Source: Spironucleus salmonicida
Taxonomy: Eukaryota
Reading direction: 5' to 3'
Assembly (NCBI RefSeq): GCF_000497125.1
Contig: NC_090596.1
Coordinates: 1,240,001-1,304,000, forward strand
DNA length: 64,000 bases
Below the pieces are notes generated by a model, which was given only the letters and a program-made list of their open reading frames with translations, had not been told where the DNA came from and made no database searches. The position numbers were made by a program, and so were the translations under genes. Positions 1-64,000 of this stretch are shown in pieces (position 1 is the stretch's first letter; the number at the start of each line of letters is the position of its first letter).

Positions 1-411
1 CGTGGAACCAGGCGGCTGCGTCCATTCAGGTACTGCCGCTATTATACAGTACTATGGAGGTAATACGAAAGAGTTTTTGGTTTCGGTAGTAAACGATGGC
101 GCGGGTTTGGGTAATACGCGGTATTGGAAACATCGGCCTCCTAGTAAATGTACTATTTTTATGCTGAACCTATATTAGCATAAAATTCTACGTTTTGATT
201 TATGGAGTCTGTATCTATAATATCGGTTATACATTAGTTAGAAAAACTAAAGTTAACTTATATTTTTAGGTATATAGCATATATTTCGCCACGCAGAATC
301 GAAAGCTATTGCCCCTAAATAAGTATAACTGCAATACGACTAAAATTTAAAAATAATCCACACTATAACTAGATTTAAACATTAGATATCACTCGCTTCT
401 TTCCCTTGAAA

Positions 412-2154
412 ATGGGTGGAAACTGCTCTGATACTATGAACGGGTGCGTTCAAAACTTTTACTGCCCCCTAAATCCAGGCAAGGACCAAATTACGTGCTA
501 AAAATGCAACGAAGACATGCCAGTCGGAACCTCCTGCCAGTGCCATAGTGACTCCATCATACGCAAAGACTGTGCAGTTTGCGAAGGTGGTAAAGGCAGC
601 TAGTGCGTCAAATGCACCCATACCCACTTTCTCAAGGGCCGCGCCTGCCTTAATTGCCAGGCTAATTGCAAAACCTGCACCAGCGAAACCTCCTGCTAAG
701 TCTGCCTGGATGGGTACTACTTAGATAACGATATGTGCAAGAAGTGCTCTGACAACTGCCTCACCTGCTCGGCAGAAAAAGTTTGCATTACCTGCCCGCC
801 TGGGTTCGTCCTGAACGCATCCAATACCTGCACGCCGTGCCCGTCAAACTGCTTCAAGTGCGACATCTAGCTGAAGTGCTAGCAGTGCAACAACGACTTC
901 TTCATCACCGAAGCCAATACCTGCCAAGCATGCAGCAGCATGACGACGTTCGACCAGAAGTGCCAGTGCCAGAACAAACAGCAAGGTGGCTGCACTGCAT
1001 GCTACCCAAAGCAAAGCACCTGCCAAACCTGCCTACCGAGTGGAAAAGTAGCCAACGGATAATGCTTTGTGGACGCATGCAAGAACGACAGCGACTGCAA
1101 AACTCATTAGTTCTGCGACATATTTACCACAAAGGGTAATGTATGTACCGAATGCTATACTAATTGTGTAAAGTGCTCGGGCGGCTCACGTACGTGCACA
1201 GAATGTAAGGCTGGAGATTACTTGGCATCAGGGTCATGCAAGGCGTGCCAGCCAACCTCGCCGCTTGGGATGAGCTGCCAGTGCGGCGCGCAGAAAATTG
1301 AGAACTGCGGCGGCTGCGATGGCGATACCTGCTCGTAGTGCATCAACGGGCACTCTTTGGTAGGGGGCTCGTGCAAGGACTGTGCGGATAGCATCGTAGG
1401 ATCGACCTGCATCTGCCTCGGCAATCCATACATGAACTGCGACGCATGCGGTCTGGAGGGCTGCGGGAAGTGCATCCCGGGGTACATCCTGGAGAACAAG
1501 CAGTGCGCCCCCTTCAACTGCGAGAAGACCACCCCGTGCGCCGATGGTCAATACTGCGACAGTACTTTAATCGTGCACGTATGCCGCGTCTGTATTGCAG
1601 ACTGCAGCACCTGCACAAACGCGACCGACTGCCAGGCCTGCGAGCCTGGGCGTTTCCTGAAGGACGGTGCGTGCAGCCCTTGCGAGTAGATAACGGAGGG
1701 GGAGCAGTGCAACTGCGCCGGGACCCTGATCCAGCGCTGCACCAGCTGCACGGGGTCCGCCTGCAAGACGTGCACGCCCGGCAACTATCTGAGCGAAGGC
1801 CAGTGCAGCTCCTGCGCATCCATTCCCTTGGGCGCGCACTGCCTATGCGATGCACTCCTGGTCGAGAGCTGCTCAATGTGCGGAGTCGGGGGAACGTGCG
1901 AGGCGTGCACCGTGGGCGCGGAAATGGTCAACGGCGAATGCGTCAACTGCACGCTCAACCCGGAGCAGTGCACGCAGCTGATGTCCGGAGGATAGATCAC
2001 AGGTATTTTCGTAGGTGTGCTAGCAGTGATTGCCATCACAATCCTGGTTGTAGTGCTAATTCTGAAAAGCATGCGGAATAAGAAAAAAGCTCCCCAGCTT
2101 GATCTACCTGTCCAAAGGATGACCGGCACGCCTCATGCCCACGACATGTCATGA
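412..2154 (+). CDS. Cysteine-rich membrane protein (CRMP/VSP-like), 580 aa
   Basis: ATG 412 to TGA 2152-2154 with TAA/TAG read as Gln. Dense CxxC/CxC motifs, C-terminal TM (ITGIFVGVLAVIAITILVVVLIL) followed by basic RNKKK. Confidence 0.92.
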
Positions 2155-3380
2155 GATTCCCGAGTGACCCTCCATTTAGTATGATTCCGGCTAACAGGAC
2201 ACTATAGTATACTACCCTCCAAAATCTGTAGATACCCGCAGTATTCGTACCAACGCTGGAAATGATGCAGGTGCTAGCATTCGTTACGAACTGCCCCCGT
2301 ATCACCTCGAACTCGTCCGCCTACGCCGAGTACGCCACGCGGGACGAGATCCTGGTCTTCGTCCCCTTCCAGGAGGCCCAGATCCTGGTCTCCGAGTACG
2401 CGGACTTCAGCGCCGCGATCCGCATCAATGCGAGCTTCAACGACATGGCGGGGGTCTGCTTCGCCGGCCCCAAGACGCTGGTCCTGGACAGCTGCAACCT
2501 GTTCCGGCTGCGCCTCGCCCAGCAGGTGCCGCCAGAGCTGGTGTACCAGACCTACGTGAAGACGCTCTTCCTCCAGATAAACGGCGCGGTGTCCACCCTG
2601 CAGATCCGGCAGGAGATCACCTACTCCACCAACCTCTACGCCCAGCGCCAGCTGAACCGCATGGAGATCCTGCTGGGCGCGAACGTCTGCGACGTCGAGA
2701 CGGCGCTCATGCACTCGCGGCGGCGCTGCACCGTCCAGGACGCGTGCGGGGTGCAGCAGCCCAGCAAGGTGCAGTTCTTCCAGAACGCCTCCTTCAGCGA
2801 GCCCATCGCCTACAAGATCTTCAACTGCCACAGCGGCAAGACCGTGCAGCGCGCTCTCCGCCTCGTCCAGTCCGAGCGGGTCGTGGGCGAGAAGCGCCGC
2901 ATGCACGAGCTCCGGCTCGACGCGGCGGGCCTCTTCGTGGAGGCGGCCGGCGTGCTGTGCGACGGCAGGCCCGTGAAGCCCGAGGCGGGCGTGTCGCGGG
3001 TGGCGAACTGCTCGGTGGTCCAGGCGGGCGACCAGCACTACTTCGTCGAGGCGAGCCAGCAGGCCTACTACAACTACACCTACTTCCCCCACCACGCCCA
3101 GCTCCCGGTCGTGCTCCAGCAGGGCGCCGTGTGCGAGCTCGTGGGGCAGCAGATCTTCCTGCGCGGCAAGGAGGAGTTCGACGACCTGATCGTGGACCCC
3201 GAACCGGAGCCCACCCCAGATCCGGACCCGGAGCCCACGCCTGACCCCGAGCCGACCCCGGACCCGGAGGAGTGCGGCGAGAACGAGACGCTCGTGGACG
3301 GCGCCTGCGTGGCGGACGGCGCGAGAGGGCTGCCGCTGGCGATATCGGCGCTCGTCCTCGCGGCGGTGCTGCTTCAGTGA
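2151..3380 (+). CDS. Putative surface protein with PEPTPD stalk repeats and a hydrophobic C-terminal tail (start 2151 or 2181)
   Basis: ORF 2262..3380 extends upstream through TAG codons to ATG 2181 and ATG 2151. Contains DPEPEPTPDPDPEPTPDPEPTPDPE and ends GLPLAISALVLAAVLLQ-TGA. Confidence 0.75.
3196..3270 (+). repeat. Coding repeat encoding (PEPTPD)n
   Basis: Imperfect 18-bp units such as ccggagcccaccccagat / ccggagcccacgcctgac. Confidence 0.85.
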
Positions 3381-3406
3381 AGGTTCCGACTCACTCCCGA
3401 AAACGC

Positions 3407-4813
3407 TCACTCCAGCCAGCCGAACACCTTGTGGCCCTCCTGGGCCTGCAGCTGGGCGAAGTCCGCGAAGAGCAGGTCGCCCTCCAGGTTCAGCAGGTCC
3501 GGCCGCTCCCCGCTCAGCACCTCGTCGAACCGCCCGCCCAGGTGCTGGCCCTGGACGCGCAGGTCCCGGCCCTGCGAGAGCGCCTGGTTGGCGTCCGCCT
3601 CGCCAGACTGCACGTTGAGCCCCAGGGCCCGCGCGAACTGGCACTTCCCGGCCTGCGCGCAGAGGCTGGCCAGGATGCCGCGGAAGGCCGTGAGCTCGCT
3701 GGAGCCCTCCCGGCAGAGCACGGCCACACGCACCAGCACCTCGAGCCGGAGCGCGTTCAGGCTCGCCACGGGGCTGAGGCGCAGGACCTCGGCGGGGAAG
3801 TAGGCCTGGTGAAGCTTCTCGACGTAGAGGGGACGGGCGTCCTGGGGCATCGGGGCGAAGGGCTGCACGAAGGAGAGCAGCGCCAGCAGCGTCTGCACCG
3901 GGACCCGCGGGTAGCTGAGGAGCATCTGCGGCGTCCGCGACAGGAACTGGCGCGTGATCAGCCGGTGCTGCGAGAGGTCGATGCGGAGCGCCAGGATGGG
4001 GGACTTCTCGATGATCAGGGCCAGGTTCAGCTGGGTGCTCTGCCGCGTCCCGACGATCGCCAGCACCGTGTTGCTGGTCGCCAATAGCGCGTTGAGGTCC
4101 AGCAGCTGCAGGAACTGGCCGTACAGGTCCGAGAACACCACGAGCCCGGCCGCGAAGGCGGTGACGACAACCCCGTTGACGTGCGAGATGAAGCAGGTCA
4201 GGATCGGTGACTGCGCGACGTCCTGCGGCAGCGGGCTGAACACCCGGAAGGCCTGCTTTTTCAGGATCTGCCCGGTGAACACCGCGTTGTCCGCCAGCGT
4301 GCCCGCGAAGAACGTCCCGTCGAAGTCCACGCTTCGCACCCGCGCGGGGACCTCGAACTGCATGGTGAACAGCTCCTGCTCCAGGTAGCCCTGCAGGATG
4401 AGCGTGGAGGCGGACTGGCTGAAGACGACGAAGGTCTGGTTGAGGAACACGGCCTGCACGAAGTCGAACTTGAACGCGACGGTCTGGTACAGCTGCCCGT
4501 TGAAGAGCAGGTCGCACGTCTGCTGATGCTGCGAGAAGGACACCGGGGGGCTCCGGCGCGAGGTGATGGTCTGCTGGCGGTAGTTCTTCACCGGCATCAG
4601 GTCCTGCAGCTCGATCAGGACGGTCTAGGTCGCGTAGATCAACTGGGCCGACACGGGGGAGAGCTGCGAGATCGCCAGCGGGACGTCCTGCAGGAGCTGC
4701 ATCTTGACGTTCTGGAAGGACGGTGGCAGCGGTGGCAGGAGATACTGCTTCGGCGTCAGCTTCGAGGCGTGCGGGGGTGCGTCCGTGTAGTAGATTATCT
4801 GCGGGCTTATCAT
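3407..4813 (-). CDS. Hypothetical protein, 468 aa (N-terminal half possibly beta-propeller-like)
   Basis: ATG 4813 (MISPQIIYY) is in frame with ORF 3407..4597 across a TAG=Gln at 4625. Ends GAG-TGA. Strong GC3 bias on this strand. Confidence 0.8.
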
Positions 4814-4870
4814 TCTGGAAATTTTGCCAGGGTGTAATATTATATCGGGAGTCCGCTGAAGCGCTGAGAA

Positions 4871-5695
4871 ATGTTCCGGGAGGTGTTCTTCGCAACCGGC
4901 GTGTTCGCGCCAGCCCAGCTGTTCGAGATAGGCACGCTGGACATCTAGGCCAGAGGCAGGCTGACGGGGGTGCTGGCGAACGTCCCTCACCAAATCCTCC
5001 CGTCCTTCCTTTTTCGAAAGACCGCCGTCGCCGAGGCCCTCTTCACGTACGAGAGGATAACGTTCGGCCAGCTTAAGCCGATCCACGAGCAGCCGTTCCC
5101 GGCGCTCCCGGCGCAGAGCGACTTCCCCGCTGCGCTGGACCGGGAGACCAGCATCTGCCGGAACCGGAACCCCTTCGGTATCCCGGTGCTGAGCCTGGAG
5201 CACTTCAAGAAAGTCCCAAGGCAGGAAGTCACCGTCATCGTCGACTTCGAGCTGTACTACCAGACGAAGGCGGCGTTCTACATCAGCGAGATAGGGGCGG
5301 TGCGGGTGTCGGGCGCGTCGATGGAGACATTCCGTCGCTTCGTTGCGCCGCCGCCCGACACCGCCAACGCCTCGGCCAGGTACATCTCCAAGGTAATCAC
5401 CGGCATTCCGTGCCAGAAGCACAAGAGCATCGCCTACGTCTCGCAGGGGGCTGCGCTGGCGGAACTGGTCAGTTTCATCGGTGCCCAGAAGATCATCTTC
5501 GCGAAGGGGCGGAAGCTGGAGCAGCAGATCCTGCCCACAATGCAGGTGGAGGAGGTCTATCCGTACTTCTGCCAGCAGAGGGGCTTCGCCATCCCCGCAA
5601 TGGCGGGCACCCGCTGCGCCTTCCACGCCCGGGTGCCCCAGCGGTTCCACTGCGCGCTGGAGGACGTCACCGAGTGGGGAAAGCTCTTTTTGTGA
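4871..5695 (+). CDS. DEDDh 3'-5' exonuclease-fold protein, Maelstrom-like, 274 aa
   Basis: ATG 4871 in frame through one TAG. Motifs IVDFE..YISEIGAV, ITGIP, FAKG..LE and CAFH...FHCALEDV. Confidence 0.75.
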
Positions 5696-5707
5696 GGTGT
5701 CGTTATT

Positions 5708-6238
5708 ATGTCCCGCCGGCGTTTCCCGCTCCAGGTAATGACGGAGAAGACCTACAAGGCCGCCAGCGCCGACCTGCAGAAAAACTTCCTGGCACAGCAG
5801 CAGGCCGTCCAGCTCAAGAGCGACCTCGCTAGATCCCAGCAGGACAAGGCGCTGCTGCTCGAGCAGAACGCAGCCCTAACCGCCGCCAACGGTACGCTGC
5901 GCAGCCAGCTCGCCCAGACCACGACGGTCGGTGCCGCGGTCCTGGACCTCCAACGGCAGCAGAACCTGGCCTACACGAACCTCCAGTTCGCGCTCCTCGG
6001 GCTGACGAACCAGGTCCGTGGGCTGCAGACCCAGCTCGCCGCCTTCTCGGACGCTGCGATGCCGCAGGCGAAAATCCGCCCCTCCAGCTCCGCAATGTTC
6101 ACGCCCGCGGCGGCCAAGTACGCGGAGTCCGTGCAGCGCATCTGCACGTCCGAGGCGGAGTCTGGCGAGGTGGCGCGTCTGAAGGAGGTGGTGAAGCAGC
6201 TCACGCGGCAGCTCAGCGACATGAGGTTTCAGGAGTGA
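5708..6238 (+). CDS. Coiled-coil hypothetical protein, 176 aa
   Basis: Intact ORF with heptad Q/L/A pattern, ends GAG-TGA. Confidence 0.8.
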   Translation: MSRRRFPLQVMTEKTYKAASADLQKNFLAQQQAVQLKSDLARSQQDKALLLEQNAALTAANGTLRSQLAQTTTVGAAVLDLQRQQNLAYTNLQFALLGLTNQVRGLQTQLAAFSDAAMPQAKIRPSSSAMFTPAAAKYAESVQRICTSEAESGEVARLKEVVKQLTRQLSDMRFQE

Positions 6239-6385
6239 CTCAGCACCCCTATTATATCATTATAAACACCAAAATTCAATCACTTACTCACAAAAAGCTC
6301 TTTTGTTACTTTAAACACTATATCTTTGTCAAATACTCATTTTAACGCATCACTCTCCTTTTCTTTCACGTCATTTCATTTCACT

Positions 6386-7120
6386 TCACTATCCCTTCCT
6401 TTCTTTTCCTTTCAAACCTCTCGCGTACTTTAGCCCACTAAACTCGACCTGCTTTTCGGTCCATTCCTTGCCGTTGTAGAGGATGATTCCAGGACACTGG
6501 AAGCACACGAAGTCGAAGCAGCTCCCAACCTTCGCGACCGGGTTGCCTGCAAGCTTGAGGACCTGCAGCGTTTTGGGCAGAAACTGGAGCTACGCGAGCT
6601 CCGAGATCATGTTATTTTCTACTTCCAAAACTGTCAAACTACAGTCGCGGATCAGGTCCAGAGTTGAAATGCCGACGCCGTTGAGGTAAAGCTTGCGCAG
6701 CTTCGGCGCGTTTCGGGTCAGAAACGCGTTAAAATTTTCGTCGAAAGTGTAGTCCGAGCGCTGCAATGACAGGTTCAACTCCATCAAGTGGGGATAAAAC
6801 CTGTCGATTTTGAAGAGTTTCAGCCGGTTGTGCGAGAGGTTCAGCGTGAAGAGGACGTCGGATGCGATGTCAGGGACCGTTTCCAGCTCGTTGTGGGAAA
6901 AATCAGCATCCTCGAGCAGCTTTATATTGGCAGGGAAGATAGTTTTGAGCTTGCTGTTCGCTGCAAAGAGCTTCTGCGCGTTAACAAACTTGGAGAGGTC
7001 TGGGAGCTCCTAGATGTTGAGATCGTTCAGATTTATGATTGTTACTTGCTAGGATGTAGTTATGGGTTTTCCTGTTGCTTTGGCGTATCGTGAGATCGCG
7101 ATTTATTCACAATTTAACAT
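6386..7120 (-). CDS. Leucine-rich repeat protein, 244 aa
   Basis: LxxLxLxxN repeats (LFTLNLSHNRL, LRKLYLNGVGI, LTVLEVENNMI, LQVLKLAGNPV). ATG 7120, TGA 6386. Confidence 0.88.
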
Positions 7121-7271
7121 TTTTAGATAAAAATAATTTATACTATTTAGTATATAATATTAATTAAATGAATTATTATATAATGATATTATAATTAATG
7201 TTTAATTACTCTGTAGAATTACTGATAAATAAAATAATTTATGTATATAAATATTTTTTGTAATTAATAAA

Positions 7272-8039
7272 ATGATGCTTTCACAAATAGTGAAGTAAAA
7301 ATCCTACCAATTAAAAGCCATATCTAAATTAAACTAATCGATTTTAAATAATTCAACATCGTTGGTAGACACACGTAACTAACATATTATATCATCATAA
7401 GTCGGAATTTACTCATCTCTTCCAAAAGCACTTTTTGCTAAGTATTTGGAACTAGACCTGTACGACAGTAACCTCTAAAACAAAAAGAAGAAGAAAACAT
7501 AGTCATATGAGCAAGTTGATGGCAAAATTGTACTTTATTTCTATTACTTCAAAAAACGCGTGGGCGAGGAGAATAAGCTGCTAGAACTGAACCAATTCCA
7601 ATCAATTTAGGAGGCAATCACGCGATATGGCAAGCGAAAGTGCGTTCTTGATATCATATCACAGTTCAGAAAAGATAAAATTGTCATAAACCTCAATTTT
7701 ATTTCGACCGAAAAGTACAAATTAATGCGATACTCGGGAACGTTTTTGTACAAAATTCTCTCCAACGAAGACGAACCGGACAACCAAAATCTCGTGCACT
7801 AGGACACGTAGTTCAAGCGGTAAATAGTCGACATGCAACGCAAGTTCGACAGCGTTTTCAACGACAAGGGTTTCACATTCCGCTTCCTAATTTTTATCAA
7901 GTTCGTAAAATACTTTCCGAACAGGTACGTCTTCTACGGTCAAGATGTCCAGCCGATTTTCGTTTTTGCCGAGCAGGTCCAGCAGGCGATCGACTGCGCA
8001 AAGGTGCAGTACTACTAGCAGCGGTCCCGCAAAAAGTGA
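7272..8039 (+). CDS. Hypothetical protein, 255 aa
   Basis: Open from ATG 7272 to AAG-TGA 8037-8039 with TAA/TAG=Gln. Confidence 0.75.
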
Positions 8040-8052
8040 TGTTCACAGAATT

Positions 8053-8334
8053 TCACTGCAGTGAGTTTAGCGCCTGGCTGACCAACTGGCTTATGAAAGT
8101 GCTACCGCCACGATCCGGATGGTTCAGCGCCAGCAGTATTTTAGCGTTTTTCTGCCCTCTTTTGGCGTCGAATATCGGCTAATTTAAAATCTGGCGTGCG
8201 ACTGCGGGGGTTATCTTTTCTGGAATTTCACCTCTGAATCTTCTTGGATACTATGGAAGAGCGGGTGTGAGTGCATAAACGATTGCAGATGCTAAAATAG
8301 GATACTTATTAGCTTTTATGAATGTTAGAGTCAT
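8053..8334 (-). CDS. PAM18: Pam18/Tim14 J-domain import-motor subunit, 93 aa
   Basis: MTLTFIKANKYPILASAIVYAL...RFRGEIPEKITPAVARQIL...LLALNHPDRGGSTFISQLVSQAL: hydrophobic N-terminus plus the Pam18-type NHPDRGGS motif. Confidence 0.85.
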
Positions 8335-8397
8335 TTGTATATAAATAATTATAAATAATATATAATAAATAATATTATTCATTTCTAAAAATCAAAA

Positions 8398-8889
8398 ATG
8401 CAACCTACGGTAAGGAAGACTTTAGAAGCTGCGCCTCCTTCGATGCCACCAAATTTATCAGCAATGTACATTTAGCGATGTAAGAACTAAAAAATTAGGC
8501 CTAACTTCACAGCACAAAAAATCTTACAAAAAGCGCCAAAAATAACAAAAATTGATTTCTCACAAGATATTATAGGAGCTAGAGGACTTATTGTTCTTTG
8601 TGATATTTTAAGTGAGTTTAAACGCATATTAAACCAAATAACAGAAATAGATTTAAGTGGAAATGCTTTAGATAATTCTGCTATTATAAAGTTATCCTAG
8701 TTACTTGAAAACTAACAATAGATGACTTATGTAAACCTAAGTGAAAATAATTTTGGAAGAGAATCTATATAATCAATTAAATAGTTGTTGTTGAATAATA
8801 AGAAAATTTAGATACTAATACATGATTGTAGATGTTTGAAAGACGAGCAAAAATAATATTTATCTAAATTTGGTCGCGTAGTATACTGA
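8398..8889 (+). CDS. RNI-type leucine-rich repeat protein, 163 aa
   Basis: ITKIDFSQDIIGARG, ITEIDLSGNALDNSA, MTYVNLSENNFGRES. Confidence 0.85.
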
Positions 8890-8917
8890 ATTATGTGCAT
8901 TATTTATCAATATTTAA

Positions 8918-9358
8918 TCATTTTTCAATATTAAAAACATCTTCACAAACACACATAAAAAGTTCATAACTTATATACTTTTAATTTTCTAAATCTGCTA
9001 TCTCAGTACAAATATCTGTTACAGAGTCACTATCACATTTACAGTTTATATTTTTTAGTTTTCTGAAAGTTTCTGGACTAACTCGTTAGCGGTAATTATG
9101 ATCATTTGCTAAGAAAATAATTTTAAACAAATCATGCTATTCTGAATTTTCTACGATATAACAAAGTCGCAAAAAGTCTCGCATTATCAATTTTGATGGT
9201 AATTCTGCAATCTATAATATTTATTTTATATCACTTTCTGTTCTTATAATTTATATACATTCTAGTGCTTTTGTAGCTTGTATAGGTGTTAAAAATCGTA
9301 ATTTCAATTAATCTTAAGCAATAAATAAATTTTAATAAATCGTATGATGATTTTTCAT
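8918..9358 (-). CDS. Divergent calmodulin/centrin-like EF-hand protein, 146 aa
   Basis: Calmodulin size with degenerate EF-hand spacing (LFKIIFLANDHNYRQRVS; ADLENQKYISYELF). Confidence 0.6.
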
Positions 9359-9441
9359 TTTTTGAATTTTATTAAGTAAGTATAATATCTGATAAGTAAA
9401 ATTCTAAAAATGTAAACTTTACATTTTTTCTCTAAAACTTT

Positions 9442-10038
9442 TCACTCTGGAAGTTGCTCTTTATTTATTAACTTTTTACGTACTAAACACTCCCCAATCG
9501 CTTTTAATCTATATCTAACTTATATATCTGTTCTTCCTGGTATTTTATCAGCAATAACTTTCCATTTTCTTGGAGGTGAGTTTGCAATTGCACTCACCAA
9601 CATTTTATCCTCATTTTCACTCCATTTGCCTTTTTTAATTACTGGATTCACAACCCTTGACCATCTTTAGTTACACTATGAAGGGCTCCGAATCGGTGTT
9701 CCTGGAAGCATCTTATGTATAGATCTTGCAATTTGAGGCCAATTTTATCTATTATTTGACATAACTAATTGCTCCAACATCTTGTCTTCATCCTCAGACC
9801 ATTCTAGCTAAACTCTACGTTGTGTACGCCGTGGCTTGTTGGACTCTTCGTAGCTTGAAGAATCATCAGCAGTCTTTACAACTTAAACTTCATTTTCTGC
9901 TATTTGATAGTGCTCAAGATAAGGATTCTGCTAGAATTCAGCATTGTTAAATTCCAGGATAGGTGAGTTGAAATCATACTCAAAATCCATTGAGAGATCG
10001 TTTAAGGAAAAAAGGCAAGATGGGGAATCAAAGTTCAT
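9442..10038 (-). CDS. R2R3 Myb-domain transcription factor, 198 aa
   Basis: WSEDEDKML...NWPQIA...RSPSQCNQRW...KKGKWSENEDKML...KWKVIADKIPGRTDIQVRYR. Confidence 0.93.
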
Positions 10039-10604
10039 TTGTAAATCTGTGTAGGATAAATCTTAAGAACAAAATTTTCATAATATAACTACAATATTGG
10101 TAATACACCCTACTTTCGTTAGTAGATTTGAAGTATAGTTATTAAAACTCTCAAGATAGAAAAATAAGCATAATGATTATTATTTTTATAATATATTACG
10201 TAAGTGCGTACGATAAAAATAATGCATGGTATAGATGATCCAATTTTATTATACTCTATAAGTAGTAAAAATTCTAATAGTTTTTATTCATAATGGGTTA
10301 TTAATTGTATACACAAATAATATTAAAAAAATGTAATATAATAGCGCAAACACAGTTTAATTCTTTCATCAATATATATTGAAAATACGTAGAATTTATC
10401 TTTTATTCAAATATTAAACTATATAATGTATTTAAGCAATAATTTTTAAAAAACGTATTATAAAGTAAAATTATGGAATCAGTAAAATGAACCCATAGAC
10501 TCTCCTGTAGATAAACCTTCTTAATATATAAATATTGCAAAAAATATATATAATATTTTTAAGTATATATCTAATATTATGTCATTATAATAATTTACAA
10601 TTAA

Positions 10605-12428
10605 ATGTTTATTCTTTTGCAAACACAGTTTGGATTCATTTCTCCAGCATAAGGTCTTTTGTTCACTAAATCATATCCTTAAATAGACAAAGTATGGTTT
10701 AATTCATAACCTAGTTTATTTAGAGATAATATTGCCGGACCTTATATGGAATAAAGATACAATTAGAATTCAAATATTTCAATTGGCATTGTTACTTCAT
10801 CTAAAGATTATTTTGATGTTTTTATGGCCTTTATTCAATAATTTTCATATGAATATAAGTAAGTAGTACCAATTATTATTGATGAGAAGATAACTTAAAT
10901 TGAATATTTTTAAAAGTTAAAAGATCTTGAGATTTACAAATTAGATTATATTATAATGCCTCTTATTAATGTAGATAATTAGTTAGATGATAATCATGAT
11001 GAAAGTCTTAAGTTGTTTATGAACGACTATTTTTACTAAAAGAAATATACATAATTATATTTTTAAAGTATAGAATAAGTTTAATAAAGTTATTTAGGAT
11101 ATTAAAATTTAATGAAAATTAATACTAGTGTGTTAAATGAAAAATATTTTAACTTTACAGAATCTATTATTTAATTACCGGATACTATATTTATTACGAC
11201 CTCGTCAGATTAAATCAATTCACTATATATTAGTTCATTATAAGCTTGCCCTATTTCACCGAATGGTGAAATGCAGACATCATCGTCGACGTGTTAAATA
11301 TCTGTTCCAATAGGAATGACAACAAAGGGAATTAATGGACGAGGTAATATAGGTTAATCCGTGGGAATATTAGCTACAATGTTATTTATGACAACTAGTA
11401 ATAATCGGACATTTTATGACAAAAAGTTTGTCATTTAATAAGCCACACTAATCAAAAAGTAACCATTATCATATTAACAATAATAATATATAGAAGGCTA
11501 TGGATTTGGATTTACGGATTATAAAGCAATAAATTTAGCTAATTCACATTACTATTAATAAAATAAGTAAACGTAGCTCTCTTTGTTAGTCAAAGGAAAT
11601 ATTAAAAATGGTGACATTTTGAATATAGGTTCCTTTTAACTTATTAAAATATAAGTAACACTTAGGGGTAATTAAGATTTATTTGAAGAAAATTATGAAA
11701 ATATAGCGTCAACGCATATGTAAAGTAATACAGGATAAGAAGCACTAAAATATAATGATATAAGTGTATGGATAATATTATTAGACGGTACCGAATAAAT
11801 ACCACATTATATTGGTACATATTTTATAGAATAAGCAAATTAGAAATCAACTTTAAATTATATCCTAGATTAGTCAAATTTTAATGGTTTTTATGTTTAA
11901 GACTATATTCAAGTGTTGTTTAGCTATAGTAAGACAAGATCTTAAGTTATCCAAGAAATCAAAGATAAAACCTAAATTAATACTGATTTAATCGTATCAT
12001 TATAAATATTTGGAGTTAAAAAAAATATCTAATTTACAATTTTTAATGCACATTAAAAATTATATTAGCGGAATAACATTTATTTCATATCTAACGTTTC
12101 ATATCATTATATGATATGCCATTACGGTAGAAATCTATTATTTAGGCAATTGGACGTATAAACTGAAAATAATATCAAAAAAGTTAAATTAGATACTTTA
12201 GGGTTATGTGCTCTTGTTCTATGTGAAACTGAATAAATGAAAAATCATCTTATTTAGTAATCTCCATTTTGTACTAGTAGCAACGAAATAATAGTTGAAG
12301 ATTTCATTATTGCTATTACCTTTAGTACATTAATTTATATTATTACCTTCTTGCTGCTTTTGACTATTTTACCTGTATTTTTATACAGTAAAGTGAACAG
12401 TAACGATGATAGTGATCAGTCTAGTTGA
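10605..12428 (+). CDS. Type-I membrane protein, degenerate subtilisin/kexin-like, 607 aa
   Basis: Long ORF with C-terminal TM (FIIAITFSTLIYIITFLLLLTILPVFLY). NNRTFYDKKFVIQQAT...YIEGYGFGFTD resembles the kexin NPxLTWRDxQ...YGFGxxD segment. Confidence 0.6.
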
Positions 12429-12510
12429 TTTTTATTTCTATAATATCTAAAATTAAATATATTAATTCATTTATATTTACCGCTTCAACTTTTTTTAATA
12501 TTTTTATAAA

Positions 12511-13656
12511 ATGTAAAACTTTTCATAAAGAGTTGTATCCTGTATTAACGCCTAATTACACTTCTTAAAATTACGTGGTTAAATAGTTGCCTTATATCAC
12601 GTTACACCTGAGCTTATTACATCAATTGCTGAGAATTATTTCGATAGTTCAATAAAAAGGATATGCGATTTTTTAAATGATCGATTAACTGCAGAAATGA
12701 ACTTACCAAAATATACTAGGAGAGAAGATAAATTATTATCACATCTTTCTGATGAGGAATATAAACGTGGAGATCTGTTTACAGTTATTTCGGTTGCCGA
12801 AATTGTTTATTCACTTTAGCGTAAAAACTCTATGCCTGCTTTTCCAGTTATGTCACCAGAAATATGTGAGATACTCAAACGTAAGCATGATCTAAACTCA
12901 GCGCATGGAAACTTTTTGAGAAAATAGATGGGATAACAAGGAGGATGTGATGTCGCTAAGAGTTGCGTAGAAACACACCGTTTATCAGATTCTCCTGATA
13001 GATAAGTTACTGATGATAAACTAGTAGAATTTAAGAAAGAAATGTTTGAGCATTTTCTACTTCCTATTATTTAGTAGTATTACATGCATTATCAAACAGA
13101 TCAATAAATAAAGTACACAATATTTAGATTGTAGTAAAAATTGAATCATCTAATTGATTAGTCAATTCATAATAGAAAATAAGAATTTGCTGAGTATAAA
13201 CGGTAATTAGAATTTAGTATAAAATAATAATTCAACTATGCTCTCAAAATAGAGAAAAGAAATCTTAGGGATGAAGCTAAGTGGCGTGATGATGAAAGAG
13301 AAAATCGAAGAAAAGAGGCATCAAAACTTGCCGCAGGTGTACAAACTCGTAGACTCAATGAAATCAACGAAAAGAATGAAAAAGAAGAAGAAAGAAGATA
13401 ATTACTAAATAATTTACGTGAAGAAGAAATAAAATACTGTAATTATCGTAGAAAAGAATCAGAAGAAGAGGTTTTCAAACATATATCTAATATTTCAGCT
13501 AACTATGCAGTTGGAAAAATTAACGTTAAAAACATGAGCAAAGTGTTGAAATATACTGAAAAGGATGTAGTTGAACGTCTAAGATTGTACCAAGGTGCGG
13601 AATAGATATACAGTGAGGGTGGAAAAGATAGAATGGCACGAAGTAGCTACCAGTGA
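12511..13656 (+). CDS. Coiled-coil hypothetical protein, 381 aa
   Basis: ATG 12511 to CAG-TGA 13654-13656; E/K/R-rich C-terminal half. Confidence 0.75.
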
Positions 13657-14159
13657 GATAGAGTAATTGAATAATTTGCGTTCTCGCTTAGTAGTATTTA
13701 TCACTCATGGATATGTCAAGTCTTGATTAAATTGTATCAGCCATGACTGAGAGACACTGTGATTTGTCTCAAAAAGAAATGATTTCATACGGAAATATGA
13801 GATGGCCTAACAAGATTCTACATTTATGACAAATTTTTCATGCAAGCAGCAGCAAGATAAGTAGTAAATTCATAATTTTCTAAACTTTTGACTACATATT
13901 TACGATCAAAAATTTTAATTTTTCCGAAAAATTTCAAGTGCACTTCACGGCTACCATACTTAAGTCATTTCATATTTTTATCTACCAAATAATCCTTCCA
14001 AACTTCTGATCTCTATCTACTACTTTTCTTATTATCTATTTTATTTTTCCTAACTAATGAAAATAGATGCCACATAATAATATATCAATAGTTTCATTTA
14101 TTATTATATATATATTAAATATTATTTCCCTTTCCAGTTTGTCAAAAATTTAAATTTTA

Positions 14160-14750
14160 TCACACATTCAGCAGCTCAATTTTCGCGTCTAGAACCGCCT
14201 CCCTCAGATGCTGAAACTCATCCCCGGTCCACCCCCGATATACTACTAGCTCCAGTGCCCGTCGGTCTACCTCAAACTCCGAACCGATCAAATTCAGCTG
14301 CGAAAAAAATTTGATTTCGTCCACAGAAAATTACTTTTTCAAAACTTCTATTTTCGCCTCCAAATTTCCCATGATAAGGTGGTTTGAACTAGCGTACTTA
14401 ATAAGCTTTGCCTCCTCGTACCGAATAGATATCGGGGCATTGACGAGGAGGGTCCTGCGACACAGCGGGCATAGTGAGACGAGCTGGAAGCAGGCAGGAC
14501 AGATTGAATGACGGCAATAGAGTGGAATGGATGGTGCAGATAGGAGGCAGATATGACAGTTTTGTAGAGGGGTATCGGGGGTATAAAGGGCGAAGATTGG
14601 GGAAGATTTGAGAAGAGGTGAAAAGTATGGTAGCTAGGCCGGAAAATGCTGCTAGTTTGAATACGGTGTTTTTATAAATGGCGGAAGATCGCAGGAGTCC
14701 GTTTTCTGCTATAAAATGAGCTCTCTTTTGTCATTAAAAAATTGAATCAT
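14160..14750 (-). CDS. RING-HC zinc finger protein, 196 aa
   Basis: CHIC-x9-CRHSICPAC-x6-CPLCR; ATG 14750, TGA 14160. Confidence 0.87.
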
Positions 14751-14804
14751 TTTTCATAATATATTAGTATATTATAATTAAAATAATGTTAAACGCTCCG
14801 CAAA

Positions 14805-15956
14805 ATGTCAGAAAATCAGTAGCCTAATCTTCAAAACTCAGATTTAGTAGACAAAAAGGCCTTCATCACGCATACAGATGTAGACGACATATAAAATAGG
14901 CTGGCCCACTACGAAATTCAAATGCCATCTGGGCCGTATAATGTTGAATTTGAAACTGCCAAAGAAAGATTACAAACCGTTACTGATTAATTAAAAAGGA
15001 CATAACATGAATATGACCTTAAAATGTAGGAATTAGACTCTAGAGAAGCTTCCTTGAACATTAGAAAAGCTGAATTATTACGAAGATAATAAGAAGTGGA
15101 AGCCTATGTTGCACGTTCCATTGAACGAGAAAAAAGATCATAACAAGTTACAGATAAACGATGCGGTGATATAGCTTCTGCAGTTAATGAAATATCACGA
15201 TTAACAGACAATATCGCTGGGGCAACTGCGTTACTTTCAGTTTTATAAGAAAGAAATTCTGTTTATAAAGTTTATTCAGATTTTGTTGAAGGTGTTTATT
15301 TAGCATTAGCTGGAGCTTAATTTAAACCAGAAGATGCGCTATCAGCTAATGCTAAACGTCACGAGGCTATTCGTCATTAACATTAGTGTTAAGACTTTGT
15401 ATTTAATATATTTACACGTTTAAAAAATGAGGAATAACAATCTATAGACTTAGAAGCTAAATTACATCAATAATATGATGAACTAGCTGAAAAAATCAGA
15501 GAAAGATAAGCTTAAAATAGACAAATAGTTGCTGAGCTTGAATAGAAAATCGCTGAACTAAGTTAGGAGCTTGACTAATTAGTATTGAAAAAAGATATGG
15601 CATAATAAGATAGTTAATAGCTTAATATCAAGCTACATGCTAAAACATAAGAACTATCCGCCGTCAGTTCCAGTGTAAAAAATTTAGTTTAACGTATTTA
15701 AGAATTTAAAGAATAACGACATGATTTTTTAACTGATAGAGCAAGTATTGATGATATATTAGGAGGTAAAAATACTAAACTGGAAAGCTAAGTTGATAGT
15801 TATTTTTAGAAAAGTAAAGGGCTAGTAGATAGATCAGAATGCTATAAAAGGGTTTTAGGAGAAGGATTATTAGAAAGGTTAAAAGATATTTATAAGCTCG
15901 GCTTATTTTTAAACGACTTCTAAGAGCTTGTAAGAATTTGTAAAGGTGACCATTGA
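14805..15956 (+). CDS. Coiled-coil protein, DUF4200 (CCDC42/CFAP73)-like, 383 aa
   Basis: Long coiled coil HEYDLKMQELDSREASL...EVEAYVARSIEREKRS...VYKVYSDFVEGV resembles DUF4200. Family assignment is inference. Confidence 0.6.
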
Positions 15957-16002
15957 TGATTGGCTGTTATTACTTTATATTAATATTAGAAAATAATTAT
16001 CA

Positions 16003-17148
16003 TCACTGAGAAATCTTTTTGTGGATGATCTGCTCGCCGTTGACCTTTAAACGAGTGAGAACTTCTACGAGAGCTTTCTCATTTTTGGCATCGCTAGAGC
16101 AGAGAATACCTTTAGTCGTCTTAGTAATTTTGACTTAAAAGTTTACAGATGAGGAGATCGACTCAGATAGCTTGTTAAGATCTAATTCTGTGGGAATATT
16201 TTAGAGGTCGAATTTGACAGCAGCAGCTCTTTCAGTAGTCTTAGGACCTCTAGTGGGCTTTTCAGTAGTATTGGCAGGTCTCTCTGTAGTCTTAGTAATC
16301 TTGGCAGGTCTCTCTGTAGTCTTAGTAATCTTGGCAGGTCTCTCGGTAGTCTTAGTAGTCTTAGCGGTGGGCTTATCCATAGCTTAAGAAGGCTTTGTGG
16401 CGGCCCTTTTCTCGTTACGATTTTATATGCGGTTCTTTCTTTCAGTCTTCTTTCTGGCATCAGTAATCTCCTGAAGTCTGGAGGGTTCAATAAAAGTAGC
16501 ATTAGGGAAACGTTCAAAAGATGCAATACCATTGACAATCTTTTCAACCATGGCGACAGTAACGATGAGCTTGACCTGAATGACTTTATCCATTGCCTTG
16601 GTCATAGGGGTTCTATTGAGGTAGAAATTGTAGTTTTTGATGGGCTTCTTGGCAGAATCGACAAAAGTATCGTCTTCTTTGAGAGCTGCGAAGACTTCTT
16701 TAAGCCATGGGCGTACAATAAACTTAATATCATGAGTATCTTGCTGTTTATATGCAATAGAAGCTATTTTCCTGGCAAAAGCAGATGCGAGCTCAGGAGA
16801 TCTAGACTCAAATGGGGAGGACTTAATAACAACAAAAACTTCGTTGGTACTTTTAGACACATGAGAAGCATTCAGAGTTTTAAACTTGGTCCAATTAAGC
16901 TGGGACTGAATCTTGAGTGACTGTTGATAAATACTATTGTCGGAATCAACAACCTCAATCTTTGCATCTGGGAACATTTCCATCACGTGTTCCTGTTGGT
17001 ATTTGGATGAGTTAAAAACGTAAAGATCCTTACCTGATTCGGCAACGCCTACACGGTTAGCAATTTTTTCCTTGAACTTATCGAGCGATATGTTAAGGTT
17101 AGTTATCTTCAGCATCTTCGGAGTGTATTCCTATTTGGTAGTCGACAT
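16003..17148 (-). CDS. Basic hypothetical protein with KTTERPAKIT repeats, 381 aa (copy 1)
   Basis: ATG 17148 (MSTTKQEYTPKMLKITNL); ORF 16423..17115 extends through TAA codons to CAG-TGA at 16003. Confidence 0.85.
16272..16361. repeat. 30-bp coding tandem repeat, about 3 copies
   Basis: tggcaggtctctctgtagtcttagtaatct repeated; also present at about 19310-19399. Confidence 0.9.
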
Positions 17149-17238
17149 TTGATAAGGAGTGGTGGAACGGTCACTCCTTAAATTTTAGTATAGTCAATGT
17201 ACAATAACGCTAATCTAAAAGATATAGATAAAAACTTG

Positions 17239-18960
17239 TCATTCGGCCAAATCCTCAACGCGAATCTGCAATGCAGAGATGCTTTTCGAGCCTGCCAGTA
17301 TCAACTATGGGAATACAATAACCTTTCCTTCTGCTGCAGTTGGCTTTCCCCTACGATAACCGAGTAATAGTAGTTGGAAGCATACTTAAAATAACTACCT
17401 AAAACTCGTCACATCCGACTCACCCAAACTACTTATATACTTTGGGGCAACTGAGGCGAAAATATCATCCAGGAAAGCGTATAGGAACTTCTCCATAGCC
17501 ACATTGAATTTGGTCTTCAAAAAATTTGCAAAACACTAATAAAATAATTCAGTATTTTAAAATTCTATTTGGAACTGTTATGAAATTGCTCCTACAACAT
17601 CTTAATCCTCTAATATATAAAGCATTTCTAAAATGCTATCATCAAATAAAAGGCCTGTTGTCTTTCTTAAAGCTTTTCTTAATTTTAATCCCCTTAATAT
17701 TTCAATTCTGGTTTAATCTAACTCTTATATCTATAACAATACTGAATCTGGTTCTGGATCAAATTATCTATAAAAATCTGTAAAATTAACATAGTCATAT
17801 GTTTTAAGATTATATTTTTAGTTCACAAATACTGTTTTAACTTATTTTAATAAAGATGTCATAGTTAATAATTTTTCTTCAACTGCTTCCACCGACGCCT
17901 TGAGATCCTAGACCTCCGTCTAACTCGAGGCAAGCTACTAGGCTAGATCGTCAAGTCCATTCTCTTAAAAGGATATATGGCTCTCTCGGGTGACAAGAAG
18001 GTCACGGACTGCTTTAAGTTCAGTCTACGTCTCAACCTCTTGCTTTAACAGCCGCTCCAGCCGCCCCTAAAGATTGGCGACCTCAATACTGTTCTACTCT
18101 ACTTGGGTCGTTAGCCTATCGCCTTCGGCCCGTAGTTCAGAGACCTCGGATGCGTCTCTTTCAGCACTAAGCTTAAATCTTGTAATCTCTTATTCAAGCT
18201 CTTTCTAACACGCCGTGGCCTTTTCTAGGCTTTATTGAACTAGTGCGCATGCTTCTAGAGATATTCCTAGCTCCAAACTCTGAGCTTCATGGGAGAATCT
18301 TAAAGCATCCAGCTCAGGAATCAGCTACCGAAGCGAATCCATCTCAACAGAATCTTTAAGTTTTTCTTTCTGAGCAATGGCTATTTCACACTGCAGGGAT
18401 GCGACCTACCCTTTGAGCGCCACGAGGTACTCCTCCTGTGCCAGAGTTTCGGTTGTCTGGTCTCCTCGAAGTGCTTCCACCGACGCCTTGAGATCCTAGA
18501 CCTCCGTCTAACTCGAGGCAAGCTACTAGGCTAGATCGTCAAGTCCATTCTCTTAAAAGGATATATGGCTCTCTCGGGTGTCACGAACCTGGTTACCTTA
18601 GCTATATTTTTACTCTATTAAATATTACAACTCATCTTGCATTAGTTTAGCATTTTCCTAAAGTCTATGTTATAATTTTGTTATTTTTTCTTTTTATTAC
18701 TATGAAAACTAAATTATTTATTTATTTTAAAAAATTAAATCCTTATTTTTTTATTCTAAATGACTATACTACTGTCTAATCTTCTTCAATGCTACCTAAC
18801 ATAATGCTGCCTCGGTTTAAGTATCTAACAACAACGGATAATGTTATTGTATAGATTTTTTAACAGTATTCGGCAAAGCCGTGACTGGCTAGATAGCAGA
18901 GCTAAGCATTTGTGGTTATTAATCAAAGAAATGAGATGAAGAAGAGCGTCTAAAGTTCAT
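17239..18960 (-). CDS. Coiled-coil protein with an internal exact repeat, 573 aa
   Basis: Translated codon by codon with no TGA from ATG 18960 (MNFRRSSSSH) to TGA 17239. TRESHISFQENGLDDLAQQLASSQTEVQDLKASVEA occurs twice. Confidence 0.85.
17884..18580. repeat. 109-bp exact direct repeat pair (17884-17992 and 18472-18580), period 588 bp
   Basis: tgcttccaccgacgccttgag...ctctctcgggtg is present twice. Confidence 0.93.
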
Positions 18961-19039
18961 TATATAAATGTCGAATATAGTATTAAATTATAATATTCTA
19001 TATTTAAAAATAATTATTGTATCTAAATTATAGAAAAAG

Positions 19040-20521
19040 ATCACTGAGAAATCTTTTTGTGGATGATCTGCTCGCCGTTGACCTTTAAACGAGTGAGAAC
19101 TTCTACGAGAGCTTTCTCATTTTTGGCATCGCTAGAGCAGAGAATACCTTTAGTCGTCTTAGTAATTTTGACTTAAAAGTTTACAGATGAGGAGATCGAC
19201 TCAGATAGCTTGTTAAGATCTAATTCTGTGGGAATATTTTAGAGGTCGAATTTGACAGCAGCAGCTCTTTCAGTAGTCTTAGGACCTCTAGTGGGCTTTT
19301 CAGTAGTATTGGCAGGTCTCTCTGTAGTCTTAGTAATCTTGGCAGGTCTCTCTGTAGTCTTAGTAATCTTGGCAGGTCTCTCGGTAGTCTTAGTAGTCTT
19401 AGCGGTGGGCTTATCCATAGCTTAAGAAGGCTTTGTGGCGGCCCTTTTCTCGTTACGATTTTATATGCGGTTCTTTCTTTCAGTCTTCTTTCTGGCATCA
19501 GTAATCTCCTGAAGTCTGGAGGGTTCAATAAAAGTAGCATTAGGGAAACGTTCAAAAGATGCAATACCATTGACAATCTTTTCAACCATGGCGACAGTAA
19601 CGATGAGCTTGACCTGAATGACTTTATCCATTGCCTTGGTCATAGGGGTTCTATTGAGGTAGAAATTGTAGTTTTTGATGGGCTTCTTGGCAGAATCGAC
19701 AAAAGTATCGTCTTCTTTGAGAGCTGCGAAGACTTCTTTAAGCCATGGGCGTACAATAAACTTAATATCATGAGTATCTTGCTGTTTATATGCAATAGAA
19801 GCTATTTTCCTGGCAAAAGCAGATGCGAGCTCAGGAGATCTAGACTCAAATGGGGAGGACTTAATAACAACAAAAACTTCGTTGGTACTTTTAGACACAT
19901 GAGAAGCATTCAGAGTTTTAAACTTGGTCCAATTAAGCTGGGACTGAATCTTGAGTGACTGTTGATAAATACTATTGTCGGAATCAACAACCTCAATCTT
20001 TGCATCTGGGAACATTTCCATCACGTGTTCCTGTTGGTATTTGGATGAGTTAAAAACGTAAAGATCCTTACCTGATTCGGCAACGCCTACACGGTTAGCA
20101 ATTTTTTCCTTGAACTTATCGAGCGATATGTTAAGGTTAGTTATCTTCAGCATCTTCGGAGTGTATTCCTATTTGGTAGTCGACATTTGATAAGGAGTGG
20201 TGGAACGGTCACTCCTTAAATTTTAGTATAGTCAATGTACAATAACGCTAATCTAAAAGATATAGATAAAAACTTGTCATTCGGCCAAATCCTCAACGCG
20301 AATCTGCAATGCAGAGATGCTTTTCGAGCCTGCCAGTATCAACTATGGGAATACAATAACCTTTCCTTCTGCTGCAGTTGGCTTTCCCCTACGATAACCG
20401 AGTAATAGTAGTTGGAAGCATACTTAAAATAACTACCTAAAACTCGTCACATCCGACTCACCCAAACTACTTATATACTTTGGGGCAACTGAGGCGAAAA
20501 TATCATCCAGGAAAGCGTATA
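19040..20521. repeat. Direct duplication, copy 2
   Basis: Appears identical to 16002-17483. Confidence 0.95.
19041..20186 (-). CDS. Basic hypothetical protein, 381 aa (copy 2)
   Basis: Same sequence as 16003..17148. Confidence 0.85.
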
Positions 20522-20597
20522 TGAAGTTCTCTATACCTATGGTTACTCTTTTTATTACCTAGTTTTACGTAAAGCTTATATAACTTTGCTTAATGTT
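20277..20597 (-). pseudogene. 3' remnant of the 573-aa coiled-coil gene
   Basis: The last ~80 codons are duplicated. Upstream sequence diverges (GIENFIYAF vs AMEKFLYAF) and reaches an in-frame TGA at 20598-20600 with no ATG. Confidence 0.7.
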
Positions 20598-20684
20598 TCA
20601 TATAAGTTAGGGAAAAACCTCTTTAAAGTGAAATAAAATAAATCTCATTATTATATAATAGTTAATAGTTAAATTATAAAAGAA

Positions 20685-22937
20685 ATGAATGTCAATTATC
20701 AAGATTTTTACACATATGATTAGGAGTCCTAAATCATTAAATAAATGTATCTTTAATAATAAAAGTATTCAGTTTATAAATCAATTAATATTTAATTCCT
20801 TACGTTAAACTGTGGTGATAAGTATCTTAATGATACATTCTTTGATTCAATAGATTAAAATAATGTGGCAATATTTGTGAGTCTATAAGAATTTGATCTT
20901 GATATGACCTCAATATTAGCGCATCAGTCTAAAAGAGCTGATCTTTATGTTAAAAATTTAAATAAAAGATTCCCAAAATTTCAAATATTTGTTAAATAGA
21001 TGGGGTCTATGTTAATGATGATTTTAATCTAGAAATATATATAGTCTACAGTTACATTTTAGACAGTTGCAACTGGTCTGATGGGGAAAATAGCCAATAA
21101 AGGTGGAATTTTAGCTCGAATTCAGATCCTTGACACAACATTATTAGTTGCGGGATGTCATCTATCAGCGTCACGGGATAGAGATGGTGTCAAGCTAAGA
21201 AATGCTGATCTGCATAAAATTCTTAGCGGATATTAACCGTAGAACAAATCTAGTATATCTTCACAATATTGGGCTTCAAATTTGAAATGTAAACCAAATG
21301 TGCCAGATAGTTTTATTGACTTAGATTCAATTTTTATAATCGGTGATCTTAACTATAGAGTTGAATCTTAGCTTTCTGAAAGTAGTGTCTCAAATGGTAT
21401 CACATCTTTAGATATTTATACTTAGTTTAAGTAAGGAGATTAACTTCTAAGTTAGATAGAGAAATGGAATTTAAAAAATGATGAAAATCTTTATTTAAAT
21501 GATATTTCTGAACAAGAATTTGACTTCCTTCCAACATACTGCCTTATTCCTAATGAGTCTAATGTCCCTAGTATTAATATTTATGCTACAGATCCAACTA
21601 TTGGTAATGGAAAAGTAAGAATGCCAGCCTTTACAGATAGAGTTTTATAACGACTTATAAATTATGATATCATATTTTAGGCAACTTCTTATGACTCAGT
21701 TCCTAACTATTAGATTTCCGATCACAGGCCAGTCACTTAACTTGGTACCATTCTTATTCGCTCATATGACAAAAGACGTATGACAGAGACTAGATAAAGA
21801 ATAGCAGATGATATCAAAAAATAATTCTATGAGCTAATGCCAAAATTCACAGTAGAAGCTTAAAAAGATTATCTTAAAATTACTTCTCTTAATTCATTTA
21901 AATTAAATATAATAGTGTAAAATCATCATTAAAATTAACCACTTGTTCTAGAAGTTACAACAAATTCGCCATTTATAAAAATAGATAATCCTTTGATATA
22001 AATAAAACCTTAAAGTAAATATGATTTTTAATACCTTTACTACATATCAACGCTAAATTAAGAAATTTCATCATTATAGATTTTGAAATCACTTTTTTCT
22101 GGCATTGATCTTAATTTTATCCTTTTCTTTACACATTTTCACCATGAAGTATTGTTAGACAAAAGAAATATATAAATTTAAGTGGATACATAGTTTGAAC
22201 AGAATATATTGAGCTCTAATTTATTTACAGATAGTAATATATATGAGTCTTATATTGATAACTTATACTAAATAATAAACTAAAAAAATCTTATTGGTTA
22301 TAATACTATTAAAAATACAAAATTTAGAACAAATTTTCCTGCATCTGAATCGGATAAGTGGAATTCTCTGTCAAAACTAGTTGATGATCTTTGTATTAAA
22401 CATCATGAATACCAGACAATTTTTCATTAGATAAAAAATTCGAATATTGAATCTACAAGCAGTATAAATTAGTAGATATCACTTTTTAGAGGCTTATAAT
22501 ATTCGGAAAAAACGTTAAATCCTGAGTGTGCATAGTATTATGGTGAAATATTAACAAATTTTATCAGTCACGAATTACAATAGTTTTAAATTTTAGACTA
22601 GCATTCTGAGTTCAACATATTAAACCCATCTAGTTGCAAAGATTTCTTCTATGGATTTATAACTATATTAAAGTTTCATGCATACCCTTAACTTTAAAAT
22701 TTAATCCCAGTATTCAACTAAATTAAAAATGAGAGCAAACTGACTTCCGATGAAATTTGTAGATAGGCAAGTTTATATCTTCTTGAAACGTTGGAATATA
22801 AAACAAGATTTTAATTGTTCGGCTTATTTATGATAGAAAATATAATACCAGGTACGATAGAGAAATTTTCTTGTTTATTAAATAATAAATCGCTATATGA
22901 TGTAATTCACTTTATCTACAAAACATTAAGATATTGA
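20685..22937 (+). CDS. Inositol polyphosphate 5-phosphatase (OCRL/INPP5B-like), 750 aa
   Basis: VSLQE, TGLMGKIANKGG, GCHLSA, IGDLNYRV, FLPTY, PAFTDRVL, ISDHRPV. Confidence 0.92.
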
Positions 22938-24124
22938 TCACTAAAATACATTATAACCCATAATTGGATGTAGCTAAAAATCATCTCTTGCTAATAGAGC
23001 TGTAAATATACCAGATGCGCCAAATTCTTCTGTAGTATTAGGTTACATCTATATTAGAACAGTTATAAGGTCTAGAATATTTTCAACTGCTATGTTCGAT
23101 TTTTTTACATGAGTTAAATCAACCCTTATGCAATTATTTAAATCTATTTCTTAGATGCGTCCAACTATTCATATCTTACTAAATTACCGAGAATTTCACA
23201 ACTATTTTTATTATTTGGCTTGAAAATATGTTCATAAATAAGCGCAAACGTCAACTACTCCAGTTTTGCAACATGTACAGCTCCCGGCCTTTCCGCAGTA
23301 ACTGTATTAATAATACTGAAAATAACTCCCTCCCACTATGGAAAATCAACATTATCTGCAAGTTCTAAAAACTGATACAATGTTGAAGGAGAGTAAAGCT
23401 CCTACCGGCGCCCATGATCAAACTGCAGTTGTAGTAGAATAAGCATGCATAGGGCTACTACGCTGTCTCCGCGAGTTGTACCTGCGACCATATTTTGCCT
23501 TGCACAACTTATGATATCAAGTGCTGTTATCATAACTGAACACGTCAGTGACTTTTCATAAATATTTTATAAAATAGCCTCCTAGGCGTCACCAGCTGAT
23601 AACAAATGCAGTGTTACAACTTCTTCAGCCAATAATGATCTTCCCACTGCGGCAACAACGGTCTGTAATAGTAGATTTTAGTTACAGTAAACTCCTCCGT
23701 CTAGCCGCCTAATAACTTATGGCATACATACTATCAATGTTTATGAGCGCAGTATAACATTGTGAAAAGATGTGTAATATAAATCAAGGTATTATCGATA
23801 TAGTTTTTGCTGCTAAAACTATTTAACATTAGCTTTAGATTCGACGATTTTAACAATTTCAATGAAATTTTCATCTAGTATTTTTTGAGCTGATGGATAG
23901 CTTAAAAATGAAATTTTGTTAATAAAGAACATTACCTCCATACGGAGATCCGGTATTCCGCAATAAGATAGCTAAATTAGTTTATAAATGTATTACTCAT
24001 TTTATGAAAGCAAACATATCGAATCTTCATCAAAATGAAAGTGTAGCTACTTTATTAGCTTTATCATGTGTTCATTTTCGGGTGATGTCATAATTTTTTA
24101 ATAAATATCATTTACTTGTTCCAT
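22907..24124 (-). CDS. Helical (ARM-like) hypothetical protein; the true end may be 22938 via a frameshift at 23100-23106
   Basis: Open from ATG 24124. The literal frame stops at 22907; the -1 frame stops at 22938. Confidence 0.65.
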
Positions 24125-25181
24125 TATCAGTAAAAATAATTGAATCGTTTAATATTAAATACTAATTATTATATTATATGATTTTTACTAAATACATAAT
24201 TTTCTTATAAGTTTAACTATGATTAATTGTTTATCTTAGTAATTACTAAAACTAGTTGAGAATAGTAGTAAAGTTATTTTACGATAAATTCAAATATTTA
24301 AATATTAATAATAATCTATAATATGATTTTCATGTGAAAGAGATATGAGTACAATTACTATGAATTTAGTAACTATTTAATCTAATAGTATAATTTTTAG
24401 TAACAGATAATAGTCATTATTTTAATGTATTCAAAACTTAGTTATATTCTTTAGTGTAAGCTTATATATAAAGAGTAACTTATCCTAAATCTAACGATAA
24501 TACTCATGTAATTACTATTCTAGAAAACTAAATAAAATAAATTAGGAAGGTTTCGATACTAAGTTTTTTGCCGCTTAAAAAAGTATAAAATGCTTAGAAA
24601 TAATATTCACATAAATACAATAAAGATTAAGTTTAATAAAATTAGTATTAATCTCATTGAATAAGTGGTTATTTCATAATAACTGTTTTTAATACTACAA
24701 ACTCTTATATTGACATATTATAATTTGCTTGATTAATACTTTTCATGATAATAATTATATATTGGCATAGTTAACTAAAGTTGAATCTTGCTATTGGTTC
24801 TAGAAATAATTGTAGATTGTTATTACCTTTACTAATATTCGCTTTGTAGTAACTGTAGTTTTATATTTATATTTTTATTAATTATTGTGAAATAGTAATA
24901 TAATATATTTATATAATTATAATATAATTATTTATATAAATTAAGACAACTAAAACGTTATGTTAAATTAAGCTATTAATATTTAATGCATATTAAAAAT
25001 AAACAATTCAATGCATTATACATATATAATTATGATTTAACTTTAATAAATTAATATACTTTTAAAATATAATAACACTAAAGCATAAATTATATTTTAT
25101 CAAATATATTTATCAATAAAATTATTGTTTATATTTATTTTATATAACTCGATAAGCTGCATTTAACCTTTTTCGTTTTAA

Positions 25182-26783
25182 ATGCTATTTGAGGGTTAAA
25201 AATCTGAGGATACCGTTCCAGCAAGTATAATAGATATCACTAAAGAAATATAAACATCAGATGACGAATAAAATATACTATTAGGAGGAAGATCTCCCTT
25301 CATAACTATATTAGACTTGGCGTATAAATAACTACTTTCTTTTCTAATTACATCAGTTACATTGTTTTTAACGCCTTTTATGATCACCAAGGCTATTCCA
25401 AACAATGAAGCAGCATTAGGTGCACTTGCTGTTGCTGCTCCATTTGAGTATCTGTCTTAAATGTTTGGATGGTTTATAGCGGTAGGTGGTAGTGCCACTA
25501 TTAGTTATTTAGTAGGGCAAAATAATATAGAAGGTGCGAAATTAGTTTTAGTACAATTAATCGCACTTAGTTTTATTATTGCTATTTTATTGGCAGTTAT
25601 TTTGCTCCCTAGCTTGAAAAGCTTGCTTTTACTTTTAATTGACGCAACTTAAGGGCAATTAGTGTTGTCCCTTTGCTATAGTTATATTGTTCCATTTATT
25701 TCTGGTGCTATCTTTGTTATGTTGTTTTTCTGTGTATTAGCTGTTTTCATGGGAACTGGATAAATGACAATGTATATGATTCTTTCTGCTGGTCAATAGA
25801 TTTTATATATTTGTATATTGTGTCCTTGTTTCTTGTTCTTAACGAATCTTGGAATTGCAGGTGCTAGTTTAGCCTTTATACTATCTTTTATACCATCAAT
25901 AATAGTAGGCGTTATATTTCTTCAAAAGAAAGGAGAAATTAACTTTGATTTCAAATTATTATTTAAAATAAGAACATTCTAGTATCTCAAAAAAGTTGCC
26001 GGTGTTGGTGGTATAGACTTGATTGCCTCTGCATCTGGTATTATTGTTTTAGGAACTATCTAAACGCTTATTACTAAAATAGCTCTAAGATATGCTGAAT
26101 AGGTTCCTGACAATGAGAAGAAGTCTATATATGAATAGGTTTTGGCAGCTTGGGGATGCCTTAGTAAAATTTACGGTGTAGTGGTTGGACTTTGTTACAA
26201 TACAACTGGAAGTTATTTAACTGCAGCAAGCTATGCAATTGGAGCTAAAAGATATGCTAGATTTTATTAACTGACTGTACTCATTTGTGTAATTACTTGT
26301 GTTTTCATATTGATAATTACTCTTATAGTACTTGGAATAGCCCCATACATTGCAGTAATTTTTTCTAAATTAGAATTCTATGTTGATCTTAGCACGACAA
26401 TAATTCGTATTTTCTGTATTACAGGTCTTATTTTACCACTGTAGTTCATTGTCACAACTTTTTGTTAAGCTGCAGATTATATAGTATTAGGCCTCATCGT
26501 AGCTTTTATCACATAAATCTTATTGCTACCAGTTCTGTTTATAACAATATATTTTTCAACTAAATCTTTACCTGTCGAGCTAAATTTTATCATATCAATG
26601 ACGAGCTTTAATATTAATGATGTTATTTCAGGTATTATTAGTGTTATTGTTATGTGTATTTCACTTAAAAAGTTTACTGGGAAGCACAATATTACAATGA
26701 CATTGAAGTTAGCATTTGCTAAAACTGATTTAGTGGATTCATTAGAGTTAAATGAAACTGAAATTTCTACCTCTTAGTACTGA
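25182..26783 (+). CDS. MATE-family efflux transporter, 533 aa
   Basis: Many TM segments; EAALGALAVAAP, GGSATISYLVGQNN, NLGIAGASLA, SYAIGAKRY. Confidence 0.9.
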
Positions 26784-26825
26784 ATATTAATATATTAATA
26801 TATTATATTTGTTATATATTAGAAA

Positions 26826-27266
26826 ATGTATAGAACAAATAAAACTGCAATATCAATCTAACGATCTTTAAACAACCCTTTTGAGTCTAACTTTAACCCA
26901 CTATAATTTGATCCAAACTTAGTATAGTAAGATCAAAATCAGAAAAAATTTTATAATAATATTCACACATTAAAAATATAAAATGATATTTTAAAGCAGT
27001 ATAGAACAACTAATTTAAAACTAAATATTGTTGGAAAAGTAATTGATCCTATAGTAAAAAAGAACTTCCAGTAAACTTTATAGTATGAAAAATATGTAAA
27101 GGAAACATTCAGAAAACCAGAGAGAAAATTCCATTAAAACCCACAATAAAGTTAAGTGTCAGATAGGTAATTATAAGACAATTTTACATTATATAGATTA
27201 AATAGACCACAAATAAAGTAAGTTATTTTAGAGGATATCAAATTAGAAGATTTTGATGATGAATGA
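26826..27266 (+). CDS. Hypothetical protein, 146 aa
   Basis: ATG-to-TGA ORF in the alternative code. Confidence 0.6.
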
Positions 27267-27278
27267 CAATTTTCCTAA

Positions 27279-27692
27279 TCACTCATATTTAAAAGGATTG
27301 ATAAATCCTTAAATATTTTTCTTCTTTGCAAATACTTAAAACTCAGTTTCTAAGTCCTCAACCTATAGCCGAAGTCTGGTAGCACTTACTGGCGGTCTTG
27401 GAGAAGATTTTTAATCATTTCTTAGAGAATTGCCAATAGCAGCTTCGGCAATTTATCCAGGCGTATATACAACAGAGTAAAATAATTTTTTATCTGGAAT
27501 AACTAATGGTGGTACTGGAGTAGCATATCTAAATATTGGTCGCTATGTTTATTAATTACCTGATTTATTAATAGAACTTTAATTAGTTGCTCGAGTAGGA
27601 AAATTTGGATATTTCGGTTATTATTTGTTTTGTATAGGGGCGGTGTTGTTATACTTTATTATTGACTCGAGCATCTTTTTCGATAGAGTCAT
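27279..27692 (-). CDS. Hypothetical protein, 137 aa
   Basis: ATG 27692 to GAG-TGA 27279. Confidence 0.6.
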
Positions 27693-28266
27693 TTTTTATT
27701 TGCTATATGAGTATATTATTATTCAATACCTTTGTTATAGTAAATATTAATTCAAATCTGATAATTAAGTAAGTCACTTATATCAAATAGTTAAATAATG
27801 TTAGTTATATATGTGCTTATATGATAGTGTTATTTCTTAACAATATTAATCTTTAAAAATATATGCTATATTTTTTATTAAAAATATTTTCTTATTCATA
27901 GTTCCTCATTTCATTTTTATAATTTCTCTATTTTCACGGCAACTAACTATATTGTAGAATTAGATTTATAAATAAGCATAAATTGAAAACATTTAGTTAC
28001 TTTATTATCGTGATTATACCTTAAGTCTATTAGGCAGTAGATTATTTCGTAACGTTTACATAATGATTAGATAATAAAATAAACAAAATTTCATCATATT
28101 AGTCGATATTTTAATATATATTCTAAAAATTTATCATGTCTTAAACTATATATGAGTGGTAACAGGTTATAGTACGACAAATTAAAATAATACTTTTTGA
28201 CAATTTATATTATTTTTATTATTATATAATTGATAATAATATTCCATTTCGTTCCGCAAAAATTAC

Positions 28267-31200
28267 ATGCAGGTAAATATAATTTTTATTGATACTGAAA
28301 ATGAACATACACTAGTTAAGCCCTTCCTTACATCAGTTTCTCGTATGGAAATTCCCAAGCTTTTTATTTTATCACCAAATTATACACATGATGAAATAAA
28401 GTTCAACCAAAATACTACAACTTTGTAAGAAAAATTGTAAGAAATTAGAAATTTTGCAGATACAGTTGCAACAGTACCTTTTAAACAGCCTAAAAAGACT
28501 TTAGACTACTAAATTTAAAAAACAACAATTCTCATTCATAATTTTGGTGTATGTGAAGCTGCTAAGCGTGAAATTGATCAGATTTACAGTGAAAATTAAT
28601 CAAATTTCTAGACATTATTAAAGGAGTGGGAGGTAAATTGTAATTAACTTATGACTACTTATCATGAGAATAACGAAGTTATCAATGAAATTCCAGAGTT
28701 ACCTATTTATACATCCCCTAAAACAGTATAGGAAATCTTTTTTGATTCATGTGTTGAGCTAAAATTATCTATCAGTGGTTATGTTTAGTTATTTGATGAT
28801 GCTTAGATTTCTGAATATAATAAGGATTAAAATTTTGTTGATTTAATGACTAAAATTGGTATGTAGATGTATAGTTTACCCAAACCTAGTTTATTCAACG
28901 AAATTGAGCTTTTTACATATATTTTTAATCCTTACTAAGAGCGTAAACTCGTTGATACCAAACCTTTTATCCGTATACCTGAAAAAGTTGATGAAATCGA
29001 AGATCCTAAAAAGAAAAAGAAACAACCTGTGAAAAAGCGTAAAGAAGAGGGATTTTTTGGTGCAGATGGCACGATTCTTTTCAACAAGGCGTTCAAGTTC
29101 ATTGTTGAACAAAGCTTTTAGAAATAAAAGTCTGATGATTTATTGATATAAACAGGTCCCACATTCCAAATAAGAAATTTTGGTAAGTTCGTAAAGTTCT
29201 TTTAAAATGCTGAAGGTTTACCTTAAGTAAGTAGTATAGGAGCAAAAGAAGAGAAGTAATTTCTTACTCTATGTAAAACTAAATTTGACGATAATATTTT
29301 GGATTAAAATAAGTTCAGTGAAGTGGTTAACGTAATTGATAAGTTAGGCCAATCTGGAGATTTATATGTACAGTGGTTAAAGACCAATAAAGTAATAACT
29401 GTTGGAGATGTCGGTGAAACACCTGCATTGCGTTATATGAATTATTTCTAAGCTGATAAAACAAAAGTCACTGATTGTAGAATTATTGAGAATATCGACA
29501 AAAAACCACCAAAACCTGCAAAAGGAATGGAAAACATGGTTTGGATGTGTAAATGTGTCAATTTATTTGAAAGTAGAACTAGTTATTTAACAAGAATATT
29601 AGATAATACTTTTAAAACCTGTCTTTTGGAGTAAAGCAACTTATTAACAGAAGTACCAGAATAGGATTTATCAGTATATAACAGTTAGTTGGATTAAATT
29701 TCTTTCAATGAATAAAATAATATTTCATCGATTATGGAAGCATTAATTATGTAATTAGAAGCCCCAAAAACTAATTCTGAAGTTTAAGCACCTTAACCAA
29801 AATCACGTTCTGCGTCTGCTAAAAAAATTATAGAAAAATAAGCAAAGCCAGATAAGAACGCTCCACCACCCCCATAAATACCTTTAGACGAATTAAATCT
29901 TTTTGGAATTACATAAAAAGATATGGCGATTTTTAATCTCACAACTGACTACAACAACTCACCAGTTTAAATCCCAGAGCTCTTTGTAAAGTCTCTTTTT
30001 GGTATTACTCCACCAACTAAAACAACTTTCACCGAAATTAATACATAAATTTCAGATTAAGGCCTTTAAATAATTGAAATAAACAACAAAACTGAAATTG
30101 CAGCTACAACTTTCGAGTAAACTTTTTTGGAAAAAGCTCAGAAACATGATTTGCGCTTACTTGATTACCATACAGAAAAAATATCTCAATTTAAATCATT
30201 GCTTAAATGCCAAATTTAACGTTAAAAACGTGAGGAATTTGAGCAAAAAAGAACCGAAAATTAAGAAATTGAACCTGAAAATTTGGAACTATCGGTTCAA
30301 GAGCTTGCCATTGCAGGTAACTATGACGAGTATATAGAGGAAGACATCAACGTTAACCAGCCATTTGATTTCCAAAGCAAATATTTTGCGAATTTCTGCA
30401 ATAAATATGAATCTTTATCGACCAGAAATGAGCTTTTTTCGCTTATCAGTGACCTGCTCGCATATGACTAGAATTGCGACGAAGACACGAAATTGTTCAA
30501 AATTAGAAACGAAGAATTCCAAAAAATTCAAATGCTCTAAAACGGCAATGAACTATTTTCACTGTTCTAAAACAGCGTTCCGCGTCTGTTTCAAACAGTT
30601 CCGTAATTCACAATTTGGGTAAACAACAGCATCGTTCAGAGCACGATTTTGAGCAACGACCTGCTTCCAGTTCCTGTTAAAATCTTGCACAGATTTTTCC
30701 TACCAAGACTAAGTCTATAGAGCGACATTTTGACTGAAAACAGCCAGCCTATCTTCCCAAGCTAAAATGACAAAATCGACATTTCTGCTTACAGCGGAAA
30801 TTTTATGGTGTTTAATTTATATAATAGTAATATATAAGAAACAATCGATTCGATTTACGGAAATATCTAATTGAAGCGGAACTATCACGAGCAGATCTCA
30901 GAGGCCGAACTAGAAGACTTAAGGGCCTCATTTGCGAGCACGGCGTCTGCGAAGAGCAACAGCAGAGCAAAATCGAACGACAAGAAGAAGAAAGAGCAAC
31001 CAGTGGAGCTGCAGCTTCCCGAGATAGTTCCTGAAGACCAACGGGATAAGAACATTTACTACTTCAACAAATACGTCGAAAAACAGTTTGAGGGTCTCAA
31101 TTTCGCTGGTTTGGACACAAAATTGGTCACAGGAAAGGTCGTTTTGGCGCTGAATTAGCTGCCAGATTTCGATATTTCCGTTCCCAGTATAGCACCGCAT

Positions 31201-34200
31201 TTCGATTTCCTGCCGGCCAAAACGTAAAATTATCGAATTAGTGATATAAGCGGTTTAGGGGTCAGTTTCATCGATAATGAGGTCTCAAAAGGTGGAATTA
31301 AGCACACTATTTTCAACCCCAACGCAGAAGTCGTTTAAATCAGAATTACACCTTACGAATTTTCAAATTTTGATGATATAACGATTTCTGTCCCTGAAAT
31401 ATAAACACCAGAATATGATATAACGGACATTATCTCAGGTTTATCTGAGACGAATCCTGATGCTTTAGTTTTTCCTGAATTGCCAGATACAGCTGATATG
31501 AACCCCAAATAATTGAAGCAAATTAAGGATAATGAGGCACAGCAGCTGTAGGAGCACAAAAAACGCAAAAAACGCGTCTAGGAGCTAGCAGAGGCTGCAG
31601 TAAAGGTCCAAGAGTCGCGTAAAGAGAAACTAAACGCTTTTGTCGACAGCAAAGTGCACTACAAAAGAGCAACGAAGTCGAGAGCCTCAGCAACGATTGC
31701 GGCCTCTAATATCAGAATTTATTACGACAATTCCGAATTTCTTATGAGCCAGAAAGACCTGCAAATTAAAGCTGATATCGACAAAAACTGCCTCTAAATA
31801 ACCAAATTTTACAAAAACGTGCGCTTTGACTAGCTAGGCGAGCTTGACTATACTCTCAAAAATAACGAGCAGAACATGCTTTTAGAGGTCAAATTGCACG
31901 TTCCGCAGGAGCAGCACACAAATTATTCTGATATAATGGTTTCCTACGAAATCAACGCCGAAAACGTCGTATGCAGCGTTTCTGTGGCGACACCAAAATT
32001 CGAAACTTTGAACTTCGAGTTATTGCACCAAAACCTCAACGAAATTTCGCTTCAATTTTGTGAAGTTGCGCCAAAATCGACGATTTTGAGCAATTCTGGA
32101 ACGCAATTTGTAGAGGAGGAGAAGAACTATTTCGCGAAATCGGCCGTGCAGCGAATTTTGGACGACGAAATGGCAAATGGGGAGCTGTTCAGCCTGGACT
32201 CATATCACTATTTCCCGCAGCTGCACCAAGGGTCCAGAACGTTCAATTATTACATTAACAGGACCGGAATCCTGCGATTTGCGCGGTTTTCGGTGCATTT
32301 GGACCAGATGGCATTCAAAAATTTGCTTAAATCGCCCAAAGAGCCTTACAGCTCTCAGGATTACTTCTACAACGTAATTCAGTCGATTCACACCACCGAG
32401 GCCCAGATTCAGGCCCAAAATCCCGGATTTTACGCAAAATAGATCAAATCCGCCTTAAAAGGCTAAAATGCAGCTTCCACTCTGCTAATTCTCCCGTTCA
32501 ACATTTCGATTTTCCACTCCGAAAACGACATTTTCAACGTAATTTTAACTCACGAAGAGCAGTGTGATATGCTAAGGCTCAAAAAGCACTCGGCGACGTT
32601 CTACTACGCAGATTCGTTTGAAATTTCCTGCAACAACGAAAACGAGCCAATTTTTGCAATTTCGGCAGCAGAAAAAACACCTGAAACCCTCAATTAGCCT
32701 ACTCTCAAAGATGCGTATTCGTACACTTTGAGGAGCCCCAAAATGTACGGCCCGGGCCTCGAATTACGCGTTTCTGAGCCCATTTCGCCCTTCTAAACGC
32801 GCCCACGCGACCCCTGTGAATTCCAACCGGACAGATCTGCGATTTTGCGCGAGAACGAGAAACCAGCCAAATCGCTAATTTTCTTTGCAGAAAACTCAAA
32901 ATCTCCAAAAATTGAGGAAATTCTGAACAATCGAATTCAAAATCTACTTTTCACTCCTAATTTTTCTACTCAAGAAATCGCGATTTTCCTCCAATTTTCG
33001 AATTCTGAGAGCCAAATCCTGAGTTCTCTGGTTCTTGCGGACGAGAAAAAGCAGACGCTCACTACGATTTTCACACAAAATTCGCTCAAAATCGAGCAGC
33101 TCTTCCTCGCTGACATTGATACGTCCCTGAGCTCGCTTTTGGCCTCTCTGGCCAAGTTCAAAGTGCCCGAATTCCTGCAAATTCGGCTCAAACGGCCCTT
33201 CGTGGAGACGAATTTGAGCAGTTTGAAGGAGTTCAAAGACGTCGCCGGGCGTCAGCTGAGCTTCGCGCAGAGCGAGAATTCGGAACTGATATAACGTAAT
33301 TTGCCCTGTCCGAGTCAAGTTTTGCGCTCTGCACGAAAGGTCGAAAACGCGCTAAAAATCGACTTTTCTGGTCGATTTTCGGCCTAAACGAACTACTGGG
33401 CGACGCCTGAGGGCTGTCTGTTCGATTCTCAAGACGCTGAAAATTCGGCTTATTGGGCAAAAATTGAAGCGAATGAGGCGGTTTGCGAGCAGAATTTGAA
33501 CGAAAATTACCACTTTTAGAAGCGCTACGTCGCGAGTGCGAATGTGAGCGGAAATCTCGTCAAGAAGATTTTGGCTAATTACGAAAAAACGACTTTGCCG
33601 CGCAAATTGGCGCAGATTCCGCAGAAAACGCTTCCTTTGCATGAAATTAAACCTATTACAAGGACTATTCGGCAGCTGGACAAGGAGGCTATTGTTTCGG
33701 CGTCGATTTAGGAGAACTACGCTCTCGCGGGCTTCAATTAAGAGGTGATTGAGCGTGAGGGCGGCACGCTCAGGAAAACTAAAAATTCCAGTTTAAAGCC
33801 CAAAATGGAGTGTAGAACGCTGCTGGTTTAGCCGAATAGTATACGGTTAGAATTTAGCACGGATGAAATTGAAGAATTTAGGACTAAAAATAAAAATAAG
33901 TCTTATTTCACTGTTTTTTACACTGTTTTCTGCAGAAATACTGGCAGAGAAAGCCTGCATGTTAGATGGGATAGGAATGTCATCATGGATACAAGTATTT
34001 TTAATGTGCTAATACCTATGAAAAGTGGTGGTTTGCCTGCTGGTTTAGGTGTCGAATGCTGTATTGAGTTCAGAATCAAATTAGACATTGAAGATGGGGA
34101 AACGCTTGATGCGCTTGTTTTAAAGACTGAAGAAGAATTAATTAGCGTTCCTATCAGTATTTGGATTGGAGAGAAATAAGAGACAATAATTATTGACTAG

Positions 34201-34509
34201 AGGCCACCTAGAAGCATTAGTTAAATGGGCATGGATATCCAAAATTAGCTGAAATTTAGCTAGGGAGATCTTGTCAAAACTGACACAATCCAGCCAGAAG
34301 TTATAGAATTTGGTAATGGGCAAGAGGCGGATTGTCAGGAAGATATTATATATGATAATTATGACATCCCAGAGATGGCGGAACAGTACAATGATGCAGA
34401 TGTAATTCACAATCAAAATTATGACTAAGAAAAAGATATTGAGAATATCAACACTGAATCTGGAAATTTTGAGAGTTTTGAGAGGCTAGACGAAGATATG
34501 AATGACTGA
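28267..34509 (+). CDS. Giant protein, 2080 aa, with a C-terminal PapD/ASH-like domain; PF6/SPAG17-like
   Basis: Track fragments at 30283, 30871, 31876, 32845 and 33985 share one frame. C-terminal CRNTGRESLHVRW...GGLPAGLGVECCIEF is PapD-like. Orthology is inference. Confidence 0.65.
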
Positions 34510-34539
34510 TCATTTTATTTTTACAAAATACGAATCACT

Positions 34540-37500
34540 TCAAAAATACCCACCATGTTTTCTAGTTAAGTGAGCATAACATTATTAAGCTGTAGTAAAA
34601 GTATCTTGGCAAACATAGCAGTTATGTGCTCCACAACAACTACAAGTTACATGGTTACAACCACTAGACTTCTCATATAAGCTTAGACATTTTTTACACT
34701 ACTTGATTCCTAATTAATATATACATTTATGAGATGGGCTGTGCCACGTATTGCATAAGCCGCAAAATTTCAACTTACAGTTTTAGTAAGGGCAGTGTAA
34801 AATAAATGCATCGTCTTTTAAAGGAATTCCTAAATAATGATGCTCCGTGCAATGTCTAAAAATATCGCTACTGAATAAATTTTACTAATAAATTTTTATT
34901 AGTAAATCTTTAACTTAATCAAAAATCGAAAAAACTACTTAACCTATTTACACAATAGGATATAATGTAAATTCATCTCCAATAGTAGTAATAGTATCCT
35001 TTGCTTTATAAGAAATCATATTTGAGTATGGCTTCTTATATTACGTTTGTATATCGTCTAGAGCACAAGTTAAGCAGATCTCAAAAAATTACGGAAAATC
35101 ATCTTGACTAGTATTTAAAATACAATTAGGTGCATTGACTGGATCATCACAACAATTACAGTTTTAGAGGGAAAAAGTCGAAAAATCTTCAGGTTTTGAT
35201 ATGTTTACAAATTAAAACGTGTTAAACTTACTGTGAACTATTTATGAATTAAGTTTATTAGTTAGGTTCAAAGGTAAACTTGTTTAAATAACTAATTGTG
35301 TCTGGATAATATTATTATCAATCGCAATAAGATTATCTGAAAAAATGAATTTTTACTAATTTAGTGATTATAAATCCATAACCAGCGATATACTTAGCGT
35401 ATTTTCTGCCAATGCCATTTCTACATAAGAGTTAGAAAGTAAAAGTAAATTATTCCTAGTCAATTTAAAGCAATTAGAAAACTAAGAGAGATTTGAGAAT
35501 TTAGTATCTAGATTGTTCTCGCCTTAAGAGCTAATAGTTACTAAACATTATGAAGATTAAAATTAATGTGTATAATATTATTACCTATCAACAGTAATAA
35601 TAGTTTTACCCACTAAAGGAATCAAATGAATAATTTTATCAAAGTCGTCCTGTATGCTTTGTATAATTTTAACAGATTATACTTATTTCGTACGAATACT
35701 CATATAAACTTATCTGCTACTAGATTAAATAAATATCTATGAATTCTATTAGTCTAGTTAATAATGTGTTAAAATGGCCCAAACAATTGGCTGAGTAATT
35801 TATGTTATAAAACCTTTTGATAATCTAACAATGAAATTAGCAGTTGCACTAACTTACTATAAAATGTAATAATTTTTGCCTAATTTATAAGCAAAGCACT
35901 AATCTGTCAGATAGAATAACGATGGATATTAAATAATTATTCCACAGTTTTAATCAAATATTTATGATTAAATTTATAGTATTTATAAAATATTCATTAT
36001 TTTAGAGTAACTTAACGTTTGTAAAGTGTGCTATATATCTTTACTTGTTATTTTAAACAATTCGGATAAAACAAAAATATCAACAATTATTTAGATATTT
36101 AATCCTAACAATAAACAGTTTATTTTTAACTCTTATGAAGTTAAAGCTAGCAATGGTAAAATAATGCTAATCAAGCAAAATATATCTGATGACTGTGCTG
36201 TAATTTATTATTCTGTTTCAACAAATATTTACGAAAACTCATTAAGCATATAGAGTATAATTAAAATTATAGTATCTTCGACATTACCATGTATTTATAA
36301 TATTTTATCTTTTACTTGAAGCAAGTAATTCATATTTGCAAGTATCCTACAATCAAGTGGCAATAATTGCACTTCTTAAAAATCATATTTACTACTCATT
36401 TCCTATGAAATTAAATCCTTAAAAACCCATGAATAATAAACTTAAACACTAGAAGAAAACGGGGATATCGAAACCTTTACTATAATTCTTTTAGCAAAGC
36501 GTGGTGTATAGAAAATTTCTTAAAATTGTTATTCACCTTAGTTTAAAACTAATGAACAAAAACTTCTTTTATCGGGTAAATCAAATATAAAACTAAATTA
36601 TTAGATTTTTTTAATAATCTAACTTTTAGACGCTATTTTACATTATTAATTTTCAAATTGAAGTATAATATCTGATTCAAGGAGTTAATGAATATCATGA
36701 TCTAAAATACGAGCAGCTCCCATTGCTATAGAAGTTGATGGTTGGAATGCCAATAAAGTTTACTTAACATTACTTTTTACTAAAAATTATTAAATTTTAT
36801 TGCGTAAAGGGCGGCAGTTAATAAACCCTCCTGTTAAAAAAACATAAGTAGGAATTCCAAAACGTTAGAACAAAATATTGATTTATGTTGATACTTAGGT
36901 AATAATATCTTCTAAAATTGTATCAAAAAAGCTTTTATCAAAAAGTAATAATTTCTCATCAGAATCAAAAGCGATACTATCAGAAAGTTAATCGCAATTA
37001 ATCTCAGCAACCTCAACATCAAAGTTATAATTAAATAAATCCAATTAAATAAAATCTTCATCAAATATTGTAGATTTGATTTTTTAAAATGCCTTAATTA
37101 AATATAGTAAATTTCCAGTAACCTACAAACTATTAGTAATAATCTCGAGTACTTTTTAATCTATATAACTACCTCCACAGTTTAATCCACATTATGATAT
37201 TAAAGTTGGTATCTGTTGTTGTTAATTAACTTAAAATATCGAAAAATCAATAGTAGACCCTCCAAAATCAATCAAATAAATTTTTTCCGAAGGTTTTATA
37301 TTTACTTTACTTTCATAAGATATTTACATAAATGCTGCCACAGGTTCTTGCACGGTATAAATGTTTTCTATATTTATTTTAACTTATTTATCTAAATTCG
37401 TTTAGTTATATATATTTAATGCACTTGCAAGGCATTTTCTCATAAAAATTTAATAGTCAGTAGATGCTAATGATGGAATCGTGATTATCCATTAGATTTC

Positions 37501-37908
37501 ATCCTCTGTATTTTATAATATTGCGAATAATTAGTTTACAATTAATAAATACACCGTAGTAAATACTTCTTATGCAGAGAAATTTATCTTACTATCTGTA
37601 ATTTTGAGATCGAAAATATTATTATTATTATTTAAGCTACTTTAGCATAGTTAACGCTTATAGTTTGCAAGGCAAAAATAATTATCTATTTAAGAAGTTG
37701 ATTAATGAATTGCCTTTTGAAAAGATGCATTTTTGCTAGTTAATTTAATAAACTTTGGTTTGCGTTTATTTAATAGTGAAATAAACAAATCTGAAGAAAA
37801 CTTATCATTTGTAGGAAAATTTGTTTAGGAATTATAAGATTAAACAGAACCATCTATATTAATAGAGAACATTGAATTAGAATTTCCTAAATCAATGCTA
37901 ATAATCAT
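34540..37908 (-). CDS. Hsp70/actin-like ATPase fused to an RBR (IBR-RING2) E3 ubiquitin ligase, 1122 aa
   Basis: No in-frame TGA found over 1123 codons. N-terminal IDLGNSNS, WIITIP, EPVAA, IDFGGSTIDFS, CGGSYID, LTGGF, AMGAA; C-terminal CPYQNCKLKFCGLC..WH and CKKC..EKSSGCNHVTC..CGAHNCYVC. Confidence 0.88.
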
Positions 37909-37962
37909 TTAAGGAGTGTATATCAAAAATAATGCATATGAATATATATAATTAGTTTGTTA

Positions 37963-39693
37963 TCACACGATTAATTAACTGTTAGAATCGGTTCTTTATA
38001 TGAGAACATCATTATCCCGCTTAGGCATTTTATGCTTTTTGCTTGATTTCTTGACCACAATAACTATAATAACACATACAATGACCAATCCTGCTACTGA
38101 ACCAACGGCAATTCCAATAATTGAGCCGACTGACATATTAACACCGCAAATACCGGGATTCAACTTGCATTCTAAACATTGCTCTTCCACTAACTTAGAA
38201 CCATCAACACAGAGCTAGCACTTACTATTTGTATCACATTATGCACAATTTGGAATGAGAATATCTCCACATTGACATTCTTGCCCTAACGTGATATCCT
38301 TGCAAAAATCACATTTTCCTTCTTTCAATGAATAACCCGGAGCACACATAGTACATGTATTGCCTTAACACTAGCGACACCCTGTAATTTAAGTATCATC
38401 ACAGTTACATTCTTAGTTATCATTTAACATACATGAAACACACTTGTTATCCATTTTAAAATGCCCAGGTGAGCATTTTTCACAACTTTTAATATCTAAA
38501 CACGAACTGCAGTTCGAAGCACAATCCATACAAGAATCCGGAGCGGCAATAATTTTGTGGCAGTATTAGCCTTCCCTGCAAGGAGCTTGTAATCCGCACC
38601 CCTCAACTATGCAAGTCCCAAGAATTAATTCTGCGTTATCAACACAAGAACCGCAGCCTTTTTACGAACAGCTGGCGCAGTTTTTGAGCAAATCTCCACC
38701 GCACGTGCAGACGCTCCCCAAAGGAGCATTTTTCTAGCATTTCTAACACTGGCCGCCAACGAGTGTGAAGCCATCAATACACTTTCCACATTCCCCATCT
38801 TTGCACATCCCACAACTCTCAAATTACTTCTCACCACAATTGCAAAGGCTTCCGGCTGGTGATTCCTGCGAGCAGCTCTGGCAAGTATTTTGCGATAAAA
38901 ATGCACCTTCTTTACAAGAAATACATTAATTCCACTTTCCATGACATGCCTTGCAACTACTCGAGCACGTGATGCAAGTGTTAGTAGATGTTTCTGAAAT
39001 ATCACAGAACTAACCTGCCTTACACTGCGAATCTATCATACAGTCGTCCTTGAAACATGAGCCTATGATTAATCTATATCCCGAAATACAGGAAATACAC
39101 TTTGTACCGCTACAGGAAGCGCAATTTCTTACCAGTGAAGTATCACAGCGACATTACAGTTGTTCTGGCATCGCGATATCACAAAGCTCACACTTAAATG
39201 TAGAACTGATATAATAATTAGAGATACAAACTTCGCACTCCTCTTTTGCATTACATTTTGTACAATTTTTAGAGCAGTTTTTGCAAGTTGATTCCGGTGT
39301 CAAGTACTGATCGCTCTTACAGGTTAAACAAGTATTTATTGAAGAGCATGTAATACAGCTTTCCGAGCATTTTTCACACGTTTATCCGCTTAAAAAATAA
39401 CCTACGCTGCATGTTTAGCATTGTTTTTCGTCTGTGCACGAGCGGCAGTTCGCACCGCACGACTCGCATATTTCATTTTTGAGGAAAAATGTGTGAGAGC
39501 ATAAATCACATTTTTCTGAGTTACACTATGCGCAATTTTATAGTATGGTACCACATTTACACGAAGCACCAACAGGCTGATCCTCAGAGCAAGTGAGACA
39601 TGTGATGCTTTCCTCTCCTGCAACAAGGGGGCAGAAATATCCGTCCTTGCAATTGTTAAGTGAGCTAGTGCATTCTCCAGCGTCAGCACCCAT
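37963..39693 (-). CDS. Cysteine-rich membrane protein (CRMP), 576 aa
   Basis: ATG 39693 MGADAGECTSSLNNCKDGYFCP; CxxC/CxC array; TM SIIGIAVGSVAGLVIVCVIIVIVV followed by KKSSKK. Paralog of 412..2154. Confidence 0.92.
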
Positions 39694-39989
39694 TTGTTAA
39701 TGGGAAAGGTGGAGCGGGATATGAGTTGAATCTGCAAACTAAGTGACTTAATAAAAGGAATGATGAAATGAATTTATTAGTTGTATCAAATATTATGTAT
39801 CAAGGAGATACAGGTTAAAATATATTTATACTAAAACTATAATTTATGTGTTTAAACAATATATATACTTTGAATTTAAACCGCTTAACCAAAAATAACA
39901 TATTTTACATGTTATATAAAATATTTAAAAATATTTTTGCGTGTTTGTAAAAATTCTCATATCAAATAACTTATATTATAGTAAAAATT

Positions 39990-40775
39990 TCACAATCCGA
40001 AAACTGGAAAAACTGCAAACTTTCTTCTACTCTCAGGAAACAGCTCATTAAGGCGCTCCTATTTCTTGTAACCCCACACGCGAATCTAGCCATAACCGAA
40101 AATAGCAAAAATTAATGCCCTTGCGTTACTGCAGCTGAGTCCAAAACATACCCAAGAAAGAAGTTCAAACGTATAATTAGGGCAAGCCACATATTTGAAA
40201 AGCAGACTTGAAGGGTTCTAGTAACCTTTTTTACCACTCCTAATTAGACGCAAATGTATATGGCAAAAGCCATTCAGAAATTCTGAAATTATAAAGCAAA
40301 CACCCCAGAACACGTTGAAATTTACTTAATTTTGGACCAGAACGAAGAACGAAAATCCGTAATAGTATGCACAGTTCTTGAAAACGTTACGGATCGGCAT
40401 TGTCGCGTTAGAAAATTCGTGGACGAACATTGTTTCCAAAATGCGTTTAGAGAAATGGAAAATCCAAAAATACACCTATGGAGTTGAAGAAAAAAGAAAT
40501 GTGGAAATTAACAGCGGACCCATGTACTCGAGCATAAATACTAATCTATATGAGATTTACGGGCCTATATATTTTAGAGTTATTTCTGATGTCTCGATCT
40601 GTTTTTCAATTTCCTGTTTTTAGTTCAGATACGTATTTTTTGACACTGAAATTAGAATTCTCGATGGTTTAAAGCCGTACAGTGCGGCACATGCATGATG
40701 CAATTGGTGCCCAGTCGCTGATGGTGACATTGGGAGCATTTTGAACTCATTCTTGTAATTGACTTTTAACATCAT
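39990..40775 (-). CDS. TECR: Trans-2,3-enoyl-CoA reductase (Tsc13/TECR), 261 aa
   Basis: [57 protein letters not shown]. Confidence 0.92.
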
Positions 40776-40979
40776 TCTATAGATTCGTATATAAATTTGT
40801 GGATAATAATTTACTTTTGGTTAGCATAATATAAATTTAATAAATATATTGAATAATATATGATATATTGGTATACAAAAAAGTCTTAGGAAGAATTCGA
40901 CATAATAATGTAATTTATTTAAATCGCTTTTATATATTCAGATACTATATATATTAATAAGTGGATTTATATTTTAATA

Positions 40980-42203
40980 ATGTCAAACTTTAATATTTAG
41001 CTTACAGATTAAATATATTGGGTAGGTGCAATAGATTGGTCTGTAAGGTAATTTCATGGATATTTTACTGAAGATGGTACATCATATAATTCATATTTGC
41101 TTATGGATGAGCAACCAACTTTGATAGACACAGTCAGAGAAACATTTTCTACTGAGTATATTGAAAGAATAAGTTTAGTATGTTCATTAGATAAAATAAA
41201 GAATATAGTTATTTAACATGCAGAACCTGATCATGCTTCTGCACTTCCTTATTTGCTTAAGAAAACACCAAATGCTACTGTATTTTGCAATAAAAAGTGT
41301 TAAGAGTTTTTATTAGCATTTCAGTTTATAGATCAAGATACAAAAATTACGATAGTAGATAACGAATACAGATTGAATATAGGTAAAAGAACCATATCAT
41401 TTAAATAAACTCCATTACTTCACTGGCCTGAATCTATGTGTAGTTTCATTAAAGAAGAAGGTATATTATTTTCTTAGGATATTTTTGGTTAGCATCTTGC
41501 ATCCACCGAACGATTTTGTACAGATTTAATTCAAGAAAAAGTTCTATTAAGAACAAAAGAATATCTATGCAACATTATGGGGCACTTATAAGTTTAACTT
41601 AAAACTGCACTTGCTTTGGTAGATTCAAATGATTTTTAGATGATTCTGCCTGCCCATGGATTAGCTTTTAACAATACTGAAATTATTTAAAAAGTAGTTA
41701 AAATTTATCGTGATTTTCACTAGAACAAGCACTTATAAAAGAAAATAGTTATATTATATGATTCAATGTACGGATCTACTGCTTAAATGACTTAAGTATT
41801 AGCTGAATCAATAAAATAGGAAAATATTTTAGTAATTCCTCTTGATTTAAAAGTCAATACTTTTACTAAAGCTTGTCTTAACTGCTATGATGCAAGTGGA
41901 ATTGCAATTGGAAGTCCTACGCTTAACCATACTATGATGCCTAATGTTGAGGCCTGTTTAAGCTATCTTAGAGGGCTTCTAGTTTTTAAAAACAAGCCAA
42001 CTATTGTTTTTGGATCTTATGGTTGGAGTTCAAATGCTATAAAAGATATCACTAATTATCTTACTGGATGTGATGCTAAGATTTTAGGTAGTTTCTAGCA
42101 TATTTTGTGTCTACCTGAAGATAAACTTATCGATGTCTAAAAATCAGGAAAGTAGCTTGCAGATGCTACCCTAGAATATTATAATGTAAATGTAAACAAG
42201 TGA
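40980..42203 (+). CDS. fprA: Flavodiiron protein (A-type flavoprotein), 407 aa
   Basis: WVGAIDW..FHGY..GTSYNSY, HAEPDH, LHWPES, DIFGQH, PAHG; flavodoxin YDSMYGST, GSPT, FGSYGWS. Confidence 0.95.
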
Positions 42204-42212
42204 TATATTTCC

Positions 42213-43172
42213 TCAGTTTTTAACGTCGTCATCTCCCCATAGCCTCCATAGTTTGCATGAACAATCATCACTAGATGTAATCATCATGCCGTCTACTATA
42301 TAACTAGAATTAATCTTTTTCGAATGTGCGACAAATAATCCAAATATTTCCGCTTTTTTAAGATTATATAAAACCCCTGATCCCTGTTTATCAAACCCTA
42401 CTGCAATTAATTTCTATTCATTACAGCATAACGAACTAATTTCAAGCCCCTAATACCATTAAGTAAATAGATCCTTAAACCCAAATTCTGACATACTCCA
42501 TAACGAAAAATGTCCAAATTTGTCTCCAAAAACTATTAAATCATCCATTACCACTAAAGAAGTCAAATCGCGAGTTGAAATATCAGGCTATGCAGGATCT
42601 CTAGATAAATAAGCAAGAGGAACTATCTACTAATTCTTGATCTAAAAAACTTTGGAGTTCTTTTTTGTAACTACAAAGAGGTAGTCTTTGTTAGTATAAA
42701 TCAGTTGCTTCTTCTTATTTTCCGAAACTTTATATTATAAATAAAAATTTGATTATTTTGTAATTAGTAGACTTATATCAGGCACAAAAGCTAAATCTCC
42801 ATTTGAATAAGCAATAAAAAGCCTATTGAACTGTAAATGCATATCGCAGGGCTCAGATGATATTAACTTTGCTAAATGGTAAACTACTAGTTTATTATCA
42901 TCCAGTTCCTAAGTTGGATCTACTCGTACTAAAGTTAATGCACCGCATTTATCTAAAATAATTATAACATCGTCGACTTACGCCATTTATACTAACTCTG
43001 TTGTCTGTGAAATTTTTTTTTTAGTTTCGACAAAGTCAGATTCAAAACCATAATACCGAAACCATAAATGAAGGCTAGTTTTTGTTAGAGATATTATATA
43101 TTTACTAGAGTAAAATGCATTAATAACTGGCTCACTATGCAAGAAGTACCTATAAAGTTCAGGTTGCACCAT
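42213..43172 (-). CDS. WD40-repeat protein, 319 aa
   Basis: HSEPV...LHLW, IVFGDKFGHFSLW, MITSSDDCSCKLW. Confidence 0.78.
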
Positions 43173-43292
43173 TTTTTCAAGTATATAAATATTGTAGTTA
43201 TATAGTATAGGTCTTTAAAAGAAAAAACAAAATTTAAAGTATTATTATATTATTTATAAGTAATTATATATCATTCCACTTTACGCTCCATA

Positions 43293-44090
43293 ATGGCTTA
43301 CGTTCCTGGGTAAATTTACAGACCTACAAAAAATCTAACCTTAAAGACTGAAATAGACAAAGAAGGTTTTTATACCGAAACATAATACACTTATTTTGAA
43401 AAGGGAGATGAGGATGTTAAAACGCAAGTTGTTACTAACCAACTTATCTAATCTCAAGTAATGCTTTCTTCAGCAGCAATAAGAAGATACAATGCCCGTT
43501 AACATGAACTCACTAATGCAACCAACCCTTAACCCCCTGAATAAGATTTCCTTGCCCCTAATGAAGTTAGAGTATAAATAAACCGTTAACATGTTAAAAA
43601 CTCTTCTACTACTATTTAATGCTAAATTTGTCGTGGACCCCATATATCTTAAGACTGTCCTGTAAAAGATATTTTGTAAAAGAAATAAATTAAAGGTGAA
43701 ATAGTATATTCGTGCAAAATTGAACCTATTCCGATGGGTTGGGAACGCCCAGAGTTATAAAAATTTTTGGATGGCCGCTTTTAAGCTGTTTAAAAGCATG
43801 TTAATAAACTTTAGTAAGACAAGATTTCAGCTATTACATAAGGTCATGAAAACGAAGAAAAGAATATTGAAAAGCAACTTGTAGAATTGAGAAAAGTTAT
43901 GATTGGTTATCCGCCTAAAAATCTATTTATCCGTGAAGATAACAAAGATAAACGTTGGAGATTTGCGTTTGCCCATTTCATTACAGAGGAGGCTGCAAAA
44001 ATGTGCGAAAAGAGTATTCAGAAAATAGAAATAGTCGGCGAAAACACTTTCCTTTATGCCATGTATACTGGTGCTAGAGAATTCAAGTGA
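43293..44090 (+). CDS. EIF3G: Translation initiation factor eIF3 subunit G, 265 aa
   Basis: CQICRGPHISQDCP zinc knuckle followed by an RRM with RNP1 RFAFAHF. Confidence 0.8.
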
Positions 44091-44125
44091 TTGTCACTTT
44101 TTGACCATTTCTATTATGAAATCAT

Positions 44126-44551
44126 TCATTTTTATTTATTTTGCCAGAGTGATCTGAGATGATATATCTTTTATACATCAAACACGTTCTCTATTTTTTA
44201 ATTTTTTAAAATACTATGCCATATTTTACAGCTCCGATTCAAGAATATTTTAATAATAAATTTCGTATCTTGACTAGGGTAGTACCTATAACAAAGACCG
44301 AGTGTCTAGTCTCTATGTTGCTAAATGGCTAGTCTTTTTAATATATTTTTAGTTTAAATCGATTTTAGGAGAAGACCATAGATATAGATATTATGTAAAT
44401 TTAATAAATGTAAAGTGTTTTCACAGAATTTTTTAACTTGATTAAACGCAAACTTCATGATATCATTTCTGATGGGTATTGACATTTTATCACCTATATA
44501 ATTAAACTGTAAATAATTAATACTTGTTGTATTATTTATAAAATTATACAT
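44126..44551 (-). CDS. Possible hypothetical protein, 141 aa
   Basis: ORF only. The frame stays open upstream to 44683. Confidence 0.35.
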
Positions 44552-44878
44552 GAATCCAATATATATTATGTCCTATAAAAACTACCAAGTATTACCAAAT
44601 TGTTCTAAACCATCGATTGAAATATCATATTATCTAGCTAAATCAGCAGTATATACGTATTTTTATTCTAATAGTTTACATACTCATATTTTATCCATAT
44701 TTACTTTTCATGCACAATTTATATCAAATAATTTTATTTTTATATTATGCTATATAATATTAATTATTCCTCAAACTACAGTGAAATATATATAATATTA
44801 ACGTATATCTATTTTTCACCAATCCATTTTAACCACTAAACCCTCTTCTACGACCCTCAACCTCCAACCCTCCCAAAA

Positions 44879-45361
44879 ATGCTCGTCGCGCTTTAGTAGT
44901 GCTTCAAATACTACGAATTCAGCATGCACACGCTCCGTATCCGCAAATAGAGCCACTCCTGCACTCTGAAAACGCCGGAAAATGTCCATTTTACAGTTCT
45001 GTACGCAAACGGCAGTGGCGAGAGTTTCGCCCTTAACGATGTCATATCCTTGAATAGTGGAGCTTACACAATCGAAATCCCGGACGCAATGCTCATTTAG
45101 GCTGTGTTCTGCTAGCATTTCCCAGCGGATGCCATTTTGAGTCTTTCGAGTTATAAGAACATGGTGGTTAGCATTGTTTTCTCACTTATTCTTACCGCAG
45201 GAATGGCCGCTCTGGTGACGATTATCGCAATGTTTCTTGCGATGCGCTGCCGGCAGGGAAGTGGGGTGGATGACGTTACCACATCGTCAGTTTTGAGGGC
45301 CATGGCCCCGTAGTTCGATGCAATGAACACAGGTCTTCTGGACGATAGTAGGTAGGCATGA
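44879..45361 (+). CDS. Single-pass membrane protein, 160 aa
   Basis: ATG 44879 to TGA; TM MVVSIVFSLILTAGMAALVTIIAMFLAM. Confidence 0.7.
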
Positions 45362-45520
45362 GTGATCGGAGGCTAGCGTTTTTCGACTAAGGGATTAGGA
45401 GCGGTTAAGTTTACGCTTTAGAAAATAATGGATAATAATGCATAAAAGTTAATAAACTGTTCAGAAATATGTAATATGATATAATAATAAATAATAAGTA
45501 ATATTTTTTACTATTCTTGA

Positions 45521-46522
45521 ATGACTCAGTTTTGTCAAAAACCAATTATTAACGAATACTTGCATTCCGCGACATATTCAGCTCATTGCGACGGAAATGG
45601 TTATCCATAAAAGCAATTCTACGATTTTTATACAAAAATTGCAGAGGGTGGTCCCGCAGTCATTATTATGTAGCATGCCTATGTTCAACTCAATGGTAGG
45701 TTCTCCGATCGCTAATTGTCGATTTCAGATGACTCTACTATTGAGCATCACAAAAAAGTTGTCTAAACAATTAGAAATGTGAATAAAGATATTATTATTG
45801 TTTGTTAGCTTGCTCACGCGGGTATCAAGGCTCCAAATGCTGAGAAATACGATATTAATACTATGTCTAAATAAGATTTTGAAGACGTAGTTAAAAGTTT
45901 TTAAAAAGCTGCGGAACGTGCGAAATCAGCAGGCTATGATGCAGTACAAATCCATTCTGCGCACTAGTATTTATTAAGCTAAAGTATATCTTCAGGTTAT
46001 AATCAAAGAACAGATTAATATATGTATATGGATTTTAAGCTTTTGACAGATGTTTTTAATGCTGTAAAGCCAATTATTTATGCTGGAGTAAAAATTTAAT
46101 CAAATGATTTTATGACATAAATTGGTGTTAACTATGAGTTTTCATTAAATATTTGTAAGACTATTCCCTTCGATTTTATTGAAATCTCTGGTGGTGGTCG
46201 CGATGAACGTAGTGCTTTCTTAACTGGTAGAGATGATAAATCTGATACGTTTTATTACTAAGACATGGTTAAATTGATGGATAAGTAATTTTTAGAGGAC
46301 AATTTTATCATAGTAACTGGTGGATTCTAAAATATTGAAGACGCAAAGAAAGCTTTATAATTGGGCTGCAAAATGGTTGGTTTTAGTAGAAAATTTATTA
46401 GAAACCCTATGTTTTTAAAGAATGATAATAGTATATGTGTTAGATGTAACTTATGCAGTAAAAAGTGTAGCGAAGAGGCTGGCCTTGCATGTGTTTTCAA
46501 AGGCGGATATGGTGTTATCTGA
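45521..46522 (+). CDS. NADH:flavin oxidoreductase, Old Yellow Enzyme family, 333 aa
   Basis: CQLAHAG, AAERAKSAGYDAVQIHSAHQYLLSQ, NQRTDQY, C-terminal CVRCNLC...C. Confidence 0.92.
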
Positions 46523-46813
46523 TTTTATAATACAATATAATTTTATAATATCACTCCAAGGAATTGCTTTTAAAGCGAGATCTACATTATAAAGAGGATA
46601 TATTCTAGTATATTAATTAAAATAATATTTACAAATATAGACCATAAAACTACTTAAATTTTAAAAATATTCTAGTAAGATTAAGATATTAGACAAATTT
46701 GGTGCTAATAATGCCGGATTATTTTAGTTTTAGATTGTTATACTTAAAACTACAATAACCAAATAATTAATAAACTTTATTATACGCCATATAATATAAT
46801 CTTTAGAAGTTTA

Positions 46814-49594
46814 ATGTATAATCCAAAAACGGATTATGTTTTTTATGAAGTTTTTGGACGATAAATGTACAGAAGAGAAGAGTTAATTGAATAATTTTGT
46901 AAAAGGTCTAATAGTATAATTTAAGATTTGCAATAAGGCAACGAACCTGTTGATTGTATTTATCATATTTATTTGATATACAAATTATATAAGTCTTATG
47001 CAAGACCTTTATAAGGTTTACTGCCTGTTTCAGACTTATTGCTGGTTTATTTGCCATTAAGAATGTAAATAATATCGAATTTTATTGAAAAACATAGAAC
47101 TCATTACAATACAACAACAATTAAAAATGCCTATGATGAGTTATATATGTGTTTATTATGGCTTAATCTTCATACCAGTTTTGATTTTAAGTCTCTTTAA
47201 ACAATATTTTAATTCTCTATCAATGATGGTGGGAGATATCAATAGCTATTTGTTAAAACTGCAGTCAGCAAGCTTCAGTAGGAGGATTTGTTGGAGTTTG
47301 AATTATTTAATTTAGAAGGTGTAGTTTAGCCATAGAATATCAACTAATTAGTGCTATCTATAATTTTTAAGACCGAAATGTTAAAACAGTACAACTAAAG
47401 GTAGGTTGAAACCACAATACTTAACCTATTTAATCATTCAAATAAATAAGTCCGGTAAGCGATAACAATATATTATGCTCATTCAATTACTTCATTATAA
47501 ACATTTTAGAATGGGTTATAGTTGTGTCAAAATGTATATCAAAGCGGAAAGGAAGCATTTGCATATATAATTAGCTAAAGTGATAATGCTATAGAATGGG
47601 CATAATCTAGCTTTTCATTAGTATCTGAAGAGTCTAAAGCGGTTATATCACTAATTTATGGGTTCAGGCTTCAACACTAACTAAGTCTGGATGAAACTTG
47701 TATTAGATAATTAATTTAATATAATTTTTATAAAAACTCTAAATTTATTCAGCTATACATCGATAGTTGCTTATTTGTATTCTATCAGTCAGCTAAGTTA
47801 TCATACTCAAAATCCTTGTATCAAAAGATAGCATAAGTAACATTAGCTTTAGCATTATTCCATAAAGAAGCAGAAGTTAGATCAGCGTCCGCGAGTTGTT
47901 TTTAACAAATTGATGGTAGATTATTACACAAATATCCATAAATTTCTTCTTAATTAGATATATCATTATTATTTAAGATTGAATATGGATACTAAATTTC
48001 TATAGAAATTATATAGAATAATTAAGAATTTCATAATGATTTTTCAGACTGCCTATCTTAGATTATTCTATCCACTAATCATGATATTTAAATATTATGT
48101 TAAAATTCGCTTAAACATCTTTAAATTGATATTTCCAAATATTATCCATTTATGTTTTCTAAAGAATAATTTGAAGTAGCTGGAGCATTCTTAATTATTT
48201 GCTCATAGATTAACAAAGACTTTTAATTTGAATTATTAAATAATTAATTAGTAACAGTATTATCATAAGGGCTTGACAGGGATGATTTAAATACTCTTTT
48301 TACTAATATTTCAGCATTATCTATTCTTATTCTTGAAGTATTAATGTATAATATTTCCAAGCCATTAATTTCCAAGGCAATCCAATTTATAACTCTAAAT
48401 CTACCCTTTTCAGTCAAGCATTTCTTCGTGGATGCTAAGATTTCTGAGCTTAGAAACGACTTGAATTTCCCAATTTTTAACCTTACTTAAAAAATTTGTG
48501 AACTTTCATCTGACTTTAAAAATTCGAAGTAAAAGGATAATTTTCTTTAGCTTTTATTAGAAGTAGAAAAAGGAGAGAATCTTTAGAACTTTATGACCTA
48601 GTTTCAATCATCTAAAGATATTTATTTACGCCTTGTGTATTTAAATCTAATAGACTCTAAGTACAGGTATGCTACGGATTCTTTGTTGATTTATAATTGC
48701 ATTCGATCATATTTAACCGATTTCTCTAATGATGAAAGAGGTGATATAGGTTCATATGTTAGATTTAGGTCATATTAAATCTTTGCTAAGTTAGCAGAAA
48801 ATCCTTAATTTTTCAAATAGTTCATTAAATGTTCTGTTTACTTTATTGGTAGTAAAATTACAACATTTAGAATCTTTGCAATTGAAAAAGTCATTCACAT
48901 CACTTCCCTTCATGATAAACCTTTCTACGACCGTCATTTCTCAGAATTATTCCCAACGCTCAAAACCCCATATTTTGATCTCTGTACATAAACAAATAGA
49001 GAGCTACAAGGTAAAAAACGGGAGATTTACAAAGCTTTAGCACAAAATCGCATACTTTTACTAAATATTTTCCCAAACCACTAAAAATAAATAATTTTAG
49101 CTTCGATTTATGCCATTCCTGCCTCACTTGACGACGAAGTAATATCGTTGGAAATCTTAACGACATCTAATTTTGACTAGATATAATCTACTCTGATTTC
49201 GCTTTTCCACTCCCCCAATTTCCACTAAACCAAACTTGCATCTGCTTAGTTTTTAGCTCTAAAATCGTCTTAAAAGCTAGATTTGACCTTAGTTTCGCTT
49301 CTATATTCGTTCTCAAAGACAAAAATTCCTATTCAAACTCTTCGCGATTGTCTGATCGTTTTTACGTCACATTTTGATTTTTTGAGCTTCGCATTCGCAT
49401 TTTTAGGGCATTCAAATCGCAAAATTCGTGATTATGCCGCTGGTTTTTTAGCCAATTTTATCGCGTTAGAGTGGAAAACCGAATTGTTTTTGGAAAGTTT
49501 TTGCTGCGTGAAATGGGCAGAACTGAGCGTTTAGGAGGTGAAAGCAGAGCGCAGAAAGATCATGAACGAGCTGGGCGTGGTAGTGCGGGAGTGA
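46814..49594 (+). CDS. TBCD: Tubulin-specific chaperone D, 926 aa
   Basis: FHKEAEVRSASASCFQQIDGR and DERGDIGSYVR signatures; HEAT-like; ends GAG-TGA. Confidence 0.85.
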
Positions 49595-49727
49595 ACATGC
49601 GATTTTTATTTACTTACTCACCGTACACCGATAAATAAATCAAAATTCAAATTAAGAACTACCCTCGGGACTTAGATTTTCACTTCATTTAATACCATTA
49701 TTATACAATTATTATATACCTGTTAAA

Positions 49728-50567
49728 ATGAATGACGAGGTCACATTTCTATTGTTTACACCTTCTGCAGCCCCAAAATTGAACTCCATGCCGCGGTAGG
49801 TGTTCCAGAAGACTTACTAGCTGTCAAATCGTGAGTTCCGCCTCTTCCTCATCGAGTCTGACTACGTGGACCCCGACAACCAGAAAAATCGGCTCCTCAT
49901 CTCTGTCCAGCAGATATCCTTCCTAGCAGACATCATACTTGGTGTCCTTATTTTGAAAGTGGGGCGCCTACCATTCGAGCAGGCACAGAAGCTGGGGAAC
50001 GCACTGATAAAACGACAGTGCGGGACGAACGTTCTGGACTACCTGTTCGAGCAGGTTAACCTTTTTATTTCCGAAGATCTTGTATCATAGTTCGACAATA
50101 TTCTCATGTAGGCACGGCGCGAGCGTTAGATGGTCAAGATGCTCCAGAACGTCGCACGCGTGATCCGGAGCCTCGAGAGCATAATTTCGATTTTGCAGAA
50201 CATGGCCGAGAACCAGAAAATCCTCAACTTCGACATCATCGAGAACTATCTTGAGAACCACCAGAACCTCCGGCACGAGGCCCGTGAAGTAGAGAATTTG
50301 GTCAAAATCCAGCAAATCAACCGCCACCTGCACCTTTCCTCCTCACGCAATGAGATCATCAAGTACACCCTCATCTTCAACTTTGTAAGTACAGCCGTGA
50401 GCTTCTGCAGCGTTATTTTCAGCATATACGGCATGAACTACAACAGTTTCATGATGGGAAGTGTGGCCGGATTTTATTGCGTCGTCGTTTTTAGCTTCGT
50501 TCTGAGCGCGCTTTTGTTCTTCTGCTTCATGCGAAAGAGTAGGGAGGCTCGAAACGTGTATATGTGA
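49728..50567 (+). CDS. CorA/Mrs2-family Mg2+ transporter, 279 aa
   Basis: LSSSRNEII, TM-YGMN-TM at the C-terminus. Confidence 0.88.
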
Positions 50568-50883
50568 GTTGGTTTGTGCCAATTTACTGGAGTGATTAAC
50601 TGCTTAACCAGTTGTGCCACTAATTTTTTGTTAAATTACAAATTCGTGACGAGATCGTTTCAAAAACATATATAATTGATTGGTAAGAACAATAAGATTT
50701 TAGTGAGAAATGCGTAGTTTATAGTAAAAAGTAAGAGCTTTATCAGTTGGATGCTGTTTTAATAGCGTATTTAGATAAAAGTAATGTTATAGAATATACG
50801 TGCTGCTGAATAGAACCTTATTTTTATGTGATAATAAAAATAAACTTTAAAAGGGTAAATATAATAAGATCATATAAAAAGAA

Positions 50884-52092
50884 TCAGTTTTGGTCGACAA
50901 GACCAATGAGTACTGTAATATTATCAGTTGAACCCAACAAATATGCCATTCTAGTCATTGTAGCTGCACAGCGGTCTTCTCTGGTCATATTTTAGGTAGG
51001 CTCAGTACAAACTTTGAAGTTTACAAATGTCATACCAGCCGCAGCAAGTAAACATTGATCAGCTTCTTCAACGTTGCCTTCCATATAATATCTGGCAACT
51101 TTTTAGAATAATTTCATCTGATCATCTAATGGATATTCTTCTTCAGGTTAAATTAAACCAAAACAACCGCGAACGATACTATCTACTTATTCGTTGTTTA
51201 AAACATCAAATAAGCCGTCACATGCTAATAATATATATTCTAAGTCATCAACTTCGAAAACATGTACATCAGGTTCCGCAATAACACCAAATTATTTATA
51301 TTCGTCATCTCCAATAGCTCTAGATACAGCAAGCATACCATTTACTCTTGGCACACCGAACATTGTGGTAACAAAACTACCCGCAGCTTCAACTCGAGCT
51401 CTTTCACCTATTTCATTAGGTTTATGGTCATGAGTACCTTCAATATATTTCTATCTAGTACCGATGACACATCTAGCATCGCCTGCATTAGCAGTATACA
51501 AAACATTACTTTCTGCATCAAATACTGCAGCAACAGCAGTACATCCGCTTTATCTACAAGTCTGAAGGAAAGCTCTATCCATTTATAAAAAGCATGTTCG
51601 TAAAGCACTATCAATAGCAGCTGGGAACATTTCATTTTATTATAACATCTGAGTATAGTTTTCTCCACAGAAAATAGCAGCCTAATCTCCTGCATGACCG
51701 TCAAACACACCAGCAATATTAAATCTTCTACCATCAAGTTCAACAAGTGTAACAGCATGAGCATCCTCATTAGTAGCTCTTCTACCTTAAATAGTACAAT
51801 GGCCAAAGCTAATGAAAACTTCAGGTCTAGGTGCTGAGATACCAGCACGTGCACGCAATTGGCGCATCTACAGTTCAGCTGCTCTTGCGCGTTACTATAA
51901 AGCAAGTGGGCGTTAAAGAGATTCGGATGCAGATTTTGCTAGCTCAATATGTTTATCAGCATCTACAACTGTTTAGTTAGCTTCTGACAATAACTAATCA
52001 CATTACATAATCAACTCATCTAATTAAGGAGATATCGATAAAATCTATGATTAATCATAAAAAATAGGAGCTACAGTAGATGGGATTGACAT
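50884..52092 (-). CDS. Protein phosphatase 2C, 402 aa
   Basis: QGRRATNEDAH, GVFDGHAG, SGCTA, ANAGDAR, DHKP, LAVSRAIGD, LACDGLFDV, GSTDNIT. Confidence 0.95.
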
Positions 52093-52105
52093 TTTAGCTT
52101 TATTT

Positions 52106-52113
52106 GGAGTGGA
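52106..52113 (-). promoter_or_regulatory. C-rich TCCACTCC motif 13 nt upstream of the PP2C ATG
   Basis: The same motif recurs just upstream of several ATGs in this window. Confidence 0.6.
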
Positions 52114-52483
52114 CGAAATGTTATGTTTATTTAAATATTATACCATATGAGGATATTTAATTTTCATTTATATACAACGTATTTACTATCAGTTTTTCGA
52201 ATAAAAATAATACCTTATAAATAGAAATACTATATACAACACTATTAATTATTTCCTATTATATACTTTTTGTAAACTTGTTCGCATTTATTATTGATAA
52301 TTTCTGACTTTGCTAATGCTGCCTGTTTTCCGGATAACTAGAAACACTTAACCCCGATTTCTATTATTCTGTAATACTACCATAAAAATAAAATTAACTG
52401 CTTCATTTAACGCAAACCTTGCTAATATCATTTTTCTCTCAGACTGACTTCCTACTAATGTTACTAACTTATCTTTGAATTTA

Positions 52484-52900
52484 ATGGACCCACTTGACTG
52501 TGAAATCGACAACTTGAACCATGCTACCTTGAAACTTAACTCATATGAGCCCCTGAACACGCTCTACTCATTCATAGACACTGAAGACATTCCAGGATTC
52601 CTAGCCCACCTTTCTGCAATCGACATCGACATTCTACGCGATCTAGCCTTCACACCGCTCATGTACGCGATTTAGGAGCAAAAGACCAAGATGATCGACT
52701 TTCTGCTATCGCTATCTGAAAATAGCCAAACTGAGCGCCAAACGCTTATTTCGACCCGCAAATCGGTCGATTTCGCGCTCCTGGACCTTGCAGGCACCCA
52801 GAATGACCAGAAAGTGCTTTAGAACCTCATTTTAAAAATCGAAAATTCCAATTCAAATTCGATTTTCCACTCCCTCTAATACACTTCCTCCAAATCGTGA
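52484..52900 (+). CDS. Small ankyrin-repeat-like protein, 138 aa
   Basis: FTPLMYAIQEQKTKMIDFLL. Confidence 0.65.
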
Positions 52901-52910
52901 AAATTTTCGC

Positions 52911-54947
52911 TCACTTCGTGGCCTTCACGACGACCTCATTGGCCCTCACGTCGAGCTCCTTTTTGGGTGGCAGAATGACGCCCAGCCCTACCGTTCCGGC
53001 CGCGAGGAGCTGCTTGAACTCGGGCTGAATCTGCCCGTCCAGGAAGATTTCGGTCAGATTTTGAAGCTCAAAATCGCCCAAAACGGCGCGAATCAGCGCC
53101 GAATTCTGCGCGTTTTCGCGCATAAACGCAGCCGTTTCGTGCGGTGAGTCGTCGAATTCGACGTCCGTTTTCCTCAGCTTTTCGGCACCGCAAGGGCCGC
53201 AAAATGGGCCAGAAATCGCCTGAAAATAGGCGTCGTGGATCGAAAAAATCTCATCGAACCAGTCGTTCTCGGCCAACTCGCGGACCTGAGATAGTTTCTC
53301 GGATAGTTTTTCTACGGGAAAATTCTACAGTTTTAGAGCGTATATTAATCTAGATATGCCATTTAATGCCAAAATATCGTTTTCGCTGTAGAAATCGATT
53401 TCCGTAAGAAGTTCTTCTTGCAAATCTGAGTTTATGAGGCTTACACAAGTCCTGCAGCTATCTGCAATGTCAGCGCAAACGGCGTCAAATGCGTTAATTG
53501 CGACCGTTGCGAGGCCGGATTTGGAGTTCAGCGCTAAAAATCTGGCCAAATTCGGAGAAAACGTACCACGTTCTCTGAAGAGATGAATTGTGAGGTCTTG
53601 GACGTCATCGAGGCTGATTTTGCCTACGAGCTGCTCGAACGTGTCGAATGCTGCTTTTCTGGGCATTTGTGAGAGCTGCCCGCCAGTTTCGTTGAAAGCG
53701 CAGGAAAGAAGAGCTTTTTTGACGATTTCGTACTGATTTTACGCTAAATCGTGGTGTTTCATGTAGTCCTCGATCATGCGCACTGCGCACTCCCTGGCAT
53801 CCGGCGAATCGCTCTTCATTCGCTGAACAGTAAAGTGAACCACCTATTCGCAATCTCTCACAGTTTTAACGCCGCAAAGCGCTCTTTTGGCCAGTACAGA
53901 AATCGGCTTCGCGGAGTGGAAAGTCAAAATGTACAAATCGAGGTACAAATCGTCCAAATTCGCTCTGAAGTACTTTTGCATGTAAATTGACGCCGTGATT
54001 CCAGCGTCGATTTGGAGCGGTGACGCGTGCTCTAGCAAGGGTTTAATGAACGAATTTGCCGGCTAGATCGCTAGAATCAGTGCGTTCTGATAGATTCCAG
54101 ACTGCGCGGCCACCGACATCTCCGCCGGCAAGGACATGTATAGGCGCAGAATCTGCTAAATCGTTTCAATTTGAGGTGTTTGGCTCTTCCTTTTGACGTA
54201 AAAATCGTGCGTTTGCGTGTGTACTTGAACGGCAACAGAAATTGCCTGCAAAATTCCGTGAGTCTGCGCGCTGAAGGCGCTTGAAATTTCGATTTTTGAG
54301 ATCAATGTTTGAAGTGAAAAATCGAATTCAAATTGGGATAAAAGTATGCCAAACGCCTCAGATGCAGCTTTTCTGGTTTTCTGGTCGTCTGAGGAGAGCA
54401 TTTAGAAGACGTTCTCGTAGCAGGTTGAAAAGTCATGTTTTTAGGCGTAAAACGTACGGCAGAGGGCCCTGCATGTGTACCAGTGCACGTAGTCGTTATC
54501 TGTTTTAACCGGTGAGTTAAATTTTAGGTTATTTAGTAAGTAGCTCAAAGCGTCGTCTCTAAAGGACTTTTCTAGGACGTAGCCGCAAAAAACTGCCATT
54601 CCTTCGTTGGTAGTGAACTTCTCATTAGTAAATACAATTTCTTAAACATCCTAGAAGCTCAGACAGAGAGCTGCTGCGTCGCGAACTTCGCGTTTCTCAT
54701 TTTAAATATCAATAAACGCTAGCAATTTAATAGTTTCAGATTAAAAATTTTTGAGAACTGAGTATGCAGTGAGTTTTCGCATCCAGTGAGGCTGCTAAGC
54801 TACTTTACAGGCATAATCTATGCTTTATTGCGTTGGTGTTGTGCGGAGCAAATCAAATAATTCTAACGTTAAGTGGTTTAATTCTGGGATAAGGTGCACA
54901 GTTTCCTATGGTAAAAGAATATCAAGACGTTCATAAATAGTCGGCAT
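52911..54947 (-). CDS. HEAT/ARM-repeat protein, 678 aa
   Basis: Four track fragments share a frame with ATG 54947; HEAT-like EKREVRDAAA and DDQKTRKAASEAFG. Confidence 0.8.
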
Positions 54948-55660
54948 TCAAAGAAGTGGGTGATAAAATATATAGTAAATTATATTATAATATAATTAAT
55001 CTTCAAATTTGATGAATATGTTAAAGCATTGATTTTCGATTAAAAGAATTTATTTTTGTAACTAGGATTGTAAACTGAAAGTTTTACTTCTGTATGTCAG
55101 TCTCGTATCTATTAAAATATTACTTGCAGCTATAGCATATAATATTAGCAAAAATCATATTCTGTGAGTTCTGTAAAGCTTAATAATTTGAATACACTAA
55201 ACCAGCCGCAACAATAAATTAATATATTAAAATAATAAATCCAAAAACAACTGTAAAGTTGTCCTGAATAACTGTTCTGCTAATAAATTTATTTAATTTT
55301 TATTAATAAGTATATTTTTTAGTAATGTATTAAGAACAATAATATAAATAATATATACAGGAATAATAATAGGTGAAAATGCTTCCTATATTATTATAAG
55401 CTAAAGTTAAATATAAGTCCAAAAGCCCAAAACTGCGAGGTGCATCATTACTTTAAAATAATAACTCTGTCCTTAATTATAACAAAAGTTATGATATTAG
55501 TACTATTAAATTATATCAGAATAAAACTATAATCAATAAATACATGTAAATTTAATAGATAATGAACAGTGTAGACAATAATTTAAGTAATAATTAGCAT
55601 TAGTAATAAAAATTTAGAGATAAAATTAAATTTAAAATTTTTGTATTAGATTAGCCTAGA

Positions 55661-56125
55661 ATGAATAGCTCTGATTTAGAACTAATTGAAATATTATATT
55701 AAGAAATCACTCATTAGTCACAATACTTATGTTCGATTGACTCTCTTACACGTCAAAAAATGATTCAATTATCTATCAGAAATTTTAAGAATCTAAAGTC
55801 TCATATGCATGCATTGTTGCTTCCATATTAAGACTAAAATATTTTCAAGCATAAAGGCCTTCTTTAATTTGATATTTATAATAAATCAATAGACTATAAT
55901 TTGAACACTGAAATGTATTAAAAAATGAATATTTGTTTAGAGAAAATAAAGCTTAGTATTGAAAGTATTTTTTCAGATAATGGGTACTTTTTTAGATATA
56001 TATTATTTTTAAAATATTAAATAAACTTCCCAAATAAATTTATATTATACTTAAGAGAAGAATAATGGGTTGATAGTTGCATTAAGTACTTTAACACTGC
56101 TTTAAGATACTTATTTTTTGTCTGA
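55661..56125 (+). CDS. Possible hypothetical protein, 154 aa
   Basis: ORF only, in AT-rich sequence. Confidence 0.4.
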
Positions 56126-56832
56126 AGTACAGTAGCTAAAATATATGGTACTAGTTACCTTAGTAGTTCAAATCTTAGTAGAAATTATTATACAGAATTC
56201 TGTTATGCAAAATTATGGTATAATGATAATTCGTCTATTAATGAGTTCAAACTATTTTTGATAGTATGTTCCTAAATTATTTGGATTGTCGTAAATAAAC
56301 TATCTATATTTATAAAAGATTAGTAAAGGTTATTCTTTGTTTTATAATGGTTACAGTAAACTATATTATGCAATATAGATAAATTAATAGGATTATGCGT
56401 TATGTTGATTTTTTGAATACTAATTTCTAATTTATTAACGTAATAGACACTACAAATTTATCATTAACATAAAATATGAAAATTATCATCTATGAATAGT
56501 ATTAAATATTTCATCTTATTTTAATTATTATGAATTAACTATTATTTCAATGAATAATTAACATGTAACTATACATATATAACAATAAATTTTATTAACT
56601 TGTTTAAACTAATGTTTGATTTATAAATTAAAATTTTAAGTCATCTTATACAGTTAAAAATTACACAATGTTATATCTATAGTTTTATTATTGTAAATTA
56701 ATTATTAAACTTAATTGTTAATTGAATGTAAATTAGTGAAATATGTGAATATTTATAGCTTTTTAAAATATGAATGTTATGCTTATTAATTGCTATTTCC
56801 AATGAATTATATTATAAAATCAACACTAATAA

Positions 56833-58050
56833 TCATATGTTAGTGCTCTCGCATAAATCTATTCTGCTTTAACCAGATACAATATATTTTTAAAACAATT
56901 GCGTAAGCTCTGACATTGTACAATATGATTTTCCTACACATTCTAAAGTGTTGACTTATTTTCCTAAATATTTCACACTTATTTGATCTTATTTATTCAT
57001 TTCAATTTAAATAAAAGCTGCAAATTTAGGCTAATCACAATTCCAGTTACTATTAGTTAAAACTGTCATTAAAGGTGCTAGTGTAGTATCATGTGCAGTA
57101 ATAATACTCATTTTTTATGTATCCGTTGTTAATTTTTAGATAATATCCGAAAATATTGGACCAATATTTATTTAAACAATTTTTACCATATCATTTTTGT
57201 CTGCATTACAAAACCAGTGCTTCCAATATGCATTATTGGCTTTTTCAATTTATTTATAAACTGTATCAGTTACTACAGAAGGCAACTTATCTCCACGTCC
57301 AGTAATTGCACGTAGTGAATCCCACATCATATACCAATCCCAATTTGTGGTTTTAAGATATCCATTATATTAATTAAGCTCCACCTTAGTAGGGAAGTCA
57401 GACTCATACTTGACATAATTATTTTCCTTTAACTTAGTCTACCAAGTACAAGGCCATTATGGATGGTATCCATCGTTTAAATTTTCTACCATTTCTACAT
57501 CAAACTATTTGTTATTCGGAAAAAGTACAGAAAGTTATCCCAATAAAGAAGCTCGTGTTCGAGTAGTATTTGTGCTACGTAATTTTATCTCAGATGGATT
57601 GTAGTTAGATTATATAAATCCAGAATCTATATAATCCTTTTTAAGGATTAAACCTACTTCTTGATGCTACTAAAATCCTTTTTTAACCAATTCTCCAGGA
57701 GGACATGGTGTAGGCGTGGTAGTATTAAGTAAGATTAGCTATTTATCATATGATATCTTTTATGGCAAATCACATTACCATTCAGGAACCACTGATTAAG
57801 GAATTTTAAAAAAAGACGTTCTGGCCCCATGTCTGGCTATTACAATAACCTTTTTAAGATTAGATTTAGGTGTCATTGTAAATATGATAGCTAAAACAAT
57901 TGTGACAATAATACACACCGCGATTACTAAAAGTGCAACACTTATAATAACACCTCTTTTCTTTAAATTTTTAGAATGGTCCATATTAGGACATTAATGC
58001 ATAATAACAATGTTTTGATCATTATCAGATAATGCTGGTATTATTGTCAT
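56833..58050 (-). CDS. Histidine acid phosphatase (branch 2), membrane-anchored, 405 aa
   Basis: N-terminal TM, ARHGART, LRSTNTTRTRAS, TAHDTT. Confidence 0.92.
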
Positions 58051-58621
58051 TTTAAAAATTAAAACTAAAATAGTAAGCTCGTTTAACAATTTTATATTAA
58101 TATTATAGAATACACAATATGGTAATAACCATTAGACTATTATTTTAACTCAAAATTACTATTATTTGCACAGCTTAGATTGGGTTATAATTGACTTGAA
58201 TATTTAATAAAGTATTAGAATATATTCTGAAAATACAATGAAATTACTGATATTATTTAGAATAGGGTATATTATAACTATTTAAAAATTTAAAAATGAT
58301 AAATGATCAATTTTCTTCATTCCGGACAATGAAATAAAATAAGAGTAACTAATAGTGTTTAACTTAATAATATATTTGCACAACAAATATTTGAATCTAA
58401 GTTATTAAACAAAAATTTATTAATAATGATAAATATAAGTAGCATTTCTGAGCTCTTAGGTTTCACAAAAATTTAAATAATAATTACTTAAGCTTCATTC
58501 AGAACAACATGAAATATATATCTCCTAGAATGGTTTAAATAAACTTTATCTACTAACAAAATTCATTATTATAAGCGAAAGAACTTAGGTTATAATTAAT
58601 AAAATAAATCAATCACTAAAT

Positions 58622-59350
58622 TCATTTGAAATATTTTACCATGTCAATCGTTATTAAAATAGACTTACAAAACTTGTTTGTATATGTATCTTAGTCCTAA
58701 TATAATACATATATATCAGATATATGTTTTTAATATTTAAGAAACATAATTTATCGAAAAGTCCTTCCCTTATCCTAAAATAATTATTCATAATATTTTT
58801 TAAGATTAACAAGAATAAGATCTACTTCCTTTTAATTATCTTAACAGTTAAAAATTAAAGTGCCTTAATACTTAATAAGTCTAAATTTTTCAAGTTTAAT
58901 AGGAAATTTTACGCAATTTTACTTCTACTTAATAAAACTTCTAATTATATCAACAATTAGCCTCTTTCTTTATGTTTTAATAATATATGCTACTTCATCT
59001 CCAAATAAAGATTCTTCGATAAATTTAACCTCTTAGTTATGTCTTGAAGTAGAGTATTTTACTTTAATTTTGATTTTTCCAATATTGGTTATATCAACTG
59101 TATCTTATAATGGTTTCCGCAGTTTAGGTGTGTATTACTTAAATAAAATTTAATTACTGGCTCTTTATAATTCAATTTTTTATGGAAGTTTAGAGAAAAT
59201 ACCGATATAACTTGATACTTTAAATCTATTATGTTCATATACTAGAGAGTTCTTATTCATCAATATTGATTAATTAAATGTGCTATGCTTTCGTAAAGTA
59301 TTATTTGTTCCAGATATGGAGCACGTTTTTAAGATTCGGGAAAGCTCCAT
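58622..59350 (-). CDS. Hypothetical protein, 242 aa
   Basis: TGA-free frame from ATG 59350. Confidence 0.55.
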
Positions 59351-59473
59351 TTGATCTTACACTATAGATATATGAGATAATAGCATAGTATGGTAAAATA
59401 CAATTCCAAAAATGTTTAATACTAGTATTATATATTATTAATTTATCATCTCTTTCCTTTTATCTTTCCCTAA

Positions 59474-60313
59474 ATGAACCGTCGTAATTCTCGTCTCAGA
59501 ATGGAATTCAAGCAGAGAGCTCTTTAGTAGACTTCAAATAATGATGCTTACGAAGCACGCTAAGAACTGTAAAATGCATTGACTGGAGTTGCTGCTTTAC
59601 CTTCACATATGTAAAAAGATGCAGTTTCATTAAATACCAAGTCTAAATACGATGGTGTAGATTCCCCAACGTTAGAAGATGAGTATTCTCATGTTACAGT
59701 GCCTAAGATTTTGCTCACAACATCGCGAGAGCCATCTCCTCGTTTAAAATTATTTTCGAAAGAACTTAAAATAGTTTTCGCTAATACATAAAGAGTAAAT
59801 AGAGGCTAAACAACAATAAACTAACTAGTTAATTCAGCTCGTGCAGCAGATTTTTCTGATATTATTATTCTACATGAGACACGCGGTAGACCAGACGGTA
59901 TGGTCGTCTCACATTTACCGCACGGTCCAACAGTTTATTTCAACTTGAACCAAATTTAGCTTAGAAGTGAAGTTGGTGGCGACAATTAACCTGAAAAAGC
60001 GCCGCAATTAGTTTTTGAGGGTATGGAAAGCAAAATCGGAAAACGAATAACATAAGTTATGAAACATCTATTTGATCAAGCAAAACCAGAGAGCGAAAGA
60101 GCAGTTAGTTTTGTGAATCGAAGCGATTGTGTAGTATTTAGACAGCATGTGTTTGAACGGGTTGGAAAGGAAGTTTTACTGAAAGAAATAGGTCCTCGAT
60201 TCAATATGAATCCTTACAGAATACAAGTAGATGCGATTGATGCAAAAGCACCTGATGTTGAATGGCAGTTAAATACCTTCTCTAGTGCTAGTTTTAAACA
60301 ACAAATTCTGTGA
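59474..60313 (+). CDS. IMP4: U3 snoRNP protein Imp4 (Brix domain), 279 aa
   Basis: PKILLTTSREPSPRL, LHETRGRPDGMVVSHLPHGPT, FRQH, LKEIGPRF. Confidence 0.93.
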
Positions 60314-60381
60314 AATTATTTTCAATTTTTATTTATTAAAATATAATATTATGTATTATAATAATATTAATACCATTCCAC

Positions 60382-61035
60382 ATGAGCCTCTAATTCTTTG
60401 ATCAAATTAATCCAATCTTTCGTCCTGCATTAGAGCGCCCTCAAGGTTATGACAAGATATAGCAATAGGCTATCAAGACATTACAGGATGCAGATTTTTA
60501 ACGCAAGCTTGAAGAAACGTAGGCAGCTGCTAAACTGAAGTTGGATGCTTAATAAACAACACTTACAAGAAATTTAGAAGCCATAAATCGATATAAAGCT
60601 AAATCTATTTAAAACTCAACTTTTAATTCATCAACCGATCTGGATGATGACCAGACACTGATTTTGCTTTAAAATTTCGTTAAAGATCATCTGATAAAAT
60701 TCTTCTAATCAAATTTAGAAGCCCCAAAGGACGAAACAGCGGCAAAATTCTCTAAAATTCTTGCTTTCAATGAGGCCTTAAAGCATTATATCATTGATAT
60801 GAATTTGAAAGACAGAAAAAGCGGTGAAAGAGAAGGAATTGCCCAGTCAAAGCTAAGGCCTGAGAGACTTTTCAAACCTAGCGAATTTTATGGGAAAATT
60901 GTTAAATAGTTTGTTAAAGATGTTTTACAAGGATAGCAGAGTATGGGAAAAGGATTTCGGGCAGTAAAATTTGACGGGCAGGCCATAAACGCTAAAAATA
61001 TGAAGAATGCAGAAGAGGAGGCAATGTTCGGATGA
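60382..61035 (+). CDS. Hypothetical protein, 217 aa (weak Ebp2-like motif)
   Basis: Intact ORF; LFKPSEFYGKIVK loosely resembles Ebp2 RPxDYFAEMxK. Confidence 0.6.
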
Positions 61036-61189
61036 TGGGTGATTTATTTAAGGTTATCGTTAAATTTTAGCAGGCTTTCGAAAAATAAAAACCAATATAA
61101 ATTCTACGTAATTAATAAACATCGATTCGAATAGATAGGTATTAAAATTACATTATATATTATTATATATTAGTAACTATATTAACAAA

Positions 61190-61606
61190 ATGCATTTATT
61201 ATAAAAATACTAAAAACATAATGCATAGGACATCTTGCAATTAAAATTATTGCAATAATCATCTCTAATTGTAATAAATATTATAGATATAAATTCATAT
61301 TGTAGTTTTACCACTCATAGTTTTGAGATCAATATTTAACGATATGTCAGTCGGCATAAATATTATAGCTAATTTAAGAAAAATATTGATACATTTATAT
61401 AAATAAAAGGCATAAATTGCCGTGTATCTCCATAAATTTTCTAACTTTTGTAAATATTAGAATGGCCGATACTTTATATAAGCAATCCTAGTGAATTTAC
61501 AACCGATCTATTAAATTTCCTTGACCCACCCTTGAAACTTATAAAAATATATGATATAACCAAACTACACACGGAAAAGATCATTATTCACTCGTTTCAA
61601 CCCTGA
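61190..61606 (+). CDS. Hypothetical protein, 138 aa
   Basis: ORF whose TGA abuts the stop of the convergent gene. Confidence 0.5.
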
Positions 61607-62320
61607 TCACACAATCATCTCCACGCACTCCCTACAGCTTTATGCGATCTAGCTAACCTCTGCGCATATATCATCACTTCCAGGGAAACCAACAATACCA
61701 AATCGGCCTCTTTAGATTTCTTCACCATCCCCGATTTACTCAAACACTGCATTTTTATCAAATTATACAACCAAAATTACGTTATCACAGCGTACTGCCA
61801 TATCTTATCCTAACCAGAACTACCCATTTGGTCTTTCTTTAAATTCAATGCGTACTTTTTCAGCGCTTCCGCGAAAATTTTCCATAAATTCTCCCTTTTC
61901 GTCTACTTTTTCACGTAGAAATAACCCACTACCTCGAATAAATTATAATCGTTTCGCCTCCTATACTAATTGCTACAGAATGCGAAAATGGATACGGTTC
62001 CATTCTAATTCTAATATTGAGCTGTTTGTGAGCACTGTTGATAAAAGAACTGCCTATCTGGCAAAAGCCCGGAGATAATGAGCAGATGATAATTTAGATG
62101 CAACAATAAGTTATATTTTAGAATTTTAGTCGAAACTCAGTGAAAATGTCTCGAATTGTAGGAATGTCAGCGGCATGAATGACTTCTACTAAACTGCTGA
62201 GAAGAAGGATGTAATAAAAGTTGATGTTAGTTAAGGATAAGTTGATAATATAGGATTAATTATTATATGTGAGAGTAACTTCCCTGAAGATCTTTCATTA
62301 ATAAATACTTCAGCGGCCAT
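61607..62320 (-). CDS. Hypothetical protein, 237 aa, possibly longin-like
   Basis: ATG 62320 preceded by CCACTCC; MAAEVFINERSSGKLLSH...FITSFFSAVQQ. Confidence 0.65.
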
Positions 62321-62732
62321 TATAATTATTTTTGGAGTGGCATAATTTAGATTATATTCTATATAAATAAACATATATCTATTTGAAATAATACGTTTAT
62401 ATGGTTAATATGTATTAATTTATAGAACAATTATGCAGTATCTCAGTTTTTTGAAATTATAGTCAATTTTAGTTAAAAAAAACCTACAGTAAAATAAAAT
62501 TAGTTGTAATCAATAATTTATATTAGAAATTATCATTTTATAAATTAGTTGTCCTTTTAGTTTACTAAATTAAATAAAATACTAAAATAATCATATATTC
62601 TAAATATTCTCACAAAACTACTACTTTTCTAACATATATTATAAAGTTAGAATATACTTATGCTTAACTAAAAAAATTCAGTATGATATCACAATACACT
62701 AATAAAATAATATAAAAACTTAAAGAAAAAGC

Positions 62733-63275
62733 TCAAAACATACCCTCCTAACTTCTTAAATATTCGCCAACATCACCCTGCCTAATAACAATTTTGACAC
62801 CGTACTCGCTTCTCATTGCATCAATCCCGCTTTTTGTGCTGACTCCAAAGCCAATACCAAACCCATCGGTATCACAGACTAAAACACCTGCTTGGTCTGG
62901 AATCTGATCAGTTATTTTACCAATTTGAGCTCTATTTACATCATTTCCATATAGGAATCCCATAGTAGCGTTTTTAGTGAGATGAACTCGGTGAGGAGCG
63001 AACTGCTCAAGAAGTGGCAGAGCAGGGATAGATAGATGGAATCTGCCATGATGCGTTAACTTACCTATAAAAACACCGGCACCACAAAGATTGTCTGCTG
63101 CTGCTGGGTGGCAATAATTTTCTAACGATTTTGGTAGATAATAAACACGGTTTTTGATTACACGGAAAACGAAATCTGCATCCTTACGATCTAATAATAT
63201 TTTAGATGCTTCACCTATAAATTTTGCTAGCTTTTCAAACATAGCAGTCGCTTCGGTATCCTTGAGCTCACGCAT
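62733..63275 (-). CDS. NIP7: 60S ribosome biogenesis protein Nip7, 180 aa
   Basis: MRELK..E..MFEKLAKFIG, FLYGNDV, QGDVGEYLR; extends past TAG to TGA 62733. Confidence 0.95.
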
Positions 63276-63280
63276 TTTTA

Positions 63281-63288
63281 GGAGTGGA
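63281..63288 (-). promoter_or_regulatory. C-rich TCCACTCC motif 5 nt upstream of the NIP7 ATG
   Basis: Recurrent motif, preceded by an AT-rich TATA-like stretch. Confidence 0.6.
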
Positions 63289-63401
63289 TTGCGGAGGGAA
63301 AACGATCTATTATAATATATAAATATGAAAATACATTACATTACACATTTATATTTAAATTTTATCTATATATTATTTTTAAGTAGTCTTTCCTCATAAA
63401 A

Positions 63402-63938
63402 ATGAATTACGGGCAAGGTAATAGTTAAAATTATTAATAATAAGGGTAGTATGGTAATAATTATGGAAACTATCATTAAAGTAATAATTATTAAAATTAA
63501 AATAACTAACATTAAAGCCATTCGCATCATAGTATGTAACATTAATAAATTGTTTAGATTATTTTTTATTAATAAAGCATTTAAGATATATAGGGTCAAA
63601 TGATGAATTTTAAAATACCATAAATTAATGATATTTTTAGTAGAATGTAAATTAAATAGATCAACGACTCACTTCTTCTAATCTTTATATCATTTAATGA
63701 TGCCTATCTATTTTATATAGAGTTTGTTAAACTAAATATTAACTGTTCAATAGCACTTAACAAATTATCAGAAATAACAAAAAGAGCAGATATCATAGCG
63801 TCAGATTAAGCTGCAGGTGAGCAGATATAGAAAATAAAGCAAGAAATTAATTCATTAAATCATAATTTATTAAAGTAATAATTAGCAGACAAAGTGGAAC
63901 TTCAACATTTCATAGGCCAGCTAAAGAAGAGAATGTGA
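63402..63938 (+). CDS. Protein with a Q/N/Y/G prion-like N-terminus, 178 aa
   Basis: MNYGQGNSQNYQQQGQYGNNYGNYHQSNNYQNQNNQHQSH..., then a possible RRM-like segment and a coiled coil. Confidence 0.72.
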
Positions 63939-64000
63939 TATTATTATATTATACATATTTATCACATTAAATCACAAGTTTTTTAGCTACTTTAATTGTT

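What the first reader, a model, noticed from the sequence alone, without database searches (positions are those of the whole stretch)
34540..37908. Hsp70-type ATPase fused to an RBR ubiquitin ligase in one polypeptide
Seen: a 1122-aa minus-strand ORF that is absent from the supplied track. The first ~400 aa carry the ordered Hsp70/actin ATPase motifs (IDLGNSNS, WIITIP, EPVAA ~37340, IDFGGSTIDFS ~37260, CGGSYID, LTGGF ~36830, AMGAA ~36720). No canonical substrate-binding domain or EEVD is recognisable. After ~500 unassigned aa come a degenerate RING1, an IBR, and RING2 with the catalytic GCNH cysteine at 34657-34659. Known: Hsp70s normally recruit separate E3s such as CHIP, and RBR ligases are typically autoinhibited by accessory domains. 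Inference: a nucleotide-gated or self-contained quality-control ligase. I do not know of this architecture being characterised. From memory, the tail CYAHL..HGG resembles plant DEAH-helicase-RBR fusions, which would suggest ATPase-module swapping.
Basis: partly seen in the sequence, partly recalled or inferred. Interest (0 to 1): 0.82.

Follow-up and report, generated by a model that had tools for sequence, protein, structure and literature searches.

The report
Hsp70-like ATPase fused to RBR ligase
A protist gene really does encode one long protein that joins an Hsp70-type ATP-binding domain to an RBR-type ubiquitin ligase module, a combination found in no other protein searched here, but what it does is still untested.

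Summary
Under code 6 (TAA/TAG=Q), window 34540-37908 (-) is one 1122-aa ORF with no in-frame TGA.

- **Domains.** Residues 2-399 are an Hsp70-family nucleotide-binding domain of the atypical type I recall as HSPA12-like. Residues 917-1122 are an RBR module: a one-zinc degenerate RING1, an IBR, and a RING2 with catalytic Cys1084 at 34657-34659. About 510 residues between them match nothing and fold at low confidence.
- **Relatives.** The RBR belongs to the lineage of DEAD/DEAH-helicase-RBR proteins and shares their degenerate RING1, linker motif and CYxHLxxxHGG tail.
- **One product.** Contigs from four public runs (one study, RNA only guessed) break at gene borders, and one spans almost the whole ORF with no joint.
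- **Rarity.** Of the best 150 of 659 hits among 1.84 billion representatives (149 other than the protein itself), 8 matched the N domain only, 141 the C module only, and none both.
- **Already public.** The gene model is in public databases.

ATP-gated ligase activity is inference only. I rate it a new variant of a known kind, of moderate interest.

The parts
34540..37908 (-). Whole coding sequence, 1122 codons plus the TGA stop at 34540-34542, one exon, genetic code 6
   Evidence: The exact protein is in NCBI/UniRef. A contig of run X1 covers 34514-37892 with no joint or indel.
36712..37905 (-). Hsp70-family nucleotide-binding domain, residues 2-399 (atypical type without an SBD; the label 'HSPA12-like' is recalled, not from a call)
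   Evidence: A profile of 4 relatives, built without the query, scores 92.7 bits (E 8.8e-31) over residues 2-399. The A1 profile hits DnaK, mortalin and Hsc70 NBDs in the PDB at E 1e-18 to 1e-16. The AF2 model (pTM 0.63) gives top Foldseek hits to Hsp70s at E 2e-14. TIGR02350 DnaK matches at E 2.3e-5. Pfam HSP70 alone scores only 14.5 bits against a cut-off of 20.6.
37873..37896 (-). Phosphate-1 motif IDLGNSNS (residues 5-12). It lies upstream of Met13, so it argues for Met1 as the start.
   Evidence: it aligns to the family's IDfGTsrSGya motif.
37240..37272 (-). Phosphate-2 motif IDFGGSTIDFS (residues 213-223)
35161..36711 (-). Unassigned middle region, residues 400-916. It is open and coding but has no detectable relatives.
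   Evidence: 0 of the 149 retrieved hits other than the protein itself match residues 441-900. hhalign against the helicase-RBR alignment covers only 918-1122. AF2 pLDDT is mostly below 50. The frame is kept open.
36055..36183 (-). Two adjacent hydrophobic stretches, residues about 576-618. They could be buried helices or a membrane hairpin.
   Evidence: Kyte-Doolittle 19-residue windows reach 1.95 and 2.15. AF2 predicts helices here at low confidence.
35065..35160 (-). Degenerate RING1, residues 917-948. Only four Cys are kept at the conserved ligand columns (C917/C920 and C945/C948).
   Evidence: aligned with the C..C...C..C of helicase-RBR relatives. pLDDT is 74-90. Foldseek alignments of 217-245 columns span whole RBR modules.
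34852..35064 (-). RING1-IBR linker, residues 949-1019, with the group-specific motif YPIVQIGQV (relatives have WPxIPIGQL)
   Evidence: The motif occurs in 27 of 141 C-terminal hits, concentrated among the best-scoring ones.
34723..34851 (-). IBR domain, residues 1020-1062 (C1020, H1023, C1039, C1044, C1049, C1052, H1056, C1062)
   Evidence: Invariant or nearly invariant columns in A2 and A3. pLDDT is 86-95. Pfam PF01485 did not match the protein.
34555..34698 (-). RING2 (catalytic domain) with its tail, residues 1071-1118: C1071, C1074, C1089, C1092, C1097, C1100, C1110, H1113, H1118
   Evidence: Pfam IBR_1 at E 1.8e-4, 21.8 bits, below its cut-off of 27. Parkin and HHARI RING2 in the PDB at E 1e-3 to 1e-2. 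hhalign probability 99.8, E 1.2e-28. pLDDT is 90-98.
34657..34659 (-). Codon of the putative catalytic Cys1084, in GCNH
   Evidence: (column conserved in at least 90% of rows).

Best explanation
This is a real, intron-less gene of a code-6 protist. Compact gene spacing and Giardia-VSP-like neighbours suggest a diplomonad. It is probably expressed.

**Shown.** It encodes one 1122-aa protein in three parts:
1. An Hsp70-family nucleotide-binding domain (residues 2-399). It is of the atypical type without a substrate-binding domain, and its nucleotide-binding motifs are retained.
2. About 510 lineage-specific residues.
3. An RBR module (residues 917-1122) of the helicase-RBR lineage, with every zinc ligand and the active-site Cys1084 kept.

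**Inferred origin.** The gene arose when the RBR cassette of a DEAD/DEAH-helicase-RBR ancestor was joined to an Hsp70-like ATPase in place of the helicase.

**Inferred mechanism.** It works as a thioester-forming E3. An E2~ubiquitin docks at the RING1-like domain, ubiquitin passes to Cys1084, and then to a substrate. The ATP cycle of the Hsp70-like domain would control either client binding or release of the RBR from an inactive state, as accessory domains do in other RBR ligases.
For: **The ORF is real and continuous.**
- establish the open frame.
- The same protein is in public databases.
- Contigs of 4 runs from 1 study break at 34511/34514 and at 37892/38016-38019, with summed depths of about 87, 25 and 590 for the three adjacent genes. 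That step pattern fits RNA better than DNA.
- One contig covers 34514-37892 with no joint or indel, and no difference passed the listing threshold.

**The N-terminal domain is Hsp70-like.**
- A profile built without the query scores 92.7 bits over residues 2-399.
- A profile search of the PDB hits Hsp70 NBDs at E 1e-18, with some alignments full length at positions 3-412.
- The fold search puts Hsp70s at the top.
- The best NCBIfam family is DnaK, at E 2.3e-5.
- The motifs D6 in IDLG, E188 in EPVAA, D213 and GGST in IDFGGSTID, and G359-G360 in LTGGF align with the family consensus.

**The C-terminal module is an RBR.**
- hhalign against 12 helicase-RBR-type proteins gives probability 99.8 and E 1.2e-28 over residues 918-1122.
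- Every Cys or His column that is invariant in that alignment is kept in the query (read by eye).
- AF2 pLDDT is 74-98 for residues 911-1122.
- The listed Foldseek hits at ranks 1-49 are all RBR ligases: RNF216, parkin, HHARI, HOIP, HOIL-1 and ARIH2.

**Its relatives carry helicases.**
- Helicase-type Pfam domains were found in P0009, P0011, P0016, P0018, P0022 and P0026, and in P0155, the full-length cluster-mate of P0005.
Against: - No activity was tested.
- On the query alone, the Pfam matches to HSP70 (14.5 bits against 20.6) and IBR_1 (21.8 against 27) are below the curated cut-offs.
- RING1 keeps only four Cys at the conserved ligand columns, so E2 binding is uncertain.
- The 510-residue middle has no relatives and folds at low confidence. 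Nothing indicates how the two ends would communicate.
- The runs are only guessed to be RNA and come from one study.
- Contigs stop at 37857-37892, short of the Met1 ATG at 37906-37908. Reads therefore do not settle Met1 against Met13, and a Met13 start would remove the phosphate-1 loop.
- 5 of the 10 scanned long relatives that carry the linker motif showed no helicase Pfam domain: P0004, P0012, P0019, P0027 and P0105. The ancestral partner is therefore not certain.
- MreB structures also score near E 1e-12 in the fold search.
Confidence: 0.55

Rival explanations
1. The fusion is real but one or both ends are non-enzymatic. The Hsp70-like domain would be only a binding or scaffolding module with no ATP turnover, or the RBR with its one-zinc RING1 could not take ubiquitin from an E2. 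The protein would then be an adaptor, not an ATP-coupled ligase.
For: RING1 lacks the central Cys/His ligands. Several non-ligand positions that are invariant in relatives are changed in the query (WP.IP to YP.VQ, CP.HP to CT.HH, CPxC to CKxC, HWCY to HNCY). The phosphate loops have substitutions (GTT to GNS, GGGT to GGST). Pfam scores are below their cut-offs.
Against: Every zinc ligand and the catalytic Cys are kept. All nucleotide-binding motifs are present and aligned. The degenerate RING1 is conserved across many relatives that keep an intact RING2, which suggests it still functions. The frame is kept open over 1122 codons.
Confidence: 0.25
2. The long ORF yields two products. An internal start of transcription or translation would give an RBR-only (or middle plus RBR) protein and a separate Hsp70-like protein. 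The single ORF would then reflect only the scarcity of stop codons in a code with TGA as the sole stop.
For: In code 6, ORFs run on easily: many overlapping chance ORFs of 100-320 aa appear. In run X2 the ORF is covered by several contigs, with a break at 36106-36129. Contigs cannot show transcript ends.
Against: An upstream product would have no stop codon before 34540. The middle has 0 in-frame TGA where 6.5-9 are expected. X1 has one contig across 34514-37892, X3 and X4 have single contigs of 3.1-3.2 kb, and depth is even at 17-25.
Confidence: 0.07
3. The N-terminal domain is not of the Hsp70 family but some other actin-fold (ASKHA) ATPase, such as an MreB- or actin-like protein or a kinase.
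For: MreB structures appear at ranks 28-47 of the fold search with E about 1e-12. There are weak matches to BcrAD_BadFG and MamK.
Against: Every sequence-profile test ranks Hsp70 first. The relatives P0116 and P0023 pass the Pfam HSP70 cut-off, and P0113 falls just short of it at 20.5 bits against 20.6. The top 27 listed fold-search hits are all Hsp70 entries.
Confidence: 0.05
4. Assembly misjoin or annotation artefact.
For: None found.
Against: Contigs of four public runs reproduce the whole stretch. No difference passed the listing threshold, and single contigs showed 0-2 other letters. These runs may not be independent of the assembly.
Confidence: 0.02

Closest known systems
Helicase ('Plant I') subfamily of RBR ubiquitin ligases. 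[quoted passage not shown] I recall, from no call, that Arabidopsis DEAH11/DEAH12 are members.
   Same: The RBR cassette over residues 918-1122 is shared (hhalign probability 99.8). So is the tail C-Y-x-H-L-x3-H-G-G. With a protist subgroup it also shares the one-zinc RING1 and the WPxxPxGQL linker.
   Different: There is no DEAD/DEAH helicase, HA2 or KH_DEAH11 domain. The N-terminal NTPase is an Hsp70-type domain instead. The 510 residues in between match nothing in the helicase proteins.
Atypical Hsp70s without a substrate-binding domain (HSPA12A/B-like; this name is recalled, not from a call)
   Same: The nucleotide-binding domain aligns over its full length with all motifs.
   Different: The roughly 160-residue C-terminal part of these proteins (profile positions 427-589) is not matched. 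None of the 8 retrieved relatives carries an RBR.
Hsp70 with CHIP, or parkin with Hsp70 (a chaperone and an E3 as separate proteins; textbook knowledge)
   Same: An Hsp70-type ATPase and a ubiquitin ligase are brought together.
   Different: Here they are joined covalently. The Hsp70 part has no SBD or EEVD tail, so the CHIP-type docking mode cannot apply.
Structurally characterised RBR ligases: RNF216, parkin, HHARI, HOIP, HOIL-1
   Same: The IBR-RING2 fold and the catalytic Cys in a GC(N/M)H context.
   Different: RING1 lacks one zinc site. A 70-residue conserved linker is inserted between RING1 and IBR. The accessory domains are different.

Membership tests
RBR (RING1-IBR-RING2) E3 ligases | RING2 with an active-site Cys and two zinc sites | tested here: met
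   C1071, C1074, C1084 (catalytic), H1086, C1089, C1092, C1097, C1100, C1110 and H1113 align with parkin and HHARI RING2 and with conserved columns. pLDDT is 90-98.
RBR (RING1-IBR-RING2) E3 ligases | IBR domain with its Cys/His ligand pattern | tested here: met
   The ligand columns are invariant in 41 aligned sequences. The fold search aligns 190-245 columns to whole RBR modules. Pfam PF01485 itself did not match.
RBR (RING1-IBR-RING2) E3 ligases | Canonical two-zinc C3HC4 RING1 that binds the E2 | tested here: not met
   Only four Cys are kept at the conserved ligand columns, at 917/920 and 945/948. The same loss is seen in the helicase-bearing relatives.
RBR (RING1-IBR-RING2) E3 ligases | Score above the Pfam curated cut-off | tested here: not met
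   IBR_1 scores 21.8 bits and IBR_2 17.3, both against a cut-off of 27.
RBR (RING1-IBR-RING2) E3 ligases | Ubiquitin thioester formation and transfer | not testable with these tools
   Needs a biochemical assay.
Helicase (Plant I) RBR subfamily | RBR sequence of the subfamily type, including the CYxHLxxxHGG tail | tested here: met
Helicase (Plant I) RBR subfamily | N-terminal DEAD/DEAH helicase core | tested here: not met
   No helicase family matches at E up to 1. hhalign aligns only residues 918-1122.
Hsp70 family (PF00012) | Actin-fold nucleotide-binding domain with phosphate-1, phosphate-2 and adenosine motifs | tested here: met
Hsp70 family (PF00012) | Score above the Pfam curated cut-off for the protein itself | tested here: not met
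   14.5 bits against 20.6, over residues 206-263 only.
Hsp70 family (PF00012) | Substrate-binding domain (beta sandwich plus helical lid) and EEVD tail | tested here: not met
   No profile match beyond residue 408. Residues 404-520 fold at pLDDT below 50. The protein ends in HGGYF.
Hsp70 family (PF00012) | ATP hydrolysis | not testable with these tools
   Needs a biochemical assay.
HSPA12-like atypical Hsp70s (name recalled) | Full-length NBD similarity, including WxLTVPAIW and ALEPEAA-type motifs | tested here: met
   92.7 bits over residues 2-399; alignment.
HSPA12-like atypical Hsp70s (name recalled) | Their C-terminal domain of about 160 residues | tested here: not met
   Profile positions 427-589 are unmatched.

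The most novel reading that the evidence does not exclude
This is a self-contained, ATP-driven ubiquitin ligase. An Hsp70-type nucleotide-binding domain, in place of the RNA helicase of its relatives, uses its ATP cycle to open or close a covalently attached RBR module or to hand it clients. RBR cassettes would then be interchangeable output modules for unrelated NTPase engines. It would also be the first E3 with a built-in Hsp70 ATPase.
Probability: 0.25. Interest if true: 0.7.

Novelty: new variant of a known kind. Interest (0 to 1): 0.5.

Why it matters
Chaperone ATPases and ubiquitin ligases normally cooperate as separate proteins. Here evolution has tied an Hsp70-type ATPase directly to an RBR catalytic cassette that elsewhere sits behind an RNA helicase.

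If the ATPase controls the ligase, this would be a compact natural model for how an NTPase cycle gates RBR activity. It would also support the idea that the helicase-type RBR cassette is a portable output module.

The limits are real. It is a single lineage-restricted gene of unknown function in a poorly studied protist, and domain shuffling is common in such genomes.

Tried and rejected
- **Word-index protein searches.** The whole protein and residues 900-1122 found only the protein itself. A third search with alignment A3 and 'longer' lengths examined only proteins of 1886-5000 aa, not the 400-1900 aa I intended. It gave one helicase-RBR, P0152. These three calls therefore say little about fused forms.
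- **Own genome.** None is held, so paralogues and separate Hsp70-like or helicase-RBR genes of the same organism could not be looked for. A tblastn of the protein against the window found no second copy.
- **ESM Atlas.** It does not take a protein read under another code. I did not pursue this.
- **Metagenome scan with the protein.** One 1816-base contig matched residues 1033-1100 only. It is uninformative about the architecture.
- **RNA runs.** No holder is on record as RNA. The four runs are 'RNA?' by guess.
- **Transcript ends.** Contig ends were not used as transcript ends. The neighbouring gene's contigs also stop about 50 bases short of its stop codon.
- **The middle region.** It gave no phmmer hit among the 149 retrieved proteins other than the protein itself, no hhalign match to helicase-RBR bodies and no Pfam family, and its AF2 model has low confidence. 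A KH domain like that of DEAH11-type proteins was considered but nothing supports it.
- **Substrate-binding domain after the NBD.** The top fold-search hits include constructs of the NBD plus the beta-sandwich part of the SBD, but TM-scores do not rise and pLDDT there is below 50. Rejected as evidence.
- **Literature.** Full-text searches found no paper describing an Hsp70-RBR or Hsp70-IBR fusion. One search failed on a term that was too short. I judged these from listings and abstracts, plus passages of PMC2904391 and PMC4327156.
- **Earlier findings of this scan.** Nothing came up by place, sequence or words.
- **Complex prediction.** Not used. No binding claim is made, and its text admits window proteins by code 11 only.
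Full report
**1. The observation**

Under NCBI table 6, window 34540-37908 (minus strand) is one ORF of 1122 codons, with 91 TAA/TAG codons read as Gln. Under table 11 no ORF of 60 aa or more lies inside the stretch. The reading frame has no TGA except the terminal stop, while the other five frames have 9-40.

For the unassigned middle alone (codons 401-910), the count is 0 in frame against 2-16 in the other frames. Only 4 of 20000 mononucleotide shuffles and 13 of 20000 codon-position shuffles reach 0. The frame is therefore kept open by selection along its whole length, not by the scarcity of stops in this code.

The exact 1122-aa protein is already in NCBI/UniRef, on a contig of 1.92 Mb. 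A 1110-aa form starting at Met13 is in EukProt.

**2. Setting**

Several features point to a diplomonad-like protist. This is my inference.
- The window needs code 6.
- It has long intron-less ORFs separated by very short spacers: 55 bases upstream of this ORF and 30 bases to the convergent 2080-aa ORF downstream.
- Cysteine-rich membrane proteins flank the gene, and one of them (37963-39960) weakly matches Pfam 'Giardia variant-specific surface protein'.

No whole genome is held for the window.

**3. Expression and continuity**

Four public runs from a single study hold 97-99% of the sampled words of the ORF. The tool only guesses that they are RNA. When laid on 33000-40500:
- Their contigs break at the gene borders, at 34490-34517 | 34514-34531 and at 37857-37892 | 38016-38154.
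- The three adjacent genes have very different depths, about 61-87, 17-26 and 368-593.

That pattern is expected of RNA and not of genomic DNA. This is my reading, not a proof.

In X1 a single 3379-base contig covers 34514-37892. X3 and X4 have single contigs of 3193 and 3106 bases, and X2 has overlapping pieces. No joints or indels were reported. No difference passed the listing threshold, and single contigs showed 0-2 other letters. So there is no intron, stop or misjoin between the two domains.

Contigs cannot show transcript ends. They stop 16-51 bases short of the Met1 ATG, so reads leave Met1 against Met13 open. I favour Met1. The 12 codons before Met13 encode I-I-S-I-D-L-G-N-S-N-S, which aligns residue for residue with the phosphate-1 loop of the family. 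An untranslated leader would not preserve that.

**4. The N-terminal domain**

On its own the protein gives only weak Pfam hits: HSP70 at 14.5 bits over residues 206-263, and BcrAD_BadFG at 16.9 bits. Both are below their cut-offs.

The exhaustive phmmer search of 1.84 billion representatives found 8 proteins among the best 150 that match the N-terminal 440 residues, with library E-values from 2e-12 to 4e-7. Of those 8:
- Two pass the Pfam HSP70 cut-off and a third (P0113) falls just short at 20.5 bits against 20.6.
- One (P0116) is named 'molecular chaperone DnaK (HSP70)' by its source.

Further tests agree:
- A profile built from four of them, without the query, matches residues 2-399 at 92.7 bits, E 8.8e-31.
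- A profile that includes the query hits DnaK, mortalin, Hsc70, BiP and Ssb nucleotide-binding domains in the PDB at E 1e-18 to 1e-16. Some of these alignments run over the whole domain.
- NCBIfam's best family for the query itself is DnaK, at E 2.3e-5 over residues 179-408.
- An AlphaFold2 model of residues 1-520 (8-row alignment, pTM 0.63, pLDDT 63-90 in most 10-residue blocks of residues 1-400, lower over residues 29-77) has Hsp70 entries as its top 27 listed structural matches, with E from 2e-14. MreB appears from rank 28.

The nucleotide-binding motifs are kept: IDLG (D6), EPVAA (E188), IDFGGSTID (D213, G215-T218), GG at 245-246 and LTGGF (G359-G360). There are conservative changes in the glycine-rich loops.

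Nothing after residue about 400 matches an Hsp70 substrate-binding domain, or the C-terminal domain of the atypical relatives. The protein ends in HGGYF, not EEVD. I call the relatives 'HSPA12-like' from memory of their motifs; no tool gave that name.

**5. The C-terminal module**

Of the 149 listed hits other than the protein itself, 141 match only the last 222 residues or so.

*Zinc ligands and catalytic Cys.* Alignment shows:
- An IBR with ligands C1020, H1023, C1039, C1044, C1049, C1052, H1056 and C1062.
- A RING2 with C1071, C1074, catalytic C1084 in G-C-N-H, C1089, C1092, C1097 and C1100.
- The tail C1110-Y-x-H1113-x4-H1118-G-G, which I read as completing the second zinc site.

These columns are invariant or at least 90% conserved in 41 sequences. 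PDB sequence hits are the RING2 domains of parkin, HHARI and RNF216, at E from 1e-3.

*Structure.* AlphaFold2 models residues 911-1122 with 10-residue block means of 74-98, apart from a dip at about 961-990. The listed Foldseek matches at ranks 1-49 are all RBR ligases, aligned over 35-245 columns and over 185-245 for most of those solved as whole RBR modules. E-values are weak (2e-3 and upward) because the query carried 500 poorly modelled residues.

*RING1.* It is degenerate. Only C917/C920 and C945/C948 remain at the conserved ligand columns, and a conserved linker of about 70 residues carrying YPIVQIGQ follows.

*Shared with a group of relatives.* Both features recur in other proteins. The linker motif occurs in 27 of the 141 C-terminal hits (81 of them have enough upstream sequence to be judged), and these are concentrated among the best-scoring ones.
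- 11 of the 27 are 900 aa or longer, and I scanned 10 of them.
- 5 of those 10 have helicase-type Pfam domains: P0009, P0011, P0016, P0018 and P0022.
- 5 have none detected: P0004, P0012, P0019, P0027 and P0105.
- P0091 was not scanned.
- P0005 gives the longest alignment to the query (residues 804-1122). It is a fragment whose 1537-aa cluster-mate P0155 has DEAD and HA2_N domains.

*Profile comparison.* A 12-protein alignment of these long relatives compared with the query gives probability 99.8 and E 1.2e-28, but only over residues 918-1122. Every Cys or His that is invariant in that alignment is present in the query. Five invariant non-ligand residues are changed.

*Wider lineage.* Canonical members with a full RING1 share the tail. 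These include fungal-type CCCH/RRM-RBR proteins and a 2108-aa protein with DEAD, RRM, Helicase_C, KH_DEAH11 and IBR domains. This is the 'Helicase/Plant I' RBR subfamily, which Marin (PMC2904391, passages read) describes as ancient and repeatedly lost.

**6. The middle**

Residues 400-916 have:
- no hit among the retrieved proteins;
- no Pfam family;
- no match to the bodies of the helicase-RBR proteins;
- pLDDT mostly below 50, with helices predicted around residues 520-640.

Two hydrophobic stretches at about 576-618 reach Kyte-Doolittle values of 1.95 and 2.15. I cannot tell whether they are buried helices or a membrane hairpin.

**7. Is the architecture found elsewhere?**

A protein with both domains related to these would score as the sum of both and rank at the top. 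Among the 149 listed hits other than the protein itself, 8 match only the N domain, 141 only the C module, and none both.

Two short Gln-rich fragments resemble the N domain at 27-31% identity: P0113 (169 aa) and P0130 (91 aa, from metagenome contigs). They may come from related code-6 organisms whose genes are fragmented by standard-code gene calling. Their full architecture could not be seen.

The word-index searches were uninformative. Five full-text searches found no description of such a fusion. InterPro and CDART could not be queried. So the architecture is rare and, as far as I could search, undescribed, but I cannot call it unique.

**8. How it most likely works**

*Shown.* One open, probably transcribed gene; an Hsp70-type nucleotide-binding domain with its motifs intact; an RBR cassette of the helicase lineage with its ligands and catalytic Cys intact.

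*Inferred from RBR enzymology.* E2~ubiquitin docks at the RING1-like domain, ubiquitin is passed to Cys1084 and then to a substrate.

*Inferred by analogy.* RBR ligases are commonly held inactive by accessory domains, and this cassette sits behind an NTPase in its relatives. The ATP cycle of the Hsp70-like domain may therefore regulate client engagement or release of the RBR.

*Inferred evolutionary reading.* The helicase was replaced by an Hsp70-like ATPase, or the cassette was captured by such a gene. This fits the derived RING1 and linker features shared with helicase-bearing relatives. It is weakened because half of the scanned long relatives show no recognisable helicase.

**9. Verdict**

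The 'module swapping' idea is supported. The functional claim is untested. I file it as a new variant of a known kind: an RBR ligase of the helicase lineage with a different NTPase. It is of moderate interest.

Noticed in passing
window 1-6200: G+C is 52-66% here, against 24-45% in the rest of the window. ORFs in this part use very few TAA/TAG-Gln codons (1-14 per ORF). They include a second VSP-like cysteine-rich membrane protein (202-2154, +) and a Pro/Glu/Thr/Asp-repeat protein (2151-3380, +). I could not tell whether this is a compositional island, highly expressed genes or foreign DNA.
   Followed up: partly
window 16003-17148 and 19041-20186 (both -): Two ORFs of 381 aa have identical protein sequences, contain a TTERPAKITK repeat and match no Pfam family. 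They flank a 573-aa ORF (17239-18960) that looks coiled-coil to me by eye and has an internal repeat. This looks like a recent segmental duplication of about 3 kb.
   Followed up: partly
window 37963-39960 (-): A cysteine-rich, VSP-like membrane protein lies directly upstream of the finding. It has by far the highest contig depth of the stretch, 368-593. Its contigs cover only about 38016-39694, so the real start is probably an internal Met and not the first ATG at 39960.
   Followed up: partly
window 28267-34509 (+): A 2080-aa intron-less ORF with no Pfam family converges on the finding, with only 30 bases between the two stop codons. In X1 the contigs of the two genes end 2 bases apart, at 34511 and 34514, without merging.
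   Followed up: partly
window 20685-22937 (+), 24960-26783 (+), 50884-52167 (-), 52911-54947 (-): Ordinary neighbours: an Endonuclease/Exonuclease/phosphatase family 2 protein, a MatE transporter, a PP2C phosphatase and a HEAT-repeat protein.
   Followed up: no
proteins P0034, P0045, P0048, P0050, P0062, P0066, P0067, P0072, P0075: A large set of 650-900-aa proteins share the RING2 tail of the helicase lineage. Six of the nine scanned combine CCCH zinc fingers and/or an RRM with a canonical RBR. The cassette is thus repeatedly attached to RNA-binding modules, which makes the Hsp70-like partner here stand out.
   Followed up: partly
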